In this document: in pieces, positions 1-64,000 of the stretch
Layout of the letters: each line of letters opens with the position of its first letter
How positions within the stretch are numbered: the first letter of the stretch is position 1
Origin: Escherichia coli
Lineage (GTDB): Bacteria; Pseudomonadota; Gammaproteobacteria; Enterobacterales; Enterobacteriaceae
Length of the DNA: 64,000 nt
Strand: one strand, 5' to 3'
Assembly (NCBI RefSeq): GCF_030384885.1
Contig: NZ_CP128613.1
The notes under the pieces: model-generated
What the model was told of the DNA's origin: nothing
The model's database searches: none
What the model saw: only the letters and a program-made list of their open reading frames with translations
Made by a program: the position numbers and the translations under genes

Positions 1-1488
<1,488 letters not shown>

Positions 1489-1492
1489 ACCT

Positions 1493-1792
1493 ATGGCGCT
1501 TACAAAAGCTGAAATGTCAGAATATCTGTTTGATAAGCTTGGGCTTAGCAAGCGGGATGCCAAAGAACTGGTTGAACTGTTTTTCGAAGAGATCCGTCGA
1601 GCTCTGGAAAACGGCGAACAGGTGAAACTCTCTGGTTTTGGTAACTTCGATCTGCGTGATAAGAATCAACGCCCGGGACGTAACCCGAAAACGGGCGAGG
1701 ATATTCCCATTACAGCACGGCGCGTGGTGACCTTCAGACCCGGGCAGAAGTTAAAAAGCCGGGTCGAAAACGCTTCGCCCAAAGACGAGTAA
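1493..1792 (+). CDS. ihfA: Integration host factor alpha subunit
   Basis: 99-aa [76 protein letters not shown]..., canonical IHF-alpha/HU fold sequence. Confidence 0.97.
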
Positions 1793-1804
1793 TCTGATCT
1801 AACT

Positions 1805-1834
1805 AAAAAGGCCGCTCTGCGGCCTTTTTTCTTT
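1805..1834 (+). terminator. Rho-independent terminator after ihfA (GGCCGC-TCT-GCGGCC stem plus T-run)
   Basis: aaaaaggccgctctgcggccttttttctttt directly after ihfA stop. Confidence 0.8.
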
Positions 1835-1892
1835 TCACTGTCGAAGAGTCACCGTAAAATCAACGCCATGACACTTCAGCAGAACGGATACC

Positions 1893-2873
1893 ATGCTGAC
1901 ACTTGCCCGCCAACAACAGCGACAAAATATTCGCTGGTTATTATGCCTGTCAGTTTTGATGCTGCTGGCGCTTCTCTTAAGCCTTTGCGCCGGTGAACAA
2001 TGGATTTCGCCAGGTGACTGGTTTACTCCTCGTGGCGAACTGTTCATCTGGCAAATTCGCCTACCACGTACGCTGGCTGTATTGCTGGTTGGTGCGGCGC
2101 TGGCTATATCCGGCGCTGTAATGCAGGCATTGTTTGAAAATCCTCTGGCAGAACCTGGACTACTTGGCGTCTCTAACGGCGCAGGCGTAGGGCTTATCGC
2201 CGCGGTATTGCTTGGGCAAGGGCAATTCCCAAACTGGGCACTAGGGCTGTGTGCGATTGCTGGCGCGCTTATCATCACTTTAATACTCTTACGTTTTGCC
2301 CGTCGTCATCTTTCGACCAGTCGGTTATTGCTGGCTGGTGTTGCATTAGGGATTATCTGTAGCGCACTAATGACGTGGGCTATCTATTTTTCCACCTCTG
2401 TTGATTTACGTCAGCTGATGTACTGGATGATGGGCGGTTTTGGCGGCGTAGACTGGCGGCAAAGTTGGCTGATGCTGGCATTGATACCCGTGTTGTTGTG
2501 GATCTGTTGTCAGTCCAGACCGATGAATATGTTAGCACTTGGCGAGATCTCGGCGCGGCAACTAGGTTTACCCCTGTGGTTCTGGCGCAATGTGCTGGTG
2601 GCAGCGACCGGCTGGATGGTTGGCGTCAGTGTGGCGTTGGCGGGTGCTATCGGCTTTATTGGTCTGGTGATCCCACATATTCTCCGGTTATGTGGTTTGA
2701 CCGATCATCGCGTATTACTTCCCGGCTGCGCGCTGGCAGGGGCGAGCGCATTGCTGCTGGCCGATGTTGTAGCGCGCCTGGCATTAGCTGCCGCAGAGCT
2801 GCCTATTGGCGTGGTCACCGCAACGTTGGGTGCGCCGGTGTTTATCTGGTTATTGTTAAAAGCAGGACGTTAG
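1893..2873 (+). CDS. btuC: Vitamin B12 ABC importer permease
   Basis: 326-aa highly hydrophobic ORF, FecCD-type permease sequence recognised as BtuC; followed by btuE and btuD. Confidence 0.95.
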
Positions 2874-2932
2874 CCGCAAAAGACGGTCTATGATTAAAAG
2901 CTAAGATTTTTACTGACCACCCAGGAGAAACG

Positions 2933-3484
2933 ATGCAAGATTCCATTCTGACGACCGTAGTGAAAGATATCGACGGTGAAGTGGCCACGCTGGAGAAGTA
3001 CGCCGGTAATGTGCTGTTGATTGTCAATGTCGCCTCAAAGTGTGGCTTAACGCCGCAATATGAGCAGTTGGAGAATATTCAGAAAGCCTGGGCCGATCGT
3101 GGTTTTGTGGTGTTGGGATTCCCGTGCAACCAGTTTCTGGAGCAAGAACCGGGCAGCGATGAAGAGATTAAAACTTACTGCACCACTACCTGGGGGGTGA
3201 CGTTCCCGATGTTCAGTAAGATTGAAGTTAATGGCGAAGGACGCCATCCGCTGTATCAAAAATTGATTGCCGCAGCGCCGACGGCAGTCGCGCCGGAAGA
3301 GAGCGGATTCTATGCCCGTATGGTCAGCAAAGGTCGTGCACCGCTGTACCCTGATGATATTTTATGGAATTTTGAGAAATTTTTAGTTGGCAGGGACGGA
3401 TTGGTCATCCAGCGTTTTTCCCCGGATATGACGCCGGAAGATCCCATTGTGATGGAAAGCATTAAACTGGCGTTGGCGAAATAA
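2933..3484 (+). CDS. btuE: Glutathione-peroxidase-family thioredoxin/glutathione peroxidase
   Basis: 183-aa ORF with GPx-family motifs ([26 protein letters not shown]); AGGAG SD; stop overlaps btuD start (TAATG). Confidence 0.95.
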
Positions 3485-4233
3485 TGTCTATTGTGATGCA
3501 GCTACAGGATGTTGCGGAATCAACCCGCCTTGGGCCGCTTTCTGGCGAGGTTCGGGCTGGGGAGATCCTGCATCTGGTGGGGCCGAATGGCGCGGGTAAG
3601 AGTACCTTACTGGCGCGAATGGCCGGAATGACCAGCGGTAAGGGAAGCATTCAGTTCGCGGGGCAACCACTGGAAGCATGGTCCGCAACAAAACTCGCGC
3701 TGCATCGCGCCTATCTTTCACAACAACAGACGCCACCGTTTGCAATGCCGGTCTGGCACTACCTGACACTGCATCAGCACGATAAAACGCGTACCGAACT
3801 ACTGAATGATGTCGCAGGGGCGCTGGCTCTTGATGACAAACTCGGACGTAGCACCAATCAACTTTCCGGCGGCGAATGGCAACGCGTACGTCTTGCTGCG
3901 GTGGTGCTGCAAATCACACCACAAGCCAATCCCGCAGGCCAATTACTACTTCTTGATGAGCCTATGAACAGTCTTGATGTTGCGCAACAAAGTGCGTTAG
4001 ACAAAATTCTGAGCGCGCTGTGTCAGCAAGGACTGGCGATTGTTATGAGCAGTCACGATCTCAACCACACCTTGCGTCATGCGCATCGGGCGTGGTTGCT
4101 AAAAGGTGGAAAAATGCTGGCCAGTGGACGCAGAGAAGAGGTGCTCACGCCGCCAAATCTGGCGCAGGCCTATGGGATGAATTTTCGCCGTCTGGATATC
4201 GAAGGTCACAGAATGCTGATTTCGACCATCTGA
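3484..4233 (+). CDS. btuD: Vitamin B12 ABC importer ATPase
   Basis: 249-aa ORF with Walker [13 protein letters not shown] signature LSGGEWQR, Walker B LLLLDEP. Confidence 0.95.
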
Positions 4234-4310
4234 TTTCATTAGTATCTTGAAAATCGGGTAATTACGACGCTAAATTAATGCAAGAATAAAAAACAGAGGA
4301 ACCGTACGGA

Positions 4311-4775
4311 ATGCGTTTCTGCCTTATTTTGATCACAGCACTGTTTCTGGCCGGGTGTAGCCACCATAAAGCACCGCCGCCAAATGCCAGACTTTCTGAT
4401 TCGATTACCGTTATTGCCGGTTTGAACGACCAGCTACAGAGCTGGCATGGCACGCCGTATCGTTATGGTGGCATGACGCGGCGCGGTGTGGACTGTTCGG
4501 GGTTTGTGGTTGTGACGATGCGCGATCGTTTCGATTTGCAGCTGCCCCGTGAAACCAAACAACAAGCCTCTATCGGCACGCAAATTGATAAAGACGAGTT
4601 GCTGCCTGGTGACCTGGTCTTTTTCAAAACGGGCTCCGGACAAAATGGTTTGCATGTAGGTATTTACGATACCAACAACCAATTTATCCACGCCTCTACC
4701 AGCAAGGGAGTGATGCGTTCCTCACTCGATAATGTCTATTGGCAGAAAAATTTCTGGCAGGCGAGACGAATCTAG
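4311..4775 (+). CDS. nlpC: NlpC/P60-family lipoprotein (peptidoglycan endopeptidase-like)
   Basis: 154-aa ORF with lipoprotein signal and lipobox (LFLAGC), NlpC/P60 catalytic Cys context (GVDCSGFV) and His (GLHVGIY). Confidence 0.93.
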   Translation: MRFCLILITALFLAGCSHHKAPPPNARLSDSITVIAGLNDQLQSWHGTPYRYGGMTRRGVDCSGFVVVTMRDRFDLQLPRETKQQASIGTQIDKDELLPGDLVFFKTGSGQNGLHVGIYDTNNQFIHASTSKGVMRSSLDNVYWQKNFWQARRI

Positions 4776-5021
4776 TATGTCGAAAAATGGACGGCGATGA
4801 TACATCTCCGTCCATTTACTCCTGAATACAGTAGTATTTTACAGACAAAAATACCGTATATGGATTATTCGTTTATAATCAGGATAATCTAATAAAAGGA
4901 CCCCTGAAAAAGTGGTTAACATGGAACAAATGAAAGTTACTCCTTCTGTAATTGTTATGTCTTATGGCCTCATCCCTTTTAGCCGGATACTGAAAAACAT
5001 CCTTCGAGAGGGACGGTTACC

Positions 5022-5735
5022 ATGAAGATTTTTTTGGAGAATCTTTATCGTTCTGATTGCTATTTCCTGCCGATAAGAGATAACCAGCAAGACCTTGTCG
5101 GCGTTGAGTTAATTACCCATTTCTCCAGTGAAGATGGTACGGTTCGTATACCGACGAGTCGGGTTATAGCGCAACTTACCGAGGAGCAACATTGGCAATT
5201 ATTTTCTGAGCAGTTGGAATTGCTAAAATCATGCCAACACTTTTTTATTCAACATAAACTCTTTGCCTGGCTTAATTTAACCCCACAAGTGGCTACTTTA
5301 TTATTAGACAGGGATAATTACGCGGGCGAACTATTAAAATATCCGTTTATTGAACTGTTGATTAATGAGAATTACCCGCATCTCGATGAAGGAAAAGATA
5401 ATCGCGATCTTTTGTCCTTATCGCAAATGTATCCCCTTGTGTTAGGTAATTTGGGCGCAGGCAATAGCACAATGAAAGCGGTTTTTGATGGTCTTTTCAC
5501 CCGCGTCATGCTGGATAAAAGTTTTATTCAGCAACAAATCACGCATCGCTCCTTCGAACCGTTTATTCGTGCGCTCCAGGCGCAAATTTCCCCATGTTGC
5601 AATTGCATCATCGCGGGGGGCATTGATACGCCAGAAATAATGGCACAGATTACCCCCTTTGATTTCCATGCTCTCCAGGGATGCCTGTGGCCTGCCGTTC
5701 CTGTAAATCAGATAACGACGTTGGTTCAGCGATAA
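5022..5735 (+). CDS. ydiV: Anti-FlhD4C2 factor, degenerate EAL-domain protein
   Basis: 237-aa ORF recognised as YdiV (MKIFLENLYRSDCYFLPIRDNQQDLVGVELITHF...); position after nlpC as in E. coli. Confidence 0.92.
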   Translation: MKIFLENLYRSDCYFLPIRDNQQDLVGVELITHFSSEDGTVRIPTSRVIAQLTEEQHWQLFSEQLELLKSCQHFFIQHKLFAWLNLTPQVATLLLDRDNYAGELLKYPFIELLINENYPHLDEGKDNRDLLSLSQMYPLVLGNLGAGNSTMKAVFDGLFTRVMLDKSFIQQQITHRSFEPFIRALQAQISPCCNCIIAGGIDTPEIMAQITPFDFHALQGCLWPAVPVNQITTLVQR

Positions 5736-5758
5736 CCCTCCTGTTTGCTGGTGTTTAA

Positions 5759-7234
<1,476 letters not shown>

Positions 7235-7237
7235 AGG

Positions 7238-7429
7238 CTACTTGGTCAATAGCAGCTTGCCAGCCTGAGTTTTACGGAGCAGATATTCTTGCCCGTCATG
7301 ATCGATAATCAGTTTGCCATCCGGACCTAACAGTGTCTGGCTGGTAATTCGCCGAATGGGCTGCGGGGAGGCGGTCTTGTGATTGGCATCCGTTTCAGGC
7401 GTGAGTTTTCTGCTATCCGTATAACGCAT
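7238..7429 (-). CDS. ydiE: HemP/HmuP-like small protein
   Basis: 63-aa reading frame [63 protein letters not shown] (internal ATG of the 72-aa track ORF); Fur-box-like sequence just upstream. Confidence 0.8.
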
Positions 7430-7440
7430 AAAAATTAATA

Positions 7441-7471
7441 ATAATTGATATAACAATGATTCTTATTATCA
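7441..7471 (-). promoter_or_regulatory. Fur-box-like operator in ydiE promoter region
   Basis: ataattgatataacaatgattcttattatc: AT-rich dyad resembling Fur consensus GATAATGATAATCATTATC, 12-40 nt upstream of ydiE start. Confidence 0.5.
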
Positions 7472-7560
7472 ATATTCTGGCGGGCCAGAGCAAGCAGTAA
7501 TTTGTTGAGAAGACAACAAGTTGCGCAGAAATGCCCATTCCGTCAGGAATGGGCACGCAT

Positions 7561-8607
7561 TCAGAAGCGGGTATCAACCGCAGAGGCGAGTTTTTCGACC
7601 AGGCGTTCGGTATCTTCCCAGCCCAGACACGGGTCGGTAATCGATTGACCGTAAGTGAGCGGCTGACCGCCGACGATTTTTTGCGTTCCTTCGCGCAGGA
7701 AACTTTCCGCCATAATTCCAGCAATCGCCGTAGAGCCATTGCGGATTTGCTGACAAATATCCTCACAAACTTCTAACTGGCGACGATGCTGCTTCTGGCA
7801 GTTGCCGTGGCTGAAATCCACCACCAGATGTTCAGGTAAATCAAACTCGTGCAACGTATCGCAGGCAGCGGCGATATCATCCGCATGGTAATTCGGCTTT
7901 TTGCCGCCACGCATAATAATGTGGCCATACGGATTGCCGCTGGTCTGATAGATGGTCATCTGACCATTTTTGTCTGGCGAGAGGAACATATGGCTGGCGC
8001 GGGCTGCGCGGATAGCATCCACGGCAATCCGCGTGTTGCCATCGGTACCATTTTTAAAACCTACCGGACAGGAGAGTGCCGAAGCCATTTCACGGTGGAT
8101 CTGACTTTCGGTAGTACGTGCGCCAATCGCGCCCCAACTGATTAAATCAGCAATAAACTGACCGGTCACCATATCGAGGAACTCAGTCGCGGTAGGGACG
8201 CCCAGCTCATTGACCTGTAAAAGTAATTTGCGCGCCAGCTCCAGACCGTGATTTACCCGATAGCTGCCGTTTAAATCCGGATCGGAGATTAGCCCTTTCC
8301 AGCCGACTACAGTTCGTGGTTTTTCAAAATAGGTGCGCATTACGATTTCCAGCCGTGACTGGTACTGGTTGCGCAGCGACTGCAGACGGGTGGCGTACTC
8401 CATTGCAGCGGTGAGATCGTGGATCGAGCAGGGGCCAATAATGACCAACAGTCGCTTATCTTCACCATTCAGTATTTTTTCAATTCTGCGGCGGGAGTCG
8501 GTGACATGGGTGGCGACGCCAGGCGTTACGGGATACCGTAGCGCGAGTTCGGCGGGCGTTACCAGGCTCTCAATACGCGCAGTACGGAGTTCGTCAGTTC
8601 TGTTCAT
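7561..8607 (-). CDS. aroH: DAHP synthase, tryptophan-sensitive (3-deoxy-7-phosphoheptulonate synthase)
   Basis: 348-aa ORF MNRTDELRTARIESLVTPAELALRYPVT..., class I DAHP synthase; TrpR operator upstream. Confidence 0.96.
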   Translation of the reverse strand: MNRTDELRTARIESLVTPAELALRYPVTPGVATHVTDSRRRIEKILNGEDKRLLVIIGPCSIHDLTAAMEYATRLQSLRNQYQSRLEIVMRTYFEKPRTVVGWKGLISDPDLNGSYRVNHGLELARKLLLQVNELGVPTATEFLDMVTGQFIADLISWGAIGARTTESQIHREMASALSCPVGFKNGTDGNTRIAVDAIRAARASHMFLSPDKNGQMTIYQTSGNPYGHIIMRGGKKPNYHADDIAAACDTLHEFDLPEHLVVDFSHGNCQKQHRRQLEVCEDICQQIRNGSTAIAGIMAESFLREGTQKIVGGQPLTYGQSITDPCLGWEDTERLVEKLASAVDTRF

Positions 8608-8750
8608 TACAAGTCTCAGAAATTTGTTGCTTCTACGGCAGGACTACCGGGAAGTGATGCGCATCACGATAAACCAATCGCAGCTGATTTCAAGTGCGAG
8701 GTGTGTCACACCTCGCCGGGTGGTTAGCATGATAACAAAAAAACAAGTTA

Positions 8751-8772
8751 ATGCACTAGTTCTCTAGTACAT
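8751..8772 (-). promoter_or_regulatory. TrpR operator of aroH promoter (CTAG-containing dyad)
   Basis: minus-strand ATGTACTAGAGAACTAGTGCAT, matching the trp-repressor operator core GTACTAG..CTAGTAC; overlaps ppsR stop codon. Confidence 0.75.
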
Positions 8773-9597
8773 TCGACGACTAAGGCCCATGATATCAAGG
8801 ATCTTGGTGGCAATCTCTTCTACCGAATAATTGGTACTGTTAATCCATGGGATCTGATTCTTACGGTACAACGCTTCCACTTCCGCGACTTCCATCCTGC
8901 ACTGACGAAGCGAGGCATAGCGACTGTTCTCCCGACGTTCCTCGCGAATCGCCGCCAGACGTTCCGGGTCGATAGTCAGGCCGAACAATTTATGCTGAAG
9001 CGGTTTGAGCGACGCGGGTAGCACCAGATTATCCATATCGTCGGCAATAAAGGGGTAGTTTGCCGCGCGGATACCAAATTGCATTGCCAGATACAGACTG
9101 GTGGGGGTTTTACCACAGCGAGAAACGCCGAGCAGGATCACCTGAGCCTGGTCCAGATTGCGCAACGAAATGCCGTCGTCATGGGCAAGGGTGTAATCAA
9201 TCGCCGCAATGCGCGCATCGTATTTATTGAGATTATTAGGGTTAAGGCCATGGGTACGATGAGCAATCGGCGTTGGATCCAGTTTCATCTCTTGCTGTAG
9301 CGGGGCAACCAGCGCCTGAACGATATCCTGGCAAAAGCCTTCACTTTGCAAGATGATGGCGCGAATCTCCGGCAACACGATGGAGTAGAAGACCAGTGGG
9401 CGCACACCTGTCTGGTGATAAATTGCGTCAATCTGATCCTTCACTGCCCGTGCACGGCTCTCATTTTCGACAAACGGCAGCGTAATGCTGCTGATAGTGA
9501 CGGGAAATTGTGACATTACTGCGTGTCCTAATACCTCCGCAGTTATTGCCGTACCATCAGAAATATAAAAAACGTGGCGATCAACAGCATTATCCAT
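8764..9597 (-). CDS. ppsR: PEP synthetase regulatory protein (bifunctional kinase/pyrophosphorylase)
   Basis: 277-aa [30 protein letters not shown]... with P-loop GVSRCGKT; divergent from ppsA. Confidence 0.95.
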
Positions 9598-9827
9598 TTT
9601 GTTCTTCCCGTAATGCAGACATAATTCTATGAAAGCATAAATTAAAAACGCACAGAAGCGTAGAACGTTATGTCTGGTTTATAAAATGAACCTTCAATTT
9701 TATTTTTTATGAAAACAGCATTTCATTTTTACGGTTTCGTTTATACCGATGGTTTATGTGGAAATTGTCGAAGAGAGCAGATTTGCGCAACGCTGGGATC
9801 AGTCTTAAAAAGTAAAAAAATATATTT

Positions 9828-9843
9828 GCTTGAACGATTCACC
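9828..9843 (+). promoter_or_regulatory. Candidate Cra (FruR) site in ppsA promoter region
   Basis: gcttgaacgattcacc (minus-strand GGTGAATCGTTCAAGC), imperfect palindrome TGAA-N-TTCA type, about 90 nt upstream of ppsA ATG. Confidence 0.45.
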
Positions 9844-9929
9844 GTTTTTTTCATCCGGTTAAATATGCAAAGATAAATGCGCAGAAATGTGTTTCTCAAA
9901 CCGTTCATTTATCACAAAAGGATTGTTCG

Positions 9930-12308
9930 ATGTCCAACAATGGCTCGTCACCGCTGGTGCTTTGGTATAACCAACTCGGCATGAATGATGTAGACAGGGT
10001 TGGGGGCAAAAATGCCTCCCTGGGTGAAATGATTACTAACCTTTCCGGAATGGGTGTTTCCGTTCCGAATGGTTTCGCCACAACCGCCGACGCGTTTAAC
10101 CAGTTTCTGGACCAAAGCGGCGTAAACCAGCGCATTTATGAACTGCTGGATAAAACGGATATTGACGATGTTACCCAGCTTGCGAAAGCGGGCGCGCAAA
10201 TCCGCCAGTGGATTATCGACACTCCCTTCCAGCCTGAGCTGGAAAACGCCATCCGCGAAGCCTATGCACAGCTTTCCGCCGATGACGAAAACGCCTCTTT
10301 TGCGGTGCGTTCCTCCGCTACTGCAGAAGATATGCCGGACGCTTCTTTTGCCGGTCAGCAGGAAACTTTCCTCAACGTTCAGGGTCTTGACGCCGTTCTC
10401 GTGGCAGTGAAACATGTATTTGCTTCTCTGTTTAACGATCGCGCCATCTCTTATCGTGTGCACCAGGGTTACGATCACCGTGGCGTGGCGCTCTCCGCCG
10501 GTGTTCAGCGGATGGTGCGTTCCGACCTCGCATCTTCTGGCGTGATGTTCTCCATTGATACCGAATCCGGCTTTGACCAGGTGGTGTTTATCACTTCCGC
10601 TTGGGGCCTTGGTGAAATGGTCGTGCAGGGCGCGGTTAACCCGGATGAGTTTTACGTACATAAACCGACACTGGCGGCAAATCGCCCGGCTATCGTGCGC
10701 CGCACCATGGGGTCAAAAAAAATCCGCATGGTTTACGCGCCGACCCAGGAGCACGGCAAGCAGGTTAAAATCGAAGACGTACCGCAGGAACAGCGTGACA
10801 TCTTCTCGCTGACCAACGAAGAAGTGCAGGAGCTGGCAAAACAGGCCGTACAAATTGAGAAACACTACGGTCGCCCAATGGATATTGAGTGGGCGAAAGA
10901 TGGCCACACCGGCAAACTGTTCATTGTGCAGGCGCGTCCGGAAACCGTGCGCTCACGCGGTCAGGTCATGGAGCGTTATACGTTGCATTCACAGGGTAAG
11001 ATTATCGCCGAAGGCCGTGCTATCGGTCATCGCATCGGCGCGGGTCCGGTGAAAGTCATTCATGACATCAGCGAAATGAACCGCATTGAACCTGGCGACG
11101 TGCTGGTCACTGACATGACCGACCCAGATTGGGAACCGATCATGAAGAAAGCATCTGCCATCGTCACCAACCGTGGCGGTCGTACCTGTCACGCGGCGAT
11201 TATCGCTCGTGAACTGGGCATTCCGGCGGTAGTGGGCTGTGGTGATGCAACAGAACGGATGAAAGACGGTGAGAACGTCACTGTTTCTTGTGCAGAGGGT
11301 GATACCGGTTACGTCTATGCTGAGTTGCTGGAATTTAGCGTGAAAAGCTCCAGCGTGGAAACGATGCCGGATCTGCCGTTGAAAGTGATGATGAACGTCG
11401 GTAACCCGGACCGTGCTTTCGATTTCGCCTGCCTGCCGAACGAAGGCGTGGGCCTTGCGCGTCTGGAATTTATCATCAACCGTATGATTGGCGTCCACCC
11501 ACGCGCACTGCTTGAGTTTGACGATCAGGAACCGCAGTTGCAAAACGAAATCCGCGAGATGATGAAAGGTTTTGATTCTCCGCGTGAGTTTTACGTTGGT
11601 CGTCTGACTGAAGGGATCGCGACGTTGGGTGCTGCGTTTTATCCGAAGCGTGTCATTGTCCGTCTCTCTGATTTTAAATCGAACGAATACGCCAACCTGG
11701 TCGGTGGTGAACGTTACGAGCCAGATGAAGAGAACCCAATGCTCGGCTTCCGTGGCGCGGGACGTTATGTTTCCGACAGCTTCCGCGACTGCTTCGCACT
11801 GGAGTGTGAAGCGGTGAAACGTGTGCGCAACGACATGGGACTGACCAACGTTGAGATCATGATCCCGTTCGTGCGTACCGTAGATCAGGCGAAAGCGGTG
11901 GTTGAAGAACTGGCGCGCCAGGGGCTGAAACGTGGTGAAAACGGGCTGAAGATCATCATGATGTGTGAAATTCCGTCCAACGCCTTACTGGCAGAGCAGT
12001 TCCTCGAATATTTCGACGGCTTCTCAATTGGCTCAAACGATATGACGCAGCTTGCGCTTGGTCTGGACCGAGACTCCGGCGTGGTGTCTGAACTGTTCGA
12101 TGAGCGCAACGATGCAGTGAAAGCACTGCTGTCGATGGCGATTCGTGCCGCGAAGAAGCAGGGCAAATATGTCGGGATTTGCGGTCAGGGTCCGTCCGAC
12201 CATGAAGACTTTGCCGCCTGGCTGATGGAAGAGGGGATCGATAGCTTGTCCCTGAATCCGGACACTGTGGTACAAACCTGGTTAAGCCTGGCTGAACTGA
12301 AGAAATAA
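9930..12308 (+). CDS. ppsA: Phosphoenolpyruvate synthase
   Basis: 792-aa ORF, PEP-utilising enzyme family with phosphohistidine region ([21 protein letters not shown]). Confidence 0.97.
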
Positions 12309-12316
12309 AATAAATA

Positions 12317-12343
12317 CCCGGCGGCGTTTTGTCGCCGGGTTTA
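12317..12343. terminator. Bidirectional hairpin terminator between convergent ppsA and fadK
   Basis: cccggcg-gcgttttgt-cgccggg followed by ttt; lies between the two convergent stops. Confidence 0.65.
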
Positions 12344-12364
12344 CGTGATCCCCGAGTATGAAAC

Positions 12365-14011
12365 TTATTCAACCTCTTCGCAGATATCCTGAGTTAATCG
12401 CCGCATAATATCTTTCCTTAACAAAAACTTTTGTATTTTACCTGATGCAGTACGTGGTAATTTCTCTGTTACCACAATATGTTCAGGATATTTATATTTT
12501 GCTACCCGTTTACGGCTAAAAAAAGCCACTATGTCTTTCAGCGATATTGAATGATGTGGCGCTTTCAGCACGACATAAGCGCATGAACGTTCACCTAAGC
12601 GTTCATCGGGCATTGCCACAACACAAGCATCATGAATTTTAGGATGCTGTAATAAAATATCTTCCACTTCACGACTGCTAATATTTTCCCCGCCGCGGAC
12701 AATAATATCTTTCTTGCGCCCGGTTATTTTTATATAGCCAGCTTCATCCATTCGGCAGAGATCGCCGCTGTAATACCAGCCTTCTTCATCCAGCGCACGG
12801 GCGGTTAATTCAGGTTCATCAAAATACCCCATAAATACATTGGGGCCACGCGAGGCTTCTTCACCTACACAACCAGGCGGTAAGGTCTTGCGTGCATCAT
12901 CGACCACTTTAATCTCTACGCCTGCGGCAGCGTAACCATCGGTGTTCATAAAGCGCGACAAAGGATCGTCGAGATTTACCACCGCATGCGGCGAACTTTC
13001 TGTGGAACCATAAACACTTAATAATTTAATGCCGCGTTGTTGGCATTCACGCGCCACCTTTTTGGGGATCGTGGTGCCGCCGCAAAGAAAGAAGCGGAGT
13101 GCTGAAAGGTCCGCAGGCTGTTTTTCCAGTAAGTTCAGCAAATCATAGACAAATGGCGTGGCGCCGAGCATACAGGTGCAACGCTGCTGCTCAAGCAGCG
13201 CGAGACACGCATCAGGAGTGAAAATATCTAACAACACGCTGCGAGCACCAATCAAAAAAGGTGCCGTTACGCCATGCAGAAAGCCCGTTGCGTGACCAAG
13301 TGGCGCAGGCATCATAAAGACATCCTGCCAGGTCAGGTTCAGCCGCGCGCAATATGCCCGCTCACTGGCGAGAATATTGTTATGCGTTAGCATCACGCCC
13401 TTTGGCTGCCCCTCAGTTCCGGAGGTAAATAGCACTGCTGCTAATTCATCGCCGTGGACCGTTATTGCCTTAGTCAGTGGGGTATTGTCGGCGATAAGAT
13501 GACTTAACGAGAGGGACGAGGTGGCGGGGGCCAGTTTGTCGACGCCGACGATTTGCTGTAGTTGTGGAAGCTGATTTTGCAGCGGCAGGATTAAATCTAC
13601 CGGACGCGTTTGTTTAAACAACGTCGGTGCAAAGAACATTTTTGCCTGACACTTATTGAGCACCCACACCAGTTCAGCCTCCCGCCAGGAAGGCAACAGC
13701 GGCACGGAAACCGCACCGGTTTTCAGGCAGGCAAGATAGATAACGGTAAATTCACACCAGCCAGGCAGTTGAAAAGCAATGCGATCCCCTGATTCAATAC
13801 CCTTCGCCAGCATCCAGTTTGCCAGACAGCTCGCGGCGTGATCGAGCTCGCTATAGGTGTACGATGCACCATGATTATCGACCACGGCAATTTTATCTGG
13901 CATCGAACGAGCGGTCTGCTGCCAGTAATCGGCCAGCGAAGCATCGCCCCATAATCCTTGTTGACGATAAGCCGCACGACGTTGTTCGTTAAACGTTAAT
14001 GTCACTTTCAT
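12365..14011 (-). CDS. fadK: Short/medium-chain acyl-CoA synthetase (anaerobic)
   Basis: 548-aa frame from internal ATG (MKVTLTFNEQ...) of the 566-aa track ORF; AMP-binding signature FTSGTEGQPKGV. Confidence 0.9.
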   Translation of the reverse strand: MKVTLTFNEQRRAAYRQQGLWGDASLADYWQQTARSMPDKIAVVDNHGASYTYSELDHAASCLANWMLAKGIESGDRIAFQLPGWCEFTVIYLACLKTGAVSVPLLPSWREAELVWVLNKCQAKMFFAPTLFKQTRPVDLILPLQNQLPQLQQIVGVDKLAPATSSLSLSHLIADNTPLTKAITVHGDELAAVLFTSGTEGQPKGVMLTHNNILASERAYCARLNLTWQDVFMMPAPLGHATGFLHGVTAPFLIGARSVLLDIFTPDACLALLEQQRCTCMLGATPFVYDLLNLLEKQPADLSALRFFLCGGTTIPKKVARECQQRGIKLLSVYGSTESSPHAVVNLDDPLSRFMNTDGYAAAGVEIKVVDDARKTLPPGCVGEEASRGPNVFMGYFDEPELTARALDEEGWYYSGDLCRMDEAGYIKITGRKKDIIVRGGENISSREVEDILLQHPKIHDACVVAMPDERLGERSCAYVVLKAPHHSISLKDIVAFFSRKRVAKYKYPEHIVVTEKLPRTASGKIQKFLLRKDIMRRLTQDICEEVE

Positions 14012-14067
14012 TTTGGACTCTCGAAACAGAACATCAGGCCCGAGATACGGGCCTGTGGGATGCATGA

Positions 14068-14361
14068 TTAGCCGTAGCGAAAATCAATACCGAAGGTGCC
14101 TGCGGGATATTGCCACTGTTCGAGAATCGTATTGCCACACAACACCCGACAGGTGCCGCATTCGAGACAACCGGCGGAATCAAAATGTATGTTTCCTGCG
14201 TCATCCTGCTTATACAGTCCGGCAGGGCAAGCTTTCATTAATTTACGGAATTCATTGATATCGGGATTTGCCGCCAGAATGATATGCGGGTGACCCTCAT
14301 CAACATGGAATTTATTGACACCTAATTTGATGTCGACGTTAACCGTAGCGTTCTGGCTCAT
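14068..14361 (-). CDS. ydiT: FixX-like ferredoxin
   Basis: 97-aa ORF with Cys cluster (CPAGLY...DSAGCLECGTCRVLC); start overlaps ydiS stop (ATGA). Confidence 0.9.
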   Translation of the reverse strand: MSQNATVNVDIKLGVNKFHVDEGHPHIILAANPDINEFRKLMKACPAGLYKQDDAGNIHFDSAGCLECGTCRVLCGNTILEQWQYPAGTFGIDFRYG

Positions 14362-15647
14362 AGCGCGGTTGCTCCCTTAATGCCATCTTTCAGCAAGTTG
14401 ATCAGCCCAATTTTCTTCGCATGTCCCATGATCATTTTGCGTACCGGTTGGTTAGGCTTACCGTCGATAGTGAACATTTCGTTCATGATGTCGGCGACCA
14501 TTCGTGGGTATTGGCTAAACAGGCGCGGGTTTTCCATCAGCGCCGGGATCTTGCGAAAATGCTGCATATCACGCATGACGCAACTTTGTTCCAGCTCACG
14601 TTTGTATTGCGCCAGGCTGCTGGCGGAGAAGTCAGCGCGTTCTTTAGCGGCAATCACTGTTGTGGCAGCAGCCTGGGCCGATGCGATGGCTAAATCCATT
14701 CCGCGAACCGTAAAGCCCAGATTGAGGCAGAAACCTGCGGCATCACCGACGATCATCACGCCCTCATTAACCAGCTGCGGCACCATCGCCAGACCGCCTT
14801 CCGGCACCATGTGCGCGGAATATTCAAGCAGTTTGCCGCCGCTAATCAGTGGGCGAATGGCGGGGTGTTGTTTAAAATCTTCCAGCATTTGCGGCACGCT
14901 TTTTTTTGCATGGGCGATATCACCCAATCCACAAACCAGCCCCAACGATACGGAATCCTTGTTGGTATAGAGGAATCCGCCGCCCATCAGGCCGTCAGAA
15001 GGGGAACCGGCAAACAGCCAGGCGGTACCTTCCTCGCCCATAACATTAAAGCGATCGTTGATTTGCTCTGGTGTAAGACCAATAACCTCTTTAACACCAA
15101 CTGCGTAATGATGCGGATCGGAAGCGGGAACCATTCCCAGCGAGCGGCCAAGCATTGAGTTAACGCCATCAGCCAGAATCACTACATTCGCTTCGAGAAT
15201 ATCCTCCCCGGCCTGGACGCCAGTGACCTTGTTTCCTTCACGAACCAGCGCATCGACGCGAACACCCGGGATAAACTGCGCACCCGCCTGTTCGGCTAGT
15301 TCCATCAACCACGGGTCCAGACGATTACGCAATACGGTATAAGACGCGTGTTGCGGAACATCTGGTTGCTCGCGGTGAAAATCGAGGGTAACGGCACTCT
15401 CTTCGGTTAAGAAGGAGATTTTCTCGCGTGTGACCTTGCGTTCTACCGGTGCTGATGCAGCAAAGCCCGGAATGATCGCTTCAAGTGTGTGGGCATAAAG
15501 ACGCCCGCCGGTCATATTTTTGCATCCGGCACTGTCGCCGCGTTCTATCACCAGGACATCCAGCCCGGCTCGCGCCATGACCAGTGCGGCAACGCTACCG
15601 GCAACGCCCGCACCGACCACAATGGCATCAAATTTGTCATCCGACAT
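14358..15647 (-). CDS. ydiS: FixC-like flavoprotein (ETF-quinone oxidoreductase family)
   Basis: 429-aa ORF with N-terminal FAD-binding GxGxxG (VVGAGVAGSVAA). Confidence 0.92.
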   Translation of the reverse strand: MSDDKFDAIVVGAGVAGSVAALVMARAGLDVLVIERGDSAGCKNMTGGRLYAHTLEAIIPGFAASAPVERKVTREKISFLTEESAVTLDFHREQPDVPQHASYTVLRNRLDPWLMELAEQAGAQFIPGVRVDALVREGNKVTGVQAGEDILEANVVILADGVNSMLGRSLGMVPASDPHHYAVGVKEVIGLTPEQINDRFNVMGEEGTAWLFAGSPSDGLMGGGFLYTNKDSVSLGLVCGLGDIAHAKKSVPQMLEDFKQHPAIRPLISGGKLLEYSAHMVPEGGLAMVPQLVNEGVMIVGDAAGFCLNLGFTVRGMDLAIASAQAAATTVIAAKERADFSASSLAQYKRELEQSCVMRDMQHFRKIPALMENPRLFSQYPRMVADIMNEMFTIDGKPNQPVRKMIMGHAKKIGLINLLKDGIKGATAL

Positions 15648-15701
15648 GCGTTATGCTCCCTTCCCGCTGCGTTTACAGCGGGAGATGTGGTTGAAAGGGA
15701 A

Positions 15702-16640
15702 TTAGCGACTCAACTGACTAATCAGGGCAGGGACGACTTTGTAGATATCGCCCACCAGACCGTAGTCGGCATAGTTGAAGATTGGCGCATTTTTATCTTT
15801 ATTAATGGCGACAATCACTTTTGCACCGTTGCCGCCAACCATATGCTGGATCTGCCCGGAGATCCCCAGCGTCAGGTAGAGATCGGATTTCAGCAACACG
15901 CCGGAGACACCGATATAACGTTCACGCTCCATCCAGTTCTCGCCTTCGGCAATTGGACGTGAACAGCCGACTTCAGCATTCAGAACCGCCGCCAGTTCGT
16001 GGACCATTTTCAGGTCATCCTGCGCCGCCAGACCACGACCGACGCCAACCACACGTTTTGCTTTGCTCAGGTCCACGCTGCTTGCCGCTTTCGCACGGCG
16101 TTCGCGACAGAGAATTTCATGACGCGGGGCAACATAAGGTACCGTTTCTGTCGGGCACTGATGAGAGATATCACTGGTGCACGGTTCCTGAACACCGGGT
16201 GCAAGGGTAATGATCGCCAGCGGGCTGTTGATCTTTTCCTGAGCGAACGCTAACCCGCCATACATCCGGTGTTCGGCGCAAATGTGACCATCGACAATAT
16301 CCACCGCCGTGGCATCGTTCACCAGCGCCGCATTCAGTTGCACACTTAACCGTGCTGCCAGAGCTTTACCACGTTTCGTCGCGGCCAACAGCAACATAGC
16401 GGGGTGTTTATCTTTCAGCAGGGCAGCAATGCTTTCGGCGTAATTTTCAGTACGTTGCAGCGCGTCGTTTTGTTCAAGAACATAAATACATTTTGGCCCA
16501 TAAGGCATAACTGCCTGCGCCTGGTCGGTATTTTGTACAATGGCATACACCTGTTGGCCCCATTGCTGAGCGCCGCCAAACAGTTCAGCATAACGTTCAG
16601 GATTATCGCTAAAGACCCAGACGCTGTTTAATTGACTCAT
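15702..16640 (-). CDS. ydiR: Electron-transfer flavoprotein alpha subunit (FixB-like)
   Basis: 312-aa ORF of ETF-alpha family. Confidence 0.92.
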   Translation of the reverse strand: MSQLNSVWVFSDNPERYAELFGGAQQWGQQVYAIVQNTDQAQAVMPYGPKCIYVLEQNDALQRTENYAESIAALLKDKHPAMLLLAATKRGKALAARLSVQLNAALVNDATAVDIVDGHICAEHRMYGGLAFAQEKINSPLAIITLAPGVQEPCTSDISHQCPTETVPYVAPRHEILCRERRAKAASSVDLSKAKRVVGVGRGLAAQDDLKMVHELAAVLNAEVGCSRPIAEGENWMERERYIGVSGVLLKSDLYLTLGISGQIQHMVGGNGAKVIVAINKDKNAPIFNYADYGLVGDIYKVVPALISQLSR

Positions 16641-16659
16641 CGTTTCTTCTCCGTAGGCT

Positions 16660-17424
16660 TCAGTTCAGGGCTTTCTTCAGATGTTCCGCCAGCTCGGCAA
16701 TGGCCTCCGGCGAATCGTTATCGAGAATGATGTGCTTACGTTCTGTTTGCGGCGGTACGCGAATGCCGGTCAGTTCAGCAAGTGGTGTGCTCTGGCTCCA
16801 GCCAATATCACTTGCCTGCCACTGATTTACCGGTTTTTTACCCGCGCCGAGAATGGCTTTCATCGAAGGAATGCGTGGCATGTTAATATCGGAGGTGACG
16901 CAGAGCACGGCTGGAACAGAGAGCTCAATAACTTCAACATCATCTTCAAGCGTGCGTTCAATCACCAGTGTATTGCCCTGACGCTGAATAGCACTCACTG
17001 CATTAATCACCGGAAGTTGCAGAATTTCTCCGACCAGCAAGCCAACCTGCTGGGCATAAAGGTCGCCGGAACCTTCACCAAAGATCAGTAAATCGAAGCC
17101 GATCTTTTCAACTGCTGCCGCCAGCGCCTTTGCGGTATCGAGAGGCAGTGCATGTTCAAGTTGCGCATCCTGCACCAAATACAGGCTATGCGGCCCGCGG
17201 GATAGCACGTCTTTGCGCACTTTCGAGTTCTGCAACAATGAGCCGCCAATGGTCAGCGCGGCTATCTCATCGTCATCTGTTGCAATCTGGCTTGCAGCTT
17301 CAATGGCATTGAGATCGAACTGGCTGATTTTGGCGTCGGCATTGTCGAAATTCAGGGTATATTCTGGAGTGACAACAATGTCCTGTTCTTCAGGCACCAG
17401 CTTAAAGCAGGTTATTATTTTCAT
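16660..17424 (-). CDS. ydiQ: Electron-transfer flavoprotein beta subunit (FixA-like)
   Basis: 254-aa frame from internal ATG (MKIITCFKLVPEEQD...) with SD ctcacaggaga; the track ORF extends 33 codons upstream, which I reject. Confidence 0.9.
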   Translation of the reverse strand: MKIITCFKLVPEEQDIVVTPEYTLNFDNADAKISQFDLNAIEAASQIATDDDEIAALTIGGSLLQNSKVRKDVLSRGPHSLYLVQDAQLEHALPLDTAKALAAAVEKIGFDLLIFGEGSGDLYAQQVGLLVGEILQLPVINAVSAIQRQGNTLVIERTLEDDVEVIELSVPAVLCVTSDINMPRIPSMKAILGAGKKPVNQWQASDIGWSQSTPLAELTGIRVPPQTERKHIILDNDSPEAIAELAEHLKKALN

Positions 17425-17739
17425 GATTTCTCCTGTGAGTCGCATACGGAACCATCTCCGATGGAAGGTAAAAATGGCCTGAAAATAGTGTGCGATAGCG
17501 GTGCGGGGTTTTCGACGGAGCAAGCTGTTTTCCTTGCCAACAATCTTGCAAAAAAAATGCGATCGCTAAAACAAAAGTGCAATTTGCGGCAAAGTTGTTA
17601 TTCCATGACCGTACAATCTTGCATTCAGTGTAAATAATCTTGTTTAGCTCTCGCTAAACGCGGTTGTATAACCGCAATACACGCCGTATTTTATCCGGCA
17701 TATATTGTTTTTGCTTGCTCATGGAATAGGGAGGTTGTC

Positions 17740-18651
17740 ATGTATCAACGCTGTTTTGATAACGCCAGCGAAACGCTGTTTGTCGCCGGTAAAACGCCAC
17801 GGCTTTCACGTTTTGCATTTAGCGATGATCCAAAATGGGAGTCCGGACATCACGTTCATGACAATGAAACCGAGTTGATTTACGTCAAGAAAGGGGTAGC
17901 AAGGTTTACCATCGATTCTTCGTTATATGTCGCGCATGCCGATGACATTGTGGTGATAGAACGTGGCAGGTTGCATGCGGTGGCCTCTGACGTTAACGAT
18001 CCGGCAACGACGTGTACCTGTGCGCTGTACGGCTTTCAGTTTCAGGGGACTGAGGAAAATCAGCTACTGCAACCGCATTCTTGCCCGGTCATTGCCGCAG
18101 GGCAGGGAAAAGAAGTCATTAAAACCTTATTTAATGAGCTAAGTGTGATTTTGCCGCAAAGTAAAAATAGCCAAACATCTTCGTTATGGGACGCATTTGC
18201 CTATACGTTAGCAATTCTTTACTACGAAAACTTTAAAAATGCTTATCGTTCGGAGCAGGGGTATATTAAAAAAGATGTTCTGATAAAAGATATTCTTTTC
18301 TATCTGAATAATAATTATCTCGAAAAAATCACTTTAGAGCAGTTATCGAAAAAATTTCGTGCCAGCGTCAGTTATATCTGCCATGAATTTACCAAAGAGT
18401 ATCGTATTTCCCCTATTAACTATGTTATTCAACGGCGTATGACGGAAGCGAAATGGTCACTCACTAATACTGAATTATCACAGGCAGAGATCTCCTGGCG
18501 TGTGGGTTATGAAAATGTCGATCACTTTGCCAAACTGTTTTTGCGCCATGTCGGCTGTTCGCCCAGCGATTACCGCAGGCAATTTAAAAACTGTTTTGCG
18601 GAACAAGAAATCCTATCTGAATTTCCTCAACCAGTAAGTCTTGCCGGATAA
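17740..18651 (+). CDS. ydiP: AraC/XylS-family transcriptional regulator
   Basis: 303-aa ORF with C-terminal AraC-type HTH region; divergent from ydiQ operon. Confidence 0.9.
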   Translation: MYQRCFDNASETLFVAGKTPRLSRFAFSDDPKWESGHHVHDNETELIYVKKGVARFTIDSSLYVAHADDIVVIERGRLHAVASDVNDPATTCTCALYGFQFQGTEENQLLQPHSCPVIAAGQGKEVIKTLFNELSVILPQSKNSQTSSLWDAFAYTLAILYYENFKNAYRSEQGYIKKDVLIKDILFYLNNNYLEKITLEQLSKKFRASVSYICHEFTKEYRISPINYVIQRRMTEAKWSLTNTELSQAEISWRVGYENVDHFAKLFLRHVGCSPSDYRRQFKNCFAEQEILSEFPQPVSLAG

Positions 18652-18655
18652 ATCT

Positions 18656-18687
18656 GGCGGCGCAGTTTGTTAAGAAGCTGCGCCGCC
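18656..18687. terminator. Bidirectional hairpin between convergent ydiP and ydiO
   Basis: ggcggcgcag-tttgttaagaa-gctgcgccgcc, 10-11 bp GC-rich stem. Confidence 0.6.
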
Positions 18688-18693
18688 TGCAGA

Positions 18694-19845
18694 TTATTTG
18701 TTCTGATAATCTTTCAGGATCTGCCGACCCGCTACGTAAATCATAATTTCGTCTGTACCGCCGCCGATACGTTCACAACGGACATCACGCCAGAAGCGGG
18801 AGACGCGCGCCTCATCGGTATAGCCCAGACCGCCCATGATTTGAATCGCATCATCAATAACTTCCATTGCGGTACGTGCGCAGTACAGTTTTGCCAGCGC
18901 CGCGCTGGTGCGCAGTGACTGATGCTGATCGGCTTGCCATGCCACTTTCAACACCATGTTGCGCATGTTGTCGATCTTAATCGCCATCAGCGCCAGTTTT
19001 TCCTGGATCATCTGGTTATGACCAATGGGTTTACCAAAAGCGATACGTTGGTTGGCATAGCGGGCGGCATCTTCGAATGCGCATTCGGCAAAGCCGGTGC
19101 TGCGCGCGGCGTTGATCAGGCGCTCCATCTCAAAGTTGTACATCACATTGAGGAAACCCATTCCTTCTTCGCCCACCATGTCGCTCTCTTCAACCTCTAC
19201 GTTGTCGAGATAGACTTCGCAGGTGCTGAGCATATGCCAGCCGATTTTATGCAGCGGGTTAATCTTAATGCCGGGCTTACTGGAGTCGACCCACCACAGG
19301 GTGAAGGCTTTTTTGGGATCTTTCGGTTCTGGATCGCGCGCCAGCACCAGCATATATGGGTACTCTTTCGCGCCGGTAATAAAGGTTTTCTGGCCGTTGA
19401 TGTAAACCTTGCCATTTTTACGCGTGTAAGTGGTAGTGGCACTGTTATTGTCTGAGCCTGCGCCTGGTTCCGTCAACGCCAGGGCATAGGCGGGATCACC
19501 CGTTTCCAGGGTGCTCTCTGCCGTTTTACGTAGCTGCTCAGCAGAACCGAAACGGCGCATGCTGTGAATACATTGACCGTTGGTAATCAAAAATGCCGGA
19601 GCACCGCATTTTGACACTTCCATCAGCGCCAACATCTGGGTGACGTAATCCGCAGGGATGCCACCAAATTCTTCCGGCACGCCAAGCATAGAAATGCCGT
19701 TATCCGCCAGTGCCCGCATAAACTCACGCGGGTATGTCCCGTTTTGATCGCAGGTGCGGAAATACTCTTCCGGGAAGTTGGTCGTAATCAACTCGCGAAT
19801 ACTGGCCAGCAGCAGTTCTTGTTCTTCAGTTAAAGAAAAATCCAT
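18694..19845 (-). CDS. ydiO: Acyl-CoA dehydrogenase family protein
   Basis: 383-aa frame from internal ATG (MDFSLTEEQELL...) with SD aacaggagta; ACAD-family sequence. Confidence 0.9.
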   Translation of the reverse strand: MDFSLTEEQELLLASIRELITTNFPEEYFRTCDQNGTYPREFMRALADNGISMLGVPEEFGGIPADYVTQMLALMEVSKCGAPAFLITNGQCIHSMRRFGSAEQLRKTAESTLETGDPAYALALTEPGAGSDNNSATTTYTRKNGKVYINGQKTFITGAKEYPYMLVLARDPEPKDPKKAFTLWWVDSSKPGIKINPLHKIGWHMLSTCEVYLDNVEVEESDMVGEEGMGFLNVMYNFEMERLINAARSTGFAECAFEDAARYANQRIAFGKPIGHNQMIQEKLALMAIKIDNMRNMVLKVAWQADQHQSLRTSAALAKLYCARTAMEVIDDAIQIMGGLGYTDEARVSRFWRDVRCERIGGGTDEIMIYVAGRQILKDYQNK

Positions 19846-19858
19846 CGTGATACTCCTG

Positions 19859-21454
19859 TTAATGAGCCGCTTCAGGCAGGACAAAACCCATCGCCGCATC
19901 GATAAATAATCTTTCGTCCATCAGTTTGAGTTCTGGTGAAATCACTGGGGTGAAATCCATTTTGTCGAGAATATCTTTTTGTAAATCGACGCCAGGGGCG
20001 ATTTCGATTAAATGCAGGCCGTCTTCTTTTAGCGTGAATACGGCGCGCTCAGTGATATAACGAACATCCAGCCCTCGCTCGAGAGCGATTTTTCCGCTGA
20101 AAGTAATTTCCGGTAGTTCCCGAATAAATTTCTTCACCCGTCCTTCCTGGACGATATTTAATTTGCCGTCGGTAATTTCTGTTTTTAAACTGCCCGCAGT
20201 TAACGTGCCGCAGAAAACGATTTTCTTCGAAGTGGCACTGATATCAATAAATCCACCGGTGCCCATGATTTTACCATTGAATTTATGCACGCCGACGTTA
20301 CCGTGCTGGTCGACTTCAGCAAAACTCAAATAACAAACATCCAGACCGCCACCGTGATAAAAATCAAACTGGGACGTCATATCCAGAATGGCACGGGTAT
20401 TCACGTTCGCGCCAAAGGCGATACCCTGTGAAGTAATACCGCCAATTGGGCCTGTTTCTACCGTCAGAATAAAGTCATCAGCACAACCTTCTTCCCGGGC
20501 GACCAGGCCAATGCCGTCAGCAATACCGACGCCGACATTCCCCACCGCGCCTTTACGCATTTCGAATAATGCGCGCCGCGCAACTAATTTACGTTGGTTT
20601 AGGGGCAGGCTAAGTTTGGTACTGTCATCAAGGGTGAAGTCACCAGAAATAAAGCGGTTAACCGGCGCACCGCCATACAGTTGGGTTTGATCCGGATCGA
20701 CCACCACAATATCCACCAGATAACCCGGAATACGGACAGATTTAGGATGCAGCGTGGCTTTCTTAACCATTTTCTGCACCTGCATCATCACAATACCGCC
20801 GTTATTGTGCACCGCCTGAGCAATAACCAATGCGTCGAGATACATCACCTCATCTTCAAAAGTGGCGTAGCCTTCGCTGTCGCAGGTGGTAGCGCGAATG
20901 AAGGCGATATCTGGCGCTATCGCTTTGTAATAGAGATATTCTTTGTTATCAAACTCGACCAGTTTAATCAGGTCTTCTTTAGTGACTTCATTCAGTTTGC
21001 CGCCTTGCTGGCGTGGATCGACAAATGTTCCGATGCCAATATCACTAATAATACCAGGCTGGTGGGCTGCGGCGGCGCGTAAGGTTTGTGTAAGTACACC
21101 TTGTGGATAGTTATAAGCAATAATTTTATTTTGTTCTGCGAGATCAGAAATACGCGGCGATTGTCCCCAGTGACCGCATAATGCCCATTTCACCAGACCT
21201 TCTTGTGCCAGCGGACTAATACCACGGTCGGCGCGATCGCCAAGCCCTGTTGGACTAATAATCGATAAATTACGTGGTGTTTGAGTCTGTTTATATTTAT
21301 CAGCAAGAGCAGTAATTAACGTGGTGGCTTCCAGAATACCGCCGCCAGCGCCTAACACACAAAGTGTTGCTTCGTCGGGAATATAATTCACCGCTTCCTG
21401 TGCCGACAGGACCGGCACTCGTCCATTAATACGAGGTGGTTTTACAGGTTTCAT
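19859..21454 (-). CDS. ydiF: Family I CoA-transferase (acetate/short-chain acyl-CoA transferase, fused alpha-beta)
   Basis: 531-aa ORF recognised as YdiF. Confidence 0.92.
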   Translation of the reverse strand: MKPVKPPRINGRVPVLSAQEAVNYIPDEATLCVLGAGGGILEATTLITALADKYKQTQTPRNLSIISPTGLGDRADRGISPLAQEGLVKWALCGHWGQSPRISDLAEQNKIIAYNYPQGVLTQTLRAAAAHQPGIISDIGIGTFVDPRQQGGKLNEVTKEDLIKLVEFDNKEYLYYKAIAPDIAFIRATTCDSEGYATFEDEVMYLDALVIAQAVHNNGGIVMMQVQKMVKKATLHPKSVRIPGYLVDIVVVDPDQTQLYGGAPVNRFISGDFTLDDSTKLSLPLNQRKLVARRALFEMRKGAVGNVGVGIADGIGLVAREEGCADDFILTVETGPIGGITSQGIAFGANVNTRAILDMTSQFDFYHGGGLDVCYLSFAEVDQHGNVGVHKFNGKIMGTGGFIDISATSKKIVFCGTLTAGSLKTEITDGKLNIVQEGRVKKFIRELPEITFSGKIALERGLDVRYITERAVFTLKEDGLHLIEIAPGVDLQKDILDKMDFTPVISPELKLMDERLFIDAAMGFVLPEAAH

Positions 21455-21597
21455 TGTTAATTCCTGATTCAGGTGTGATTTTCCCTACGCCAGATGGAGA
21501 ATTAGCGCACAGAGACTCACGAAATATTTTTATTAAATACGGTTGAATATATTTTTTTGTTCGGCGGGGGAGGGTATTCCCGCCGAAATATTATTGC

Positions 21598-22356
21598 TTA
21601 TGCCTGATGTAAAATAGTTAATACCGTGCGCAAATCATTTACCGAGATTTGCCCTGGCGCAGAGGCTTTTTTTACCGCACCAAAAGTTGCCGCCGAGCCA
21701 AATACTTCACCAGCCAGACGAGAAATTACGCCAGTTTTTGCCATCGACATCGTGATGATTGGACGATCGGCATACTGCTCCTGCATCTCCAGGGTCGCAG
21801 CAAGCAACGTCAGCACATCGCTGGTACTTTGCGGCATCAGCGCAATCTTAGGAATATCGGCATCGAAGGACTGCATTTTGCGCAGACGGGCAATGATTTC
21901 TTCGGCTTCCGGCGTTTTATGGAAGTCATGGTTGGACATGACAACTTTCACATCATGCGCGTGGGCGTAGGCGACGGTTTCTTTAACCTGATCATCGCCG
22001 GTAAATAACTCCAGATCGATCATATCAACCAGGCCACTATCGATGGCTGCACGATTGAGTGCAATATAAGCCTCGGTGGAAATCGCCTGCTCGCCGCCTT
22101 CTTTGGCACTGCGGAAGGTAAACAGCAGCGGTTTTTCTGGCATGGTTTCACGGAGAATTTTTGCCGCTGCCATGACAGACTCCACATTGGAGAGGTCGGC
22201 ATAGTGGTCAACACGCCATTCCAGAATATCAAAGTCCGCTTCACGATAGGCGAGAGCTTCGGATTTCACGCTGGCGATATCTTTCGCCATCAGCGAGACG
22301 ATGATTTTAGGTGCGCCCGTACCAATGACGAGATCTTTTACAGTTACGGTTTTCAT
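21598..22356 (-). CDS. aroD: 3-dehydroquinate dehydratase, type I
   Basis: 252-aa [55 protein letters not shown]... Confidence 0.96.
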
Positions 22357-22386
22357 TTTTTACCCTTTCTGCACGCGGTCAGCCTG

Positions 22387-23253
22387 TCAGGCACCAAACC
22401 CCATGACCTGTTTAACATATTCCAGAGGGAAATCTTTGCCAGTCCATAACGTGAACTGTTCAGCCCCTTGCCACAACAACATGCCGTATCCATCAATCGT
22501 TTTGCAACCAGCTTGTTGCGCCTGCTGCAATAACTTCGTCATATGCGGGTTATACACGCATTCAGTGACCAGAAGTCCCGGATGTAACAGACTGATATCA
22601 TTAACCAATGATTCATTCTCAAGGGGTTTCATACCCACTTTTGTGCCATTGGTTAAAATGTCGGCGGAAGCCAGGGCTTCAGCAAAGGCTTGCTGATCGG
22701 CGAGATCGGTGACTGTCACGACGCAATCGGTGTTTTCGTTAACCCGCTGCGCGAAGGCGAGGGCTTTATCGAAGAACTCATCCCGACGGTTAAAGAGTTT
22801 AATTTCTTTTAAACCTTCAATTGCCCCCTGCGCGCCAATCGCCGTTGAGGCACCTCCGGCCCCTAACAGCACCATCGTTTTGCCTTTGATATCAAAACCG
22901 CTCTCTTTAATGGCGCGAATATGCCCCGTGCCGTCGGTGTTATAGCCACGCAGATAGCCATCATCATTAACGATGGTGTTGATGGCCCCCACCAGTTTGG
23001 CAGCTGGTGTTAATTCATCAACATATTCACACGCCAGTTGTTTGTTCGGCATTGATACACCAGTTCCGCGCATTTTTAGAGCTTTTAATCCTTCAATTGC
23101 TCCGGGAAAGCTATCGTTATCCACTTCAAAGGCCATATAGGTAAATGGCAATCCCGCTTTTTCTAAGGCTTTATTCTGCATTTCGGGCGATAAACTGTGG
23201 CGGATAGGATAGGCCATCAACCCAATCAATTCGTATTTTGCGGTAACATCCAT
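22387..23253 (-). CDS. ydiB: Quinate/shikimate dehydrogenase, NAD(P)-dependent
   Basis: 288-aa ORF of the AroE/YdiB family with GAGGA nucleotide-binding motif. Confidence 0.94.
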
Positions 23254-23264
23254 AATTAACTCCT

Positions 23265-24530
23265 TTAACCTCTATGCTTAATTGTGTTTAACCGGGTGCT
23301 AAATTTACGCTCGCCAAACCGCACATCATTTTCAGGAATAATGAAAACGCGGTAATAGCGGATAAAAACAATAATTGCGGTAATCAGGGCCAGCAGCGCG
23401 AAAGTAAAATCGAGAACAATGATATATTGCAGGCCGATGTTCGACAGATAACCGGTAATCAGCGGAATAACAAAGTTAGCCAGTCCACCCATCATCATAT
23501 AAATACTGGTGACTTTGGCTTTGCTTTTGGGGAAAAACTCTGACATGACCGAAACGCCGAGCTGTAAAATGCCGCCAGCCGCTGAGAAACCGATAACAAA
23601 GGCTCCGGCATTACACACCAGTGGAGAAGGGTACAGGTAGATAATGGCAGCTGTTATTGTTGCCAGTGCAGAGTTAAATACATTAGCCCAGATGGGCCGG
23701 ACCATTTTTTTCAGTAGTGCGGCAAAAATAAAGACACAGACCAACGAGCCCATACTGTAATAAGAGATGGTTTTTAATGCCTCAGCTTCTGACATACCAG
23801 CAAAAGCCATCGCATATTTGGGCATCCACACCACAATCACATAAAAGGTCGAGAATGCGGCTACACCGAACAGTACCGATGAAACACCTTCCAGCCAGAC
23901 TAATGGTTTGCTGTTCATTTGTGGTAATTCATGAGCTACGCTGGCGTCCACCAACTGGCTGGGGAATTTGCTTTTCAACAGCATCAACGTGATCAGTAAA
24001 AATAGGATGCCTGGAATAATCAGCCCATAGCCGTACCAGATATTATTGAGCAACATATAGCTCACTAGCATTGGATAGAACATTTGTCCAAATGACACCA
24101 TTGCTTTAACCAGTATGACTGCCGAACCGGAGGCTTTCGGAAAGCATTCCATTAGCGCGGGGTAACCACCCGTATCCAATGCTGAGTTAGCGATACCTAC
24201 GCACACTGCCAGACAGTAGGCGAGAGTTAAATTCGGGCAAGCGGGAATACCAAAGAAGAATAGCAGATACATTATTACTGCCATTAATATTACCGCCCGA
24301 CGACCAAACTTATCGGAGATCACACCGAAGAATAAAATACTGATCAATCGCCCCAAACCGATACCGGAAATTAAATAGGCAATGCCCGCGTTGTCAGTAG
24401 AAAACTTTTCTGCCAGAGATGACATATTTTGGGCAAGCGTTATAACACTAATGCCGTGCAGGAAATAGCTGAAGTAAATACAAAGAACAGCCAGGATAAA
24501 TGGCGTGCTGAAAGCCTTATTTTGAGACAT
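23265..24530 (-). CDS. ydiN: MFS transporter
   Basis: about 421-aa 12-TM hydrophobic ORF; I chose the ATG with AAGGAG SD (track ORF starts 2 codons earlier at GTG). Confidence 0.88.
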
Positions 24531-24756
24531 TTTCACAGCTCCTTGCTGAAAGATAATTTCGTTACCGTACGTATTGTTCTCCGACGGTTTACATAATTAC
24601 TATACTGAAGATGATTTTCCCTGGGTACATGGCATAAAGTTTATGTTTCCAGGAATATTGCATGTCATAGTTTGTTTTTTATCGCGATTTTCCTTAGTTG
24701 GCGCAGAAAGAGTTATTTATCCGTAAGATCTTGCATGACCTGAAAAGAATATTGCA

Positions 24757-25971
24757 TTACCCACCCGGAGCGACATTTTCCTTTAGCGAGTGATGCCACG
24801 TTTCTTTGCGGCTGCGTAAGCCGATAAACAGTGCCAGTAAAAAGCCGATGGCAGCGATGGCGGTATCGAACCACATAATATCGGCAATACTTCTTTGGGA
24901 CAGATGAGCCGTAATCAACGGAATAGTAAAGGTCGCAATACTGCCCGCACTGTAATAGATCCCTGTAGCTTTACCTTTAGCGTAGGGGAAACGTTCAGCC
25001 ATTAATGTCAGGCCAATTTGCACAACACCTCCAGCAGAGGTAAAACCAATGACAAAAGCAAATATTATCACCACATAAAATGTGGGATGCAGACAGACGG
25101 TAAACAGAGCAATAAATGAGATAAAGGTGTACAGCATCAGTAATGTTGTTGGGCGAACGGTATTACGAATGAGTGGAGCGGTAATAAATACACAAAGCAG
25201 CGAACCCACGGTGTAGATACTGAGTAGTTTGATCGACATAGTGTATGACATGCCTGCAACAAATTGTCCGTACTGTGCCAGCCACTGGCTAACCAGATAA
25301 AAGGTTGCCATTGAGATATAGCCATATAAGGTATAACTGGCTAAATCGATAATTGAACAGCGATGTTCCGTAGAGTTGGTGGCTTTCTCTATGACAGGTA
25401 AGCGACGACCCGGATGTGGTGGGAACGTACAACGGTATAAAAACAGAGCGTTAATAAACATAATGCCTGCGGCAATCATAAAGGACCAGCCGAACCACAG
25501 TTCAGCCCACACTAACAGGCTGATGATTAGCGGTAATAAAAATTGCCCGCTGGAAACAAATGCTTTAATTAAAATATTAGCTGTACCCGGTGAACGTGGA
25601 AAAGCTTCCATCAAACTGGGATAGGTGCCTGCATCGAGAAAACTGTTTGCCATTCCCGCCAGAAAGCCCAAACCATAAGCGATAATGATGTTATTGGTGT
25701 GCAGGATGCCAAAAAAGAAGGCCATATAGCAGCACATCCCGAGCATGATAAAAGGGCGGCGACCAAAGCGATCGGATAATAATCCTGCAAAAAGCAAGAC
25801 ACTTAATCGACCAATACCCAGCGATGAGATAACTATTGAGACGCCTGCGGCATTAGTCTGCCAAAGCGTCTCCAGCGAGGCCATATTCAGGCTCATCAAA
25901 ATGACGCCCATACCATGCACCAGGTAATTAAAATACAACCCAAGTGCGGTAGGGAAATAGGGATTTTTCAT
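24757..25971 (-). CDS. ydiM: MFS transporter
   Basis: 404-aa hydrophobic ORF, paralogous in architecture to ydiN. Confidence 0.9.
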   Translation of the reverse strand: MKNPYFPTALGLYFNYLVHGMGVILMSLNMASLETLWQTNAAGVSIVISSLGIGRLSVLLFAGLLSDRFGRRPFIMLGMCCYMAFFFGILHTNNIIIAYGLGFLAGMANSFLDAGTYPSLMEAFPRSPGTANILIKAFVSSGQFLLPLIISLLVWAELWFGWSFMIAAGIMFINALFLYRCTFPPHPGRRLPVIEKATNSTEHRCSIIDLASYTLYGYISMATFYLVSQWLAQYGQFVAGMSYTMSIKLLSIYTVGSLLCVFITAPLIRNTVRPTTLLMLYTFISFIALFTVCLHPTFYVVIIFAFVIGFTSAGGVVQIGLTLMAERFPYAKGKATGIYYSAGSIATFTIPLITAHLSQRSIADIMWFDTAIAAIGFLLALFIGLRSRKETWHHSLKENVAPGG

Positions 25972-26069
25972 AGGTTCTACTTAGCAAAGGTGCTTTAAAA
26001 AGTGAAGCGATGTTGTGTCAGCATCCGTTCATTATTGTTGTAACAACGACAATTCCTTTCTTTGGAAAA

Positions 26070-26426
26070 TTAACAAAGGCGCTCCAGATCGTGTGCATAT
26101 AATTCAGCGGCTACCGATTGATAGATCTTCCAGTCAATAAAATTGCCATCAGGGTAGACACGTTGAAACGCGGTTAAGTCAGGGAAAAAACGCATGGTGT
26201 TGTTGCCGATGTGGTTATTTATTTTCTCTATGATGGCATGAAGATGTTTTTTTCGTTGCTGTCGCATAGCCAACAGTTGCTCGACCACACGATCAGGAAT
26301 GGCGCATTTGCCATTTTCCCACTGACGCCAGCTTTCACTGTCACCGGTCTGGGCAATCCAGGTCGCGCATTCATCAATAGTCATGGCAAAAATATGGCGG
26401 AGTGCCTGGAGTTCATAAGCGTTCAT
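26070..26426 (-). CDS. ydiL: Uncharacterised protein YdiL
   Basis: 118-aa frame from internal ATG (MNAYELQALRHIF...); the track ORF begins at an upstream TTG. Confidence 0.85.
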   Translation of the reverse strand: MNAYELQALRHIFAMTIDECATWIAQTGDSESWRQWENGKCAIPDRVVEQLLAMRQQRKKHLHAIIEKINNHIGNNTMRFFPDLTAFQRVYPDGNFIDWKIYQSVAAELYAHDLERLC

Positions 26427-26563
26427 CGTGTAATGGCTGCATGAAATAAACAATAAAATATAAATAACATTATCAGCCTGCTGACGGCTTGAAGAGAGTC
26501 ACAGTATCTTGTGCAACATTATTGGAAAGAGTGAGGGGCGAGGTAGCGAAGCGGAAAAATGTT

Positions 26564-26669
26564 AAAAAAAAGCCCATCGTGGGAGATGGGCAAAGACTAC
26601 ACACAGCAATTCGTTGTTTCACTCAGGGGATTTCCATGCTTATAAATCAATATGTTGATTTATAACCGT
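26564..26669 (-). ncRNA. rprA: RprA small regulatory RNA (RpoS translational activator)
   Basis: minus-strand sequence ACGGTTATAAATCAACATATTGATTTATAAGCATGGAAATCCCCTGAGTGAAACAACGAATTGCTGTGTGTAGTCTTTGCCCATCTCCCACGATGGGCTTTTTTTT matches RprA as I remember it, with terminal hairpin and U-tract; located in ydiL-ydiK intergenic region. Confidence 0.9.
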
Positions 26670-26854
26670 GAGCTAATAGTAGGCATACGGACTTTTTGCG
26701 TCGATCAGATTCGTCTCATTAGTTTAAAAACTGTAAAGAATTTGCGACAGGTACTACCAGCTGAAAGGCGGTAAGCAGGAAAATATAGTGAAGAGCAAGC
26801 AAATATCAATTAGCGGTGGTTAACAATCAGGCGGCAGAGCCGCCTGATGAGAAA

Positions 26855-27967
26855 TTACTTATTCGGTTTCTCGATTTCGCCAAGTTCTTCGAGAATTTCT
26901 TCCGGTTGGTCCGTCGGCGGCGGGACTTCTTCCACCCACGCGGCAAACAGACGCCAGGAAACGGCTAACAGAACCGGACCAATAAACAGACCGATCATCC
27001 CGAAAGCAATCAAACCACCAATAACGCCAGAGAGGATCAGGATCAGCGGTAAATCGGCACCCATGCGAATTAACATTGGGCGGATGACGTTATCCAGCGT
27101 GCCAACCACACCACTCCATACCAGTAATACCGTGCCCCAGGTGGTATCGCCGGTCCAGTAAAGCCAGATGATCGCCGGAATCAGCACCGGCAGCGGGCCA
27201 AGTTGGACAAGGCAGGAGAGGATCATTAACACCGTGAGCAAAGTTGCATAAGGTACGCCGGATACCGCGAGGCCGATACCACCAAGCACTGCCTGTACTA
27301 ACGCAGTCACCACAACACCCAGCGCCACTGCGCGGATAGCTTGTGCCGCTAGCAGCACGGCGGCATCTCCACGAACGCCTGCCAGACGGGTAGCAAAATG
27401 GCGAATGCCTTGCGCCACTTGTTCACCGCGCCAGTACAGCAGGGCGCTGAAGAGAAGCATCAGCGCACAATGCACCATAAAGCGCCCGATATGCGCCGCC
27501 TGCCCAACGAACCAGGTGGTGGTGGTGCCAATATAAGGACGGAGTTTCGCCATGATCGCCGTACCCCCCATATCCAGCAAGTTGTGCCAGCCTGCATATA
27601 GCTTCGCGCCAATCACCGGAATGGTATTAAGCCACGCCAGATCGGGTAACGTCATGTCACCGCTGGAAATAGCTTTAATAAGCGGGCCGCTGCCATCGAC
27701 AATACTGTTAACCAACAAGGCAATAGGGATGATAAACACCATCACTAATAACAGCGTCATCACCAGAACGGCGAGAGAGCGGCGGCCAAACATGATCTTT
27801 TGCAAACGTAACAATACCGGCCAGGTAGCGATAACCACCGTACCGGCCCATGCGAAACCGAGAATAAAGGGTTGAACAATCCACAGACATGCCACAATCA
27901 TGATGGCTAAAAACAGCACCGAAAGCAGAATTTGTGCGACATCCCTGGGCTGACGAACATTTACCAT
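26855..27967 (-). CDS. ydiK: AI-2E/PerM-family membrane transporter
   Basis: 370-aa hydrophobic ORF. Confidence 0.9.
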   Translation of the reverse strand: MVNVRQPRDVAQILLSVLFLAIMIVACLWIVQPFILGFAWAGTVVIATWPVLLRLQKIMFGRRSLAVLVMTLLLVMVFIIPIALLVNSIVDGSGPLIKAISSGDMTLPDLAWLNTIPVIGAKLYAGWHNLLDMGGTAIMAKLRPYIGTTTTWFVGQAAHIGRFMVHCALMLLFSALLYWRGEQVAQGIRHFATRLAGVRGDAAVLLAAQAIRAVALGVVVTALVQAVLGGIGLAVSGVPYATLLTVLMILSCLVQLGPLPVLIPAIIWLYWTGDTTWGTVLLVWSGVVGTLDNVIRPMLIRMGADLPLILILSGVIGGLIAFGMIGLFIGPVLLAVSWRLFAAWVEEVPPPTDQPEEILEELGEIEKPNK

Positions 27968-28353
27968 AACTACTTTTCACCTTTTTTGTGCGTCAAATCG
28001 TCGACGCGACGTGAACACGCGAAACTCACCTGCATAATGATGAGCAATTTCAGCGGTTTTTAACAGGCCGATTCTGCCCTTAATTCTGATGGGCGTGTTA
28101 GAAAAAAATGTGGTACAACAAATCAGGCAACACGCAAACGATTTACTCGTCGTATTTCAAATTGCATGTGCTGCGGCTACGTTCGTTCACCCCAGTCACT
28201 TACTTTTGTAAGCTCCTGGAGTTCACTCGCTTGCCGCCTTCCTGCAACTCGAAATCCATAGAGTAAACAAACATCACCTTTCAGTGCGCTATTAGAAGCC
28301 TGAAAGAACAGTGTATCGATCTACATCACAGACCGCAGGAAAGGGTCAATATA

Positions 28354-31300
28354 ATGATTCCACAGATTTCCCAGGCACCCGGCGTCGTTCAATTGGTGCT
28401 TAATTTTTTGCAAGAGCTGGAGCAACAGGGTTTTACTGGCGATACGGCGACAAGTTATGCCGATCGTCTGACAATGTCGACCGACAACAGTATTTACCAA
28501 CTTCTCCCCGATGCAGTGGTATTTCCGCGTTCGACCGCAGATGTGGCGCTGATCGCTCGTCTTGCCGCGCAGGAACGCTATTCATCGCTGATCTTTACCC
28601 CCCGCGGCGGCGGCACCGGCACTAACGGTCAGGCGCTCAACCAGGGGATTATTGTTGATATGTCCCGCCATATGAACCGCATCATCGAAATTAACCCTGA
28701 AGAGGGCTGGGTGCGCGTTGAGGCCGGGGTGATAAAAGATCAACTCAATCAGTACCTGAAACCGTTCGGCTACTTTTTTGCGCCGGAGCTTTCGACCAGC
28801 AACCGGGCAACGCTCGGCGGGATGATCAATACCGATGCATCCGGTCAGGGATCGCTGGTCTATGGCAAAACGTCAGATCACGTACTTGGCGTACGCGCGG
28901 TGTTGTTGGGGGGCGATATTCTCGATACGCAACCCTTACCCGTCGAACTGGCAGAAACGCTGGGTAAAACCAATACCGCAATCGGGCGAATTTATAACAC
29001 GGTTTATCAACGTTGCCGTCAGCAACGCCAGTTAATCATCAACAACTTCCCCAAACTTAACCGCTTTCTTACCGGTTACGATCTGCGTCATGTCTTTAAC
29101 GATGAGATGACCGAGTTCGACCTGACGCGCATTCTGACGGGTTCAGAAGGGACGCTGGCCTTCATTACCGAAGCGCGGCTGGATATTACGCCCTTGCCTA
29201 AAGTGCGCCGTCTGGTGAACGTCAAATATGACTCTTTTGACTCCGCGCTGCGTAACGCGCCGTTTATGGTTGAGGCGAGGGCGCTTTCGGTAGAGACGGT
29301 GGACTCAAAAGTGCTGAATCTGGCGCGGGAAGATATTGTCTGGCATTCCGTCAGCGAGTTGATTACCGATGTGCCTGACAAAGAAATGCTCGGGCTGAAC
29401 ATTGTGGAATTTGCTGGTGATGATGAGACGCTGATTGATGAGCGGGTAAATGCACTCTGTGCGCGGTTGGATGAACTGATTGCCAGCCAACAGGCAGGTG
29501 TGATTGGCTGGCAGGTGTGCCGCGAACTGGCGGGTGTTGAACGTATCTATGCGATGCGCAAAAAAGCCGTTGGTCTGCTTGGCAATGCCAAAGGTGCCGC
29601 TAAGCCAATTCCGTTTGCTGAGGATACCTGCGTACCGCCGGAACATCTGGCCGATTATATTGCTGAATTTCGCGCGCTGCTCGACAGCCACGGCTTAAGC
29701 TACGGTATGTTCGGTCACGTCGATGCAGGTGTCTTGCACGTCCGTCCGGCGCTGGATATGTGCGATCCACAACAAGAGATTTTGATGAAGCAAATCTCTG
29801 ATGATGTAGTGGCGTTGACTGCGAAATACGGTGGTTTGTTGTGGGGCGAACACGGTAAAGGTTTTCGTGCCGAATACAGCCCGGCGTTTTTCGGTGAGGT
29901 ACTTTACGGCGAATTACGTAAAGTCAAAGCGGCATTTGATCCACAAAACCGGCTCAACCCAGGGAAAATTTGCCCACCGGAAGGTATCGACGCGCCTATG
30001 ATGAAAGTGGACGCGGTGAAGCGTGGCACATATGATCGACAGATCCCCATCGCGGTACGCCAGCAGTGGCGCGGGGCAATGGAGTGTAATGGCAACGGTT
30101 TATGCTTCAACTTTGATGCCCGCAGTCCGATGTGCCCGTCGATGAAGATCACCCAGAACCGGATTCATTCACCGAAAGGACGCGCAACGCTGGTGCGTGA
30201 GTGGCTGCGTTTGTTGGCAGATCGCGGCGTTGACCCACTCAAACTGGAACAAGAACTGCCTGAATCCGGCGTCAGTTTGCGGACGTTAATTGCCCGCACG
30301 CGCAATAGCTGGCATGCGAATAAAGGCGAATATGACTTCTCACACGAAGTCAAAGAGGCGATGTCGGGCTGTCTGGCCTGTAAAGCTTGTTCGACCCAGT
30401 GCCCCATCAAAATTGATGTGCCGGAGTTTCGCTCTCGTTTCCTGCAGCTCTATCACACACGTTATTTACGCCCATTACGTGACCATTTGGTGGCAACGGT
30501 TGAGAGCTACGCGCCGCTGATGGCACGCGCGCCGAAAACCTTTAACTTCTTCATTAACCAGCCGCTGGTGCGCAAACTCTCGGAAAAACATATTGGCATG
30601 GTTGATTTGCCGCTGCTGTCGGTCCCCTCGCTGCAACAACAAATGGTGGGGCATCGCTCGGCAAACATGACGCTGGAACAGCTTGAAGCTCTCAATGCAG
30701 AGCAGAAAGCGCGCACGGTGTTGGTGGTGCAGGACCCCTTTACCAGCTATTACGATGCGCAAGTGGTGGCGGATTTTGTCCGTCTGGTCGAAAAATTAGG
30801 TTTCCAGCCCGTGTTACTGCCATTTTCGCCGAATGGCAAAGCCCAGCATATCAAAGGCTTTCTTAATCGTTTTGCGAAGACGGCGAAAAAAACGGCGGAT
30901 TTTCTCAACCGAATGGCGAAATTGGGAATGCCAATGGTGGGCGTCGATCCAGCGCTGGTACTTTGTTATCGCGATGAATATAAACTGGCTCTGGGCGAGG
31001 AGCGTGGCGAGTTTAAGGTCTTACTGGCGAATGAATGGTTGGCAAGCATACTTGAGTCACAGCCAGTGGCTACAGTCAGCGGTGAATCATGGTATTTCTT
31101 TGGTCACTGTACCGAGGTTACCGCTTTGCCGGGCGCGCCAGCACAATGGGCTGCGATATTTGCCCGTTTTGGCGCGAAACTGGAAAATGTCAGCGTGGGT
31201 TGCTGCGGCATGGCAGGGACTTACGGACATGAAGCGAAAAACCATAAAAATTCGCTCGGGATCTATGAGTTATCCTGGCATCAGGTGATGCAGCGACTGC

Positions 31301-31410
31301 CGCGTAACCGCTGTCTGGCGACCGGATATTCCTGCCGTAGTCAGGTCAAACGGGTTGAAGGCACGGGGGTACGCCATCCTGTGCAGGCTTTACTGGAGAT
31401 TATTAAATGA
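28354..31410 (+). CDS. ydiJ: FAD-linked oxidoreductase fused to Fe-S/CCG domains (GlcD-GlcF-like; putative D-2-hydroxyacid dehydrogenase)
   Basis: 1018-aa ORF: N-terminal PCMH-type FAD-binding region (RGGGTGTNGQA), C-terminal ferredoxin-type CLACKACSTQCP and CCG motif GCCGMAG. Confidence 0.92.
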   Translation: MIPQISQAPGVVQLVLNFLQELEQQGFTGDTATSYADRLTMSTDNSIYQLLPDAVVFPRSTADVALIARLAAQERYSSLIFTPRGGGTGTNGQALNQGIIVDMSRHMNRIIEINPEEGWVRVEAGVIKDQLNQYLKPFGYFFAPELSTSNRATLGGMINTDASGQGSLVYGKTSDHVLGVRAVLLGGDILDTQPLPVELAETLGKTNTAIGRIYNTVYQRCRQQRQLIINNFPKLNRFLTGYDLRHVFNDEMTEFDLTRILTGSEGTLAFITEARLDITPLPKVRRLVNVKYDSFDSALRNAPFMVEARALSVETVDSKVLNLAREDIVWHSVSELITDVPDKEMLGLNIVEFAGDDETLIDERVNALCARLDELIASQQAGVIGWQVCRELAGVERIYAMRKKAVGLLGNAKGAAKPIPFAEDTCVPPEHLADYIAEFRALLDSHGLSYGMFGHVDAGVLHVRPALDMCDPQQEILMKQISDDVVALTAKYGGLLWGEHGKGFRAEYSPAFFGEVLYGELRKVKAAFDPQNRLNPGKICPPEGIDAPMMKVDAVKRGTYDRQIPIAVRQQWRGAMECNGNGLCFNFDARSPMCPSMKITQNRIHSPKGRATLVREWLRLLADRGVDPLKLEQELPESGVSLRTLIARTRNSWHANKGEYDFSHEVKEAMSGCLACKACSTQCPIKIDVPEFRSRFLQLYHTRYLRPLRDHLVATVESYAPLMARAPKTFNFFINQPLVRKLSEKHIGMVDLPLLSVPSLQQQMVGHRSANMTLEQLEALNAEQKARTVLVVQDPFTSYYDAQVVADFVRLVEKLGFQPVLLPFSPNGKAQHIKGFLNRFAKTAKKTADFLNRMAKLGMPMVGVDPALVLCYRDEYKLALGEERGEFKVLLANEWLASILESQPVATVSGESWYFFGHCTEVTALPGAPAQWAAIFARFGAKLENVSVGCCGMAGTYGHEAKNHKNSLGIYELSWHQVMQRLPRNRCLATGYSCRSQVKRVEGTGVRHPVQALLEIIK

Positions 31411-31817
31411 TATGGAAACGAAAAATCACCCTGGAAGCACTGAATGCCATGGGTGAAGGAAACATGGTGGGGTTACTGGATATTCGCTTTGAACATATTG
31501 GTGATGACACCCTTGAAGCGACAATGCCAGTAGACTCGCGGACAAAGCAGCCTTTCGGGTTGCTGCATGGAGGCGCGTCTGTGGTGCTAGCCGAAAGTAT
31601 CGGTTCCGTTGCCGGTTATTTATGTACCGAAGGTGAGCAAAAGGTGGTTGGTCTGGAAATCAATGCTAACCACGTCCGCTCGGCACGAGAAGGGCGGGTG
31701 CGCGGCGTATGCAAACCGTTGCATCTCGGTTCGCGTCACCAGGTCTGGCAGATTGAAATCTTCGATGAGAAAGGGCGTTTGTGCTGTTCGTCACGATTAA
31801 CGACCGCCATTTTGTGA
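31407..31817 (+). CDS. menI: Hotdog-fold thioesterase, 1,4-dihydroxy-2-naphthoyl-CoA hydrolase
   Basis: 136-aa ORF; start overlaps ydiJ stop (ATGA). Confidence 0.92.
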   Translation: MIWKRKITLEALNAMGEGNMVGLLDIRFEHIGDDTLEATMPVDSRTKQPFGLLHGGASVVLAESIGSVAGYLCTEGEQKVVGLEINANHVRSAREGRVRGVCKPLHLGSRHQVWQIEIFDEKGRLCCSSRLTTAIL

Positions 31818-31916
31818 CGTTGTCACCAGAAAAGTGTGACGCATATTGCTTTTGGTCATTATCTGCACAGTAAACGGTGGTATACTGTGCAGGTCTTGTC
31901 TAAAAGCGAGGATGCT

Positions 31917-32105
31917 ATGTCTACTCAACTTGATCCCACCCAGCTGGCCATTGAATTTTTACGCCGTGACCAGAGCAATCTTTCACCTGCCCAATATCTC
32001 AAACGTCTGAAACAATTAGAACTTGAATTTGCTGACCTGCTTACTCTCTCTTCTGCTGAATTAAAAGAAGAAATCTACTTTGCCTGGCGTTTGGGCGTGC
32101 ATTGA
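31917..32105 (+). CDS. ydiH: Small uncharacterised protein YdiH
   Basis: 62-aa frame from internal ATG (MSTQLDPTQLAIEFLRRDQSNL...) with GAGGA SD; track ORF extends 27 codons upstream. Confidence 0.78.
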   Translation: MSTQLDPTQLAIEFLRRDQSNLSPAQYLKRLKQLELEFADLLTLSSAELKEEIYFAWRLGVH

Positions 32106-32259
32106 TCCTGACGTAATGCCGCGAGTTCGCCAAATCGGCCTGGATTAATCTTCGTCCAGGTTCGAGGGCCTTCTTAATACTGCTTATCTACCCGCCTGAT
32201 AACGTTCAAAAATAATACAGATCGCAGTTTGTGCTAAAACAGCGGCTTAGCTTTATGAG

Positions 32260-32360
32260 ACTATTCTTATCGCCCCTTCAAGAGCTAAGCCACTGTGAGT
32301 GCCGGAGATAAGCGCCGGATGGGGTAGAAACCCTTAAGCCTGTGATGCACAGACTTAAGG
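32260..32360 (+). ncRNA. rydB: Candidate RydB-like small RNA locus (boundaries approximate)
   Basis: ydiH-sufA intergenic region; 5' hairpin (gccgg-agataagc-gccgg) and terminator-like hairpin aaacccttaag-cctgtgatgcacaga-cttaagggttt followed by tcttatttct; RydB is known to map between ydiH and sufA, exact sequence not recalled. Confidence 0.45.
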
Positions 32361-32593
32361 GTTTTCTTATTTCTGAACGCTGCAATTTTTTACCTATCTC
32401 TTAAATAGTCATTTTCAATACAACTTTTTCTTTTTCATCACAGCCTTAATGCTCCTTAGATAATAATCATTATCTAACAATGAGATACCTAATTCTTAGC
32501 GTGCCTGTTAACCCACACATCAGGGTCTATGCTTATTAAAAGCAGGCAAAAAGCATGTTTTACGGTAAAGCCCCTGCGTTTGCTGGGTTGAAC

Positions 32594-32608
32594 TGATAAT
32601 CATTATCA
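32594..32608 (+). promoter_or_regulatory. Fur box in sufA promoter
   Basis: TGATAATCATTATCA, near-perfect Fur consensus core, about 45-60 nt upstream of sufA ATG. Confidence 0.75.
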
Positions 32609-32653
32609 CTAACATGCTGTTATACGCTGAAAGCGATGAAGTGAGGTAAATCG

Positions 32654-33022
32654 ATGGACATGCATTCAGGAACCTTTAATCCACAGGATTTCGCCTGGCA
32701 GGGCTTAACGCTGACACCTGCTGCCGCGGTCCACATCCGTGAGCTGGTGGCAAAGCAGCCGGGTATGGTAGGCGTGCGCTTAGGCGTGAAGCAAACGGGC
32801 TGCGCGGGCTTTGGCTATGTGCTCGACAGTGTTAGCGAGCCAGACAAAGACGATCTGCTGTTTGAACACGACGGCGCGAAGCTGTTTGTCCCGCTGCAAG
32901 CGATGCCGTTTATTGATGGCACGGAAGTCGATTTCGTTCGTGAAGGACTTAATCAGATATTCAAATTTCACAACCCTAAAGCCCAGAATGAATGTGGCTG
33001 TGGCGAAAGCTTTGGGGTATAG
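32654..33022 (+). CDS. sufA: Fe-S cluster A-type carrier
   Basis: 122-aa ORF with C-terminal CGCGESF motif. Confidence 0.96.
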
Positions 33023-33030
33023 GCGGTACT

Positions 33031-34518
33031 ATGTCTCGTAATACTGAAGCAACTGACGATGTCAAAACCTGGACCGGCGGCCCGCTGAATTATAAAGAAG
33101 GATTCTTCACCCAGTTAGCCACCGATGAGCTGGCAAAGGGGATAAACGAAGAGGTGGTGCGCGCAATTTCGGCGAAGCGTAATGAGCCGGAGTGGATGCT
33201 GGAATTTCGTCTCAACGCCTATCGCGCATGGCTGGAGATGGAAGAACCGCACTGGTTGAAAGCGCACTACGACAAGCTGAATTATCAGGATTACAGCTAC
33301 TACTCAGCACCATCGTGCGGTAATTGTGACGACAACTGCGCGTCTGAACCCGGTGCGGTGCAGCAAACTGGCGCGAACGCCTTTTTAAGTAAAGAGGTGG
33401 AGGCGGCGTTTGAGCAGTTGGGCGTTCCCGTGCGGGAAGGCAAAGAGGTGGCGGTGGATGCCATTTTCGACTCTGTTTCGGTTGCCACCACTTATCGCGA
33501 AAAACTGGCGGAGCAGGGAATTATTTTCTGTTCCTTTGGTGAGGCGATCCACGATCACCCGGAACTGGTGCGTAAATATCTCGGCACCGTGGTGCCGGGG
33601 AATGACAACTTCTTTGCCGCGCTTAATGCGGCGGTAGCCTCTGACGGTACGTTTATTTATGTGCCTAAAGGCGTGCGCTGCCCGATGGAACTTTCCACCT
33701 ATTTTCGCATTAACGCGGAAAAAACCGGGCAGTTTGAGCGCACCATTCTGGTGGCCGACGAAGACAGCTACGTCAGCTACATTGAAGGCTGTTCCGCTCC
33801 GGTGCGTGACAGCTATCAGTTACACGCGGCGGTGGTGGAAGTCATCATCCATAAAAACGCCGAGGTGAAATACTCCACGGTACAAAACTGGTTCCCTGGC
33901 GATAACAACACCGGCGGTATTCTCAACTTCGTCACCAAGCGTGCGTTGTGCGAAGGCGAAAACAGCAAAATGTCATGGACGCAATCAGAAACCGGGTCAG
34001 CGATTACGTGGAAATATCCCAGTTGCATTTTGCGCGGCGATAACTCCATCGGTGAGTTTTACTCAGTGGCACTGACCAGCGGTCATCAGCAGGCGGATAC
34101 CGGCACCAAGATGATCCATATTGGTAAAAACACCAAATCGACCATCATCTCTAAAGGGATCTCAGCCGGACACAGCCAGAACAGTTATCGCGGCTTAGTG
34201 AAAATCATGCCGACGGCAACCAATGCACGTAACTTCACCCAGTGCGACTCAATGCTGATAGGCGCTAATTGTGGGGCGCATACTTTCCCGTATGTCGAAT
34301 GTCGCAATAACAGCGCGCAACTGGAGCACGAGGCAACGACATCACGTATTGGTGAAGATCAACTGTTTTACTGCCTGCAACGCGGGATCAGCGAAGAAGA
34401 CGCCATCTCGATGATTGTTAACGGCTTTTGCAAAGACGTGTTCTCGGAACTGCCGCTGGAATTTGCCGTTGAAGCACAAAAACTCCTCGCCATCAGTCTT
34501 GAACACAGCGTCGGATAA
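33031..34518 (+). CDS. sufB: Fe-S cluster assembly scaffold SufB
   Basis: 495-aa frame from ATG at 33031 ([17 protein letters not shown]...); track ORF starts 13 codons earlier inside sufA. Confidence 0.95.
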
Positions 34519-34527
34519 GGAATAAAC

Positions 34528-35274
34528 ATGTTAAGTATTAAAGATTTACACGTCAGCGTGGAAGATAAAACTATCCTGCGCGGATTAAGCCTCGACGTTC
34601 GTCCCGGCGAAGTTCACGCCATTATGGGGCCAAACGGTTCTGGCAAAAGTACCTTATCGGCAACGCTTGCCGGACGCGAAGATTATGAAGTGACGGCTGG
34701 CACGGTTGAGTTTAAAGGCAAAGATTTGCTTGCGCTGTCGCCGGAAGATCGTGCAGGTGAAGGCATCTTTATGGCCTTCCAGTATCCGGTGGAAATTCCC
34801 GGCGTCAGTAACCAGTTTTTCCTGCAAACGGCACTTAATGCGGTGCGCAGCTATCGCGGCCAGGAAACGCTCGACCGCTTTGATTTTCAGGATTTGATGG
34901 AAGAGAAAATCGCTCTCCTGAAGATGCCGGAGGATTTATTAACCCGTTCGGTAAACGTTGGTTTTTCCGGCGGCGAGAAAAAGCGCAACGATATTTTGCA
35001 AATGGCGGTGTTGGAACCGGAGTTATGCATTCTTGATGAGTCGGACTCCGGGCTGGATATTGACGCATTAAAAGTGGTTGCCGATGGCGTGAACTCGCTG
35101 CGTGACGGCAAGCGTTCATTCATCATTGTTACGCACTACCAACGCATTCTCGACTACATCAAACCTGATTACGTCCATGTGCTGTATCAGGGACGAATTG
35201 TGAAATCCGGCGATTTCACGTTGGTCAAACAACTGGAGGAGCAGGGTTATGGCTGGCTTACCGAACAGCAGTAA
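34528..35274 (+). CDS. sufC: Fe-S cluster assembly ATPase SufC
   Basis: 248-aa ORF with Walker A GPNGSGKST and ABC-type motifs. Confidence 0.96.
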   Translation: MLSIKDLHVSVEDKTILRGLSLDVRPGEVHAIMGPNGSGKSTLSATLAGREDYEVTAGTVEFKGKDLLALSPEDRAGEGIFMAFQYPVEIPGVSNQFFLQTALNAVRSYRGQETLDRFDFQDLMEEKIALLKMPEDLLTRSVNVGFSGGEKKRNDILQMAVLEPELCILDESDSGLDIDALKVVADGVNSLRDGKRSFIIVTHYQRILDYIKPDYVHVLYQGRIVKSGDFTLVKQLEEQGYGWLTEQQ

Positions 35275-36520
35275 CGCGCTGCAACAGTGGCATCACTTGT
35301 TTGAAGCTGACGGAGCGAAACGCTCCCCGCAAGCACAGCAGCATTTACAACAATTGCTGCGTACCGGACTGCCGACACGCAAACATGAGCACTGGAAATA
35401 TACGCCGCTGGAAGGGCTGACCAATAGCCAGTTTGTCAGCATTGCGGGAGAGATATCCCCACAGCAGCGAGATGCCTTAGCGTTAACGTTAGACGCTGTG
35501 CGGCTGGTGTTTGTCGATGGACGTTACGTGCCCGCGCTGAGCGATGCAACTGAAGGCAGCGGATATGAAGTGAGCATTAACGATGACCGCCAGGGGTTAC
35601 CCGACGCTATTCAGGCGGAAGTGTTTCTGCATTTAACGGAAAGCCTGGCGCAAAGCGTGACGCATATCGCCGTGAAGCGCGGTCAACGACCGGCAAAGCC
35701 ATTGCTGTTAATGCATATCACCCAGGGTGTGGCAGGTGAAGAGGTGAACACTGCCCATTACCGACATCATCTGGATCTGGCGGAAGGTGCCGAAGCGACG
35801 GTGATCGAACATTTTGTCAGCCTTAATGATGCTCGTCATTTCACCGGAGCGCGCTTTACCATCAATGTCGCAGCGAACGCCCACTTGCAGCATATCAAGC
35901 TGGCGTTTGAAAACCCGGTCAGTCACCACTTTGCCCATAACGATTTGTTGCTGGCTGACGATGCCACTGCATTTAGCCACAGTTTCCTGCTGGGTGGCGC
36001 AGTATTACGACACAACACCAGTACGCAACTCAATGGCGAAAACAGCACGCTGCGGATCAATAGCCTGGCGATGCCGGTGAAAAATGAAGTGTGTGATACC
36101 CGCACCTGGCTGGAACACAATAAAGGTTTTTGTAACAGCCGACAGTTGCACAAAACTATCGTCAGCGACAAAGGCCGCGCGGTATTTAACGGTTTGATCA
36201 ACGTCGCGCAGCACGCCATCAAAACGGATGGTCAGATGACCAACAATAATTTGCTGATGGGCAAATTGGCAGAAGTGGATACGAAACCGCAGCTGGAAAT
36301 CTATGCAGATGATGTGAAATGCAGCCACGGCGCGACGGTGGGGCGTATTGATGATGAACAGATGTTCTATCTGCGCTCGCGTGGGATCAATCAGCAGGAT
36401 GCCCAGCAGATGATCATTTACGCCTTTGCTGCCGAACTGACGGAAGCACTGCGTGATGAGGGGCTTAAACAGCAGGTGCTGGCCCGAATCGGTCAACGAC
36501 TGCCAGGAGGTGCAAGATGA
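35249..36520 (+). CDS. sufD: Fe-S cluster assembly protein SufD
   Basis: 423-aa ORF; start overlaps the 3' end of sufC by 26 nt. Confidence 0.93.
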
Positions 36521-37737
36521 CTTTTTCCGTCGACAAAGTGCGGGCCGACTTTCCGGTGCTTTCTCGTGAGGTAAACGGTTTGCCGCTGGCTTATCTCGAC
36601 AGCGCCGCCAGTGCGCAGAAACCAAGCCAGGTGATTGACGCCGAGGCCGAGTTTTATCGTCATGGCTACGCGGCGGTGCATCGCGGTATTCATACCTTAA
36701 GCGCCCAGGCGACCGAGAAAATGGAGAACGTGCGCAAGCGGGCATCGTTGTTTATCAACGCCCGTTCGGCGGAAGAGCTGGTGTTCGTCCGCGGCACGAC
36801 GGAAGGGATCAATCTGGTCGCCAATAGCTGGGGCAACAGCAATGTGCGGGCGGGCGATAACATCATCATCAGTCAGATGGAGCACCACGCTAACATTGTC
36901 CCCTGGCAGATGCTTTGTGCACGCGTTGGCGCAGAGCTGCGTGTGATCCCTCTCAACCCCGACGGTACGCTGCAACTGGAGACGCTGCCTACGCTGTTTG
37001 ATGAGAAAACTCGCCTGCTGGCAATTACCCATGTCTCCAACGTGCTTGGGACAGAAAATCCGCTGGTGGAGATGATCACGCTTGCGCATCAACATGGCGC
37101 AAAAGTACTGGTGGATGGCGCTCAGGCGGTGATGCATCATCCGGTGGACGTTCAGGCGCTAGATTGCGATTTTTACGTGTTCTCCGGGCATAAACTGTAT
37201 GGCCCCACTGGAATTGGCATTCTTTATGTCAAAGAAGCCTTGTTGCAGGAGATGCCGCCGTGGGAAGGGGGCGGTTCTATGATCGCCACCGTCAGCCTGA
37301 GTGAAGGGACTACCTGGACTAAAGCACCGTGGCGGTTTGAAGCCGGCACACCCAATACCGGAGGCATCATTGGTCTTGGCGCGGCACTCGAGTATGTTTC
37401 GGGGCTGGGGCTTAATAATATAGCCGAGTATGAACAGAATCTGATGCACTACGCGCTATCACAGCTGGAATCTGTACCGGATCTCACTCTCTATGGTCCC
37501 CAGAACAGACTTGGCGTTATTGCTTTTAATCTTGGTAAACACCACGCCTATGATGTTGGCAGTTTTCTCGATAACTACGGCATTGCTGTGCGTACCGGAC
37601 ATCACTGCGCTATGCCATTAATGGCCTATTACAACGTCCCTGCTATGTGTCGGGCGTCGCTGGCCATGTATAACACCCATGAAGAAGTTGATCGTCTGGT
37701 GACCGGATTGCAACGTATTCATCGTTTGCTGGGATAA
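36517..37737 (+). CDS. sufS: Cysteine desulfurase (PLP-dependent, group II)
   Basis: 406-aa ORF, class V aminotransferase family; ATGA overlap with sufD. Confidence 0.96.
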
Positions 37738-37749
37738 CAGGGAGGCACT

Positions 37750-38166
37750 ATGGCTGTATTGCCGGATAAAGAAAAATTGCTGCGTAATTTTTTACGCTGC
37801 GCCAATTGGGAAGAGAAATATCTCTACATTATTGAGCTGGGCCAGCGTCTGCCAGAATTACACGACGAAGACAGAAGCCCGCAAAATAGCATCCAGGGCT
37901 GCCAGAGTCAGGTATGGATTGTGATGCGTCAAAATGCGCAGGGAATTATTGAATTACAGGGCGACAGCGATGCGGCCATTGTGAAAGGGCTTATTGCGGT
38001 CGTCTTTATTCTTTACGATCAAATGACACCGCAGGATATTGTCAATTTCGATGTGCGCCCGTGGTTTGAAAAAATGGCGCTCACCCAACATCTCACCCCA
38101 TCACGCTCACAAGGTCTGGAAGCGATGATTAGCGCAATTCGCGCCAAAGCCGCTGCACTTAGCTAA
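37750..38166 (+). CDS. sufE: Cysteine desulfuration sulfur acceptor SufE
   Basis: 138-aa ORF. Confidence 0.95.
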
Positions 38167-38314
38167 ACTAAAGGGACAGCTTTCATCCGGTGGACTCACA
38201 TTGCCGGGTGGTCAATGTTTACACTGGCCTGCACAGGAGTGTTTTGGTTTCAGGTGAACATAAGCGCCATCCGACGTTTCAGCGTGAGTCTCCGGCAAAT
38301 ACAGGAGGTTTACA

Positions 38315-39319
38315 ATGAAACGCGCGTCTTTGCTTACACTCACGCTTATCGGCGCTTTTAGCGCCATCCAGGCTGCCTGGGCGGTTGATTATCCGCTACC
38401 ACCAACCGGAAGCCGACTGGTTGGGCAAAATCAAACGTATACGGTGCAAGAAGGGGATAAAAACCTTCAGGCCATCGCCCGACGTTTTGATACTGCGGCA
38501 ATGTTGATACTTGAAGCCAATAACACTATCGCTCCGGTGCCAAAACCCGGTACGACGATAACGATTCCTTCGCAATTGTTATTGCCTGATGCGCCGCGTC
38601 AGGGGATTATCGTTAACCTTGCAGAGCTGCGCCTTTATTATTATCCGCCGGGAGAAAATATCGTGCAGGTCTATCCGATAGGTATTGGATTGCAGGGGCT
38701 GGAAACGCCGGTGATGGAAACGCGTGTGGGGCAGAAAATCCCTAATCCAACCTGGACGCCAACGGCGGGCATTCGTCAGCGTTCGCTGGAGCGTGGCATT
38801 AAATTACCGCCAGTCGTTCCTGCCGGGCCAAATAACCCGCTAGGACGTTACGCACTGCGCCTCGCGCATGGTAATGGCGAATACCTCATTCATGGCACCA
38901 GTGCGCCGGACAGCGTCGGTTTGCGTGTCAGTTCAGGGTGTATTCGCATGAATGCACCGGATATTAAAGCCTTGTTCTCCAGCGTGCGGACGGGAACGCC
39001 GGTGAAAGTGATCAACGAACCGGTGAAATATTCCGTGGAACCGAACGGGATGCGTTATGTGGAAGTACATCGACCACTATCAGCAGAAGAACAGCAGAAC
39101 GTTCAGACAATGCCTTACACACTGCCAGCAGGCTTCACGCAATTTAAAGATAATAAGGCTGTAGACCAGAAGTTAGTCGATAAAGCGTTGTATCGTCGGG
39201 CAGGGTATCCAGTTGCCGTGAGCACTGGCGCAACGCCTGTAGCCAGCAATGCGCCTTCAGTAGATTCAGCGCAGAATGGTGAACCAGAGCAAGGGAATAT
39301 GTTACGCGCGACGCAGTAG
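38315..39319 (+). CDS. ldtE: L,D-transpeptidase with LysM domain
   Basis: 334-aa ORF with signal peptide, LysM-like region and YkuD catalytic region ([20 protein letters not shown]). Confidence 0.93.
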
Positions 39320-39334
39320 CGGTAAATGGCAGGC

Positions 39335-39366
39335 AAAAAAATGGCGCACAATGTGCGCCATTTTTC
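39335..39366. terminator. Bidirectional rho-independent terminator between ldtE and lpp
   Basis: aaaaaaa-atggcgcac-aatg-tgcgccat-ttttt: perfect hairpin flanked by A-run and T-run. Confidence 0.8.
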
Positions 39367-39381
39367 ACTTCACAGGTACTA

Positions 39382-39630
<249 letters not shown>

Positions 39631-39872
39631 CTAGATTGAGTTAATCTCCATGTAGCGTTACAAGTATTACACAAAGTTTTTTATGTTGAGAATATTTTTT
39701 TGATGGGAAGGCACTTATTTTTGATCGTTCGCTCAAAGAAGCATCGAACGCTGGGTTTTAGATAAAAAAATTGAGAGAAAACAGGATGCTTCCATCGGAT
39801 TCATCTTAGATAAAGTGGGATTATATAGCGAAATCCGATTTGATTTTTTATTGCTTCTGGTTATCGATTAAA

Positions 39873-39897
39873 TAAAAAAAGCGCCCATCAGGGCGCT
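39873..39897 (-). terminator. Rho-independent terminator of pykF
   Basis: minus strand: gaagcgccc-tgat-gggcgcttt followed by TTTTTTATTT. Confidence 0.8.
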
Positions 39898-39928
39898 TCG
39901 ATATACAAATTAATTCACAAAAGCAATA

Positions 39929-41341
39929 TTACAGGACGTGAACAGATGCGGTGTTAGTAGTGCCGCTCGGTACCAGTGCACCAGAAACCATAACTACGAC
40001 GTCACCTTTGTGTGCCAGACCGCTCTGCAGAGCCAGTTCTTTACCCAGACGGTAGAAATCATCAGTAGAAGTGATTTCTTTAACCAGCTGCGGCACAACG
40101 CCTTTGCTCAGTACCAACTGATGAGCCGTTTTTTCGTTGGTGGTCAGTGCCAGGATGGTGGCATCCGGGAAGTATTTACGTACTGCACGAGCAGATTTAC
40201 CGCCCTGGGTAGCAACCACGATCAGCGGAGCATCCAGTTTTTCAGCAGTTTCAACCGCGCCACGGCATACTGCTTCGGTAATGCGCAGTTTACGGTTGTC
40301 ATTGTTGAACTCGAGACGGCTGTTCATAACGCGGTCGGTACGTTCGCAGATGGTCGCCATGATAGAAACTGCTTCCAACGGGTATTTACCTTTTGCGGAT
40401 TCACCAGACAGCATTACTGCGTCAGTACCGTCGAGGATGGCGTTCGCAACGTCACCGGCTTCTGCGCGAGTCGGGCGTGGGTTTTTGATCATTGAATCGA
40501 GCATCTGGGTCGCAGTGATAACGACTTTACGTGCACGGATACATTTTTCGATCATCATCTTCTGGGCGAAGATAACTTCTTCAACCGGGATCTCAACGCC
40601 CAGGTCGCCACGCGCAACCATGATGCCGTCGGAGGCTTCGAGGATTTCGTCGAAGTTGTTCAGGCCTTCCTGGTTTTCGATTTTGGAGATGATTTGGATG
40701 TTTTCACCACCGTGTGCTTTCAGATGCTCACGGATTTCGATAACGTCAGAACGCTTACGAATAAAGGAGGCAGCAACAAAGTCTACGCCTTGTTCGCAAC
40801 CGAAGATCAGGTCTTGTTTGTCTTTTTCAGCCAGTGCTGGCAGGGCAATGGAAACACCCGGCAGGTTCACACCTTTGTTTTCGCCCAGGTCGCCGTTGTT
40901 CAGTACTTTACAGATAACTTTGTTACCTTCAATAGCGGTAACTTCCATACCGATCAGACCATCGTCAACCAGTACGGTGTTGCCAACAGACAGGTCGGTA
41001 GTGAAACCTTCATACGTTACCGCAACCATTTCGCTGTTGCCGATAACAGATTTATCAGTGGTGAAAGTAAAGGTCTGACCGGCTTTCAGAGAAACGTCGT
41101 TACCGCCTTCCAGTTTCATAGTGCGGATTTCTGGACCTTTGGTATCAAGCAGGATAGCGGCAGTTTTACCGGTTTTGCTCATCACGTTGCGCAGATTCTG
41201 AATGCGCTGACCGTGTTCTGCATAGTCACCATGAGAGAAGTTCAGACGCATAACGTTCATGCCAGCGTCCAGCATTTTAGCTAACATCTCTTCAGATTCG
41301 GTTTTCGGTCCGATGGTGCAAACAATTTTGGTCTTTTTCAT
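39929..41341 (-). CDS. pykF: Pyruvate kinase I (fructose-1,6-bisphosphate activated)
   Basis: 470-aa frame from internal ATG ([44 protein letters not shown]...); track ORF carries a 72-codon N-terminal extension, which I reject. Confidence 0.96.
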
Positions 41342-41546
41342 GACAGTCTTAGTCTTTAAGTTGAGAAGGATGGGAGAAACTTGCTTTCTGGGCGCACTGC
41401 CGGAAAGCGAATCCGGTATTACGAAAGTGGTGGTGCCTCGCTCTAAGGATAGGTGACATCGAAAAAGCGTGCAGAGGAATGTGTGCTTGTGTCTCAGCCC
41501 AACGTGAGTGCCTGTTTTTGAGTCGTTGAGTTCTACAGTCCAAAGT

Positions 41547-41562
41547 GCTGAAACCATTCAAG
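41547..41562 (-). promoter_or_regulatory. Candidate Cra (FruR) operator upstream of pykF
   Basis: GCTGAAACCATTCAAG, 14/16 match to my recollection of the Cra consensus GCTGAAACGTTTCAAG, about 205 nt upstream of pykF ATG. Confidence 0.45.
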
Positions 41563-41897
41563 AGTCAATTGGCGCGCATTATACGCTGAAATTAATCCAA
41601 AAGGAAAACAAAAACAGCGTTTCAAAAAATATACAACTTGTAAGACAATAAATTGTTATCAAAGATTTAACGTTACAGGGAAAGGGTTACGCAAAAACCT
41701 CGTTGTTTGCGCAACGTCTGGTGCCTGGGTTGTCAGTGTGAGGATAAGTGAGAGTTCATCCGGTGTATAAATACATCATCGCTCAATTGCTACAGTGAAA
41801 ATAATTTATCGCGTTATTTGTCTGATTTTGTTTGGTTTTTGTTTAATTGGTTAGATTGATATATGCTGATAGTTGGCATGATAAATAGGTATAAAGA

Positions 41898-42107
41898 ATG
41901 GGAAACCGGACAAAAGAGGATGAACTGTACCGAGAAATGTGCAGAGTTGTCGGTAAAGTTGTGCTGGAAATGCGCGATCTGGGGCAGGAACCAAAGCATA
42001 TTGTTATCGCAGGCGTATTACGTACAGCATTAGCCAATAAACGCATTCAGCGCAGTGAGCTGGAAAAGCATGCGATGGAAACCGTCATTAACGCACTGGT
42101 TAAATGA
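41898..42107 (+). CDS. fumD: Small fumarase-like protein FumD (YdhZ)
   Basis: 69-aa ORF MGNRTKEDELYREMCRVVGKVVLEMRDLGQEPKHIVIAGVLRTALANKRIQRSELEKHAMETVINALVK. Confidence 0.85.
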   Translation: MGNRTKEDELYREMCRVVGKVVLEMRDLGQEPKHIVIAGVLRTALANKRIQRSELEKHAMETVINALVK

Positions 42108-42112
42108 CCATT

Positions 42113-42139
42113 CAGGATGAGGCGGTAAGCTTCATCCTG
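42113..42139 (+). terminator. Hairpin terminator after fumD
   Basis: caggatgag-gcggtaagc-ttcatcctg followed by atattctt. Confidence 0.55.
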
Positions 42140-42347
42140 ATATTCTTAGTTCAGTTGCAGTCCAGTTAATCATTCTAAATAACAACTGCTGAAATTATAC
42201 AAATTTCGGTATGTATTTTAATTTATAGCGCTAATGTTATTTTTATTATCTGTAATGAAAGTCACAAATAATTGTCGGATCAGTTAAATTCATATCAAAT
42301 GATAATAAATATCACTTCACTTATATTTTTTTTCTTTGTGTTTTTAA

Positions 42348-42361
42348 TTGATAACGATCAA
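42348..42361 (+). promoter_or_regulatory. FNR box (TTGAT-N4-ATCAA) upstream of ydhY operon
   Basis: TTGATAACGATCAA, perfect match to FNR consensus half-sites, about 200 nt upstream of ydhY ATG in an AT-rich region. Confidence 0.8.
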
Positions 42362-42562
42362 TGTTAAGAACTCAGAATAATCACATTATTTTTTCTCCTA
42401 ACCATAAAGGATTAGTTTATCAGCGTTAAATCTTTTCTCATACACTATCGGGTTAGGGAAAATATCTGGTGTTGGGGACAGAGTCAGCAGCGTATTAGTT
42501 GAATGCTTAATATCAGGCTGCTGAATTGTCAGCACTGTGTTTGCGAAGAGGATGCGAAATAA

Positions 42563-45312
<2,750 letters not shown>

Positions 45313-45324
45313 GGAATGGGTGAG

Positions 45325-45975
45325 ATGAACCATCAGGATGTCTTGCCGTTAGCGGAAATCAGCGAAATTGACGAGGCGAAGCGGCAATGGTTGCAGGGGA
45401 TGCGCCACCCCGTTGATACGGTAATTGAAGACATCACAGAACCAGAACCTGCTGAAATCCTGGCAGAGTTCATTCGCCAGCATTCTGCGGCTGGGCAGCT
45501 GGTGGCGCGCGCCGTGTTTCTCTCGCCACCCTATTCGGTTGCAGAAGAGGAACTGTCAGTTTTGCTGGAAAACATTAAGCAGAACGGAGACTACGCGGAT
45601 ATCGCGTGTATGACGGGAAGCCAGGATGATTACTATTACTCAACGCAGGCCATGAGTGAAAACTACGCGGCGATGTCTTTGCAAGTTGTGGAGCAGGACA
45701 TTTGTCGCGCTATTGCACACGCCGTTCGTTTTGAGTGCCAGACGTATCCTCGTCCTTACAAAGTCGCCATGCTGATGCAAGCGCCATATTACTTCCAGGA
45801 AGCGCAGATTGAAGCCGCGATCGCCGCGATGGATGTTGCACCTGAATATGCCGATATACGGCAGGTGGAGTCATCGACGGCGGTGTTGTACTTGTTTAGC
45901 GAGCGATTTATGACCTATGGCAAAGCTTATGGCTTATGCGAATGGTTCGAGGTAGAGCAGTTTCAGAACCCCTGA
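45325..45975 (+). CDS. ydhW: Uncharacterised protein YdhW
   Basis: about 216-aa acidic ORF; start chosen at second in-frame ATG with better SD spacing (the ATG at 45316 is also possible). Confidence 0.8.
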   Translation: MNHQDVLPLAEISEIDEAKRQWLQGMRHPVDTVIEDITEPEPAEILAEFIRQHSAAGQLVARAVFLSPPYSVAEEELSVLLENIKQNGDYADIACMTGSQDDYYYSTQAMSENYAAMSLQVVEQDICRAIAHAVRFECQTYPRPYKVAMLMQAPYYFQEAQIEAAIAAMDVAPEYADIRQVESSTAVLYLFSERFMTYGKAYGLCEWFEVEQFQNP

Positions 45976-46038
45976 AATTTCAGGGAGATGTCATGGATAG
46001 GGTGGACATTAGCAGCCACTGCATTAGGGGATAATCAG

Positions 46039-46707
46039 ATGTCCTTCACTCGACGCAAATTTGTTCTGGGGATGGGAACAGTAATCTTTTTTACTGGTTC
46101 TGCGTCTTCTCTGTTAGCGAACACGAGGCAAGAAAAGGAAGTTCGGTATGCCATGATTCATGACGAGTCACGGTGCAATGGCTGTAATATTTGCGCCCGC
46201 GCATGCCGTAAAACTAACCACGTCCCCGCTCAGGGAAGCCGTTTATCGATAGCACACATACCGGTCACCGATAACGACAACGAAACGCAGTATCACTTTT
46301 TTCGCCAGTCATGCCAGCACTGTGAAGATGCTCCTTGCATCGACGTTTGCCCAACAGGAGCGTCATGGCGTGATATGCAGGGGATCGTGCGGGTAGAAAA
46401 ATCGCAGTGCATCGGCTGCAGTTATTGCATTGGCGCTTGCCCGTATCAGGTTCGCTACCTTAACCCTGTCACTAAAGTGGCAGATAAATGTGATTTCTGC
46501 GCTGAGTCCCGACTAGCAAAAGGCTTTCCGCCCATTTGCGTTAGCGCCTGCCCGGAACATGCATTGATCTTTGGTCGCGAAGATAGCCCAGAAATTCAAG
46601 CGTGGTTGCAAGAAAATAAATATTATCAATATCAGCTACCTGGTGCCGGGAAACCGCATCTGTATCGCCGATTCGGTCAACATTTGATTAAAAAGGAAAA
46701 TGTATGA
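46039..46707 (+). CDS. ydhX: Tat-exported 4x[4Fe-4S] ferredoxin-like subunit
   Basis: 222-aa frame with twin-arginine signal (SFTRRKFVLGMG) and four Cys clusters (CNGCNICARAC, CQHCEDAPCIDVCP, CIGCSYCIGACP, CDFC...CVSACP). Confidence 0.88.
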   Translation: MSFTRRKFVLGMGTVIFFTGSASSLLANTRQEKEVRYAMIHDESRCNGCNICARACRKTNHVPAQGSRLSIAHIPVTDNDNETQYHFFRQSCQHCEDAPCIDVCPTGASWRDMQGIVRVEKSQCIGCSYCIGACPYQVRYLNPVTKVADKCDFCAESRLAKGFPPICVSACPEHALIFGREDSPEIQAWLQENKYYQYQLPGAGKPHLYRRFGQHLIKKENV

Positions 46708-47489
46708 ACCCGTCGCAACATGCTGAACAGTTTCAGAGCCAGTTGGTGAACTATGTGCCACAGTTCACTCCCGAATTTTGGCCGGTGTGGTTGATCATTG
46801 CCGGACTATTGCTGGTTGGGATGTGGTTGGTGCTGGGGCTGCATGCCTTGCTTCGTGCTCGTGGCGTGAAGAAATCAGCCACCGATCATGGTGAGAAGAT
46901 TTATCTTTACAGCAAAGCGGTCAGATTATGGCACTGGTCGAATGCGTTACTCTTTGTATTGTTGCTGGCAAGTGGGCTGATAAATCACTTTGCGCTGGTG
47001 GGAGCAACTGCGGTTAAAAGTCTGGTTGCGGTGCATGAAGTTTGCGGATTTTTGTTACTGGCATGCTGGCTCGGCTTTGTTCTGATCAATGCCGTTGGGG
47101 GTAATGGTCACCACTATCGCATTCGTCGTCAGGGTTGGCTGGAGCGAGCGGCAAAACAAACGCGATTTTATTTGTTTGGCATTATGCAGGGGGAAGAACA
47201 TCCTTTCCCGGCAACAACACAGTCTAAATTTAATCCCTTACAGCAGGTCGCCTATGTTGGTGTCATGTATGGATTGCTGCCGTTGTTACTATTGACGGGG
47301 CTGCTGTGTCTCTATCCGCAAGCCGTGGGAGATGTGTTTCCTGGCGTAAGATACTGGTTATTTCAGGCGCATTTTGCTCTGGCATTTATAAGCCTCTTTT
47401 TTATCTTCGGTCATCTTTATCTTTGCACCACGGGGCGTACGCCACACGAAACCTTTAAAAGCATGGTCGATGGCTATCACCGGCACTAA
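46704..47489 (+). CDS. ydhU: PhsC/cytochrome-b-like integral membrane subunit
   Basis: 261-aa hydrophobic ORF with conserved His residues in TM helices; ATGA overlap with ydhX. Confidence 0.88.
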   Translation: MNPSQHAEQFQSQLVNYVPQFTPEFWPVWLIIAGLLLVGMWLVLGLHALLRARGVKKSATDHGEKIYLYSKAVRLWHWSNALLFVLLLASGLINHFALVGATAVKSLVAVHEVCGFLLLACWLGFVLINAVGGNGHHYRIRRQGWLERAAKQTRFYLFGIMQGEEHPFPATTQSKFNPLQQVAYVGVMYGLLPLLLLTGLLCLYPQAVGDVFPGVRYWLFQAHFALAFISLFFIFGHLYLCTTGRTPHETFKSMVDGYHRH

Positions 47490-47492
47490 CGA

Positions 47493-48308
47493 ATGATCAT
47501 TACACGAGCAGACCTGCGAGAATGGCGTATCGGAGCGGTGATGTATCGCTGGTTCCTGCGCCATTTCCCACGCGGCGGTAGTTATGCCGATATTCATCAT
47601 GCACTTATTGAGGAAGGATATACGGACTGGGCGGAGAGTCTGGTTGAGTATGCGTGGAAAAAATGGCTGGCGGATGAAAACTTCGCGCATCAGGAAGTTT
47701 CTTCTATGCAAAAACTGGCCATAGATCCCGGAGGAGAGAGACCATTTTGCAGTCAGTTTGCCCGCAGCGACGATCATGCTCGCATCGGCTGTTGTGAGGA
47801 TAATGCCAGAATCGCAACTGCTGGGTATGCCGCGCAAATTGCCAGTATGGGTTATAGCGTGCGGATTGGAAGTGTCGGCTTTAACAGTCACATTGGCAGC
47901 TCCGGTGAACGCGCACGGGTTGCTGTAACCGGTAATTCTTCGCGGATAAGCAGCGCTGGAGATAGTAGTCGGATTGCGAATACCGGAATGCGAGTACGCG
48001 TTTGCACATTGGGTGAACGGTGTCATGTCGCCAGTAATGGTGACCTGGTGCAAATCGCCAGCTTTGGCGCAAACGCCAGAATTGCCAACAGCGGCGACAA
48101 TGTACACATCATTGCCAGCGGTGAAGATTCAACAATAGTGAGCACGGGCGTGGTCGACTCAATTATTCTCGGGCCAGGGGGAAGCGCCGCACTGGCATAT
48201 CATGACGGCGAAAGAGTTCGCTTCGCCGTCGCCATTGAAGGTGAAAACAATATTCGAGCCGGAGTCCGCTATCGCCTTAATGAACAGCATCAGTTTGTTG
48301 AGTGCTGA
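47493..48308 (+). CDS. ydhT: Uncharacterised protein with 15 tandem nonapeptide repeats
   Basis: 271-aa ORF; residues about 90-225 form 15 consecutive 9-residue units of pattern x-[R/H/Q]-[I/V]-x-x-x-G-x-x. Confidence 0.88.
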   Translation: MIITRADLREWRIGAVMYRWFLRHFPRGGSYADIHHALIEEGYTDWAESLVEYAWKKWLADENFAHQEVSSMQKLAIDPGGERPFCSQFARSDDHARIGCCEDNARIATAGYAAQIASMGYSVRIGSVGFNSHIGSSGERARVAVTGNSSRISSAGDSSRIANTGMRVRVCTLGERCHVASNGDLVQIASFGANARIANSGDNVHIIASGEDSTIVSTGVVDSIILGPGGSAALAYHDGERVRFAVAIEGENNIRAGVRYRLNEQHQFVEC

Positions 48309-48313
48309 TAGCT

Positions 48314-49924
48314 TTACATTTGATCAAACGAAAGACGCCGACGAGCACGGGATGCAGGCTTTACGACCGCCTGAGCCATCGCCTCACCAATTTCTGCACA
48401 TGCCGTAAGTCCCTGTACGAATGGCCGGTCGTGCATCAACCAGGGCAACGCGCCGAACGCTACGCGCCCACGAATTTCTTCGGGTTGCTGTAGCGTATAA
48501 TCTTCGCCAACATCCGGGATTTCATCGCCTGTTTTCTGTAATTGTTCGCGTAGCCCTGGGAAAGGAATGTCTTTCACTTTGAGCGGACGCTGCCCGCGGG
48601 CATCAATAAAAACGTCAAACGAGTAGCTATTGTTTTCCGTTTTCAGGACGGTGCGCGACTCATTAATTTCCATTTCGTAGTCTTCACCGAGGGCGAGAAT
48701 ATGAATGATTCCCGCTTCACGTAAGGCCAGTAGTCGACGAATAGACTCTGAAGGGATTGCCGCATAATTATCGATGAAAACCCGGGCAAGGCCTTTACTG
48801 AACCGTTTATGGTCGTGTTCATTCAGATGAGGAACAATTTCCTGTACGGCTTCATGCAGGCGCAGAATGACATAACGCCAGGGAACAGTATGTTTTTCTC
48901 GTTTATTGCGTTCGACTTCCTGGAGATTTTTTTCTGCCCAGTCGAATGGGTCGCGTTGTTTGCGCTCGGCAAACCAGGCTTGAGCAAAGGAATCGACATT
49001 CAGGCTCTCTAAGGCTATGCGTTGGCTCCAGTCTAGATCAGCAAATTTGATTTCCTCTACTATTAATTCGAATACTCGATCCAAAAGGCCCTCTTCGCCT
49101 TTTTGAATCTCCGCATTTAATGCCTGTTCAGTGACGATGTGTAAGGGCTCGTAGGGAATAGGGCAATAGAAATCGGCTTCCGGTAAAATACCCGTGCGTG
49201 ACATTAGCGTAATACTTAGCTTTTCACTTGTGTTATTGAGTTGATAAATAACATGTTGTTTATCATCTTCAATAAATGAACCATGTTGAATAGCCACTGC
49301 CATTGCCGCATCCAGTCCGCTCAAGGATGTTCCCATAATACCCACGTTACACGCATCAACCTTTGCTTCCATCAGGCCTGACCACGGGCTGGGAAAATAC
49401 GTTCTGGTTGCTTCTTCTTCATCAGGCCAGACGTGACCCGTCGCGATCACCGCTAAATCAAACGTCTCGATGGGTAAATCCTGATTTGTAGCGAGCATGA
49501 CGCCAGCATTTATAATTTTCAGATCGGTAACCTGGCATGATTCATAAACAGCCACTGCAAATTTTTGCTGTCGTGCCTGGTCTACTAATCGTAAAAATTG
49601 ATCGCGGAAATATTCGCCCAGCAGAATTCGCGGTAAAAACTGGCGATCGTGCAAGGTTTCTTTTTTAACGCCATAACGCTGGAGATGGCTGGCTTCTTGC
49701 TTTTGTAGCCATTCGAGATATGTACAAGAAATCGGCGGTATTTCAATACTGGCAATATTTGCCAGCATCAGTTTTGAGTTTTCCTCATCACTGTATGGCA
49801 TCCCGACACCGGCTTCGTCAGCCTGCTCGAAGATAGAAATAGAAAGTGGAGTTTGTTGCTGTAGAAGCGAGAATAAGGTGTAGATCCCCGTAGGCCCGGC
49901 ACCCACAATAGCAATTTTTTTCAT
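48314..49924 (-). CDS. ydhS: FAD/NAD(P)-binding oxidoreductase-like protein
   Basis: 536-aa ORF with N-terminal Rossmann motif (IAIVGAGPTGIYT). Confidence 0.9.
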   Translation of the reverse strand: MKKIAIVGAGPTGIYTLFSLLQQQTPLSISIFEQADEAGVGMPYSDEENSKLMLANIASIEIPPISCTYLEWLQKQEASHLQRYGVKKETLHDRQFLPRILLGEYFRDQFLRLVDQARQQKFAVAVYESCQVTDLKIINAGVMLATNQDLPIETFDLAVIATGHVWPDEEEATRTYFPSPWSGLMEAKVDACNVGIMGTSLSGLDAAMAVAIQHGSFIEDDKQHVIYQLNNTSEKLSITLMSRTGILPEADFYCPIPYEPLHIVTEQALNAEIQKGEEGLLDRVFELIVEEIKFADLDWSQRIALESLNVDSFAQAWFAERKQRDPFDWAEKNLQEVERNKREKHTVPWRYVILRLHEAVQEIVPHLNEHDHKRFSKGLARVFIDNYAAIPSESIRRLLALREAGIIHILALGEDYEMEINESRTVLKTENNSYSFDVFIDARGQRPLKVKDIPFPGLREQLQKTGDEIPDVGEDYTLQQPEEIRGRVAFGALPWLMHDRPFVQGLTACAEIGEAMAQAVVKPASRARRRLSFDQM

Positions 49925-50049
49925 TGTTACTTACCTGTACGCATTCTTTCGAATTTAGTGTTATCAGATAAGTTTGGTTGAAATTTTTAGAATTTGAGAA
50001 ATTTCAGACAGGGATGAAAAGGGCGCTAACCGCCCTTGGTTAAAATCAG

Positions 50050-50355
50050 TCAGGCGAGTTTTGCCTGATTGATTTGACTCAGTGGCTCATTGACATCGAA
50101 AACTTTGGCGACAACTTCCTCAACGCCGAGATTTTTCAGTCGGGCAGTATGTTTTTCCAGATAGGCAAGGGCGCTTTTTTCATCAGTGAAAAGGTAGATC
50201 CCACCGGCTTCGTGGTTCTTTTCACTTTCTGTCCATACCTTCCACAGAAAACCAGGTTCCTGATTAATCGACTCAGCAAGCGGTTTAAGCTGCTCAGCCA
50301 TTGCGTCGCCAAATGGGCCATTAAAAGCAAAATGAAGTTGTAACAAAGTTGCCAT
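50050..50355 (-). CDS. ydhR: Small Dabb/antibiotic-biosynthesis-monooxygenase-like protein
   Basis: 101-aa ORF; terminator hairpin downstream (aagggcg-gttag-cgccctt). Confidence 0.85.
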
Positions 50356-50462
50356 AGCGATTCTCCTTCTGATAACGCATACGAAGACAGTGTAAATCTT
50401 TTAACGTATTGGATACAGAGAAGAAACAGAGGGAAAAAGGAGAAGACCAGATTAAGAAAATC

Positions 50463-50539
50463 TGGTGCGTCCGAGTGGACTCGAACCACCGACCCCCACC
50501 ATGTCAAGGTGGTGCTCTAACCAACTGAGCTACGGACGC
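50463..50539 (-). tRNA. valW: tRNA-Val (anticodon GAC)
   Basis: minus strand GCGTCCGTAGCTCAGTTGGTTAGAGCACCACCTTGACATGGTGGGGGTCGGTGGTTCGAGTCCACTCGGACGCACCA: 77 nt, cloverleaf-compatible, encoded CCA; copy assignment valV vs valW inferred from gene order. Confidence 0.95.
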
Positions 50540-50543
50540 AGGA

Positions 50544-50620
50544 TGGTGCGTTCAATTGGACTCGAACCAACGACCCCCACCATGTCAAGGTGGTGCTCTA
50601 ACCAACTGAGCTATGAACGC
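50544..50620 (-). tRNA. valV: tRNA-Val (anticodon GAC)
   Basis: minus strand GCGTTCATAGCTCAGTTGGTTAGAGCACCACCTTGACATGGTGGGGGTCGTTGGTTCGAGTCCAATTGAACGCACCA: 77 nt, differs from its neighbour in acceptor and T stems; 4-nt spacer. Confidence 0.95.
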
Positions 50621-50928
50621 AACGTTGTAGGTGACAACGGGGACGAATATTAGCGGCAGAGTGGGAAGGTGGCAAGAGGCAAAACGTAATTTTCTGCGGT
50701 ATTTCGACCGTTTGCAGAGCTTTTAAGCAAATTGGCTATATTTTGTTGATTTGCAAGGGCGATTTTTATTCAGGATCGCATTTACATCTGACACAACCCA
50801 ATAATCTGTGTATCAGAGTTTAAACAGAGTTGTTTGCCACCATCTCAAAATCTGTCGTGGATAAATCCTCCGTAGCCTTTACACTTATGTAGCAATAAAG
50901 GCACACAGATGCAGCAAAGGAATAAATC

Positions 50929-52185
50929 ATGGGATCTGATGCGAAAAACTTGATGAGCGACGGGAACGTGCAAATTGTTAAGACCGGCGAGGTCATTGGC
51001 GCGACGCAACTTACTGAAGGTGAGTTAATTGTTGAAGCTGGCGCAAGAGCCGAAAATACCGTGGTCACGGGGGCCGGTTGGTTGAAAGTGGCAACCGGTG
51101 GGATCGCCAAATGCACACAGTACGGCAACAATGGCACGCTATCGGTCAGTGACGGTGCCATTGCCACAGATATTGTTCAGTCAGAGGGAGGCGCAATTAG
51201 TCTCTCTACGCTCGCTACGGTTAATGGCCGCCATCCAGAAGGTAAATTTAGCGTTGATCAGGGTTATGCCTGCGGTTTGTTGCTGGAAAATGGCGGTAAC
51301 CTGCGTGTACTGGAAGGCCATCGCGCGGAAAAAATCATTCTCGATCAAGAGGGCGGCCTGTTGGTCAATGGGACAACCTCAGTGGTCGTGGTAGATGAAG
51401 GTGGTGAATTGTTGGTGTATCCAGGTGGGGAAGCCAGCAATTGTGAGATTAATCAGGGCGGCGTTTTTATGCTGGCGGGGAAAGCCAGTGATACATTGCT
51501 TGCTGGTGGCACCATGAATAATCTCGGTGGTGAAGACTCTAACACTATTGTTGAGAATGGAGCCATTTATCGTCTGGGGACGGATGGCCTTCAGCTCTAT
51601 AGTTCCGGTAAGACGCAAAACCTGTCCGTTAATGTGGGTGGTCGGGCTGAAGTGCATGCTGGTACGCTGGAAAACGCGGTAATACAAGGTGGGACAGTGA
51701 TCTTGTTGTCACCCACCAGCGCGGACGAAAATTTTGTCGTAGAGGAAGATCGCGCACCGGTTGAACTGACCGGGAGTGTTGCATTACTGGACGGCGCTTC
51801 AATGATTATTGGCTATGGCGCAGATCTGCAACAATCATCGATTACTGTACAGCAGGGCGGTGTGTTGATTTTCGATGGCAGTACGGTAAAAGGTGACAGT
51901 GTCACTTTCAATATTGGTAACATCAATCTGAATGGTGGAAAACTGTGGCTGATCACTGATGCGGCAACGCATGTGCAACTGAAAGTGAAACACCTGCGCG
52001 GAGAGGGAGCGATTTGCCTGCAAACCAGTGCGAAAGAGATTTCACCTGACTTCATCAATGTTAAAGGGGATGTTAACGGTGATATACACGTTGAGATAAC
52101 CGATGCCAGTCGGCAAACTTTGTGTAACGCACTGAAATTACAGCCAGACGAAGACGGGATTGGCGCAACGCTCCAGCCTGCGTAA
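50929..52185 (+). CDS. ydhQ: Autotransporter-passenger-like beta-helix repeat protein lacking a translocator barrel
   Basis: 418-aa Gly/Asn/Val-rich ORF with imperfect repeats typical of AIDA-type passenger beta-helices; no C-terminal beta-barrel-length region. Confidence 0.87.
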   Translation: MGSDAKNLMSDGNVQIVKTGEVIGATQLTEGELIVEAGARAENTVVTGAGWLKVATGGIAKCTQYGNNGTLSVSDGAIATDIVQSEGGAISLSTLATVNGRHPEGKFSVDQGYACGLLLENGGNLRVLEGHRAEKIILDQEGGLLVNGTTSVVVVDEGGELLVYPGGEASNCEINQGGVFMLAGKASDTLLAGGTMNNLGGEDSNTIVENGAIYRLGTDGLQLYSSGKTQNLSVNVGGRAEVHAGTLENAVIQGGTVILLSPTSADENFVVEEDRAPVELTGSVALLDGASMIIGYGADLQQSSITVQQGGVLIFDGSTVKGDSVTFNIGNINLNGGKLWLITDAATHVQLKVKHLRGEGAICLQTSAKEISPDFINVKGDVNGDIHVEITDASRQTLCNALKLQPDEDGIGATLQPA

Positions 52186-52225
52186 AAACACAGGCGCAAC
52201 CCGTGAAGGTTGCGCCTTATCTTTA

Positions 52226-53620
<1,395 letters not shown>

Positions 53621-53813
53621 TTATATGAGAGACTAAAAAGCCGCCTGAATGGGCAGCAAAAAGAAGAAGCAGGGGAAATTCAGTCTATTGTAGCGAGGAT
53701 TTATTAATTCTCCAGTGAAAAAATAGCCATTCTTACCCCTTCACTGGTAAGGGCGTTTTCCACCTGCTATTGTGCTGAACAGAATGTCTTAACTGATTTC
53801 AGGAGTTGTAAGT

Positions 53814-54455
53814 ATGTTTACGGGGATTGTACAGGGCACCGCAAAACTGGTGTCGATTGACGAGAAACCAAATTTTCGCACGCATGTGGTGGAGTTACCC
53901 GACCACATGCTGGACGGTCTGGAAACCGGTGCGTCCGTGGCGCATAACGGTTGCTGCCTGACCGTGACGGAGATTAACGGCAACCATGTCAGTTTTGACC
54001 TGATGAAAGAAACGTTACGTATTACCAATCTTGGCGATTTAAACGTGGGGGATTGGGTAAATGTTGAGCGGGCGGCGAAATTTAGCGATGAAATTGGCGG
54101 ACACTTAATGTCAGGTCATATTATGACCACCGCTGAAGTGGCTAAAATATTAACCTCGGAAAATAATCGCCAGATCTGGTTTAAAGTCCAGGATAGTCAG
54201 CTGATGAAATATATCCTGTACAAAGGATTTATTGGCATCGACGGTATTAGCCTGACCGTCGGCGAAGTCACGCCAACGCGTTTTTGCGTCCATTTAATTC
54301 CGGAAACACTGGAACGCACGACTCTTGGGAAGAAAAAACTCGGCGCACGCGTCAATATTGAGATCGATCCACAAACTCAGGCAGTGGTAGATACGGTAGA
54401 ACGTGTGCTGGCGGCACGAGAAAATGCCATGAATCAACCAGGTACAGAAGCCTGA
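53814..54455 (+). CDS. ribC: Riboflavin synthase
   Basis: 213-aa [33 protein letters not shown]... with the internal duplication typical of riboflavin synthase; AGGAG SD. Confidence 0.95.
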
Positions 54456-54461
54456 TCTGAA

Positions 54462-54484
54462 ATCGCCCCCGGAGCGGGGGCGAT
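54462..54484. terminator. Bidirectional hairpin terminator between ribC and cfa
   Basis: atcgcccccg-gag-cgggggcgat between convergent stops. Confidence 0.7.
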
Positions 54485-54494
54485 AGAATAGCCT

Positions 54495-55643
54495 CTAGCG
54501 AGCGACTCGAAGGCCGTTTTCGACTCCGCGAGAGAACACCACCTGCCAGAGCTGAATATCACGGGCGCGGAAAGCACCTGCACAGGCATTCAGATAATAG
54601 GTAAACATCCGTTTAAAGCGTTCACTGTAGTTATCCGCAATTTCTGGCCATGCGGCGAGGAAACGTTCATACCACGCCATCAACGTAGTATCGTAATCAG
54701 CACCGAAGTTATGCCAGTCTTCCATCACAAAGTGGGGTTCGCTGGACTGAGCAATCTGGCGTACAGAGGGCAGGCAACCGTTCGGGAAAATATATTTATT
54801 AATCCAGGGATCAACATTCAGATCGGTTTTTTTCGAACCGATAGTATGGAGCAGGAATATACCTTCCGGTTTCAAATTACGATCCACCACCGCAAAATAG
54901 GTATCGTAATTTTTCGGTCCGACGTGCTCGAACATCCCCACAGAAACAATACGATCAAACTGGTCGTTCAGGTCACGATAATCTTGCAGCAAAATGGTGA
55001 CATCCAGGCCTTCACAGCGTTCCTGAGCCATTTTTTGCTGTTCAGCAGAAATGGTGACGCCCACCACGCTTACGTCATAGTTAGACGCCATGTAATGCGC
55101 CAGTCCGCCCCAACCACAGCCAATATCCAGTACGCGCATCCCTGGTTTTAACTGCAATTTTTCACAAATCATTTTGAGCTTCGCCTGCTGGGCAGATTCC
55201 AGATTATCGGCATCTTTCCAGTAAGCGCAGGAATATTGCATGAAGGGATCAAGCATGCGGCTGAACAAGTCATTACCCAAATCGTAATGCTCTTTGCCGA
55301 CTATCCAGGCACGTTTTTTACTCTGCAGATTGAAGAGACGAGCGCCGGCAATACGCAGCGTGTCTTTGAAATGATGGGGGAGTTGGTTCTCGAGACCTGC
55401 GCGTAAGACTTTGCTAAAAAACATATCCAGTCGGTCACATTCCCACCAGCCATCCATATAACTTTCGCCTAACCCCAAAGAGCCTTCCTGCAGAACGCGT
55501 TTAAAAAAATCGGGGTTTTTGACACGAATATCCGCCGGGGCAGAACCGTTAATGGCTATACCGGCACGGCTAAGTAATTCGTTGGCGATACGGTACCAGT
55601 TGTCATCCGGTACACTGACTTCTTCTATACACGATGAACTCAT
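54495..55643 (-). CDS. cfa: Cyclopropane-fatty-acyl-phospholipid synthase
   Basis: 382-aa ORF with SAM-methyltransferase motif (VLDIGCGWGG). Confidence 0.95.
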   Translation of the reverse strand: MSSSCIEEVSVPDDNWYRIANELLSRAGIAINGSAPADIRVKNPDFFKRVLQEGSLGLGESYMDGWWECDRLDMFFSKVLRAGLENQLPHHFKDTLRIAGARLFNLQSKKRAWIVGKEHYDLGNDLFSRMLDPFMQYSCAYWKDADNLESAQQAKLKMICEKLQLKPGMRVLDIGCGWGGLAHYMASNYDVSVVGVTISAEQQKMAQERCEGLDVTILLQDYRDLNDQFDRIVSVGMFEHVGPKNYDTYFAVVDRNLKPEGIFLLHTIGSKKTDLNVDPWINKYIFPNGCLPSVRQIAQSSEPHFVMEDWHNFGADYDTTLMAWYERFLAAWPEIADNYSERFKRMFTYYLNACAGAFRARDIQLWQVVFSRGVENGLRVAR

Positions 55644-55933
55644 AGTTTCTCCATCACTGGTCGGTGATCAGAACCTTAAAACAGCGTAGACGCTTTTTGG
55701 GCTTTGTGAGAAATATCGCAGAAAAATCCGCGAGTCTATAATCCGACGTAGAACAGAGGGAAAGGAGGAACCCTTGCCGAAATGACCATCCATAGTGAGT
55801 CGGGAACGATCCTGTCCCCGTAAAAACATAATATTTATCGTAGCTTTAACAACTCGAAATTAGTATAGGCCGCTAATTTCAATCATACAACAAAATTTTG
55901 TTAGCAGCCTAAGTATAAGCATATCGATATAGA

Positions 55934-57145
55934 TCAGTGTGATTCGCTATGAGCGACTTCGGCATTGCCATGATTCTGGCAGTCTACTTCTTCACAACGT
56001 TGCATCATGTAACCCAGAGCGACCAGCACTACTGTTGATAACATCACGCTGGTGGTGGTGAGCAATGGCGTGCTGATACTGATAAGCCAGGAAACTACCA
56101 GACTTGCGAGGAAGCACAGACCCAGTTGTAGAGTGTTCTGCAACGCTGCGGCGCGACCAGTTGCATGTGGGAAAGGACGCAGTGCCTGGGCGACAACAAT
56201 CGGGTAGATCGCGCCGTTGGCAATCGCCATCACACAGAATGGGATCAGGATTTCGGCCAGCGACACATGGCTAATGAAGCCCGCAGCCCAGGTCGCAATG
56301 ACGCTGACAGCAAACAGCACCAGCAACCACGGTAATAACTGCTTGCCTTGCCATTTTTGTAGTGCGGCGCGACAGCCATAGCCACCAATCAGAAACGCGA
56401 TAGTTTGCGGGACATAGCTTAAACCAATCACTGCCGGGCTGTAACCCATTTCGCTAAGGATGAACGGTGAACCGGTCAGCCATGCAAAAAAACTGGCTGA
56501 ACAGGCCGCGTATACCAGCACGTTGCCGCGATAGGTTTTAGAACGTAGCAGATCGGTAAAGGTCAGACCATCCTGACTATTGTTACGGGCCTTCGTCGTG
56601 GGTTTGAGCCAGAAAATAGGCAGAATCAGCACCACGGTAATGGCAAACAGGGTGGCGAATATCGCCTGCCAGGAAAAATGGACCAGCAGCCAGCTTCCTA
56701 ACAGAGGAGCCAGTGCCGGAGATAGACCCACCAGCGGCATGATGGTCGCAAAAATACGGTTAACTTTCTGTGAAGGATAATAATCTGTCACTAATGCTTG
56801 CCAGATAACCGCCGCGGCGCAGACACCTACAGCCTGTACAAAACGCAATACCAGCAGCGTGGCGGCGTTTTCAACCCACAGCATCCCCAGACTACCTAAC
56901 GCAAAAATTGTCAGGCCGATGAATAACACCGGTTTACGACCATAACGGTCGGAGAGCGGCCCCCACAGAAGCTGGGCTGCGGCAAATCCGGCAAGGAACA
57001 GACTAAGGCTGGCACTGACAGCAGACGCAGGCGTTTGCAGGTCGGCCTGTATGGCGGCGAAAGCAGGCAGATACATATCGGTTGCCAGAAAACCGAGTAC
57101 GCTCAAACCTGCCAGCCAGACTAAAAATCTTTTCCCAGGTTGCAT
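55934..57145 (-). CDS. ydhC: MFS transporter (Bcr/CflA-type)
   Basis: 403-aa hydrophobic ORF. Confidence 0.9.
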
Positions 57146-57257
57146 GTATATTCTCTAAATCTCTCAATTAAACACCGCCGCAAAGTGTAGGGAGTGAAAT
57201 TAGTGTTGTGAAACGGTAATATTTGATGACTGGTTTCAAAAATTTTGCAGGCAGACT

Positions 57258-58190
57258 ATGTGGTCAGAATATTCACTCGAAGTTGTTGATGCGGTAGCGC
57301 GTAATGGTAGTTTTAGCGCTGCAGCCCAGGAGTTGCATCGCGTTCCTTCTGCGGTCAGCTATACCGTGCGTCAGCTGGAAGAGTGGCTGGCGGTGCCTCT
57401 GTTTGAACGACGTCACCGTGATGTGGAACTGACCGCTGCCGGAGCGTGGTTTCTCAAAGAAGGGCGCTCTGTTGTCAAAAAAATGCAGATCACTCGGCAG
57501 CAATGTCAGCAGATAGCGAACGGCTGGCGCGGTCAGTTAGCTATCGCAGTGGATAATATTGTCAGGCCAGAACGTACACGGCAGATGATCGTTGATTTTT
57601 ATCGCCATTTTGATGATGTCGAACTTCTTGTCTTTCAGGAAGTGTTCAACGGTGTCTGGGATGCGCTTTCCGACGGGCGCGTGGAACTGGCGATTGGCGC
57701 AACACGCGCGATTCCGGTAGGCGGTCGTTATGCCTTCCGGGATATGGGGATGCTAAGCTGGAGTTGCGTTGTTGCCAGCCACCACCCGCTGGCGTTGATG
57801 GATGGCCCGTTCAGCGATGATACGTTGCGCAACTGGCCGTCATTGGTGCGCGAAGACACCTCGCGAACGCTACCTAAACGTATTACCTGGTTGCTGGATA
57901 ACCAAAAAAGACTTGTCGTGCCTGACTGGGAATCATCGGCAACCTGTATCTCGGCAGGATTATGCATAGGGATGGTGCCAACACATTTCGCCAAACCGTG
58001 GCTTAATGAGGGGACGTGGGTAGCATTAGAACTGGAAAACCCCTTTCCGGATTCGGCATGTTGTCTGACATGGCAGCAAAATGATATGTCGCCTGCGTTA
58101 ACCTGGTTGCTTGAGTATCTCGGCGATAGTGAGACGCTGAATAAGGAGTGGCTGCGGGAGCCGGAAGAGACTCCCGCAACGGGTGATTAA
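57258..58190 (+). CDS. punR: LysR-family transcriptional regulator
   Basis: 310-aa ORF with N-terminal LysR HTH; divergent from ydhC (punC). Confidence 0.9.
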
Positions 58191-59212
58191 CGACGATAGT
58201 CTCGGAACGGGCCGTCAGCCACGGAGCGGCGTTCAATCAAGCGCGGATGCACTTCAATGGACTGCGGTTCTTCACGTTTGTTGACGATACGATCCAACAG
58301 CATGTTGAACGCTGTTTCACCCAGCGAATCTTTTGGCTGATGGATCGTGGTCAGCGCCGGCGTAAAATAGCGGGCGTTGCGCACGTTATCATAACCGATC
58401 AGCGAAACATCCTGCGGGACGCGCAGACCCATTTCATCAGCAGCACAAAGTGCGCCCATTGCCATGATATCGCCACCACAGAAGACGGCAGTAGGGCGAT
58501 GCGGCTGCGACAGTATTTGCTGCATGGCGCGATAACCGGATTCAGGTTCAAAGTCACCCTGTACAATCCAGCTTTCCGGCACCTTGATCATCGCTTCTTC
58601 CATCGCCTTCATAAAACCGGCAAGGCGGCCTGCGCCAGTGTTACGTTCCAGCGGGCCGGGGATAACGCCGATTTCGCGGTGACCGCGTTCAATCAGATAA
58701 CGCCCGGCCATGTAGCCGCCTTCGAACGCGTTATCAATGACCGCATCGGTGAAGTCAGCTTTTGCTTCACCCCAGTCCATTACCACCATTGGGATATGGC
58801 GATACTCTTCCAGCATCGTCAGCAACGGCTCTGGGTACTCAGAACACATCACCAGCAGACCATCGACGCGTTTTTGCGCCATCATCGACAGATAAGCCCG
58901 CTGTTTCTCAAGATTGTTCCACGCATTACCCAGAATCAGGGTGTAACCTTTCTGGAAGCAATTTTTTTCAACCGCTTCAATTATCTCGGCAAAATAGGCC
59001 GCTTCGCTGCTGGTCGCCAGCAAACCGATAGACTTGGTGTGGTTAACCTTCAGGCTACGCGCCACCGCGCTAGGGGAGTAGTGTAATTCTTTGATCGCTG
59101 CCCACACGGCGTTGCGCGTTTCTTCAGCGACGAAACGTGTTTTGTTGATTACGTGTGACACAGTTGTAGTGGAAACGTTTGCTCGTTTCGCTACATCTTT
59201 TATTGTTGCCAT
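58187..59212 (-). CDS. purR: Purine repressor (LacI family)
   Basis: 341-aa [68 protein letters not shown]... Confidence 0.97.
59171..59186 (-). promoter_or_regulatory. PUR-box-like operator inside the 5' end of purR coding region
   Basis: minus strand GAGCAAACGTTTCCAC, matching PurR-box core CAAACGTTT; lies in codons about 9-14 of purR. Confidence 0.6.
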
Positions 59213-59253
59213 TCCATTTCACTCCAGACCCTAACTTCAGCTCCTGCAAAATC

Positions 59254-59274
59254 GCAAGGTAAACGTTTGCCTTT
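59254..59274 (-). promoter_or_regulatory. PUR-box-like operator in purR leader
   Basis: minus strand AAGGCAAACGTTTACCTTGC, about 45-60 nt upstream of purR ATG. Confidence 0.6.
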
Positions 59275-59510
59275 ACACACCTTACGCACAACAAAAGTGT
59301 TGCGGTACGCCGGAAAAACGACACGGAGCGTCAGGAAGGGGTCAATGGCCAGTACGCAAATAGTGTAAGCGTGGAATTTTGGCCGATCTTGACGAAAAGG
59401 GGAAGTGGTAAAAACACTTATCATTATAAATGACGGGAGATTTTTTCATCACAGTGTGTAAAAATGCGTAATATCACTTTTTGTGTGGTAATAAAAAAGG
59501 AGAAAACTTG

Positions 59511-59600
59511 ATGAGCACCGACCTTAAATTTTCACTGGTAACAACGATTATCGTCCTCGGTTTGATCGTAGCCGTGGGTTTGACTGCCGCGCTGCACTGA
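59511..59600 (+). CDS. ynhF: 29-aa single-TM small membrane protein
   Basis: ATG preceded by AGGAG SD (aaaaaaggagaaaacttg ATG); encodes MSTDLKFSLVTTIIVLGLIVAVGLTAALH; below the size cut-off of the supplied ORF track. Confidence 0.75.
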   Translation: MSTDLKFSLVTTIIVLGLIVAVGLTAALH

Positions 59601-59765
59601 TTTCCTCTCGAGGGAGCGCGTTCTCCCTCGCATCTCCTTCCTGTTTGTTAGCAAAATGGCAAAAGTGTTTTCTCTTTTTGTTATTTTCATTTTTTTGTGA
59701 TTGCTGTCATGCTTTCGCCACTTTAATGAATATCGCGTAATGACGCGAAGAGGTGGAGATAAGGC

Positions 59766-60935
59766 ATGAAGATTAACTATCCGTTGCTGGCGCTGGCGAT
59801 TGGCGCGTTTGGTATCGGGACAACGGAGTTCTCGCCAATGGGCTTGTTGCCCGTCATTGCGCGCGGTGTGGATGTCTCGATTCCCGCTGCCGGAATGTTA
59901 ATCAGTGCCTATGCAGTTGGCGTAATGGTTGGCGCGCCGCTGATGACGCTTCTACTTTCTCATCGTGCCCGCCGCAGTGCGTTGATTTTCCTGATGGCAA
60001 TTTTCACGCTCGGCAACGTACTTTCCGCCATCGCGCCGGATTATATGACCCTGATGCTTTCACGCATTTTGACCAGCCTGAATCACGGAGCATTTTTTGG
60101 TTTGGGTTCAGTTGTGGCCGCAAGCGTGGTGCCAAAACATAAACAGGCCAGCGCAGTTGCCACTATGTTTATGGGGTTAACCCTGGCAAATATCGGTGGC
60201 GTTCCGGCAGCGACCTGGTTGGGCGAAACCATCGGCTGGCGGATGTCATTTCTGGCAACGGCGGGGCTGGGCGTGATTTCAATGGTAAGTCTGTTCTTCT
60301 CATTACCTAAAGGTGGAGCAGGGGCGCGACCTGAAGTGAAAAAAGAGCTGGCGGTATTAATGCGTCCGCAGGTGCTGTCTGCATTGCTGACGACGGTACT
60401 GGGGGCTGGTGCAATGTTTACCCTCTACACCTATATCTCTCCGGTACTGCAAAGCATTACCCACGCAACGCCGGTGTTCGTCACGGCAATGCTGGTGCTG
60501 ATTGGTGTCGGATTCTCTATCGGTAACTATCTCGGCGGCAAACTGGCAGATCGTTCAGTTAACGGCACGTTGAAAGGCTTTTTGTTGCTGCTGATGGTGA
60601 TTATGCTGGCAATCCCGTTCCTGGCCCGCAATGAGTTCGGCGCAGCTATTAGCATGGTGGTGTGGGGAGCTGCAACCTTTGCGGTCGTACCGCCGTTACA
60701 GATGCGCGTGATGCGTGTCGCCAGTGAAGCGCCTGGTCTGTCTTCATCAGTCAATATTGGTGCCTTTAATCTTGGAAATGCGCTGGGAGCAGCTGCTGGT
60801 GGTGCGGTAATTTCCGCTGGGCTGGGATACAGTTTTGTGCCGGTGATGGGGGCGATTGTCGCGGGACTGGCATTATTGCTGGTGTTTATGTCAGCCAGAA
60901 AACAACCTGAGGCAGTTTGCGTTGCCAACAGCTAA
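59766..60935 (+). CDS. ydhP: MFS transporter
   Basis: 389-aa hydrophobic ORF. Confidence 0.9.
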   Translation: MKINYPLLALAIGAFGIGTTEFSPMGLLPVIARGVDVSIPAAGMLISAYAVGVMVGAPLMTLLLSHRARRSALIFLMAIFTLGNVLSAIAPDYMTLMLSRILTSLNHGAFFGLGSVVAASVVPKHKQASAVATMFMGLTLANIGGVPAATWLGETIGWRMSFLATAGLGVISMVSLFFSLPKGGAGARPEVKKELAVLMRPQVLSALLTTVLGAGAMFTLYTYISPVLQSITHATPVFVTAMLVLIGVGFSIGNYLGGKLADRSVNGTLKGFLLLLMVIMLAIPFLARNEFGAAISMVVWGAATFAVVPPLQMRVMRVASEAPGLSSSVNIGAFNLGNALGAAAGGAVISAGLGYSFVPVMGAIVAGLALLLVFMSARKQPEAVCVANS

Positions 60936-60944
60936 TTAAACAAA

Positions 60945-60970
60945 AACGCAGAAGGATAACCTTCTGCGTT
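60945..60970. terminator. Hairpin terminator after ydhP (also positioned downstream of convergent sodB)
   Basis: aacgcagaagg-ataa-ccttctgcgtt with A-run upstream and short T context. Confidence 0.6.
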
Positions 60971-60998
60971 ACAGTTGCTGGCAACGTGCGATTTATCT

Positions 60999-61060
60999 TG
61001 CCGGATGCGGTGTTAACGCTTCATCCGAGTTGGCATGGTAAGCGAAGCGCATCAGGCAAT
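60999..61060. repeat. REP/BIME-like repetitive extragenic palindrome
   Basis: GCCGGATGCGGTGTTAACGCTTCATCCG resembles enterobacterial REP consensus, followed by an inverted partial unit (AGCGCATCAGGCAATG). Confidence 0.55.
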
Positions 61061-61080
61061 GTTGCATTTGCCATCAGTTA

Positions 61081-61662
61081 TTATGCAGCGAGATTTTTTG
61101 CTACGAATTCCCAGTTCACCAGCGCCCAGAAGTGCTCCAGATAGCCAGGACGTGCATTGCGATAGTCGATGTAATAAGCGTGTTCCCAGACATCAACGGT
61201 CAGCAGTGGAGTCGCATCGGTGGTCAGCGGAGTACCCGCGTTAGAGGTTGAAACGATAGCCAGCTTGCCATCGCTGTTTTTCACCAGCCAGGTCCAGCCA
61301 GAACCAAAGTTTTTGATCGCTGCATCAGTAAACTGAGCTTTGAAATCGGCAAAGCTGCCAAAAGATGCGGCGATAGCTTCAGCGACTTTTCCAGTCGGTT
61401 CGCCACCCGCGTTCGGTGCCAGGCAGTTCCAGTAGAAAGTATGGTTCCAGACCTGAGCTGCGTTGTTGAATACGCCACCTTCAGAGCTGCGAATAATCTC
61501 TTCCAGTGATTTACCTTCAAACGCGGTACCTTTAATCAGGTTGTTCAGGTTAGTCACATAAGTCTGATGATGCTTGCCGTAGTGATACTCGATGGTTTCC
61601 GCAGAAATGTGCGGTGCCAGAGCATCTTTAGCATATGGTAGTGCAGGTAATTCGAATGACAT
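61081..61662 (-). CDS. sodB: Iron superoxide dismutase
   Basis: 193-aa [48 protein letters not shown]..., Fe/Mn-SOD family. Confidence 0.97.
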
Positions 61663-61789
61663 TGCTACTCTCCTTTATTATTAATTTGCATACGTACAAT
61701 AGCCTTATTGTGCGTATGGATAGGGTAGCAAATTAAAAGGTGAGACAAAAGATGAACTTACCCTGTTGCCGTAACAACAGGGTAAAGTT

Positions 61790-62617
61790 TTAGCGAAGTG
61801 TTTTTGGGGTCATTACCCGGCGAGCGCCAACATAGTGGCGCTGCCAGTAGTCTTCACTGAGAGAAGTGATTTGAATTTCCTGACCCGTACGCGGTGACTG
61901 AATAAATTTGCCGTTGCCGACATACACGCCGACATGATCGGCTGTACCGCGTCCCTGAGTACGGAAGAAGACCAGGTCGCCGTTTTTCAGTTCACTACGT
62001 TCGATAGGTGCTGCATCACGCAGGTGATACATTTCATTCGCCGTACGCGGAATACGAATTTTCACCAAATCTTTATAAGCGTAATAAACCAGGCCGCTGC
62101 AATCAAAACCGGTACGCGGTGAGCTGCCACCCCAACGATATGGCTTACCAATTTGCTGCATCAGTTTATTCATTGCCACTTTTGTAGCTTTTTGCACCTT
62201 CGCTTTGTGTGCGTCGGCAAGGGTTCCTGACGCGGCATTTTTGACTTTCACACAATGCGATTTATAGCCCTTACGTTTGGTACACTTTTCGGTAAAGCTG
62301 GCTGAGGCCGTTTTATTGACGACGTGTTTGCTGCGAGTTTTGGCGTTTTTAGAAGCGGTAATGGAAGATTTTTTAACGGAAGAAGCGGTTTTGCTTTTGG
62401 TCGTACTTTTACTGGCGGCTTTTTTCGCTGTTTTCTGGCTGGCTTTCTGGGTCTTTTTGGTGGTTGCCGTACTTTTCTTTTTATCTGCTTTTTTGGTGAT
62501 ATGAGTGGTAGCAGAACTCTCCCTGGCTTGCTTTGAAGCATGGGCCATAGGCGTTAAAGGCAGGGTGGTAAAAAGTAAAGCACAGAGCGTGATCGAAATA
62601 CGGTTTATCCGCGCCAC
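61790..62617 (-). CDS. mepH: NlpC/P60-family peptidoglycan D,D-endopeptidase with K/S/T-rich low-complexity linker
   Basis: 275-aa ORF (GTG start): signal peptide, about 70-residue Lys/Ser/Thr-rich segment, C-terminal NlpC/P60 domain (GFDCSGLVYYAY...HVGVYVGNG). Confidence 0.9.
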   Translation of the reverse strand: MARINRISITLCALLFTTLPLTPMAHASKQARESSATTHITKKADKKKSTATTKKTQKASQKTAKKAASKSTTKSKTASSVKKSSITASKNAKTRSKHVVNKTASASFTEKCTKRKGYKSHCVKVKNAASGTLADAHKAKVQKATKVAMNKLMQQIGKPYRWGGSSPRTGFDCSGLVYYAYKDLVKIRIPRTANEMYHLRDAAPIERSELKNGDLVFFRTQGRGTADHVGVYVGNGKFIQSPRTGQEIQITSLSEDYWQRHYVGARRVMTPKTLR

Positions 62618-62951
62618 TGAGCGTCCCTCTGTTAAGGCAGGTCTATCATGCCTGCGTCTGATTTACAAAACTTGATGATTCTAATGCATAGAAGAAGAGA
62701 AAGTTAATAGCTTTTATTGTTAAAAAATACGTTTCGTCGGCGAGCGCAAAAAAATGCAGCAGTGGAAGCTAAAAATGGTTATAAATACGCCAGTTTGCCG
62801 TGCGTCAGGGAAGAAACGAATATTTGAAATGCAACAAATAGAACAAAGGGATAAAATAGCAAAAGCGTGATGAAAATGTTATTTTCCGATGCCGCACTGA
62901 CCCGCTACAATGTCAGATTACAGCCGTAAAGAAGTTTGAGGAAGCAAGACA

Positions 62952-63299
62952 ATGAGCACCACTATCGAAAAAATCCAACGCCAGATTGCTGAAAACCCGA
63001 TCCTGCTGTACATGAAAGGTTCACCGAAACTGCCGAGCTGCGGTTTCTCTGCCCAGGCAGTCCAGGCGCTTGCCGCATGTGGCGAACGTTTTGCCTATGT
63101 TGATATCCTGCAGAATCCGGACATTCGTGCGGAACTGCCGAAATATGCTAACTGGCCGACCTTCCCGCAACTGTGGGTTGACGGCGAGCTGGTCGGCGGT
63201 TGTGATATTGTGATCGAAATGTATCAGCGTGGCGAACTGCAGCAGCTGATCAAAGAAACTGCCGCTAAATACAAGTCTGAAGAGCCGGACGCTGAATAA
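62952..63299 (+). CDS. grxD: Monothiol glutaredoxin (Grx4)
   Basis: 115-aa ORF with CGFS active site (PSCGFSAQAV). Confidence 0.96.
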   Translation: MSTTIEKIQRQIAENPILLYMKGSPKLPSCGFSAQAVQALAACGERFAYVDILQNPDIRAELPKYANWPTFPQLWVDGELVGGCDIVIEMYQRGELQQLIKETAAKYKSEEPDAE

Positions 63300-63313
63300 T
63301 CCGTCCTGCAATA

Positions 63314-63341
63314 CTGACGGATGCGAACGGGCATCCGTCAG
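63314..63341. terminator. Bidirectional hairpin terminator between grxD and lhr
   Basis: ctgacggatgc-gaacgg-gcatccgtcag, 11-bp perfect stem. Confidence 0.7.
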
Positions 63342-63349
63342 TCCTTTCT

Positions 63350-64000
63350 CTATCCCCAATCCAGTCCTTGTGGCGAACTTGAAAATCCCGCCTCACGCAG
63401 CAGCGTAAACATCGGCGTTTGCCGGACCGGTAGGTCATTCACTTCTGTTAGCGTAAAGCGCAGCCGTGGTTCGCGACGCAGTGCGGTAGTCAGCGCGTGG
63501 AAAATCTCTGGGGCGAGTAATTCCTCTTTTTCCTGCCAGACCAGCATTTTTTTGCCACCTTGCGCCAGATAGAGTAACAATTTGCCGCCAGAAACGACCA
63601 CCAGCGCACCCGCCCGACGCGTTGGTATCAGCGTTGCCGGATGTGCAGGCCAGGGCAGAAGATTTCCCCATGCATTAGCCGGATCGTTGGCAGAGAGCGC
63701 CACTGGTGTATAGTGGCGCGTTTGCGTGGCTTGTGTCGCCAGATCGCGCAATCGGTCAATAGTCAGACGTTCAGCGAATTGCGCGCCACCCAGACCTTCT
63801 ACAAAACGACCTCGCATAATTCGCCCGGAGTCTTCCATACTTCGACAAAGCGTTTGCATCGATGGAAACCCGCCAGGGATATTTTCGGCTATCACCGCCT
63901 GACGACTGATGATGCCGTAGCGGTCGAGCATATTTTCCGCCAGCGCCAGCATCCTTTCGGTATCGTTTAGTGGCTCCACCTGCAATAACGACCAGCGTCC
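63350..64000 (-). CDS. lhr: Lhr-type large ATP-dependent helicase, C-terminal end (5' part outside window)
   Basis: reading frame open to the window edge on the minus strand; C-terminal sequence recognised as Lhr; the track's M at 63985 is a TTG inside the longer gene. Confidence 0.85.
   Translation of the reverse strand, partial: GRWSLLQVEPLNDTERMLALAENMLDRYGIISRQAVIAENIPGGFPSMQTLCRSMEDSGRIMRGRFVEGLGGAQFAERLTIDRLRDLATQATQTRHYTPVALSANDPANAWGNLLPWPAHPATLIPTRRAGALVVVSGGKLLLYLAQGGKKMLVWQEKEELLAPEIFHALTTALRREPRLRFTLTEVNDLPVRQTPMFTLLREAGFSSSPQGLDWG

What the first reader, a model, noticed from the sequence alone, without database searches (positions are those of the whole stretch)
21598..25971. 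aroD-ydiB with two paralogous MFS transporters (ydiN, ydiM) directly downstream of ydiF: possible hydroaromatic uptake link
The biosynthetic dehydroquinate dehydratase aroD is co-oriented with the quinate/shikimate dehydrogenase paralog ydiB and two adjacent MFS transporters, immediately downstream of the ydiO-ydiF CoA genes. This contiguity suggests (inference only) an import and interconversion module for quinate, shikimate or dehydroshikimate that could feed the neighbouring CoA-dependent enzymes.
Basis: inference. Interest (0 to 1): 0.4.

Follow-up and report, generated by a model that had tools for sequence, protein, structure and literature searches.

The report
Hydroaromatic genes tied to CoA-reductase cluster
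The four E. coli genes flagged (two transporters, quinate/shikimate dehydrogenase YdiB, dehydroquinase AroD) are real and known. Comparison with other bacteria suggests they work with the neighbouring, still unexplained CoA-transferase/acyl-CoA-dehydrogenase/electron-transfer genes as one pathway for plant-derived quinate and shikimate, which can now be tested directly.

Summary
The window is E. coli chromosome. ydiM, ydiN, ydiB and aroD lie exactly at 21598-25971 on the minus strand, and YdiM and YdiN are 37% identical paralogues. The idea that YdiN carries shikimate-pathway compounds is already published.

- All 41 informative species loci with a YdiN orthologue also carry ydiB-aroD-ydiF.
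- The set persists after rearrangement in Sutterella. In metagenome contigs ydiB-aroD sit inside a ydiN-ydiF-ydiO-ydiQR-ydiST array.
- Four of five sampled non-enterobacterial YdiF homologues (61-76% identity) sit beside a dehydroquinase (type I or the non-homologous type II) and/or a shikimate dehydrogenase.
- A Sporolactobacillus cluster rebuilds the combination with a different CoA-transferase family.
- A conserved 26-bp motif lies upstream of both ydiN and ydiQ.

Best reading, by inference: a cai/fix-like CoA loop that takes up quinate or shikimate, converts it to shikimate, and reduces its CoA ester. No biochemistry supports this yet.

The parts
24757..25971 (-). ydiM, MFS transporter and paralogue of ydiN. 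Probably not part of the co-inherited unit.
   Evidence: Annotation. Pfam MFS_1. 37% identical to YdiN. Absent from the Sutterella and L007/L010/L091 clusters. No motif hit upstream in E. coli.
23265..24530 (-). ydiN, MFS transporter and proposed hydroaromatic-acid carrier. First gene of the ydiN-ydiB-aroD(-ydiF-ydiO) array.
   Evidence: Orthologues of at least 60% identity are always found with ydiB-aroD-ydiF (41 of 41 informative loci). Published hypothesis of shikimate or by-product transport.
22387..23253 (-). ydiB, NAD(P)-dependent quinate/shikimate dehydrogenase. Only 11 nt separate it from ydiN.
   Evidence: NF009390 equivalog, 670 bits against a cut-off of 349. Pfam Shikimate_dh_N and SDH_C.
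21598..22356 (-). aroD, type I 3-dehydroquinate dehydratase. 30 nt downstream of ydiB.
   Evidence: TIGR01093, 292 bits against a cut-off of 139. Pfam DHquinase_I.
21560..21587 (-). GC-rich hairpin with a 9-bp stem in the 143-nt aroD-ydiF gap. It has no U-tract on the coding strand, so it may be a partial terminator or an mRNA-stabilising element.
   Evidence: Terminator scan flags it only on the plus strand. Sequence. RNA fold -18.2 kcal/mol, z = -3.3.
19859..21454 (-). ydiF, fused family I CoA-transferase (crystal structures 2AHU/2AHV/2AHW). Proposed to put CoA on a hydroaromatic acid.
   Evidence: Four of five sampled non-enterobacterial homologues (61-76% identity) are adjacent to DHQase type I or II and/or SDH.
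18694..19845 (-). ydiO, acyl-CoA dehydrogenase-family enzyme whose nearest named relative is CaiA. Proposed enoyl-CoA reductase or dehydrogenase for the hydroaromatic CoA ester.
   Evidence: NF008997, 786 bits. 452 bits to the crotonobetainyl-CoA dehydrogenase model. PDB relatives include Bcd and CarC.
17740..18651 (+). ydiP, AraC-family regulator. Candidate binder of the shared motif (inferred).
   Evidence: Pfam HTH_18, Cupin_2 and AraC_binding. It travels with the cluster in Enterobacterales, S. seckii and L007/L010/L091.
17525..17550 (-). Proximal conserved box TGCAAGATTGTTGGCAAGGAAAACAG, 126 bp upstream of the ydiQ ATG.
   Evidence: Nearly invariant from Escherichia to Yersinia and Dickeya. 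Top PWM hit in the window.
17609..17623 (-). Distal box TGCAAGATTGTACGG in the ydiP-ydiQ intergenic region, 73 bp from the proximal box.
   Evidence: The pattern TGCAAKATNNTNNGG occurs twice in 64 kb against 0.10 expected.
24637..24662 (-). Box TGCAATATTCCTGGAAACATAAACTT, 132 bp upstream of the ydiN ATG. Same motif as the ydiQ-proximal box.
   Evidence: Second-best PWM hit in the whole window at 18.0 bits. An equivalent hit lies upstream of ydiN in most of the species loci that have a YdiN orthologue, Sutterella included.
24721..24756 (-). Two direct-repeat boxes 21 bp apart (TGCAATATTCTTTTC and TGCAAGATCTTACGG), starting right after the ydiM stop codon and 73 bp from the ydiN-proximal box.
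   Evidence: The 21-bp tandem recurs in Intestinirhabdus, in a MAG and in L007.
14068..17424 (-). ydiQ, ydiR (ETF beta and alpha), ydiS (FixC-like ETF:quinone oxidoreductase) and ydiT (FixX-like ferredoxin). Proposed electron supply for, or sink from, YdiO.
   Evidence: Annotation. Pfam ETF, ETF_alpha and ETF-QO_FixC_C in the orthologous loci. Co-inherited with ydiN/ydiB/aroD.
12365..14011 (-). fadK, AMP-forming acyl-CoA ligase. Proposed to prime the CoA loop.
   Evidence: Annotation. Retained in the Sutterella clusters at 59-62% identity and in the Sporolactobacillus cluster at 53%.

Best explanation
ydiN-ydiB-aroD is the front end of one larger, co-regulated unit that also includes ydiF-ydiO, ydiP, ydiQRST and fadK. 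It is not a free-standing hydroaromatic module.

Proposed mechanism:
1. YdiN takes up quinate, shikimate or dehydroshikimate.
2. YdiB and AroD convert quinate through dehydroquinate and dehydroshikimate to shikimate. This is redox-neutral and would explain a dual-specificity NAD enzyme paired with a dehydratase.
3. FadK primes the cycle, and YdiF then transfers CoA onto the ring carboxylate.
4. YdiO, wired to the quinone pool through ETF YdiQR and the FixCX-like YdiST, acts on the C1=C2 bond of the resulting enoyl-CoA. Shikimate is an alpha,beta-unsaturated acid.
5. YdiF releases the product by handing CoA to the next substrate molecule.

The design matches the carnitine (caiTABCDE + fixABCX) and caffeate (carABCDE) CoA-loop systems. 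I favour the reductive direction, using the ring as an anaerobic electron sink, but this is not shown.

What is shown: gene identities, co-inheritance, rearranged and interleaved clusters, non-orthologous replacement of parts, and the shared upstream motif.

What is inferred: the substrates, the CoA thioester intermediate, the direction of the reaction, and YdiP as the protein that binds the motif.
For: 1. Co-inheritance. All 41 informative species loci with a YdiN orthologue of at least 60% identity carry ydiB-aroD-ydiF. Every apparent loss of ydiO or ydiQ-T coincides with the end of a contig or of the fetched stretch.
2. Retention through rearrangement. In Sutterella seckii and S. wadsworthensis (Betaproteobacteria), fadK-ydiTSRQ is divergent from ydiN-ydiB-aroD-ydiF-ydiO, with other flanks and no ydiL or ydiM. 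Contigs L007 and L010 come from independent assemblies and are 97% identical. They carry one co-directional array, ydiN-ydiF-ydiO-ydiQ-ydiR-ydiB-aroD-ydiS-ydiT, with gaps from an overlap to about 140 bp. L091 has AraC-MFS-MFS-ydiF-ydiO-ETFb-ETFa-ydiB-aroD-ApbA-MaoC.
3. Reverse test on YdiF homologues outside Enterobacterales. L088 (76%) has SDH-YdiF-YdiO. L089 (65%) has YdiF-MaoC-DHQase II. L090, Sedimentibacter (64%), has YdiF-MaoC-ApbA-DHQase II, and that DHQase passes TIGR01088. Megasphaera paucivorans has a 60% YdiF about 3.4 kb from the ydiB-MFS-aroD cassette. Type II DHQase is not homologous to AroD but has the same activity.
4. Independent rebuild. Sporolactobacillus sp. CQH2019 has ACAD-ETFb-ETFa-FixC(58%)-FixX(59%)-LysR-ACAD-ydiB-aroD-MFS-MFS-ligase(53% to FadK), plus a CoA-transferase of another family, AcetylCoA_hydro.
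5. Shared motif. A PWM trained only on ydiQ-proximal sites finds its second-best hit in the 64-kb window upstream of ydiN. It does the same in most of the species loci with a YdiN orthologue, Sutterella included. TGCAAKATNNTNNGG occurs only at these two places in the window, against 0.10 expected.
6. Architecture. YdiO's best named relative is CaiA and YdiQRST are FixABCX-like.
7. Phenotype elsewhere. S. wadsworthensis, which has the full cluster, reduces the enoate of shikimate to hydroshikimate and grows better for it. Gut flora convert shikimate to cyclohexanecarboxylate. FNR ChIP shows a peak at ydiP/ydiQ.
Against: No biochemical or genetic test links any Ydi CoA enzyme to a hydroaromatic substrate. 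The literature ties ydiO to fatty-acid utilisation (statement) and treats ydiO and ydiQRST as beta-oxidation-reversal parts.

A stable hairpin sits between aroD and ydiF, and no motif lies upstream of ydiF, so co-transcription in E. coli is unproven.

Of the 34 loci with more distant transporter homologues (Lactobacillaceae, Enterococcus, Megasphaera, Klebsiella), only 3 have any CoA-module gene. The hydroaromatic cassette can therefore work alone.

A Cloacibacillus YdiF homologue (61%) has no DHQase or SDH nearby.

The many Enterobacterales loci are related by descent and count as few independent observations. Sutterella may have acquired the block in a single transfer.

S. wadsworthensis has dozens of flavin reductases, and one of them may be its shikimate reductase.

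E. coli lacks the MaoC and ApbA partners seen in other versions of the cluster.

Published YdiP work points to cold-shock genes, and its supplements do not mention ydiN or ydiQ.
Confidence: 0.5

Rival explanations
1. Two unrelated modules that only share a neighbourhood. ydiN-ydiB-aroD handles hydroaromatic equilibration and aromatic biosynthesis. ydiF-ydiO-ydiQRST-fadK is an anaerobic fatty-acid or short-chain acyl-CoA system. Adjacency in Enterobacterales is inherited synteny, and Sutterella took the whole block in one transfer.
For: ydiO is reported as important for fatty-acid use in a fadE mutant. The genes are used as beta-oxidation-reversal parts. RefSeq names fadK a medium-chain ligase and ydiF an acetate/3-ketoacid CoA-transferase. 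A hairpin lies between aroD and ydiF. 31 of 34 loci with the ydiB-MFS-aroD cassette and only a distant YdiN homologue have no CoA genes nearby.
Against: Mere synteny does not predict interleaved operons (L007/L010, L091). It does not predict YdiF next to the non-homologous type II DHQase in Firmicutes (L089, L090). It does not predict a Sporolactobacillus rebuild with a different CoA-transferase family, nor one conserved motif upstream of both ydiN and ydiQ.
Confidence: 0.2
2. Same linked pathway, run oxidatively. Reduced alicyclic acids made by other gut microbes, such as hydroshikimate, are imported and activated to CoA esters. YdiO dehydrogenates them and passes electrons through ETF and YdiS to quinone. 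The shikimate released is salvaged into aromatic biosynthesis or interconverted by YdiB and AroD.
For: ACAD + ETF + ETF:quinone oxidoreductase is the canonical oxidative chain (domain content). Hydroshikimate is produced by gut species. E. coli uses aroD for biosynthesis, so feeding shikimate into that route is simple.
Against: The closest named relatives work reductively: CaiA with FixABCX, CarC, Bcd and AcrC. There is an FNR peak at ydiP/ydiQ. S. wadsworthensis, which has the cluster, reduces shikimate. AroD would be unnecessary for a salvage route that ends at shikimate.
Confidence: 0.15
3. YdiN and YdiM are not hydroaromatic importers at all. They are exporters or carriers of unrelated cargo, such as by-product efflux, copper-related transport or isoprenol tolerance. 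Their position next to ydiB and aroD says nothing about uptake.
For: [quoted passage not shown] Deleting ydiN changes shikimate titre only 1.3-fold. Scores on the aromatic-acid symporter HMM are far below its cut-off.
Against: About 75% of YdiM/YdiN homologues neighbour a shikimate-pathway gene. All 34 distant homologues fetched here sit beside ydiB, and 32 beside aroD. These cassettes carry a LysR regulator, which is typical of inducible catabolic units. The Telmatospirillum homologue sits with DHQase II, SDH, a TetR-family regulator and a gene with the domains of 3-dehydroshikimate dehydratases.
Confidence: 0.1

Closest known systems
Carnitine system caiTABCDE + fixABCX of E. coli
   Same: A transporter, a CoA-transferase that recycles CoA between product and substrate, an AMP-forming ligase for priming, an ACAD-family enoyl-CoA reductase, and a dedicated ETF with FixC/FixX partners. 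YdiO scores 452 bits on the CaiA model and YdiQRST are FixABCX-like. The comparison of the two systems' parts rests on established knowledge of the Cai system, not on a test here.
   Different: YdiF is a family I fused CoA-transferase, whereas CaiB is family III. The transporter is MFS, not BCCT. There is no CaiD-type hydratase in E. coli. The presumed substrate is a carbocyclic hydroxy-acid, prepared by YdiB and AroD. YdiO falls below the CaiA equivalog cut-off (452 against 540), so it is not CaiA.
Caffeate respiration carABCDE of Acetobacterium woodii
   Same: A CoA loop (CarA transferase, CarB ligase) with an ACAD-type enoyl-CoA reductase (CarC) bound to ETF (CarDE), acting on a plant-derived alpha,beta-unsaturated acid. 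CarC is among YdiO's PDB relatives (6fah_C, 158 bits).
   Different: Homology is only distant. The ydi set adds FixCX-like proteins linked to quinone and the two hydroaromatic-interconverting enzymes. No activity has been shown.
Flavin-reductase-dependent shikimate respiration in Eggerthella lenta and Sutterella wadsworthensis (Little et al., bioRxiv 10.1101/2022.12.26.521950)
   Same: The same proposed net chemistry, reducing the enoate of shikimate to hydroshikimate as an anaerobic electron sink in gut bacteria. S. wadsworthensis carries a complete ydi-type cluster.
   Different: In that work shikimate induced a single flavin reductase, and no CoA esters are involved. In the passages read, no S. 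wadsworthensis gene is assigned to shikimate, and 'acyl-CoA' does not occur in the text.
Classical quinate/shikimate catabolic clusters (qui/qut/qsu) leading to protocatechuate
   Same: A transporter, a quinate/shikimate dehydrogenase and a dehydroquinase clustered under a dedicated regulator. The Telmatospirillum YdiN homologue sits in such a setting.
   Different: The E. coli unit has no dehydroshikimate dehydratase and no ring-cleavage genes. It carries CoA and ETF genes instead.
Published YdiN/YdiM hypotheses (Johansson & Liden 2006; PMC10588857)
   Same: ydiN, ydiB and aroD are co-expressed under carbon limitation, YdiN is proposed as a shikimate or by-product carrier, and YdiM/YdiN homologues cluster with shikimate-pathway genes.
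   Different: Those studies stop at the shikimate-pathway genes. None held in the library mentions ydiO and ydiF together with shikimate.

Membership tests
Major facilitator superfamily (YdiN, YdiM) | Match to Pfam MFS_1 above the gathering score | tested here: met
   115 and 133 bits against a cut-off of 33.4.
Aromatic acid:H+ symporter family (TC 2.A.1.15 / TIGR00895) | Score at or above the TIGR00895 subfamily cut-off (418.55 bits) | tested here: not met
   YdiN 43.8 bits and YdiM 35.4 bits, both partial matches. TCDB nevertheless lists them as 2.A.1.15.13 and 2.A.1.15.12, according to PMC10588857.
Aromatic acid:H+ symporter family (TC 2.A.1.15 / TIGR00895) | Demonstrated proton-coupled uptake of an aromatic or hydroaromatic acid | not testable with these tools
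   Only indirect titre effects of a ydiN deletion are reported.
YdiB-type quinate/shikimate dehydrogenase | NF009390 equivalog score at or above the cut-off, with Shikimate_dh_N and SDH_C domains | tested here: met
   669.9 bits against 349. Both Pfam domains present.
Type I 3-dehydroquinate dehydratase | TIGR01093 or Pfam DHquinase_I above the cut-off | tested here: met
   292.2 bits against 139.3, and 260 bits against 22.2.
CoA-loop enoyl-CoA reductase systems (Cai/Fix, Car type) | ACAD-family reductase with a dedicated ETF alpha/beta encoded alongside | tested here: met
   YdiO matches NF008997 and has the ACAD domains. ydiQ and ydiR are annotated as ETF, with ETF domains in the orthologous loci.
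CoA-loop enoyl-CoA reductase systems (Cai/Fix, Car type) | CoA-transferase plus AMP-forming ligase in the same unit | tested here: met
   ydiF has Pfam CoA_trans. fadK is annotated in E. coli, with the AMP-binding domain in the orthologous loci. Both are retained in Sutterella, and Sporolactobacillus has a ligase and a CoA-transferase of another family.
CoA-loop enoyl-CoA reductase systems (Cai/Fix, Car type) | Orthology to CaiA (NF002885 cut-off 540) | tested here: not met
   452 bits, below 540. It works like CaiA at best; it is not CaiA.
CoA-loop enoyl-CoA reductase systems (Cai/Fix, Car type) | Shown reduction of the CoA ester of the imported unsaturated acid | not testable with these tools
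   Requires enzymology or metabolite analysis.
Quinate/shikimate-to-protocatechuate catabolic cluster | 3-dehydroshikimate dehydratase gene within the cluster | tested here: not met
   None lies between ydiL and fadK in E. coli. A gene with the AP_endonuc_2 and glyoxalase domains typical of that enzyme is present only near the Telmatospirillum homologue.
Single regulon (ydiN operon + ydiQ operon) | The same conserved operator-like motif upstream of both transcription units | tested here: met
   PWM and pattern searches. The binding protein was not identified.
Single operon ydiN-ydiB-aroD-ydiF-ydiO in E. coli | Continuous transcript across the aroD-ydiF gap | tested here: inconclusive
   There is a 143-nt gap holding a hairpin without a U-tract, no promoter-like site in the gap, and no motif upstream of ydiF. 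RNA data are needed.

The most novel reading that the evidence does not exclude
Enterobacterales, Sutterella and some low-GC gut bacteria carry an eleven-gene regulon (ydiN, ydiB, aroD, ydiF, ydiO, ydiP, ydiQRST, fadK). It uses dietary quinate and shikimate as an anaerobic electron sink through CoA thioesters. This would be a third, hydroaromatic member of the cai/car-type CoA-loop reductases. It would also be a genetic basis for the decades-old observation that gut flora reduce shikimate and quinate to alicyclic acids that the host excretes as hippurate.
Probability: 0.35. Interest if true: 0.8.

Novelty: new variant of a known kind. Interest (0 to 1): 0.6.

Why it matters
ydiF, ydiO, ydiQRST and ydiP are among the E. 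coli genes that still lack a physiological role. Why E. coli keeps a second, NAD-linked quinate/shikimate dehydrogenase has also never been explained. A single pathway linking them gives both questions a concrete, cheap test: feed quinate or shikimate to anaerobic cultures and compare metabolites in wild type and mutants.

Quinate and chlorogenate-derived hydroaromatics are abundant in plant diets. Their microbial reduction products feed host hippurate formation, and no CoA-dependent route for this was found in the literature searched here.

The result would also matter for shikimate production strains. In those strains ydiB, ydiN and possibly ydiF and ydiO could drain product.

Tried and rejected
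- A canonical intrinsic terminator after aroD: the hairpin has no U-tract on the coding strand, so it neither proves nor excludes read-through.
- The shared motif upstream of ydiF or ydiM: absent in E. coli, with one weak hit upstream of ydiM in Prodigiosinella.
- The motif as an exact match in the low-GC clusters: PWM scores are low, although TGCAAGAT boxes 21 bp apart do occur next to the AraC gene in L007.
- ydiN and ydiQ in the supplements of the published YdiP ChIP-seq study: not mentioned.
- Prior claims linking ydiO/ydiF or Sutterella CoA genes to shikimate: none found. The library does not hold most subscription journals.
- Brewster 1978: could not be read.
- Protocatechuate-type catabolism: rejected, because there is no dehydroshikimate dehydratase in the cluster.
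- A sigma-54 promoter reading of the proximal box: the GG-to-GC spacing does not fit, judged by eye.
- The metagenome-wide scan for YdiF neighbours: not run, because the sampled contexts already answered the question and the best hits would have been mostly E. coli.

Full report
**Observation.** The window is E. coli chromosome. Positions 21000-26500 match strain 2013C-4282 at 100%, and 5425 of 5426 complete E. coli genomes match the stretch, 5323 of them over at least 80% of it. RefSeq annotation carried over to window coordinates gives the following, all on the minus strand:

| Gene | Window coordinates |
|---|---|
| ydiM | 24757-25971 |
| ydiN | 23265-24530 |
| ydiB | 22387-23253 |
| aroD | 21598-22356 |
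| ydiF | 19859-21454 |
| ydiO | 18694-19845 |

These are followed by ydiP on the plus strand, then ydiQRST and fadK. Curated HMMs confirm the assignments. AroD scores 292 bits on TIGR01093 and YdiB 670 bits on the quinate/shikimate dehydrogenase equivalog. Both transporters are MFS_1. YdiM and YdiN are 37% identical, E=4e-87. The one error is direction. Transcription runs ydiM>ydiN>ydiB>aroD>ydiF>ydiO, so the CoA genes lie downstream of aroD rather than the reverse.

**What is already known.** ydiN, ydiB and aroD rise together under carbon limitation, and YdiN was proposed to move shikimate or its by-products (Johansson & Liden 2006, as summarised in PMC4585142). Deleting ydiN raises shikimate titre about 1.3-fold (PMC8788726). 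A 2023 study placed YdiM and YdiN in TC 2.A.1.15 and found that about 75% of their homologues neighbour a shikimate-pathway gene. The same study linked YdiM to copper handling and bo3 oxidase (PMC10588857). No paper in the searchable library mentions ydiO and ydiF together with shikimate. Further searches found no CoA-dependent route for shikimate or quinate reduction.

**Forward test: does the transporter travel with the CoA genes?** I scanned one genome per species with a YdiN alignment and mapped the 13 E. coli proteins onto the 77 loci returned.
- 43 loci hold a YdiN orthologue of at least 60% identity. Two are cut off before ydiB.
- All 41 others carry ydiB-aroD-ydiF.
- Every apparent loss of ydiO, ydiQ, ydiR, ydiS or ydiT coincides with the end of a contig or of the fetched stretch.
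- The taxa span Escherichia, Citrobacter, Kosakonia, Intestinirhabdus, Yersinia, Serratia, Dickeya, Brenneria, Symbiopectobacterium and Prodigiosinella.

Many of these loci are related by descent, so they count as few independent observations.

**Cases where the order changed but the set survived.** These are more telling.
- Sutterella seckii and S. wadsworthensis are Betaproteobacteria. They have fadK-ydiT-ydiS-ydiR-ydiQ divergent from ydiN-ydiB-aroD-ydiF-ydiO. The flanks differ and there is no ydiL or ydiM. Identities to E. coli are YdiF 83% and YdiO 80-84%.
- Two independent metagenome assemblies, L007 and L010, are 97% identical to each other and only about 67-70% identical in DNA to E. 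coli or Sutterella. They carry a single co-directional array, ydiN-ydiF-ydiO-ydiQ-ydiR-ydiB-aroD-ydiS-ydiT, with gaps from an overlap to about 140 bp. The two hydroaromatic enzymes therefore sit inside the ETF genes.
- A third version, L091, reads AraC-MFS-MFS-ydiF-ydiO-ETFb-ETFa-ydiB-aroD-ApbA-MaoC-glyoxalase.

**Reverse test: do the CoA genes travel with hydroaromatic genes?** I sampled YdiF homologues from outside Enterobacterales.

| Locus | YdiF identity | Neighbouring genes |
|---|---|---|
| L088 | 76% | SDH-YdiF-YdiO-ApbA |
| L091 | 70% | see the array above |
| L089 | 65% | LysR-YdiF-MaoC-DHQase II-ApbA |
| L090, Sedimentibacter | 64% | TRAP transporter, SDR, YdiF-MaoC-ApbA-DHQase II |
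| L092, Cloacibacillus | 61% | MaoC and a FabK-like enoyl reductase; no DHQase or SDH |

The L090 DHQase passes the aroQ equivalog cut-off. Megasphaera paucivorans adds a 60% YdiF about 3.4 kb from its ydiB-MFS-aroD cassette. Type II dehydroquinase shares no ancestry with AroD but catalyses the same reaction. Its presence beside YdiF is hard to explain unless dehydroquinate or dehydroshikimate chemistry is what the CoA-transferase serves.

Sporolactobacillus sp. CQH2019 rebuilds the whole combination in another phylum. It has ACAD, ETFb, ETFa, FixC (58%), FixX (59%), LysR, a second ACAD, ydiB, aroD, two MFS genes and a FadK-like ligase (53%). Its CoA-transferase belongs to a different family, acetyl-CoA hydrolase/transferase.

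**Limit of the association.** The 34 loci with only distant transporter homologues come from Lactobacillaceae, Enterococcus, Megasphaera, Klebsiella and Phytobacter. Their transporters resemble YdiM more than YdiN. All 34 have ydiB and 32 have aroD, usually as LysR-ydiB-MFS-aroD, but only three show any CoA-module gene. The hydroaromatic cassette is therefore an independent, mobile unit. The CoA module is an extension tied specifically to the YdiN orthologous group.

**Shared regulation in E. coli itself.** A 26-bp sequence lies 126 bp upstream of ydiQ, at window 17525-17550 on the minus strand: TGCAAGATTGTTGGCAAGGAAAACAG. It is almost invariant from Escherichia to Yersinia and Dickeya.
- A weight matrix built only from such ydiQ-proximal sites gives its second-best hit in the whole 64-kb window 132 bp upstream of ydiN (24637-24662; 18.0 bits).
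- Two of 20 shuffles of the window reach that score anywhere, so landing in this particular 226-bp gap on the right strand is unlikely by chance.
- The same matrix finds a hit in the same orientation roughly 130-290 bp upstream of ydiN in most of the species loci that have a YdiN orthologue, with almost no other hits. In both Sutterella species the hit lies in the ydiQ/ydiN divergent spacer.
- A second box type, TGCAAKATNNTNNGG, occurs exactly twice in the window against 0.10 expected: once near ydiP and once upstream of ydiN.
- The spacings match as well. Both regions have a 73-bp spacing, and there is an extra 21-bp tandem upstream of ydiN. That tandem recurs in Intestinirhabdus, in a MAG, and beside the AraC gene of L007.

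Direct repeats two helical turns apart suit an AraC-type dimer, and ydiP is the AraC gene that travels with the cluster. That YdiP binds these boxes is inference. Published YdiP work reports cold-shock targets and does not list ydiN or ydiQ.

No box precedes ydiF in any species. The 143-nt aroD-ydiF gap holds a stable hairpin (-18.2 kcal/mol, z = -3.3) with no U-tract on the coding strand, and no promoter-like site. Read-through from ydiN is plausible but unproven.

**Mechanism.** Shikimate is an alpha,beta-unsaturated acid, and AroD's dehydration is the step that creates that double bond from quinate-derived dehydroquinate. The proposed scheme runs in five steps:
1. YdiN imports the acid.
2. 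YdiB and AroD turn quinate into shikimate with no net redox change. This would explain a dual-substrate NAD enzyme paired with a dehydratase.
3. FadK primes the cycle, and YdiF then transfers CoA onto the ring carboxylate.
4. YdiO reduces the enoyl-CoA, with electrons delivered through YdiQR and the FixCX-like YdiST.
5. YdiF hands the CoA to the next substrate molecule.

YdiO's best named relative is CaiA. CarC and Bcd are among its relatives with solved structures. Part for part, this mirrors the carnitine (cai + fix) and caffeate (car) CoA loops; that comparison rests on established knowledge of those systems.

Support from outside the sequence:
- S. wadsworthensis, which has the complete cluster, reduces the enoate of shikimate to hydroshikimate and grows better for it. 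In the passages read, no S. wadsworthensis gene is assigned to this activity, and the species has many flavin reductases that could be responsible.
- Gut flora convert shikimate to cyclohexanecarboxylate.
- FNR binds at ydiP/ydiQ in vivo.

The MaoC hydratase, ApbA-family reductase and glyoxalase-fold genes in the non-E. coli versions suggest that those organisms take the CoA ester further, perhaps removing hydroxyl groups. E. coli lacks them.

**Rivals.**
- The main rival is that the two modules are unrelated neighbours, with the CoA genes serving anaerobic fatty-acid metabolism. This has some experimental backing and the stand-alone cassettes fit it. It does not account for the interleaved operons, the type II dehydroquinase beside YdiF, the Sporolactobacillus rebuild or the shared motif.
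- An oxidative version of the same pathway, salvaging reduced alicyclic acids to shikimate, cannot be excluded.
- The transporters could instead be exporters or carry unrelated cargo. This remains possible mainly for YdiM.

**Verdict.** The transport hypothesis is already published. The suggested link to the CoA enzymes is the interesting part and gains real, though purely computational, support. I put the functional linkage at about 0.75 and the specific reductive shikimoyl-CoA mechanism at about 0.4, and report 0.5 for the combined explanation. It is best classed as a new variant of a known kind (CoA-loop enoate reductases), and simple anaerobic feeding and knockout experiments can test it.

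Noticed in passing
window 26070-26426 (-): ydiL (Pfam Aca2_YdiL, a small HTH protein related to anti-CRISPR-associated Aca2) sits upstream of ydiM in all 38 Enterobacterales loci that reach that far. It is absent from the Sutterella and metagenomic versions of the cluster. Its role is unknown.
   Followed up: partly
L004, L005, L030-L039, L047, L054 (between ydiM and ydiN): Yersinia, Serratia, Symbiopectobacterium and Pectobacteriaceae carry a divergent LysR-family gene between ydiM and ydiN. It is 35-39% identical to the LysR of the Firmicute cassettes. Escherichia, Citrobacter and Kosakonia have lost it, leaving the 226-bp spacer that holds the three TGCAA boxes.
   Followed up: partly
L083-L085, L087 (Klebsiella pneumoniae, Phytobacter ursingii, Kosakonia sp. 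S29): A separate ydiB-like (51%), YdiM-like MFS (60-62%), aroD-like (53-57%) and LysR cassette. It resembles the one in Lactobacillaceae, Enterococcus and Megasphaera and has no CoA genes nearby. It looks like a second, mobile hydroaromatic module.
   Followed up: partly
L043 (Martelella alba BGMRC 2031, contig of 21.8 kb): A genome named as an alphaproteobacterium holds an Enterobacterales-type ydi cluster at 62-91% protein identity to E. coli (YdiP lowest, YdiO highest). This is likely assembly contamination or a very recent transfer.
   Followed up: no
window 17875-17888 (-), inside ydiP: An exact FNR-type site, TTGACGTAAATCAA. It matches the site predicted for the FNR ChIP peak reported at ydiP/ydiQ (Grainger 2007) and lies within the ydiP coding region rather than in the spacer.
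   Followed up: partly
window about 26562-26669 (-), hairpin 26572-26591: The rprA small RNA and its clean intrinsic terminator (GCCCATC...GATGGGC followed by T8) lie just beyond ydiL.
   Followed up: no
P0007 and P0175 in the protein collection: Single-copy gene calls that fuse YdiN with YdiB (668 aa, E. coli-like) and an SDH N-domain with YdiF (651 aa). They are probably stop-codon or frameshift artefacts, but they show how tightly the genes abut.
   Followed up: no
L009 / L052 (Telmatospirillum MAG): A YdiN homologue (51%) lies divergent from TetR-DHQase II-SDH. Within about 9 kb downstream are a chemoreceptor gene, a gene with the domains typical of 3-dehydroshikimate dehydratases, and an ACAD plus a YdiF-like CoA-transferase (43%). 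Both hydroaromatic routes may coexist there.
   Followed up: partly

Follow-up and report, generated by a model that had tools for sequence, protein, structure and literature searches.

The feature at 26564..26669 is the canonical, already known rprA gene of Escherichia coli in its known context, and there is nothing new about it. It lies on the minus strand of a 64-kb stretch of E. coli DNA, which was analysed at its full length of 64,000 nucleotides and is referred to below as the window. We consider it almost certain that the locus encodes the free-standing, 106-nt, Hfq-dependent small RNA (sRNA) RprA, which has an activator-dependent sigma-70 promoter of its own, is activated by RcsB and activates rpoS. 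The identity of the gene, the RNA structure, the promoter architecture, the conservation and the synteny were computed on the window sequence. The activation by RcsB, the dependence on Hfq and the activation or repression of targets are taken from literature on the identical sequence. Since the RNA and the promoter are both identical to those of K-12, the published K-12 experiments apply directly.

Identification of rprA

The minus-strand sequence of 26669..26564, ACGGTTATAAATCAACATATTGATTTATAAGCATGGAAATCCCCTGAGTGAAACAACGAATTGCTGTGTGTAGTCTTTGCCCATCTCCCACGATGGGCTTTTTTTT, is identical at 106 of 106 bases to rprA of K-12 MG1655 (b4431; NC_000913.3 1770372-1770477), and this 106-nt sequence is present in a single copy in the window. 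An Rfam 15 scan of the whole window gave a match to RF00034 (RprA) at 26669..26562 on the minus strand with 118.5 bits (E = 1.6e-16). The match exceeds the gathering score of 70, spans model positions 1-108 of 108 and is not truncated. Rfam and PGAP set the 3' end of RprA at 26562, compared with 26564 here. In RefSeq NZ_CP027579.1 (E. coli 2013C-4282), which is 100% identical to the spacer, rprA is annotated at the same place. The preliminary description had read the locus as an intact, full-length RprA on the minus strand, complete with terminator hairpin and U-tract, and had named an Rfam covariance search and an alignment to the reference rprA as ways of checking this. Both analyses bear the reading out: the covariance match covers all model positions, the alignment reveals neither mismatch nor truncation, and the hairpin and the U-tract are in place. 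The features discussed below are collected in Table 1.

Table 1. Positions of rprA, its constituent elements and its neighbours in the window.
Feature	Position	Strand	Description
ydiK	26855..27967	minus	Upstream neighbour of rprA; name from a 100%-identical RefSeq record
GC-rich 10-bp hairpin	26826..26848	minus	6 nt past the ydiK stop codon; -18.2 kcal/mol (RNA fold); without U-tract
RcsB box TGAGACGAATCTGA	26705..26718	minus	-49..-36 from the TSS; abuts the -35
Core rprA promoter	26676..26704	minus	-35 TCGACG (26704..26699), 17-nt spacer, -10 TACTAT (26681..26676)
rprA (106-nt RprA sRNA)	26564..26669	minus	TSS is the A at 26669; 3' end after U8 at 26564
SL1 (RprA 5' stem-loop)	26638..26667	minus	RprA nt 3-32; predicted in the MFE and centroid folds
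Mostly single-stranded middle	26599..26637	minus	RprA nt 33-71; paired with the rpoS leader in the co-fold
Intrinsic terminator	26564..26591	minus	7-bp stem and 6-nt loop at 26591..26572, then U8 at 26571..26564
ydiL	26070..26426	minus	Downstream neighbour of rprA; name from a 100%-identical RefSeq record

The rprA promoter and its RcsB box

The RcsB box TGAGACGAATCTGA is a perfect match to TN(G/A)GAN4TC(T/C)NA, the published consensus for boxes bound by the RcsB homodimer (PMC7913699). Salmonella PrprA DNA covering position -53..-33 has been co-crystallised with RcsB (PMC7913699), and the 21-mer at the same position in the window (26722..26702) is one base off the crystallised DNA. As a pattern the box is not rare, with four matches in the 64-kb window against 2.3 expected; the support that it lends to the assignment comes from its position and its conservation rather than from the rarity of the pattern.

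The core promoter matches the sigma-70 consensus at 8 of 12 positions and has a weak -35. A generic sigma-70 scan left this true rprA promoter under its threshold and flagged a site further upstream instead, which is considered below; such a sub-threshold score is what is expected of an activator-dependent promoter. In K-12, whose promoter is identical, published work has shown that rprA transcription depends on RcsB in vivo (cited in PMC7913699 and PMC4152358). That an RcsB-dependent promoter lies just upstream of rprA, towards higher coordinates, had also been claimed in advance; the perfect box at 26718..26705, its near-identity to the crystallised site and its recurrence in 115 of 117 homologous loci (see below) corroborate this.

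Published work further shows that rprA is induced by both RcsCDB and CpxAR and repressed by LrhA (PMC5861431; PMC5736990). A scan with the CpxR consensus GTAAA-N5-GTAAA, allowing at most two mismatches, returned 73 matches in the window against 58 expected, a background too high for a CpxR site to be placed by the two weak spacer matches, at 26723-26737 and 26778-26792.

Conservation across Enterobacterales

Homologous loci were gathered with an exact 23-nt probe corresponding to the RprA core (nt 59-81), which retrieved at least 120 species-level genome stretches. The matches come from Escherichia, Citrobacter, Enterobacter, Pantoea, Erwinia, Serratia, Yersinia, Dickeya, Pectobacterium, Hafnia and Providencia. 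The stretch covered by the probe is conserved by construction, and no conclusion was drawn from this. An RcsB box was found in 115 of 117 species-level loci, no further than 148 nt upstream of the core and mostly at one distance, and the chance of meeting such a box is roughly 0.01 per locus, as estimated from the degeneracy of the box. The conserved block in the 117 loci has sharp edges, beginning at about -55 and ending at +106, directly after the U-tract. Within it the box-defining bases, the "GAC" of the -35 and the "TA..AT" of the -10 are each at least 95% conserved. As far as the aligned loci tell, constraint is visible over only about 160 nt of the spacer (-55..+106), the remainder being unconserved and polymorphic.

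One of the loci, labelled E. coli SCPM-O-B-8794 (L040), departs from the window at a defined point: homology ends exactly after the T-run of the RprA terminator (L040:1383 onward). By this alignment the RprA 3' end marks a synteny breakpoint in L040.

The ydiK-ydiL spacer

The genes ydiK, rprA and ydiL follow each other on one strand in the same order as in K-12. The spacer in which rprA had been placed, between ydiL and ydiK and 428 nt in length, occupies 26427..26854 and is as long as its K-12 counterpart; it is present in 5423 of the 5426 complete E. coli genomes. The preliminary description had also called this spacer a regulatory hub. The label suits the rprA promoter, on which published inputs from Rcs, CpxAR and LrhA converge (PMC5861431), but not the 428 nt as a whole: only about -55..+106 is conserved across genera, the part upstream is polymorphic, and ydiL is found downstream of rprA in just 8 of 109 loci (E. 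albertii, several Citrobacter and two others). Around the locus, a 24-kb portion of the window (15000-39000) matches E. coli 2013C-4282 (NZ_CP027579.1) at 100.0% identity and any other of the 5426 complete E. coli genomes at no more than 98.4%, a comparison that suggests a rather isolated source lineage.

Only three SNPs (26766, 26787 and 26789) separate the spacer from that of K-12. They lie 97-120 nt upstream of the TSS and fall outside the conserved promoter block. An exact copy of the 71-nt haplotype with the three SNPs occurs in only 4 of the 5426 complete E. coli genomes; roughly one genome in two gave no megablast match to the 71-nt haplotype probe. Two of the changes, 26789 C>A and 26787 C>T, turn CATATT into TATATT and bring the site that the sigma-70 scan had flagged from 9/12 in K-12 to 10/12 in the window. 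The resulting TTGATA-16-TATATT (26809..26782) has the orientation of rprA and lies about 106 nt upstream of the rprA TSS, and it could be taken for a second, RcsB-independent promoter, which would produce a 5'-extended RprA precursor and make expression constitutive. Apart from the improvement of the site by the SNPs, the rarity of the haplotype speaks for this idea, which we nevertheless regard as very unlikely. A consensus match is no evidence of function, and the scan returned three sites of this kind in 700 nt, where 1.1 would be expected; a 9/12 site is already present at this position in K-12; and the region is unconserved across genera and polymorphic within E. coli, which fits neutral drift. 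We know of no upstream rprA TSS reported in K-12. The upstream sigma-70-like site is probably non-functional. Were it to act as a promoter, an RcsB-independent precursor of about 210 nt would be made in the 2013C-4282 lineage, and the basal level of RprA, and with it the control of RpoS and curli, would no longer be coupled to envelope stress.

Closer to ydiK, the GC-rich hairpin at 26826..26848 was not called in the terminator scan, its T-run being missing. It probably represents the 3' end of ydiK or a stabiliser and belongs to the context outside rprA, and it may permit some read-through towards rprA. RprA could alternatively be mainly a ydiK 3'-UTR-type product, made by read-through from ydiK and subsequent processing rather than from its own promoter. 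Such an origin would agree with the presence of ydiK upstream of rprA, on the same strand and always a few hundred nt off, in 102 of 104 species-level loci, and with the hairpin past its stop codon, which may be a leaky terminator as it has no U-tract. It is hard to reconcile with a conserved RcsB box, -35 "GAC" and -10 "TA..AT" at a fixed distance from the annotated RprA 5' end, or with conservation that collapses upstream of about -55, unlike what one would expect of a functional UTR. The K-12 annotation and the published work on RcsB and PrprA, moreover, place a primary TSS at the RprA 5' position, and we judge an origin from ydiK to be extremely improbable.

The probability that a small protein is made instead of or besides the RNA, from a 49-aa GTG ORF (26622..26473, minus) or a 58-aa TTG ORF (26489..26665, plus), is close to nil: both figure in the mechanical ORF list, but the minus-strand ORF starts within RprA and crosses the terminator hairpin and the U-tract into sequence unconserved between genera, the downstream sequence is wholly different in L040 and most other loci, no CDS is annotated at these positions in RefSeq or K-12, and ORFs as short as 49 or 58 aa are expected by chance. 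These small-protein readings of the overlapping ORFs were rejected for want of conservation.

Structure of RprA and its terminator

The RprA transcribed from its own promoter is predicted to fold into three stem-loops, with a modest z-score of -2.0 for the fold of the whole RNA. Published work describes three stem-loops in RprA and a site at which RNase E cleaves to release a shorter form, and the 5' stem-loop has been proposed as the duplex-recognition element for RNase E (PMC6202311). When the homologues were aligned by sequence only, 76% of the cells in SL1 were canonical pairs, and double-sided changes occurred in 10 of its 12 pairs. The 23-nt core used as the probe (nt 59-81, 26611..26589), which recurs without change across Enterobacterales, overlaps the mostly single-stranded middle. 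According to the terminator scan, the terminator stem has five GC pairs out of seven and is followed by TTTTTTTT. Among 110 distinct homologues, 99% of the pairs in this stem are canonical, with compensatory changes at three of the seven. Hfq binding and Hfq-dependent regulation have been published for RprA (PMC4152358, PMC5736990), and the U8 tail is compatible with them. As in other Hfq-dependent sRNAs, the U-tail is probably also the 3' end to which Hfq binds.

Pairing with the rpoS leader and other targets

The Shine-Dalgarno (SD) sequence of rpoS is sequestered by a sequence upstream of it; RprA, DsrA and ArcZ pair with this upstream sequence and so activate rpoS translation, and RprA also represses csgD and ydaM (PMC4152358). 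The rpoS leader used in our pairing tests was the K-12 sequence rather than that of the window's own genome. Folded alone, it had the SD/AUG region (-14..+4) paired with -114..-98. In a co-fold, RprA nt 33-71 made 28 intermolecular pairs with leader positions -134..-94 (dE = -16.8 kcal/mol relative to the separate monomers), a pairing that covers the -114..-98 arm, the partner of the SD/AUG region. The SD is not freed in the MFE model of the dimer but refolds locally, so that the model cannot be used as proof of activation. RNAduplex with full-length RprA against the 597-nt rpoS leader gave a long-loop duplex that is meaningless and no better than shuffles. With RprA nt 30-75 it found the expected site, at an energy that did not stand out from shuffled RprA (z = -1.2; 56 of 500 shuffles as good). 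The in silico models are only suggestive of RprA-rpoS pairing, and the anti-antisense step is taken from the literature.

In the mechanism proposed for the locus, the Rcs envelope-stress phosphorelay would deliver phosphorylated RcsB as its output, which would bind the box at -49..-36, directly next to the weak -35, and turn on rprA transcription, with activation by CpxR and repression by LrhA as further published inputs on the promoter. The transcript would have a stem-loop at its 5' end and a Rho-independent terminator at its 3' end, joined by a largely single-stranded middle, and processing by RNase E could yield a shorter 3' form. The middle would base-pair with the upstream arm of the rpoS 5' leader's inhibitory helix and thereby switch on RpoS translation, while pairing of RprA near the ribosome-binding sites of csgD and ydaM (dgcM) would lead to their repression.

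An ORF-only track misses RprA, a real and well-characterised link from Rcs/Cpx envelope stress to RpoS and to the control of curli and biofilm. An rprA intact and identical to that of K-12, in a lineage with only about 98% identity to any other complete genome over the surrounding 24 kb, shows that the circuit is present there as well. The value of the identification is for annotation only, and it opens no new question.

Other small-RNA features of the window

Two more enterobacterial sRNA families were matched above their gathering scores by Rfam and are, like rprA, invisible to an ORF-only track: STnc550 at full length at 59213-59603 (+; 396.5 bits) and STnc540 at 1734-1892 (+; 67.4 bits). 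An Rfam match to rydB (83 bits) was obtained at 32272-32332 (+). Another of the only four RcsB-box matches in the 64-kb window (2.3 expected by chance), TGAGACTATTCTTA at 32256-32269 (+), ends 3 nt before it. Such a box would overlap the -10/TSS region of rydB and may be a coincidence; if real, it may mediate repression of rydB by RcsB. A literature search for rydB together with RcsB returned only irrelevant matches (RCSB PDB and similar). A 112-bit match to HPnc0260, a Helicobacter antisense RNA family, at 50339-50501 (+) runs into a tRNA gene encoded on the other strand. The tRNAs there are at 50466-50539 (-) and 50547-50620 (-), the part of the hit that matches best is the 3' half of a tRNA in reverse complement, and the match looks like an artefact of the model rather than a true homologue.

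Comparison with known systems

The sRNAs DsrA and ArcZ share the mode of action of RprA, their target being likewise the upstream arm of the SD-sequestering helix in the rpoS leader (PMC4152358). They differ from RprA in being unrelated in sequence, in being encoded at other loci, neither of them in the ydiK-ydiL spacer, and in responding to other inputs (low temperature for DsrA, ArcAB for ArcZ).

PrprA of Salmonella Typhimurium carries the same RcsB box, TGAGACGAATCTGA, at the same -53..-33 position, and the single base difference from the window lies in the flank of the 21-mer (CTATTG in Salmonella, CTAATG in the window). RprA of Salmonella Typhimurium is likewise an RNA of about 106 nt with three stem-loops. 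It activates rpoS and ricI; the latter target is on the pSLT plasmid and irrelevant to the window.

Closest of all is RprA of K-12 (b4431; RF00034), which has the same 106 nt, the same ydiK-rprA-ydiL context and the same spacer length of 428 nt, and whose promoter is identical to that of the window from -96 to +1, RcsB box included.

Follow-up and report, generated by a model that had tools for sequence, protein, structure and literature searches.

The window, as the whole stretch of 64,000 nucleotides is called here, carries at 28354–31410 on its plus strand an open reading frame of 1018 amino acids, whose stop codon overlaps the start of menI; the features of both genes are collected in Table 1. 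All three of the motifs that an earlier note on this DNA had quoted for the frame are present in it and could be assigned positions. RefSeq names the product 'D-2-hydroxyglutarate dehydrogenase YdiJ', and the translation scores 1725.4 bits against the NCBIfam equivalog NF049975 (cut-off 1350), with amino acids 1–1016 lying on model positions 1–1017 of 1018. Of 5426 complete E. coli genomes, 5423 carry the gene; the copy in the window matches ydiJ of E. coli 2013C-4282 at 100%. In this identical record, and in the annotation of a second strain, the chromosomal context is ydiK / ydiJ-menI-ydiH / sufABCDSE.

Compared with the nearest other strain the differences are allelic only and amount to eight amino-acid changes, which spare every conserved Cys and His. 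A damaged or foreign rare allele was considered in view of the next-best identity of 97.9%, and was rejected since 53 codon changes are synonymous and 8 non-synonymous, and since single nucleotide polymorphisms form a patchy pattern over the whole 15 kb. An inverted-repeat search of the intergenic region 5' of ydiJ returned nothing; an ERIC repeat is nevertheless seen there. Rfam elements are absent from ydiJ and its immediate surroundings, the RprA and RydB small RNAs lying further off.

Table 1. Sequence features of ydiJ and menI, with positions in the window (aa, residues of YdiJ)
Feature	Position	Strand	Evidence
Purine-rich Shine-Dalgarno-like stretch AGGAAAGGG, 8 nt 5' of the ydiJ ATG	28337..28345	+	sequence reading
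ydiJ CDS, 1018 aa, D-2-hydroxyglutarate dehydrogenase	28354..31410	+	ORF, ATG start; RefSeq name; NF049975
FAD_binding_4 (PCMH/VAO-type) domain, aa 52-192	28507..28929	+	Pfam PF01565, E 2e-38
FAD-oxidase_C (substrate/cap) domain, aa 281-539, with His455/His462/Glu499 triad	29194..29970	+	Pfam PF02913, E 2e-67
Ferredoxin-like dicluster domain, aa 577-687	30082..30414	+	Pfam Fer4_8 (PF13183), E 2e-6
First CCG-type domain, aa ~787-880, Cys-less (degenerate)	30712..30993	+	
Second CCG-type domain, aa ~910-1018: H918-C919 ... C950-C951-G ... C994	31081..31407	+	
GGAG Shine-Dalgarno for menI, within the last ydiJ codons, 8 nt upstream	31395..31398	+	sequence reading
ATGA start/stop overlap ydiJ-menI	31407..31410	+	ydiJ TGA 31408-31410, menI ATG 31407-31409
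menI	31407..31817	+	NF007631, Pfam 4HBT E 1e-18, RefSeq annotation

The N-terminal flavin half

The earlier description of the N-terminal half as a GlcD-like FAD dehydrogenase with a PCMH signature agrees well with the Pfam assignments and with the alignment to E. coli GlcD (26% identity over about 500 amino acids, E 1e-27). The match to the GlcD model TIGR00387 has an E value of 8e-56; the score on the GlcD equivalog model is 190 bits, far short of the cut-off of 568. The signature RGGGTGTNGQA (aa 84–94, window 28603–28635) lies inside the FAD_binding_4 domain and aligns with RGAGTGLSGGA of GlcD; among 63 homologs R84, G85–G87, T88, T90, G92 and Q93 are each conserved in at least 90%. None of the 63 homologs departs from H455, H462, E499 or H500, and the His/His/Glu residues line up with the GH..G.lH and EHG.G motifs found in mouse LDHD and in human D2HGDH, enzymes in which they are metal ligands. 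With its R-G-x-G-T-G loop, FAD-oxidase_C cap and predicted His-x6-His...Glu-His metal motif, YdiJ is assigned by sequence to the VAO/PCMH type of FAD-linked D-2-hydroxyacid dehydrogenases. The FAD_binding_4 and FAD-oxidase_C assignments, and that of Fer4_8 in the other half, are as profile matches far beyond chance.

The C-terminal iron-sulfur half

The ferredoxin-type cluster motif read earlier corresponds to the second of two: CLACKACSTQCP occupies aa 673–684 (window 30370–30405), with the spacing C673-x2-C676-x2-C679-x3-C683-P, and belongs to the Fer4_8 match. The first ferredoxin motif is non-canonical, with three Cys in the arrangement C578-x5-C584-x9-C594-P, and in alignment with GlpC and GlcF its Cys2 and Cys3 are replaced by Phe and Arg. 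Each of the seven Cys of the ferredoxin domain is missing from at most one of 126 full-length YdiJ homologs. Altogether 11 Cys are invariant in the 126 homologs, at identities of 33–58%, which argues for bound clusters and would be hard to account for otherwise.

CCG domains typically follow the pattern C...CCG...CxxC, with five Cys in each, as described for Hdr proteins. YdiJ departs from this pattern, as its first domain has zero Cys and its second has four that are conserved. The CCG motif of the earlier note, GCCGMAG (aa 949–955, window 31198–31218), lies in the second domain; the first is free of cysteines in every family member examined. The four invariant Cys of the second domain are spaced C919-x30-C950C951-x42-C994; a further one in E. 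coli, C987, is not conserved in the family. The Pfam CCG model PF02754 gave no match to the YdiJ of the window even at E ≤ 10, and weak matches in 10 of 28 family members (best E 3.7e-4), for which reason the CCG call is based on GlpC homology, motif alignment and fold matches. The stretch GCCGMAGTYG aligns to the CCG motifs of both GlpC and GlcF, and the C-terminal half, for which the AF2 model has a pLDDT of 94, returns fold matches to EtfD and HdrB and has an HdrB-like fold. The AF2 model of the full-length protein (pLDDT 94.7, pTM 0.94) is indicative of one compact unit. The best Foldseek matches span the N-terminal half alone (TMq ~0.4), with no full-length YdiJ-type structure among solved entries.

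The earlier note had likened this half to GlcF. A module of the GlpC/GlcF/HdrB type is indeed found, but by profile and BLASTP scores it is much nearer to GlpC than to GlcF. The GlpC model PRK11168 matches aa 664–1016 with 109 bits and E 2e-31 (BLASTP: E 6e-12, 21% identity), whereas the GlcF equivalog NF008434 matches aa 663–688 alone with 14.9 bits, cut-off 333 and E 0.0096 (BLASTP: E 0.001, ferredoxin part only). As the GlpC score lies beneath the cut-off of 278, YdiJ is taken to be a homolog of GlpC and not an ortholog.

Function and proposed mechanism

The earlier note treated the function of YdiJ as open and proposed purification, a substrate screen and a deletion phenotype; all three appeared in print in 2022 (PMC9504171), and work of 2025 took them further (PMC12297413). 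Purified YdiJ of K-12, about 98% identical to the YdiJ of the window, is a homotetramer that oxidises D-2-hydroxyglutarate (D-2-HG) alone, with a Km of 83 uM (PMC9504171), in keeping with the suggestion of a single-polypeptide D-2-hydroxyacid dehydrogenase. Among the substrates put forward, D-2-HG was correct and D-lactate was not: at 5–10 mM the enzyme was inactive on D-/L-lactate, D-/L-malate, D-/L-tartrate, D-/L-glycerate, L-2-HG, glutarate and pyruvate, a list that glycolate lies outside (PMC9504171). The ydiJ deletion strain builds up 4–25 g/L D-2-HG (PMC9504171), and the anticipated accumulation was seen again in later work (PMC12297413), where removal of the GlcD or the GlpC domain had an equal effect, so that both halves are needed in vivo, and where deletion of serA suppressed the accumulation. 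The expected cofactors are both present in the isolated protein, which as cited in PMC9504171 from Estellon et al. holds FAD and a 4Fe-4S cluster, one cluster only.

We consider it highly probable that the reading frame is E. coli ydiJ, encoding an FAD- and iron-sulfur-dependent D-2-hydroxyglutarate dehydrogenase, and that the enzyme works along the following lines. YdiJ clears D-2-HG, a by-product of SerA in serine synthesis, by returning it to 2-ketoglutarate with the strict substrate specificity known from the literature. The oxidation would be sited in the N-terminal half (aa 1–540), by homology to GlcD, LDHD and D2HGDH, where the predicted His455/His462/Glu499 metal site may position the substrate as hydride passes to FAD. 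The two electrons of the flavin would then exit singly through the Fe-S clusters of the GlpC/EtfD/HdrB-like half. One predicted cubane cluster would be held by C673, C676, C679 and C594, while C578, C584 and C683 form a predicted second, 3-Cys site and C919, C950, C951 and C994 are the candidate cluster ligands of the sole Cys-bearing CCG domain. In published chemoproteomics C673 and C683 show the behaviour of Fe-S ligands in vivo; the reactivity of C594 was unchanged, which is at odds with its predicted role in the first cubane cluster.

The putative end point of this route is a membrane quinone, which would be reduced directly with neither ETF nor ETF-QO in between; quinone use was proposed by analogy with PP4737 (PMC12297413). 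No transmembrane segment is predicted in YdiJ (maximum 19-residue Kyte-Doolittle score 1.22), and it would therefore act as a peripheral enzyme; it had earlier been described as putatively cytosolic, and its purification starts from the soluble fraction (PMC9504171). These properties would also suit an Fe-S/CCG half that passes electrons to a soluble partner, such as a ferredoxin, an ETF-like protein or a thiol/disulfide acceptor, or that serves mainly in folding, oligomerisation or regulation. The single cluster given for the as-isolated protein in the cited account points the same way, as do the use of artificial dyes only (PES/DCIP) in the YdiJ assays and the CCG clusters of HdrB, which form a catalytic disulfide-reducing site and are more than a simple relay. 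However, YdiJ deprived of its GlpC domain does not function in vivo (PMC12297413), the 11 Cys are invariant throughout this divergent family, and the closest structural relative, EtfD, wires electrons to menaquinone. Furthermore, genes of this family stand by themselves, no partner gene being conserved across the sampled loci, and quinone use is reported for PP4737, a related fused D-lactate dehydrogenase, as cited in PMC12297413. We accordingly judge an acceptor or role other than quinone reduction to be unlikely.

Direct reduction of quinone can be elaborated further. In this more specific scheme, which we consider quite unlikely as a whole, the invariant 3-Cys site C578/C584/C683 and a 4-Cys CCG site with a possible non-cubane, linear [3Fe-4S] or [2Fe-2S] cluster would complete a three-cluster wire that lets soluble YdiJ reduce quinone directly, and coupling to menI would reflect a preference for (demethyl)menaquinone in Enterobacterales.

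The menI overlap and gene neighbourhood

The product of menI scores 312 bits against NF007631 (cut-off 226), and 196 against the model of the paralog EntH (cut-off 237). Both the ATGA overlap and the co-transcription noted earlier are in agreement with our reading and with the listed transcription unit 'ydiJI' (PMC3946193), and a consensus scan between the two genes found no internal promoter or terminator, regional matches being at chance level. The CTGGAGAT context of the menI Shine-Dalgarno is retained in Enterobacterales loci, and among other species menI follows ydiJ in 19 loci, of which 11 have the 4-nt overlap as well. As read from the sequence, this overlap couples the translation of menI to that of ydiJ, in a lineage-specific operon layout.

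Of the 79 species sampled, 19 have menI adjacent to ydiJ (18 strong matches, one weak), and this adjacency reaches Pasteurellaceae, Aeromonas and Psychromonas. Vibrio and Shewanella make menaquinone, and their loci in the same sample lack menI beside ydiJ. YdiJ orthologs are also frequent, again without menI beside the gene, in Pseudomonas, Halomonas, Methylobacterium and Rhizobium, which are ubiquinone-only. Since the pairing is restricted by lineage and missing in such taxa, menI is dispensable for YdiJ function. Other genes that recur beside ydiJ are ydiK, ppsA and ppsR, along with a LysR regulator. Within the sampled loci menI is alone among men genes in doing so, and a conserved menaquinone-gene neighbourhood was rejected on this account.

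A functional link between the two genes could conceivably take either of two forms: YdiJ may prefer (demethyl)menaquinone, and so be expressed together with a step of the menaquinone pathway, or removal of D-2-HG may protect MenD, which uses 2-ketoglutarate. Such a link would be favoured by the overlap and internal Shine-Dalgarno, conserved across Enterobacterales in 11 of the 19 linked loci, by the reach of the adjacency to further taxa and by the delivery of electrons to menaquinone by EtfD. Weighed against the small share of paired species, the unpaired Vibrio and Shewanella loci, the orthologs of ubiquinone-only taxa and the solitary recurrence of menI among men genes, the link seems to us very doubtful. 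It is hardly conceivable that YdiJ is instead a glycolate oxidase GlcDEF fused into one chain, with a broad range of D-2-hydroxyacid substrates such as glycolate or D-lactate, as the comparison with GlcD and GlcF in the earlier note would suggest: the GlcD matches of its N-terminal half, D-lactate dehydrogenases as closest solved folds and one paper that lists it under lactic acid metabolism without assay are outweighed by the published screen, which largely refutes this reading, by GlcD and GlcF equivalog scores far beneath their cut-offs and by the absence of a GlcE counterpart.

D-2-HG is a toxic side product of bacterial serine synthesis and an oncometabolite in humans, and YdiJ is its remover in E. 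coli and in many other Proteobacteria. The enzyme is already in use for strain engineering and biosensor work. Its identity and function are known, and because this role was already established the present analysis adds no new biology.

Comparison with known systems

The YdiJ of the window is the same gene as that of E. coli K-12 (P77748), alike in its length of 1018 amino acids and its chromosomal position, and it is 98% identical to the protein cluster common in E. coli. The K-12 protein and YdiJ of Pantoea ananatis make up the 'D2HGDH-Ec/Pa' family (Samsonov et al. 2022, PMC9504171), represented by NF049975. A more distant ortholog is PP_4493 of P. putida, likewise a fusion of GlcD and GlpC with about 51% identity and needed for D-2-HG oxidation in vivo; ydiJ-type loci of Pseudomonas were found at 51–52% identity. 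PP_4493 has a role in D-lysine catabolism, lacks menI as a neighbour and is induced by HgcR, a LysR-type activator whose gene lies divergently, whereas E. coli YdiJ has neither the HgcR regulator nor the lysine-pathway role.

The stand-alone flavin dehydrogenases, namely human D2HGDH, the D2HGDH of P. stutzeri and P. aeruginosa, and LDHD, share the VAO/PCMH fold of YdiJ (Foldseek TM 0.83–0.89 on target) and its His-His-Glu motif, and D2HGDH also catalyses the same reaction. These GlcD-only enzymes are, however, half the size of YdiJ at 21–25% identity, contain no Fe-S domain and deliver their electrons to ETF and ETF-QO. GlpC and GlcF resemble the other half in the layout of a ferredoxin dicluster followed by two CCG domains and in the common GCCG.AGTYG motif. 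They exist as subunits of their own, in which both ferredoxin motifs are canonical CxxCxxCxxxCP and both CCG domains carry Cys, whereas in YdiJ the module shares one chain with the flavoprotein, motif 1 has the form C-x5-C-x9-CP and the first CCG domain lacks Cys.

In the EtfD of Mycobacterium smegmatis (PDB code: 9OJN) this same module wires electrons from a flavoprotein on to menaquinone, and the EtfD homologs FadF and DgcB are without the first CCG cluster (PMC13083937). For the second CCG cluster (D2) of EtfD a place beside FAD has been proposed. Unlike YdiJ, which has neither membrane domain nor heme and carries a flavin dehydrogenase of its own, EtfD contains five transmembrane helices and heme b and is supplied with electrons by a separate ETF. 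Like FadF and DgcB, YdiJ is without the ligands of the first CCG cluster, and at the second, four instead of five Cys plus His are found.

Identity and published function of YdiJ

The ydiJ gene is a single open reading frame in which all three motifs quoted in the earlier note are found, so that this observation is fully borne out. The RefSeq product name is 'D-2-hydroxyglutarate dehydrogenase YdiJ', and the protein scores 1725 bits with the NCBIfam equivalog NF049975 (cut-off 1350). The gene occurs in 5423 of 5426 complete E. coli genomes, and its surroundings are usual for the species, in the order ydiK (divergent), ydiJ-menI, ydiH and sufABCDSE. Coordinates are summarized in the table.

Features in and around ydiJ in the window
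Feature	Position	Strand	Description
ydiJ ORF	28354-31410	+	single 1018-aa reading frame
RGGGTGTNGQA motif	aa 84-94 of YdiJ		seen in sequence
CLACKACSTQCP motif	aa 673-684 of YdiJ		seen in sequence
GCCGMAG motif	aa 949-955 of YdiJ		seen in sequence
FAD_binding_4	aa 52-192 of YdiJ		Pfam, E 2e-38
FAD-oxidase_C	aa 281-539 of YdiJ		Pfam, E 2e-67
ATGA overlap	31407-31410		ydiJ stop / menI start
ERIC element	28154-28256		ydiK-ydiJ intergenic, 100-200 nt upstream of ydiJ start
ERIC2 primer match	28184-28205	-	one mismatch
ydiH promoter	31820-31847		sigma-70-like, TTGTCA-16-CATATT; same site as Shimada et al.
ydiH	31917-32105		small gene just downstream of menI
rprA	26562-26669	-	sRNA gene, 118 bits
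rydB	32272-32332	+	sRNA gene, 83 bits
ppsA	about 9930-12308		16 kb upstream of ydiJ

YdiJ from E. coli and Pantoea has been purified by Samsonov et al. 2022 (PMC9504171). The enzyme is strictly specific for D-2-hydroxyglutarate (D-2-HG; Km 83 uM), is inactive on D-/L-lactate, malate, tartrate, glycerate, L-2-HG, glutarate and pyruvate, and behaves as a homotetramer; deletion strains build up 4-25 g/L of D-2-HG made by SerA. An earlier isolation with FAD and a 4Fe-4S cluster is described as cited in that paper. Activity assays in the literature use PES/DCIP acceptors only. In a 2025 Nature Communications study (PMC12297413), loss of the GlcD or the GlpC domain led to equal D-2-HG accumulation, which was suppressed by deletion of serA, and the GlpC domain was proposed to allow putative direct quinone use. 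The Pseudomonas putida ortholog, PP_4493, is a D-2-HG dehydrogenase of D-lysine catabolism activated by the LysR-type regulator HgcR. The YdiJ system is not new: experiments have characterised it as an FAD and Fe-S enzyme that oxidises D-2-HG to 2-ketoglutarate with both halves needed in vivo. The purification, substrate screen and deletion phenotype proposed as checks in the earlier note are already published, although glycolate is not among the compounds listed in the screen, and the published results run against both findings that it held would defeat its reading (no FAD or Fe-S; no activity with any 2-hydroxyacid). Its interpretation as a fused flavin and Fe-S dehydrogenase is supported, with details refined.

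Architecture and conserved residues

The N-terminal half shares 26% identity with E. coli GlcD (E 1e-27), in which RGAGTGLSGGA aligns opposite the FAD-binding motif. The FAD loop and residues H455, H462, E499 and H500 are conserved or invariant in 63 aligned full-length homologs, and in mouse LDHD and human D2HGDH the four residues fall opposite the GH..G..H and EHG motifs, where the equivalent His/Glu residues are ligands of the catalytic metal. Foldseek likewise groups this half with LDHD and D2HGDH (TM 0.83–0.89, normalised to target).

The C-terminal half had been called GlcF-like. The presence of an Fe-S/CCG module holds, CCG being a cysteine-rich HdrB-type domain, but the type does not: the GlpC model PRK11168 matches residues 664-1016 with E 2e-31, versus a match of only 26 residues (E 0.0096) for the GlcF model, and by these profile scores the half is of GlpC type, not GlcF type. 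As both scores lie under the equivalog cut-offs, YdiJ is a homolog, not an ortholog, of GlpC/GlcF. Alignment with E. coli GlpC and GlcF shows that CxxCxxCxxxCP is replaced in the first motif of YdiJ by C584-F-N-F-D-A-R-S-P-M-C594-P, with an additional C578 upstream, and that the second ferredoxin motif is canonical. Of the two CCG domains, the first has no cysteine left and the second retains C919, C950, C951 and C994. The Pfam CCG model does not detect E. coli YdiJ at all and detects 10 of 28 family members weakly. The AF2 model of residues 551-1018 has a pLDDT of 94 and pTM of 0.92, and the description of this half as heterodisulfide-reductase-type is supported at the level of predicted fold. 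The full-length model (pLDDT 94.7, pTM 0.94) implies that YdiJ would form one compact unit. No solved structure spanning both halves of such a fusion was returned by Foldseek.

An exhaustive homolog search over 1.84 billion cluster representatives yielded 2214 clusters at E<=1e-30, the best 150 of which include 125 full-length fusions (900-1100 aa, 33-58% identity). Exactly eleven cysteines are essentially invariant among 126 aligned sequences (C578, C584, C594, C673, C676, C679, C683, C919, C950, C951 and C994); conservation does not extend to C871 and C987, and none of the 126 has a cysteine in the first CCG domain. H918, directly before C919, is invariant too in the 63 full-length homologs. 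Because its three-cysteine pattern is invariant, the first motif would be functional and not a decayed remnant; this conservation argues for a modest departure from a chemoproteomics paper in which the motif was termed 'incomplete'. In that work C673 and C683 were identified as Fe-S ligands. The reactivity of C594 was unchanged, which fits awkwardly with the textbook ligand assignment.

In the mechanism that we propose, hydride would be transferred to FAD at the His/His/Glu metal site, single electrons would then pass along as many as three clusters, for which the eleven invariant cysteines would be the ligands, and the terminal acceptor would be a quinone at the membrane surface. YdiJ has no membrane-spanning hydrophobic segment (maximum 19-residue Kyte-Doolittle mean 1.22).

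The ydiJ-menI pairing

The overlap of ydiJ with menI, encoding a menaquinone-pathway thioesterase, is seen as previously noted, with GGAG 8 nt upstream of the menI start. Shimada et al. describe 'ydiJI' as one transcription unit and ydiH as having its own constitutive promoter. In a scan of one genome per species, covering 79 loci with full-length YdiJ homologs (36-96% identity), a MenI homolog lies directly downstream of ydiJ in 19. The pairing is found in Escherichia, Citrobacter, Enterobacter, Superficieibacter, Photorhabdus, Providencia, Acerihabitans, Rahnella, an uncultured Enterobacterales genome, Haemophilus, Rodentibacter, Aeromonas and Psychromonas, with one weak match in a metagenome-assembled gammaproteobacterium (locus L017). 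Leaving out this weak match, the junction is a 4-nt ATGA overlap in 11 loci, a 1-nt overlap in one, a gap of 1-69 nt in five and of 632-834 nt in two. No adjacent MenI homolog was found in the scan in Vibrio, Shewanella, Pseudoalteromonas, Pseudomonas, Halomonas, Methylobacterium, Rhizobium, Gluconobacter and others, and no other menaquinone gene recurs near ydiJ in the 79 loci.

Some of the taxa lacking an adjacent MenI are ubiquinone-only, and since YdiJ works without MenI there, its mechanism does not depend on the coupling. That YdiJ prefers menaquinone, or that it protects the MenD step, which uses 2-ketoglutarate, is a possible but improbable explanation of the pairing. Our reading of the pairing is that of an old operon, still maintained and confined to one lineage. 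A tblastn search with YdiH found a homolog in one of 79 loci, an unreliable count as the query was out of frame with internal stops.

Allelic variation and gene neighbourhood

The window allele is rare: identity of at least 99% is seen in one of 5423 matching E. coli genomes, and the next best reaches 97.9%. Strain 2013C-4282 carries a gene with 100% DNA identity, and nearly all others have 95-99%. The next-best strain differs by 53 synonymous and eight non-synonymous codons (D230N, E516V, F518Y, A519G, H531Q, L545I, I626V and A978V), with SNP density uneven over 15 kb around ydiJ. This divergence is the usual mosaic produced by recombination, under purifying selection. The ERIC-containing intergenic region folds as an imperfect palindrome and is polymorphic in length (at least 80% covered in only 4255 of 5424 E. 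coli genomes); part of it is found again elsewhere in genomes and on plasmids. The sRNA genes rprA and rydB sit on either side of the ydiK/ydiJ-menI-ydiH block.

Recurrent neighbours among the 79 loci are ppsA (18), a LysR regulator (16), ydiK (13) and ppsR (10). In many gammaproteobacteria ppsA lies ~0.9 kb upstream of ydiJ with ppsR beyond it (loci L008-L013, L021-L027, L033, L034, L038, L067, L070 and L081). In the E. coli window the two genes are separated by fadK-ydiQRST-ydiP-ydiO-ydiF-aroD-ydiB-ydiN-ydiM-ydiL-rprA-ydiK, which suggests that the fadK-to-ydiK block was inserted into an older ppsA-ydiJ neighbourhood.

Comparison with known systems

The adjoining divergent LysR regulator is found mostly in Pseudomonas and Marinobacterium. 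The LysR-family gene is usually divergent at a median of ~180 nt in these genera, Delftia, Vogesella and others (loci L035, L037, L041, L044, L045, L047, L048, L052, L071, L072, L074, L077 and L080). Such regulators are consistent with the published D-2-HG sensor of P. putida. Whereas P. putida has HgcR, E. coli ydiJ has no LysR neighbour.

EtfD of Mycobacterium smegmatis (PDB 9OJN; PMC13083937) holds two cubane and two CCG clusters, the latter being a linear 3Fe-4S and a non-cubane 4Fe-4S cluster ligated by five Cys and one His; together the four clusters act as a wire that links ETF with heme b and menaquinone. YdiJ resembles the EtfD homologs FadF and DgcB (PMC13083937) in likewise lacking ligands for the first CCG cluster.

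Follow-up and report, generated by a model that had tools for sequence, protein, structure and literature searches.

Whether start and stop codons that interlock within a few nucleotides mark genes that are translated together is a question raised by a stretch of Escherichia coli DNA of 64,000 nucleotides (GCF_030384885.1, NZ_CP128613.1; this whole stretch is referred to as the window), in which the start codon of menI (31407-31409, plus strand) overlaps the TGA stop codon of ydiJ (31408-31410). Textbooks have treated stop/start overlaps, and their connection with translational coupling, since trpBA. A preliminary description of the window had named several such overlaps and taken them to define co-translated units, the less obvious ydiJ-menI pair included.

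Overlapping gene junctions in the window

Coding regions were taken from the RefSeq/PGAP annotation of NZ_CP027579.1 (chromosome of E. coli strain 2013C-4282), to which the window is 100% identical; window coordinates are obtained by subtracting 759,607 from those of the record. The window extends from pheT to lhr and contains btuCED, ydiQRST-fadK, ydiJ-menI-ydiH, sufABCDSE, ydhYVWXUT and punC/punR/purR, and the 5-kb stretch around ydiJ-menI shares 95-99% identity with 5,420 other complete E. coli genomes. Among the 41 co-directional pairs of annotated neighbors, all of which were checked, four overlap by 4 nt, one by 1 nt and one by 26 nt, and the earlier list of overlaps was found to be complete.

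The ATGA overlaps (spacing -4) were located, in both the sequence and the RefSeq coding regions, where they had been described, namely at ydiJ-menI (31407-31410, plus strand; ydiJ 28354-31410, menI 31407-31817), sufD-sufS (36517-36520, plus strand; sufD 35249-36520, sufS 36517-37737), ydhX-ydhU (46704-46707, plus strand; ydhX 46039-46707, ydhU, annotated phsC, 46704-47489) and ydiS-ydiT (14358-14361, minus strand; ydiS 14358-15647, ydiT 14068-14361). In all four, an NTG start shares two bases with the upstream TGA on the same strand. Sequence and annotation also bear out the two remaining co-directional overlaps: btuE (2933-3484) and btuD (3484-4233) meet on the plus strand in TAATG at 3482-3486, where the btuE stop (3482-3484) and the btuD start (3484-3486) share one base, and sufC (34528-35274) overlaps sufD, which starts at 35249, by 26 nt (35249-35274, plus strand). 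The non-overlapping spacings are, in ascending order, +3, +4, +7, +8, +9, +11, +12, +12, +13, +19, +20 and +30 nt, followed by larger ones.

The sharing of stop codons between punR (57258-58190, plus strand, TAA at 58188-58190) and purR (58187-59212, minus strand, TAA read from 58189 to 58187) in the TTAA at 58187-58190 was likewise found in sequence and annotation. This is the abutting of the 3' ends of two genes and forms no co-translated unit. As in other convergent pairs with overlapping 3' ends, each mRNA must run into the other gene, and there is no translational consequence; any effect would be one of transcriptional interference or antisense pairing. A terminator scan around punR/purR gave nothing convincing, with matches at chance level only.

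The ATGA tetranucleotide occurs 568 times on the two strands of the window, with approximately 265 per strand expected from composition. The motif by itself is uninformative, while its placement at gene junctions is informative. A spacing of exactly -4 is found in 4 out of the 18 pairs that lie between -30 and +30 nt and is the modal spacing in the window; the binomial P of this enrichment is 1.8e-4 when the distance is fixed in advance and about 0.011 when any of the 61 distances is allowed. Nineteen genes in the window end in TGA, five of them in ATGA, and four of these five are true gene junctions. At the end of fumD (42104-42107) the sequence reads AAATGA, and the ATG therein opens only an unannotated open reading frame of 20 codons (MTIQDEAVSFILIFLVQLQSS); this ATGA is most likely a chance occurrence.

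Sequence accuracy and start codons

Sequence errors at the junctions were checked for and ruled out, because the junctions are nearly universal in E. coli genomes and have identical distances in K-12. The 121-nt regions around ydiS-ydiT, ydhX-ydhU and btuE-btuD are present in 5,370-5,422 out of 5,426 complete E. coli genomes, with the same gene annotations, and Table S2 of Huber et al. 2023 (PMC10666635) gives for K-12 a distance of -4 for each of ydiJ/menI, sufD/sufS, ydhX/ydhU and ydiS/ydiT, -1 for btuE/btuD and -26 for sufC/sufD, as in the window.

A misplaced start codon could also have created one or more of the overlaps, and some features speak for such an artefact. The equivalog profile of ydhU begins only at residue 11, with in-frame TTG/GTG codons at +13, +14 and +17; an in-frame ATG is found at codon +4 of btuD; and the starts of fadK and ydhW disagree between annotations in this same window. 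Against this, MenI, SufS (aligned over 1-406 of 406 residues), SufD and BtuD give full-length NCBIfam equivalog matches that begin at residue 1. In alignments with the solved structures of E. coli YdiI, the paralog EntH and H. influenzae HI1161, MenI is moreover matched from its first residue onward, its N-terminus MIWKR being also that of EntH and HI1161. An in-frame TAA immediately 5' of the menI ATG means that no earlier menI start is possible, and the first 40 codons of the ydiT open reading frame offer no start codon other than its ATG. Furthermore, the menI ATG is kept in 77 of 79 species, and the sufS and sufD ATGs in every locus examined. The ATG of ydhU, with no other start between it and the in-frame stop before it, is the least secure of the starts, and it is where the residual doubt about re-annotation lies. 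That any of the overlaps is an annotation artefact is consequently hardly likely at all. A YdiJ-MenI fusion by way of frameshifting was also considered, and is ruled out by the TAA in the menI frame directly before the ATG.

Shine-Dalgarno motifs and RNA structure

Duplex energies with the anti-Shine-Dalgarno sequence were calculated for 59 genes in the window, with a median of -6.2 kcal/mol. Five of the six downstream genes at overlaps have a usable Shine-Dalgarno motif. The strongest of these, and second strongest in the window, is the AGGAGG of sufS (36505-36510, plus strand, inside sufD; -11.6 kcal/mol), followed by the GGAGGAG of sufD (35235-35241, plus strand, in the sufC codons CTG GAG GAG; -9.3 kcal/mol). 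The ydiT motif GGGAG lies inside ydiS, 10 nt before the ATG (14372-14376, minus strand; -7.6 kcal/mol), the menI motif GGAG lies 8 nt before the ATG and falls in the ydiJ codons CTG GAG (31395-31398, plus strand; -6.4 kcal/mol), and a Shine-Dalgarno-like AGGA precedes the ydhU ATG by 6 nt (46694-46697, plus strand; -5.6 kcal/mol). The exception is btuD, which is essentially without such a motif (-1.9 kcal/mol).

Coupling could also proceed by the unfolding of an inhibitory structure. The 129-nt junction regions (-99 to +30) were found to have no greater folding stability than their dinucleotide-shuffled versions (z from -1.2 to +1.5), and an alignment of 27 ydiJ-menI junctions gave a weak consensus fold of -9.5 kcal/mol with a covariation term of -0.31 and essentially no compensatory changes. 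With neither an excess of structure nor covariation, this route has no specific support, which leaves two others, termination-reinitiation and independent initiation from the Shine-Dalgarno motif within the upstream gene.

Conservation of the junctions

A scan for MenI with one genome per species gave 80 loci, with identities of 79%-100%, in Escherichia, Salmonella, Citrobacter, Klebsiella, Enterobacter, Kluyvera, Kosakonia, Lelliottia and other genera, and the neighboring genes were located by tblastn. A ydiJ homolog was found upstream of menI in all 79 loci that reach far enough. The junction between the two reads ATGA in 77 of these 79 species, TTGA in one and TGATG (-1) in one, so that NTGA occurs in 78 of 79. 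The TTGA, with a TTG start, belongs to Salmonella enterica subsp. arizonae (L012), in which the sufD-sufS spacing is also +2, and the -1 overlap, in the form of TGATGA, to Kosakonia cowanii (L049). The sufD-sufS spacing is -4 in 43 of 44 species, and the sufC-sufD overlap is -26 in 47 of 47, with an almost invariant dual-coding stretch of 26 nt. Thus, the overlap junctions ydiJ-menI, sufC-sufD and sufD-sufS are fixed across 44-79 species, while the adjacent non-overlapping spacers drift between genera (sufB-sufC 9-159 nt, sufS-sufE 11-14 nt and menI-ydiH 77-372 nt). The conservation of the overlaps is partly forced, as start and stop are both required anyway.

In ydiJ, the third positions of the CTG and GAG codons that carry the menI Shine-Dalgarno motif have zero entropy among the 79 species (GAG in 79 of 79). 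A control Glu codon 13 positions upstream is GAA in 57 and GAG in 22, and neighboring codons have entropies of 0.7-1.9 bits. The menI motif is under clear purifying selection, which fits reinitiation helped by a Shine-Dalgarno motif, as observed in the majority of E. coli pairs tested. The three sufC codons holding the sufD motif (CTG GAG GAG) show no variation in 47 of 47 species, and the GGAGG of the sufS motif is mostly conserved across the species compared. Selection acts on the Shine-Dalgarno motifs embedded in the upstream genes.

The window has AAA (Lys) as the last codon of ydiJ (31405-31407), and so do three of the other four Escherichia loci (4 of the 79 loci), while 72 of the 79 species have GGA (Gly). 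The third base of this codon, A, is set by the menI ATG in every locus except that of K. cowanii with its -1 junction.

Distant menI homologs were reached by an exhaustive profile search of representatives together with contig look-ups; a word-indexed protein search with MenI returned close relatives only (at least 82% identity) and did not widen the taxonomic range. At 58-60% MenI identity, ydiJ-like and menI-like genes again overlap by -4 in ATGA, with CTGGAG, in two homologs (L083, at 2583, and L084/L085, at 4001 in L084). At 52% identity, in locus L091 (3989-4001), they still lie side by side with a spacing of +11 nt, and the junction has an AGAGGA of its own. In four other contexts of distant menI homologs that were examined, the ydiJ neighbor was absent and unrelated neighbors were found. 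Two records carry an Enterobacteriaceae-type menI (82-83% identity) under foreign labels: one labeled Chryseobacterium sp. 18061 (L055), with complete ydiJ-menI-suf synteny under a Bacteroidota label, and one labeled Vagococcus sp. WN89Y (P0047), a Firmicutes label. Both source records are probably contaminated or mislabeled assemblies.

Other tight junctions and features nearby

Two further junctions in the window, missing from the preliminary description, are at least as good candidates for coupling as the listed overlaps. In the ydhU-ydhT junction, TAAcgaATG (47487-47495, plus strand), the genes are separated by +3 nt and ydhT is without a Shine-Dalgarno motif (-1.7 kcal/mol). The ynhH-pykF junction (41339-41351, minus strand) has a spacing of +7 nt, and pykF also lacks the motif (-1.3 kcal/mol); ynhH is a small open reading frame with a TTG start.

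Two starts differ between annotations. PGAP places the fadK start (minus strand) at 14011, giving 548 aa and a distance of 56 nt from ydiT, and the long open reading frame and the K-12 table place it at 14065, giving 566 aa and a start 2 nt after the ydiT stop; a Shine-Dalgarno motif is absent at both (-3.0 and -1.7 kcal/mol). ydiT-fadK may hence be a further tight junction. The ydhW start is at 45316 or 45325, making the ydhV-ydhW spacing +3 nt in the K-12 listing and +12 nt in PGAP. A usable motif (AGGA, -7.2 versus +0.6 kcal/mol) exists at the +12 start only, which suggests that the K-12 start call may be too early.

Rfam matches at the gathering score comprised rydB (32272-32332, between ydiH and sufA), RprA (26562-26669, minus strand), STnc550 (59213-59603, spanning cydH, upstream of ydhP), STnc540 (1734-1892, from the ihfA 3' end to just before btuC) and HPnc0260 (50339-50501, antisense to the tRNA-Val pair).

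Discussion

The six co-directional pairs are very probably co-transcribed, since the overlaps leave no space for a terminator and a promoter between the genes. Consensus scans for promoters and terminators around ydiJ-menI gave chance-level matches only. The sufABCDSE, ydhYVWXUT, ydiQRST-fadK and btuCED clusters are described operons. The earlier statement that the listed junctions define co-translated units is borne out in part. Coupling is what is usually deduced from -4 and -1 junctions, and the frozen junctions and the invariant Shine-Dalgarno motifs speak for it; the statement does not extend to punR/purR, which are convergent.

The junctions themselves are already known: they are of the commonest bacterial type, and the pairs have been tabulated for K-12. 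In E. coli, as in 1,695 prokaryotic species, co-directional genes are most often, and by a wide margin, spaced at -4, with -1 and -8 next (PMC10666635; PMC12548453), and spacings from -8 to +6 are found in 707 of 2,987 E. coli pairs (PMC10666635). Family-level data point in the same direction for some of the pairs, with values of -3.3 and -4 over 224 pairs for COG0644@COG2440, the FixC-FixX family pair (Table S4, PMC10666635), and a central value of -1 over 713 pairs from the SufB/D to the SufS family (PMC10666635, tables). The fixC-fixX pair (ETF-quinone oxidoreductase and ferredoxin-like) is a paralogous but separate locus that, like ydiS-ydiT, has a -4 spacing in K-12, and YdiT scores 144 bits, below the FixX equivalog cut-off of 166 bits, as expected of a paralog.

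By analogy with pairs that have been assayed, these are quite probably ordinary operon-internal junctions whose genes are translationally coupled through termination-reinitiation. On one mRNA, the upstream stop codon (UGA or UAA) and the downstream AUG share bases, and a ribosome that terminates on the upstream gene would come free right at the next start codon. This ribosome, or its 30S subunit, would then re-engage the adjacent AUG, aided, where present, by the Shine-Dalgarno motif in the last upstream codons. The invariance of these codons at synonymous sites, together with the frozen junctions, supports such coupling. Reporter assays in E. coli have found hyfHI, astDB, ydbH/ynbE as well as menDH to be strictly coupled and bioBF not, with coupling in the tested native ATGA pairs mostly dependent on the Shine-Dalgarno motif (PMC6728339). 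The TeRe pairs menDH, hyfHI, astDB, ydbH-ynbE and trpB-trpA show the same ATGA or TAATG with an embedded Shine-Dalgarno motif within an operon as do the pairs of the window. They differ in having been tested experimentally, whereas the window pairs are catalogued only, with identical K-12 distances; in the searchable literature, no published test was found for any pair of the window, neither of coupling for ydiJ/ydiI or sufD/sufS nor of polar effects within btuCED. Coupling efficiency is greatest from -4 to +3 nt and declines by +20 to +40 nt (PMC12548453). The four -4 pairs and btuE-btuD lie within the range of efficient coupling (about -8 to +6/+10 nt), and sufC-sufD, at -26, falls outside it.

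The main alternative is co-transcription with independent translation of each gene, in which the overlaps are a by-product of compaction and of the ease with which an ATG becomes ATGA. A review explains the abundance of the -4 spacing in part by its easy evolution (PMC12548453), yet this spacing is enriched far above the neighboring ones. Downstream genes could also initiate on their own, as the Shine-Dalgarno motifs of five of the six reach or exceed the window median in strength, those of sufS and sufD being the most pronounced, and no structure is predicted that would block initiation until opened by upstream translation. However, four of the five tested E. coli ATGA pairs are strictly coupled despite their Shine-Dalgarno motifs, and an internal ribosome-binding site would be covered by ribosomes elongating along the upstream gene. 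The fifth pair, bioB-bioF, has the same 4-nt overlap as the ATGA pairs of the window and bioF was initiated de novo in the reporter assay, so an overlap alone is insufficient evidence of coupling (PMC6728339). Translation-efficiency ratios from ribosome profiling are, moreover, about as variable in overlapping pairs as in non-overlapping ones (PMC5318159), and overlaps of -25/-26 gave no coupling in synthetic operons (Tian and Salis, summarized in PMC12548453). Independent translation is least compatible with the btuE-btuD junction, where the downstream gene has no Shine-Dalgarno motif though its product is a required subunit of the BtuCD transporter. Taken over all six pairs, independent translation seems rather unlikely, and termination-reinitiation is the preferred reading.

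Dependence on coupling is expected to differ between the pairs. It should be highest in btuE-btuD (-1, no Shine-Dalgarno motif), intermediate in ydiJ-menI, ydhX-ydhU and ydiS-ydiT (-4, moderate motifs) and lowest in sufD-sufS (-4, AGGAGG) and sufC-sufD (-26, GGAGGAG). With no Shine-Dalgarno motif at its -1 junction, btuD is the best candidate among the overlaps for obligatory reinitiation, and ydhT is an equally good one. For sufS and sufD, coupling is least certain because both have strong motifs of their own and sufD in addition has the -26 overlap; their translation probably starts largely independently of the upstream gene. Four of the window pairs are scored as 'no complex' in the table of Huber et al. 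2023, and a stoichiometry rationale is accordingly not obviously applicable to ydiJ-menI, sufD-sufS and btuE-btuD.

The depth of conservation of ydiJ-menI, throughout Enterobacteriaceae and in homologs at 58-60% and 52% identity, gives a small hint of a functional link. YdiJ is a D-2-hydroxyglutarate dehydrogenase, an FAD/Fe-S enzyme yielding 2-oxoglutarate, and MenI is the DHNA-CoA thioesterase of menaquinone synthesis. In a partnership between them, YdiJ would pass electrons to (demethyl)menaquinone, or would supply 2-oxoglutarate to MenD. That the junction marks such a genuine partnership, more than the packing of genes, is quite unlikely.

In practical terms, the size of polar effects in Keio mutants varies with the intergenic distance (PMC8547470), and deletions or insertions in ydiJ, sufD, ydhX, ydiS and btuE should be assumed to have a polar effect on the gene that follows. 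The absence of a Shine-Dalgarno motif makes btuD and ydhT good natural test cases for obligatory reinitiation. Deletions of ydiJ may be polar on menI, in which case ydiJ phenotypes would partly be menaquinone phenotypes. The one mildly interesting remainder is the depth to which ydiJ-menI is conserved, with its hint of a link between D-2-hydroxyglutarate oxidation and menaquinone synthesis.

Follow-up and report, generated by a model that had tools for sequence, protein, structure and literature searches.

The spacer between ydiH and sufA in the 64,000-nt stretch of Escherichia coli DNA analyzed here (the window) is 548 nt long, with ydiH ending at 32105 and sufA starting at 32654. A preliminary description, made by reading the sequence, placed a candidate for the small RNA RydB at 32260-32360 of this spacer and noted two adjacent hairpins, the second of which it took for an intrinsic terminator. 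The locus raises the questions of whether this element is indeed RydB, where the RNA begins and ends, and through what kind of partner it might act.

The rydB gene and its annotation

The features of the locus, numbered as in the window, are as follows.

31917-32105, plus strand: ydiH, the upstream neighbor of rydB
32149-32168, plus strand: terminator-like site of ydiH, found by terminator scan
32260-32327, plus strand: equivalent of the K-12 GenBank rydB annotation (b4430, 68 nt), placed by alignment and offset from the mapped ends
32272-32332, plus strand: proposed mature RydB RNA, 61 nt, from the RF00118 match, homology to the Salmonella transcription start site (TSS) and the K-12 Term-seq 3' end
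32654-33022, plus strand: sufA, the downstream neighbor of rydB

A covariance-model search matched Rfam family RF00118 (rydB) to window positions 32272-32332 on the plus strand, over model positions 1-61 of 61, with a score of 83.0 bits against a gathering score of 50 and E = 3.5e-18. K-12 carries the ncRNA gene rydB (b4430) at 1764713-1764780 on the minus strand, between sufA and ydiH, which are likewise on the minus strand. The window runs in the opposite orientation to K-12, and its rydB lies 167 nt downstream of ydiH on the strand that also carries sufA. The full-length Rfam match and the K-12 gene at the equivalent place and orientation thus bear out the identification as RydB. Nothing essential differs between the two: they share locus, strand and flanking genes, and the RNAs are nearly identical (60 of 61 mature bases, the sole difference being T32296, which is A in K-12); over the 68-nt annotated interval the alignment has two differences. 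Of 5426 complete E. coli genomes, 5421 carry the rydB sequence, each in a single copy. At this locus the window is 99.9% identical to strain 2013C-4282 and shares 95-99% identity with most other E. coli, and rydB is missing from the RefSeq (PGAP) annotation of the nearest strain. The genes ydiJ, menI and ydiH lie on one side of the window copy and sufABCD on the other, with no phage genes among these neighbors. It is virtually certain that the feature is rydB, a catalogued and already known E. coli small RNA gene, and we hold with high confidence that the whole is best explained as a known enterobacterial sRNA gene with its own transcription unit.

The interval first proposed does contain the gene, but its limits were too wide and are refined here to 32272-32332. 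The K-12 GenBank coordinates start 12 nt ahead of the equivalent of the mapped TSS and stop 5 nt before the 3' end mapped by Term-seq. For annotation purposes, the Rfam interval agrees with the ends mapped in the publications consulted, whereas the K-12 coordinates differ from them at both ends.

Two other ideas about the locus were set aside. A small ORF through the core is contradicted by the lack of a start codon downstream of the TSS and by indels of 1-2 nt between species, in the loop and ahead of the core. A second, prophage-borne rydB copy in E. coli proved to be one locus split by IS5. This insertion sequence lies inside rydB in one natural E. coli isolate, which argues that RydB is dispensable.

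Promoter, ends and structure of the RNA

A discrete transcript is documented in relatives of the window strain, as an abundant RNA in K-12 Term-seq data and as a primary TSS in Salmonella. The predicted promoter consists of two conserved elements.

32224-32238 (about -48 to -34), plus strand: conserved upstream block GCAGTTTGTGCTAAA, from invariant positions in 17 sequences
32256-32264, plus strand: predicted extended -10 element TGaGACTAT (TG, one base and the hexamer GACTAT), from conservation and spacing to the Salmonella TSS

A Salmonella dRNA-seq table lists a TSS for RydB with the sequence ATCGCCATTTGTGCTAAAAAGGCGCGCTCTCTTTATGAGATTATTCTTATG. This string ends in ...GATTATTCTTATG. Because the RybB row of the table ends at the first G of that RNA, the strings in the table span -50 to +1; the +1 of RydB is therefore the G of GCCCC, equivalent to G32272. 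This position puts GATTAT at -12 to -7 and TG at -15/-14 in Salmonella. E. coli has one extra base, C32271, ahead of G32272, and its TSS could be at either position.

Among the 17 homologues aligned, the 82 nt upstream of the core contain 13 invariant positions, which include the pattern T-G-A-G-A-n-n-A-T at 32256-32264: T32256, G32257, A32258, G32259, A32260, A32263 and T32264 are unchanged in all 17 sequences, Rahnella included. This conservation, together with the position of the Salmonella TSS, leads us to read the element as an extended -10 promoter. A simple sigma-70 scan found no promoter upstream of rydB, which fits a promoter without a good -35 hexamer. Two alternative -10 elements, TATGAG (32254-32259) and TATTCT (32262-32267), were rejected as poorer fits to the Salmonella TSS than TGnGAnnAT; the former has also lost its essential A in Rahnella. 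Further upstream, the block at 32224-32238 is invariant at G32224, C32225, G32233, A32236 and A32237 across the 17 sequences, which represent four genomic contexts, and recurs as GCAA..TTGTTAAA in most metagenomic and viral copies described below. It may be a regulator site or a weak -35 region.

At the other end of the RNA, K-12 Term-seq data (Adams et al. 2021) report a single rydB 3' end, at 1764708 on the minus strand, which was recovered under each of three growth conditions (2.17, 4.14 and 2.79 million counts). Coordinate alignment and direct string comparison both place this end at window position 32332; the Term-seq strings span -50 to +10, as confirmed on the lpp terminator. There is no other Term-seq 3' end within 1764600-1764899, and none at the U-tract that follows the second hairpin. 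The two strands of this data set are scaled differently (minus-strand values all exceed about 23,000, and plus-strand values go down to about 700), so RydB abundance was compared within the minus strand only, and a comparison with the plus-strand counts of tmRNA, 6S and 4.5S RNA was discarded as invalid. On the minus strand RydB is similar to CsrB (1.2-3.9 million), above DsrA (0.78 million) and below RNase P RNA (12-24 million). With its ends transferred from Salmonella and K-12 by sequence homology, mature RydB is very probably the 61-nt RNA at 32272-32332, the same interval as in Rfam.

The interior of the RNA comprises the following elements.

32272-32324, plus strand: near-invariant 53-nt core, from the 17-sequence alignment, closed by a 5-bp helix
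32272-32276 and 32321-32325, plus strand: closing helix GCCCC/GGGGU, from compensatory changes
32302-32318, plus strand: internal hairpin CCGGAG-AUAAG-CGCCGG (Rfam P3), from the Rfam consensus structure

In the 17 sequences, 40 of the 53 core positions are invariant and 47 are at least 90% conserved. The closing helix shows compensatory changes at two pairs, as in Leclercia (GCTCC/GGAGC) and Pseudenterobacter (ATCCC/GGGAT), and its terminal pair is G-U, G-C or A-U across homologues; 97.8% of cells pair, a figure that drops to 32-48% in slid controls. The first of the two hairpins noted at the outset is present as CCGGAG..CGCCGG at 32302-32318, within the Rfam consensus structure. Since it is unchanged in 17 of 17 homologues, covariation lends it no support; neither of the two inner Rfam helices shows any variation, the interior pairing predicted by RNAalifold is a different one, and covariation is confined to the closing helix. 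The 61-nt RNA folds no better than its shuffles (z = -0.08), and the 104-nt stretch 32272-32375, which takes in the second hairpin, reaches -37.1 kcal/mol (z = -3.0), a value matched by 0 of 200 shuffles. Given that covariation is limited to one helix and that the 61-nt fold equals its shuffles, helix stability does not explain the invariance of the core, which instead points to recognition of its sequence by some partner. A larger structure built on the inverted repeat 32239-32252/32283-32296 was rejected: its left arm falls in the hypervariable promoter spacer, and the repeat pairs poorly in K-12 and other species.

Downstream of the core lie the second hairpin and a U-rich tract.

32328-32364, plus strand: 17-bp hairpin, from the inverted repeat and fold z score; absent from the mature RNA
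32365-32374, plus strand: U-rich tract TCTTATTTCT, directly 3' of the hairpin

The strings quoted for this hairpin in the preliminary description are found at 32328-32338 (aaacccttaag) and 32354-32364 (cttaagggttt), and the tract quoted after them (tcttatttct) at 32365-32374. A repeat search gives arms of 17 nt (32328-32344 and 32348-32364) that are 94% complementary and separated by a 3-nt loop, with a folding energy of -22.0 kcal/mol (z = -4.9 against shuffles). A simple terminator scan did not flag the hairpin, a miss that we attribute to the single C.A mismatch that breaks the stem. All 14 ydiH-linked sequences have a strong hairpin directly after the core (z from -2.7 to -6.9), and in all 17 homologues the structure is kept with its sequence replaced, no position there being invariant; the stems of Citrobacter NCU1/Awk4 and of Pseudenterobacter are unrelated in sequence. 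In most homologues the hairpin is followed by a U-rich run, which is weak in Citrobacter NCU1/Awk4; the hairpins of Klebsiella are GC-rich and have no clear U-tract after them. Retention of structure under replacement of sequence is how an intrinsic terminator would evolve, and we read the hairpin as one. The Salmonella gene has been annotated as a 105-nt RNA that spans the terminator, and RepRanger lists a Rho-independent terminator for rydB. The reading as an intrinsic terminator is therefore supported by the evolution of the hairpin, but the hairpin is not part of the mature RNA, which ends at 32332, inside the 5' arm. As the abundant RNA ends five bases into that arm, 8 nt beyond the closing helix of the core, the hairpin must be removed from it, and it seems rather probable that transcription terminates at the U-tract and that nucleases then take the hairpin off.

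A rival reading turns this around: the hairpin would serve RNA processing or stability, for instance as an RNase III site, and RydB would be the stable 5' fragment of a longer transcript, perhaps one extending towards suf. The sole mapped 3' end does lie inside the stem with none at the U-tract, the 17-bp stem is long, with an AU-rich middle, and rydB and sufA share a strand. The comparison between lineages argues otherwise, because at this place a short GC-rich stem with a T-run behind it is found in Pantoea, Rahnella and most metagenomic copies; these are canonical intrinsic terminators and would be poor substrates for RNase III. In addition, rydB of Salmonella diarizonae is followed by a converging transporter gene rather than by suf, the published suf regulatory sites are further downstream, and read-through of a prophage copy located directly upstream of a holin gene would presumably kill lysogens. 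We therefore regard the processing signal as unlikely. In the available part of a paper on RNase III targets, rydB is not mentioned.

Under the preferred reading of termination followed by trimming, transcription would start at about G32272 from the extended -10 promoter and run through the almost invariant first 53 nt, closed by their 5-bp helix; polymerase would then meet the strong hairpin and U-tract (32328-32374), acting as an intrinsic terminator, and nucleases would remove the terminator to leave the 61-nt RNA modeled by Rfam. The mature RNA would lack the hairpin and U-tail that Hfq-dependent sRNAs use. Such a route of biogenesis would set RydB apart from sRNAs of the Hfq type, and it fits the weak Hfq association described next.

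Hfq, rpoS and the mode of action

RydB has been without a confirmed target since 2001. Its only reported effect, as related by papers that cite the original multicopy experiment, is a lowering of rpoS expression on overexpression, and papers describe RydB as an rpoS regulator on the strength of that result. A 2024 study lists it as an sRNA without any known targets. RydB is repressed 8.8-fold by ppGpp in Salmonella, and in E. coli treated with AZT it is the most strongly repressed sRNA (20-fold; the value in the SspA column is 69).

One rival explanation makes RydB a classical Hfq-dependent antisense sRNA that serves chiefly to repress rpoS through pairing with the rpoS leader. The literature on rpoS and the hairpin with U-tract downstream of the gene speak for this, and the properties of the RNA itself speak against it. 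The 3' end is upstream of the hairpin, so the mature RNA is missing the 3' module that Hfq binds. Enrichment of RydB in Hfq co-immunoprecipitation was 2.5-fold in Salmonella, RydB has been classed as Hfq-independent, and it has no (ARN)x motif; the weak association fits a mature RNA that lacks terminator and U-tail. When the single-stranded segments of RydB were paired with the K-12 rpoS leader, duplex energies stayed within background: 127, 176 and 63 of 300 background window segments did as well. The full-length duplex was matched by 13 of 300 background segments, a score that we discount since it ignores the structure of RydB itself. Taken together with the 2024 listing, these points make the classical role quite improbable.

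Comparison with an sRNA encoded elsewhere in the window illustrates the difference.

26562-26669, minus strand: RprA, a canonical Hfq-dependent sRNA, found by Rfam

Like RydB, RprA is intergenic and independently promoted, with a hairpin and U-tract downstream. The Rfam model of RprA keeps its terminator and U-tail, whereas mature RydB has neither and associates weakly with Hfq. A canonical Hfq sRNA retains these elements; RydB, with a published 3' end that maps five bases into the 5' arm, would in this respect fall outside the class.

The 4.5S, 6S, tmRNA and RNase P RNAs are matured from terminator-containing precursors by nuclease trimming. RydB shares with them a compact conserved core, a 3' end upstream of a removed terminator and high abundance, the last judged within one strand of one Term-seq data set. 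It differs from these housekeeping RNAs in being dispensable, restricted to Enterobacterales and without a known protein partner. Most likely RydB would act in trans and use its invariant sequence to engage a partner that the Enterobacterales share. That it acts independently of Hfq on such a putative partner we consider an evenly balanced proposition.

Genomic contexts and prophage relatives

Distribution bears on the remaining alternatives and on the origin of the gene. We collected 78 species-level loci with 1.5-kb flanks by using the YdiH protein as an anchor, independently of rydB. The RNA gene was found downstream of ydiH in 12 of them (Escherichia, Salmonella, three Citrobacter, Pseudenterobacter and Leclercia), all scoring 70-83 bits with Rfam, and eight control loci, Intestinirhabdus among them, gave no Rfam rydB match even at E = 1. 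Most species with ydiH therefore have no rydB downstream of it; in most other genera, within the 1.5-kb flanks viewed, opposite-strand genes start 55-70 nt after ydiH. When plasmid records were searched by BLAST, the core turned up at 91-95% identity on megaplasmids of about 0.5 Mb in Pantoea and Rahnella, and also in Klebsiella chromosomes mislabeled as plasmids. These homologues score above the Rfam threshold and lie in unrelated gene contexts with neither ydiH nor suf nearby. Across three families of the Enterobacterales the 53-nt core is nearly invariant, and it is accompanied by its promoter block and 3' hairpin in loci linked to ydiH or to patD, on megaplasmids and in prophages. Thus rydB forms a unit of its own, one found again in chromosomal, megaplasmid and prophage settings that are unrelated to each other.

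Derivation of RydB from the ydiH mRNA, as its 3' UTR or terminator, is suggested by the distance of 167 nt on the same strand and by Salmonella, in which rydB stays beside ydiH where sufA is displaced, and is largely refuted by the primary TSS of Salmonella at the first base of the core with the conserved extended -10 upstream, by the terminator-like site that ydiH has of its own at 32149-32168, and by the distribution just described, with the unit lacking ydiH in Klebsiella, Pantoea, Rahnella and prophages and most ydiH species lacking rydB. The same site and the recurrence of promoter, core and hairpin away from ydiH dispose of the concern that the second hairpin might be merely the terminator of ydiH. 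Equally hard to credit is a cis-acting part of the suf upstream control region in place of an RNA gene: rydB lies upstream of sufA in Escherichia and several other genera, but there is an abundant discrete RNA, the unit is also found in places far removed from any suf genes, ydiH and sufA of Intestinirhabdus are adjacent without rydB, and one E. coli isolate carries the IS5 insertion inside the gene.

Metagenomic sequences, a set not pre-selected as viral, were scanned with the core variant of Pantoea and Rahnella, CCGGGTGGG, which yielded 45 loci in at least 12 flanking-sequence groups. In one group, clustering of the neighboring ORFs revealed a gene for a GH24 lysozyme on the same strand, about 290 nt downstream. 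Overall, 17 of the 45 loci are in Q-to-lysis late regions, and at least 9 are downstream of patD. Comparison with PHROGs identified Q-like antiterminators upstream, namely phrog_943 (1.5e-81), phrog_127 (the lambda-Q type, 4e-84) and phrog_79 (5e-23), with RusA upstream of Q in the prophage loci; downstream were a holin, an endolysin (7e-59) and an Rz-like spanin (6e-42). A scan of IMG/VR yielded 43 viral contigs that carry the core. Holin or endolysin genes lie within 1.4 kb downstream on the same strand in 40 of these; of the other three, two are truncated downstream and one (L154) has 1.8 kb of downstream sequence without a lysis match. One of the three Q families is found upstream in 21 of the 43. 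The core is absent from 50,697 deposited phage genomes.

In one such locus, L110, the stretch from Q to the holin gene contains a lambda-like promoter (TTGACT-17-CACAAT) at the end of Q and four tandem intrinsic terminators. The rydB unit keeps its own canonical promoter block and terminator there, and nothing further lies between it and the holin gene. Each of the three Q families is found together with the rydB promoter block, and about ten contigs have other upstream sequences. That the rydB promoter would itself be the Q-responsive late promoter therefore seems less likely, and rydB would rather be a self-contained, inserted sRNA gene of the kind termed a moron. From its sequence context, prophage rydB looks like such an inserted unit and not like a Q-responsive leader. 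The interval between Q and S is known to carry cargo of this sort, including tRNA genes, stx and sRNA genes.

All viral copies have the G variant of the core, and the chromosomes of Escherichia, Salmonella and Klebsiella have the A variant; in Escherichia and Salmonella the terminator also differs from that of the viral copies. Chromosomal rydB is probably related by descent to the phage-borne sRNA gene, with the direction of that relationship a matter of our interpretation. A literature search found no paper that links RydB to prophage late regions, and the link is apparently unreported. Tentatively, and with rather less confidence than in the points above, we suggest that the chromosomal rydB gene in Escherichia and Salmonella was domesticated from an sRNA gene that stands last before the lysis cassette of lambdoid prophages, or else was the donor of it; that its core would bind a conserved host partner and not work by Hfq-mediated antisense pairing; and that it may matter for lysogeny and lysis or for the physiology of the lysogenic host. 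If true, this would account for the conservation of the RNA, its movement among unrelated loci and megaplasmids, the strong terminator that flanks it, and its shutdown after DNA damage. The phage context and the near-invariant core together offer a concrete lead on RydB, whose function has been uncertain for 25 years.

Lambdoid phages encode other small RNAs in the same region: lambda 6S RNA and StxS are P_R' transcripts that end at t_R'. RydB is not known to share sequence similarity with lambda 6S RNA. The window copy of rydB, unlike its prophage homologues, does not share the position of these late-region RNAs between Q and the holin and endolysin genes. The prophage relatives resemble lambda 6S RNA and StxS in being short, strongly promoted RNAs that end at a strong terminator just before the lysis genes, and StxS has a link to rpoS in common with RydB.

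Extent and annotation of rydB

The GenBank record of K-12 places rydB (b4430) at 32260-32327 when mapped onto the window, so that the annotated gene begins 12 nt 5' of G32272, the equivalent of the transcription start site carried over from Salmonella dRNA-seq, and stops 5 nt short of the 3' end carried over from K-12 Term-seq, 32332. Both mapped ends are the exact ends of the Rfam interval, 32272-32332. For the nearest strain, the RefSeq (PGAP) annotation contains no rydB feature. In the Term-seq table used here (Adams et al. 2021, supplementary file 1), all 3'-end values on the minus strand exceed about 23,000, whereas values as low as about 700 occur on the plus strand. This suggests a different scaling of each strand, so that comparisons of counts should be restricted to the same strand.

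A seawater E. coli isolate, strain ANT, carries IS5 inside rydB, between ydiH and sufA (locus L173, 2452-3546), so a viable strain from nature can have a disrupted rydB. The same insertion accounts for the rare genomes counted in BLAST as having rydB in "two places". In Intestinirhabdus alba (locus L019, 1686-2259) ydiH adjoins sufA across a spacer of 569 nt, in which rydB was undetectable even at E = 1; an AaHKsRNA22 match on the minus strand of this locus, 1686-1806, falls slightly under threshold (39.6 bits versus 39.8).

RydB relatives on megaplasmids and in lambdoid prophages

Three copies of rydB that pass the Rfam threshold, on megaplasmids of about 0.5 Mb in Pantoea and Rahnella and in Klebsiella, have neither ydiH nor suf genes around them. 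The Klebsiella copy lies 100 nt 3' of patD, and at least 9 metagenome loci likewise have it downstream of patD. A further group occupies the late region of lambdoid prophages, where cores of the RydB family (the near-invariant first 53 nt) are situated between Q antiterminator genes and holin/endolysin/Rz genes in 40 of 43 IMG/VR contigs and in 17 of 45 metagenome loci. The flanking Q genes belong to three PHROG families, and every prophage late-region copy (within L085-L172) carries the CCGGGTGGGG variant of the core. Among 50,697 deposited phage genomes the core was found in none.

Copies of rydB outside the ydiH-suf context
L081 3020-3080, rydB, Rfam threshold passed
L082 3003-3063, rydB, Rfam threshold passed
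L083 3018-3078, rydB, Rfam threshold passed
L110 10150-11050, minus strand, example prophage locus with the core between Q and lysis genes

In the Q-to-holin interval of the example prophage, L110, the rydB unit has further small units 5' of it (about 10750-10563, minus strand); every one of them combines a TATAAT that resembles a promoter with an intrinsic terminator. The holin gene is preceded by four tandem terminators.

Region upstream of rydB

Nearly every copy of rydB, whether on a chromosome, a megaplasmid or a prophage, shares three short blocks 5' of the -10 element (window 32190-32240, and in L081-L172).

Upstream blocks, positions relative to the rydB start site
About -58, AATAGT/AATAAT
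About -48, GCAA/GCAG
About -40, TTGTTAAA/TTGTGCTAAA

These blocks may form a binding site for a regulator. Strong repression of rydB has been reported after DNA damage (SspA-linked) and by ppGpp. Part of the promoter spacer, 32239-32252, forms a 14-nt inverted repeat with 32283-32296 (RydB nt 12-25), in which 13 of the 14 positions are complementary. In K-12 this repeat is far weaker, and across species its left arm is hypervariable, so it is probably a lineage-specific coincidence.

Neighboring signals and other RNA genes

The terminator-like hairpin of ydiH itself (32149-32168) lies some 45-65 nt past the stop codon, well apart from rydB, and the promoter-like site of this gene, TTGTCA-16-CATATT (31820-31847), is in the published RpoD genomic-SELEX study. 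Closely 5' of sufA is a Fur-box match (32595-32613, minus strand) with 3 mismatches and a chance expectation of 0.01. A second palindrome, TTAGATAAT/ATTATCTAA (32456-32477, region 32437-32477), overlaps ATCACA-16-GATAAT, the site that the SELEX study assigned to sufA.

Remaining Rfam matches over threshold within the window
26562-26669, minus strand, RprA
59213-59603 (+) and 1734-1892 (+), STnc550 and STnc540, coordinates as listed for the pair
50466-50539 and 50547-50620, minus strand, two tRNAs

A match to the HPnc0260 "antisense RNA" (50339-50620 region) overlaps one of the two tRNAs but is read from the opposite strand; it is probably no more than a reflection of the tRNA sequence.

Follow-up and report, generated by a model that had tools for sequence, protein, structure and literature searches.

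The sufA control region of Escherichia coli: a Fur operator within the promoter and an upstream Fur-like element that is probably part of the IHF site

The DNA that extends from the RydB terminator to the ATG of sufA (32380-32653 of the window, that is, of the whole 64,000-nucleotide stretch of Escherichia coli DNA analysed here; the ATG is at 32654) is the sufA control region, and it is likely to be a canonical sigma-70 promoter region in which a second, upstream Fur-like element is the arm of an IHF site and not a separate operator. To judge from sequence comparison, that upstream element would probably lack any substantial role of its own as a Fur site. The suf promoter, with its layered control, is already known, and the action of OxyR, IHF, IscR and Fur on it is taken from the literature; the anatomy of the region, the pattern of its conservation, its polymorphism and the matrix scores are direct observations of this work.

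The gene order in the window is ydiJ-menI-ydiH-rydB-sufABCD, the flanking open reading frames are all on the plus strand, and the elements that delimit the control region and its promoter are the following.

32272-32332, plus strand: rydB small RNA gene (Rfam RF00118, 83 bits, E 1.6e-19), which bounds the control region on its upstream side
32328-32364, plus strand: RydB terminator hairpin, a 17-nt inverted repeat (94% complementary, 3-nt loop) followed by a T-rich tail
32588-32593, plus strand: -35 hexamer TTGAAC, from its position relative to the start site at 32622, separated from TAACAT by a spacer of 16 bp
32610-32615, plus strand: -10 hexamer TAACAT, 7 nt 5' of the mapped start site and invariant in the multi-species alignment
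32622, plus strand: sufA transcription start site (+1), from the K-12 start-site table and the numbering of a Fur-site mutation
32654-33022, plus strand: sufA coding sequence, an open reading frame of 122 amino acids annotated as sufA in K-12 and in strain 2013C-4282

A query of 601 bp that covers the suf control region found a match in 5421 of 5426 complete E. coli genomes, with an identity of 99.8% to strain 2013C-4282 and of 96-97% to most of the others, and every one of the E. coli matches sits between ydiH and sufA. The rydB match, the annotation of sufA and ydiH and this identity within the species bear out the assignment of the region to suf that was made in the initial annotation. Downstream of the RydB terminator and as far as the sufA ATG, the window differs from K-12 MG1655 at two bases only, 32385 (A in the window, C in K-12) and 32467 (T in the window, C in K-12).

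The coordinate frame used below depends on the start site, on which two independent sources agree. The K-12 start-site table (Kim et al. 2012) holds a single sufA start, at 1762442 and 32 nt 5' of the ATG, and the upstream 51-mer quoted for it ends at window position 32622; the rydB start of K-12 (1762792) corresponds to window position 32272, and this genome-wide table holds no start between those of rydB and sufA. The second source is the strain table of PMC12594620, in which the Fur-site-defective PsufA carries ATA -> TAT at -26 to -24. Since the ATA of TGATAAT occupies 32596-32598, this numbering places +1 at 32622.

Two complementarities were also observed in and around the region. The 5' arm of the RydB terminator, TTAAGCCTGTGATG (32334-32347), is 93% complementary to CATCACAGCCTTAA (32436-32449), 88 nt downstream, and this complementarity is weaker in K-12 (about 11/14 by hand count). 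An inverted repeat of 11 nt, AAAAGCATGTT / AACATGCTGTT (32549-32559 and 32611-32621, 91% complementary), has one arm upstream of the IscR site and the other in the segment of the -10 hexamer and the start site.

Fur sites were scored with a palindromic matrix of 19 bp that represents a single dimer and was trained on 20 K-12 sites, sufA excluded, drawn from the footprinted regions and strong clusters of K-12 given in Chen 2007 (PMC2189734). The training sites themselves score between 9.0 and 27.8 bits when each is left out in turn, with a median of about 21. Conservation was followed in the sufA loci of 80 Enterobacteriaceae, for 78 of which the 300 nt upstream of the gene were aligned.

32592-32610, no strand assigned: proximal Fur operator, the 19-mer ACTGATAATCATTATCACT, at -30 to -12; 20.5 bits

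The proximal element is a real and conserved Fur operator of the suf promoter. Its core, TGATAATCATTATCA (32594-32608, that is, -28 to -14), has no mismatch to the 7-1-7 consensus TGATAATNATTATCA and is the only such match in the 64 kb window, and the 19-mer ranks second among 63,982 window positions on the sufA-free matrix. The box scores between 18 and 26 bits in all 78 aligned Enterobacteriaceae and lies 60-65 nt 5' of the ATG in nearly all of the 80 species; in addition, the published mutation taken to abolish Fur control falls inside it (32596-32598). In the information-theory scan of K-12, sufA has one Fur cluster, of 31 bp and with three overlapping sites, placed at -53 from the ATG and scored at 21.3 bits (Chen 2007). 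The initial annotation had described a Fur core adjacent to the sufA promoter, and the operator, exact at 32594-32608, stands as described, but its location has to be corrected: it sits within the spacer between TTGAAC and TAACAT and overlaps the core promoter, instead of lying beside it.

Other positions of the window resemble Fur sites as well. The strongest match to the matrix, AATGATAATAAATATCACT (42298-42316, 21.5 bits), is found in the pykF-ydhY intergenic region, 255 nt 5' of an open reading frame of 208 amino acids that begins at 42563, and it maps to the ydhY Fur cluster that Chen 2007 (PMC2189734) predicted and listed without experimental support. By coordinate mapping, a cluster at 7449-7473 with scores of 20.5 and 18.1 bits is the counterpart of the one that the same study gives for ydiE (hemP-like). 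A Fur-like 19-mer of 16.8 bits, TTTAAAAATGCTTATCGTT (18232-18250), falls inside an open reading frame of 303 amino acids (17740-18651, plus strand) and is probably an intragenic chance site or one without a regulatory role.

The second Fur-like element of the control region lies much farther from the promoter, next to the IHF core.

32459-32477, no strand assigned: upstream Fur-like element tagATAATAATCATTATCtaa (= GATAATAATCATTATCTAA), at -163 to -145; 13.7 bits
32467, no strand assigned: variable base at -155, with T in the window, C in K-12 and G in some strains
32475-32487, plus strand: IHF core TAACAATGAGATA, at -147 to -135; 2 mismatches to WATCAANNNNTTR in Escherichia

The upstream element, also noticed in the initial annotation, is a real Fur-like sequence, although it had been slightly misquoted: the 16-mer AATAATAATCATTATC is absent as typed, base 32459 is G, and the local sequence reads tta-G-ATAATAATCATTATC-taa (or tta-GATAATAATCATTATC-taa), with ATAATAATCATTATC at 32460-32474. 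Its best 15-mer, TAATAATCATTATCT (32461-32475), deviates from the 7-1-7 consensus at 2 positions, and the element has in common with the proximal operator the exact 12-mer ATAATCATTATC, which occurs at 32463-32474 and again, 133 bp away, at 32596-32607. With the T allele of the window the 19-mer ranks sixth in the 64 kb, and its score goes down to 11.2 bits with the C of K-12 and to 10.5 bits with G; among the 20 training sites, only those of fur (9.0) and tonB (9.6) score below 13.7 bits. A score of at least 13.7 bits is expected by chance about 0.014 times in the 211-bp upstream region with its own base composition, so the resemblance to Fur sites is real and goes beyond base composition alone. 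This resemblance is most likely explained by the overlap with another conserved AT-rich protein site.

That site is probably the one for IHF. At the aligned position, 42 of the 78 species have a perfect IHF core WATCAANNNNTTR, 24 have a core with one mismatch and 12, all Escherichia among them, a core with two; the window itself is at the level of two mismatches, which occurs 518 times in the 64 kb. In Salmonella and Citrobacter, perfect cores (TATCAACATATTA and AATCAATGCATTG) align to window positions 32475-32487. The start of the core lies exactly 119 bp 5' of the Fur 15-mer in 69/78 species, and the position of the site is fixed between the conserved distal OxyR block and the promoter. The site as a whole (32457-32495) carries the A/T-rich GATAATAATCATTATC directly 5' of the core, and the family consensus, AAA-t-n-CATTAT-t-WATCAAnnnnTTR, has the usual layout in which an A-tract precedes the IHF core.

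The Fur-like palindrome lies over this A/T-rich arm. Its right half, CATTAT, is conserved among the 78 species, whereas the left half is poorly conserved and its form GATAATAAT is specific to Escherichia. The homologous 19-mer scores between 10.2 and 13.7 bits in six Escherichia lineages, and its median in 72 species outside the genus is -1.1 bits, with a maximum of 11.3 and none at 13.7. Because the core is conserved, its distance of 119 bp is fixed, CATTAT is the only conserved part of the palindrome and base 32467 is variable, the upstream element most likely belongs, on these comparisons, to the known IHF site, of which it would form the AT-rich 5' arm. The suggestion, also made in the initial annotation, that the element might be a composite IHF/AT-rich site is the one that these data favour, and the element would form the 5' flank of an IHF core that keeps both its sequence and its distance from the promoter across the Enterobacteriaceae.

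The polymorphism at -155 adds to this picture. Of the bases of the element, T at 32467 contributes most to the Fur match, and it completes the exact 12-mer repeat. With two 41-nt queries centred on this base and designed so that only exact allele seeds match, the T allele was counted in 2139 of the 5426 complete E. coli genomes (39%, O157:H7 among them) and the C allele in 3268 (60%, K-12 among them), and G is found in a few. E. albertii, E. whittamii and Salmonella also have T, as does one cryptic clade; another clade has C, and Citrobacter G or C. In the family alignment the column (C in 31, T in 20, G in 17 and A in 10 of the 78 species) is the least constrained of its block. Free variation among T, C and G at this base argues against a functional Fur half-site, in which the key base would be expected to be constrained.

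The other sites of the control region are arranged on both sides of the IHF site.

32383-32419, plus strand: OxyR site, at -239 to -203; best window match to ATAG-N7-CTAT-N7-ATAG-N7-CTAT
32521-32542, no strand assigned: near-invariant block CAGGGTCTATGCTTATTAAAAG, at -101 to -80, from its conservation across 78 Enterobacteriaceae
32567-32592, plus strand: IscR type-2 site AAAGCCCCTGCGTTTGCTGGGTTGAA, at -55 to -30; overlaps the -35 hexamer and abuts the Fur 19-mer

Lee et al. reportedly gave, in 2004, limits within the PsufA of K-12 of -236/-197 for OxyR, -156/-127 for IHF and -56/-35 for IscR, and these limits agree with the positions found here. The OxyR site matches 14 of the 20 specified positions of the consensus, three of its four tetranucleotides being good, and its block CCTATCTCTTAAATAGTCATTTTCAATAC is strongly conserved across the 78 species. 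According to a review of suf control, the binding of OxyR takes place at a large distance upstream of the promoter, and OxyR needs IHF to activate suf. A third Fur-like 19-mer, TTAAATAGTCATTTTCAAT (32401-32419, 12.3 bits), lies within the conserved OxyR site, and weaker Fur-like scores appear at the homologous position, about 253 nt 5' of the ATG, in many genera; this is likely a consequence of the overlap between the OxyR and Fur motifs.

The IscR site, whose block is conserved across the 78 Enterobacteriaceae, agrees with 24/24 positions of AWARCCCYTSnGTTTGMnGKKKTKWA, a consensus that derives in part from this very site, which makes the test partly circular; PsufA is described as a type-2 promoter activated by IscR (PMC12594620). 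Elsewhere in the window, ATAACCCTCCTGTTTGCTGGTGTTTA (5732-5757) differs from the IscR type-2 consensus at one position and lies near 1,791,300 of K-12 by coordinate mapping, probably in the promoter of ydiU, a gene named as an IscR type-2 target.

The near-invariant block between the IHF and IscR sites is as conserved as the Fur box, yet it is covered by none of the sites for OxyR, IHF, IscR and Fur. A/T tracts follow it at 32538, 32548 and 32558, about 10 bp apart, and this periodicity may reflect intrinsic curvature. NsrR has been reported as a repressor of suf, and its half-sites match the block at about 6 of 11 positions by eye, for which reason it was set aside as a candidate at -101 to -80; inspection by eye of the same segment for an IscR type-2 site, a marbox, a Fis site, a sigma-54 promoter or a second OxyR site gave nothing convincing.

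Taken together with the published action of the four proteins, these observations suggest a model of how the region would work. OxyR would bind far upstream (approximately -239 to -203), and a bend induced by IHF at approximately -165 to -130 would bring it toward RNA polymerase, while apo-IscR would activate from the type-2 site (-55 to -30). Fe-Fur would repress from one high-affinity operator placed in the spacer between the -35 and -10 hexamers (-30 to -12), which abuts the IscR site and from which it would block the polymerase. As for the upstream element, CATTAT(C/T) would be the family-wide part of the IHF site, and the left half GATAATAAT would have arisen in Escherichia, completing by chance a palindrome that resembles a Fur site.

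An unlikely reading is that the element could be a genuine secondary Fur site of low affinity that lies over the IHF site, in which case the Fur of iron-replete cells would compete with IHF and damp activation by OxyR, and the alleles at -155 would tune this gating between lineages. The matrix scores are compatible with it and, by sequence alone, make the T-allele element a credible Fur site of weak to moderate strength, given that the T, C and G alleles (13.7, 11.2 and 10.5 bits) all fall within the range of footprinted sites, that 13.7 bits is more than the best fur (9.0) and tonB (9.6) sites reach by leave-one-out, that such a match is rarely expected by chance (about 0.014) and that all six Escherichia lineages have at least 10 bits. 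The IHF core of Escherichia, with its 2 mismatches, is unusually degenerate, and the function of the site may have changed in the genus; moreover, the element directly adjoins this core, so the joint binding of Fur and IHF would be impossible, and the literature reports Fur on weaker sites under anaerobic growth. Against all this, the element is not conserved outside Escherichia and its key base at -155 varies freely.

The only partner of the element is at an offset of 3 bp (32456, 7.2 bits), a spacing that is common within Fur clusters (Chen 2007), but overlapping partners spaced by 6 bp, which are present in all 11 initial footprinted Fur sites of E. coli (Chen 2007), are missing: the Fur matrix gives nothing above 0 bits at +/-6 bp. 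Among the strong clusters of that study (at least 17.1 bits) only the proximal one is listed for sufA, although the K-12 allele, with 11.2 bits, is below the range of the table anyway. Finally, the papers and reviews on suf that were consulted describe one Fur site, the mutation of which is treated as removing Fur control.

A more specific proposal of the same kind, and quite a doubtful one, is that the IHF arm of Escherichia might have turned into a composite IHF/Fur site while the IHF core degenerated, so that Fe-Fur bound at -154 would exclude IHF, the induction driven by OxyR would become dependent on iron, and the gating would differ with the lineage defined by -155. Depending on which of T, C and G stands at this base, the Fur score that the matrix predicts changes by 2.5-3.2 bits.

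It is highly improbable that the two boxes cooperate, with Fur dimers at -154 and -21 looping the intervening DNA for tighter repression. The proposal is suggested by the presence of two Fur-like palindromes with a common exact 12-mer 133 bp apart, but this centre-to-centre distance amounts to 12.7 helical turns, which leaves the sites out of phase and on different faces of the helix, and the upstream site is missing in most of the species that keep the proximal box. In addition, Fur is known to extend over adjacent overlapping sites and not to bridge distant ones by a loop (the model of Chen 2007, PMC2189734), and the DNA in between is taken up by the IscR site and by a conserved block that would serve other factors. 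Looping by Fur was rejected on the grounds of helical phase and lack of conservation. More generally, the cooperative or alternative repression from two Fur boxes that the initial annotation considered finds no support, in view of a likeness limited to Escherichia, a polymorphic key base, the single cluster of Chen 2007 and the out-of-phase distance of 133 bp.

Barely credible, in turn, is the idea that the upstream Fur box covers the -10 hexamer of a second suf promoter, ATCACA-16-GATAAT (32437-32464). This is the single sigma-70-like match of the scan, with 9/12 positions and GATAAT as its -10, and a Fur box over a -10 hexamer is the classical layout of a repressor, but one match compares with 1.5 expected in shuffled sequences, the -35-like hexamer is not conserved, and K-12 has no start site between those of rydB and sufA, so that the K-12 table gives no promoter near the element (centred at -154) with which it could overlap; the candidate was rejected as a match at chance level that lacks a start site. 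Least credible of all is an origin of the element as a remnant copy, made by local duplication, of the segment with the Fur box and the -10 hexamer (ATAATCATTATC..TAACA), which was rejected in spite of the exact 12-mer repeat and the similar bases that follow it (TAACAATG vs ACTAACATG), given that TAACAA aligns to the IHF core WATCAA, that the family-wide ancestor of the upstream copy, as seen in the outgroups, shares only CATTAT with the Fur box and that the repeat is only 11/12 in K-12, from which it follows that the similarity grew by point changes in Escherichia and not by copying.

The IHF-arm reading is therefore kept for the upstream element. As it stands, the analysis re-identifies a textbook promoter and matters little for that reason. 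It does carry a caution for the motif-based prediction of regulons, namely that a look-alike of a Fur box can arise within an IHF site, and that in E. coli this look-alike depends on the allele, K-12, the strain used for all experiments, having the weaker C allele. If Fur were indeed bound in strains with the T allele, the gating by iron of the induction of Fe-S assembly under oxidative stress would vary naturally.

With respect to known systems, the closest is PsufA of K-12 itself (Lee 2004; Outten 2004; Yeo 2006; Lee 2008; Mettert and Kiley 2014), which has the same start site, Fur box, IscR type-2 site and positions for IHF and OxyR. From the RydB terminator up to the ATG it differs from the window only at 32385 and 32467, and the T of the window at -155, in place of the C of K-12, gives the IHF arm the exact 12-mer of the Fur core and raises its Fur score by 2.5 bits.

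The footprinted weak operators of fur and tonB, scored at 12.3 and 11.5 bits by Chen 2007 (PMC2189734), offer a second comparison, in which the upstream element of the window has the higher score on the matrix used here (13.7 vs 9.0 and 9.6 bits). However, the operators of fur and tonB overlap promoters, whereas the element of the window is 150 bp upstream, in the site of another protein, and it has neither partners spaced by 6 bp nor conservation.

The third comparison is with the H' site of phage lambda, an IHF site in which an A-tract is followed, after about 8 bp, by WATCAANNNNTTR. The consensus of the suf family, AAA-tn-CATTAT-t-WATCAAnnnnTTR, has the same layout; in Escherichia, by contrast, the suf site has a degenerate core with 2 mismatches (TAACAAnnnnATA), and its A-tract arm has the sequence GATAATAAT. 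As in other promoters assisted by IHF, the suf IHF site is located between the site of a distal activator and the promoter.
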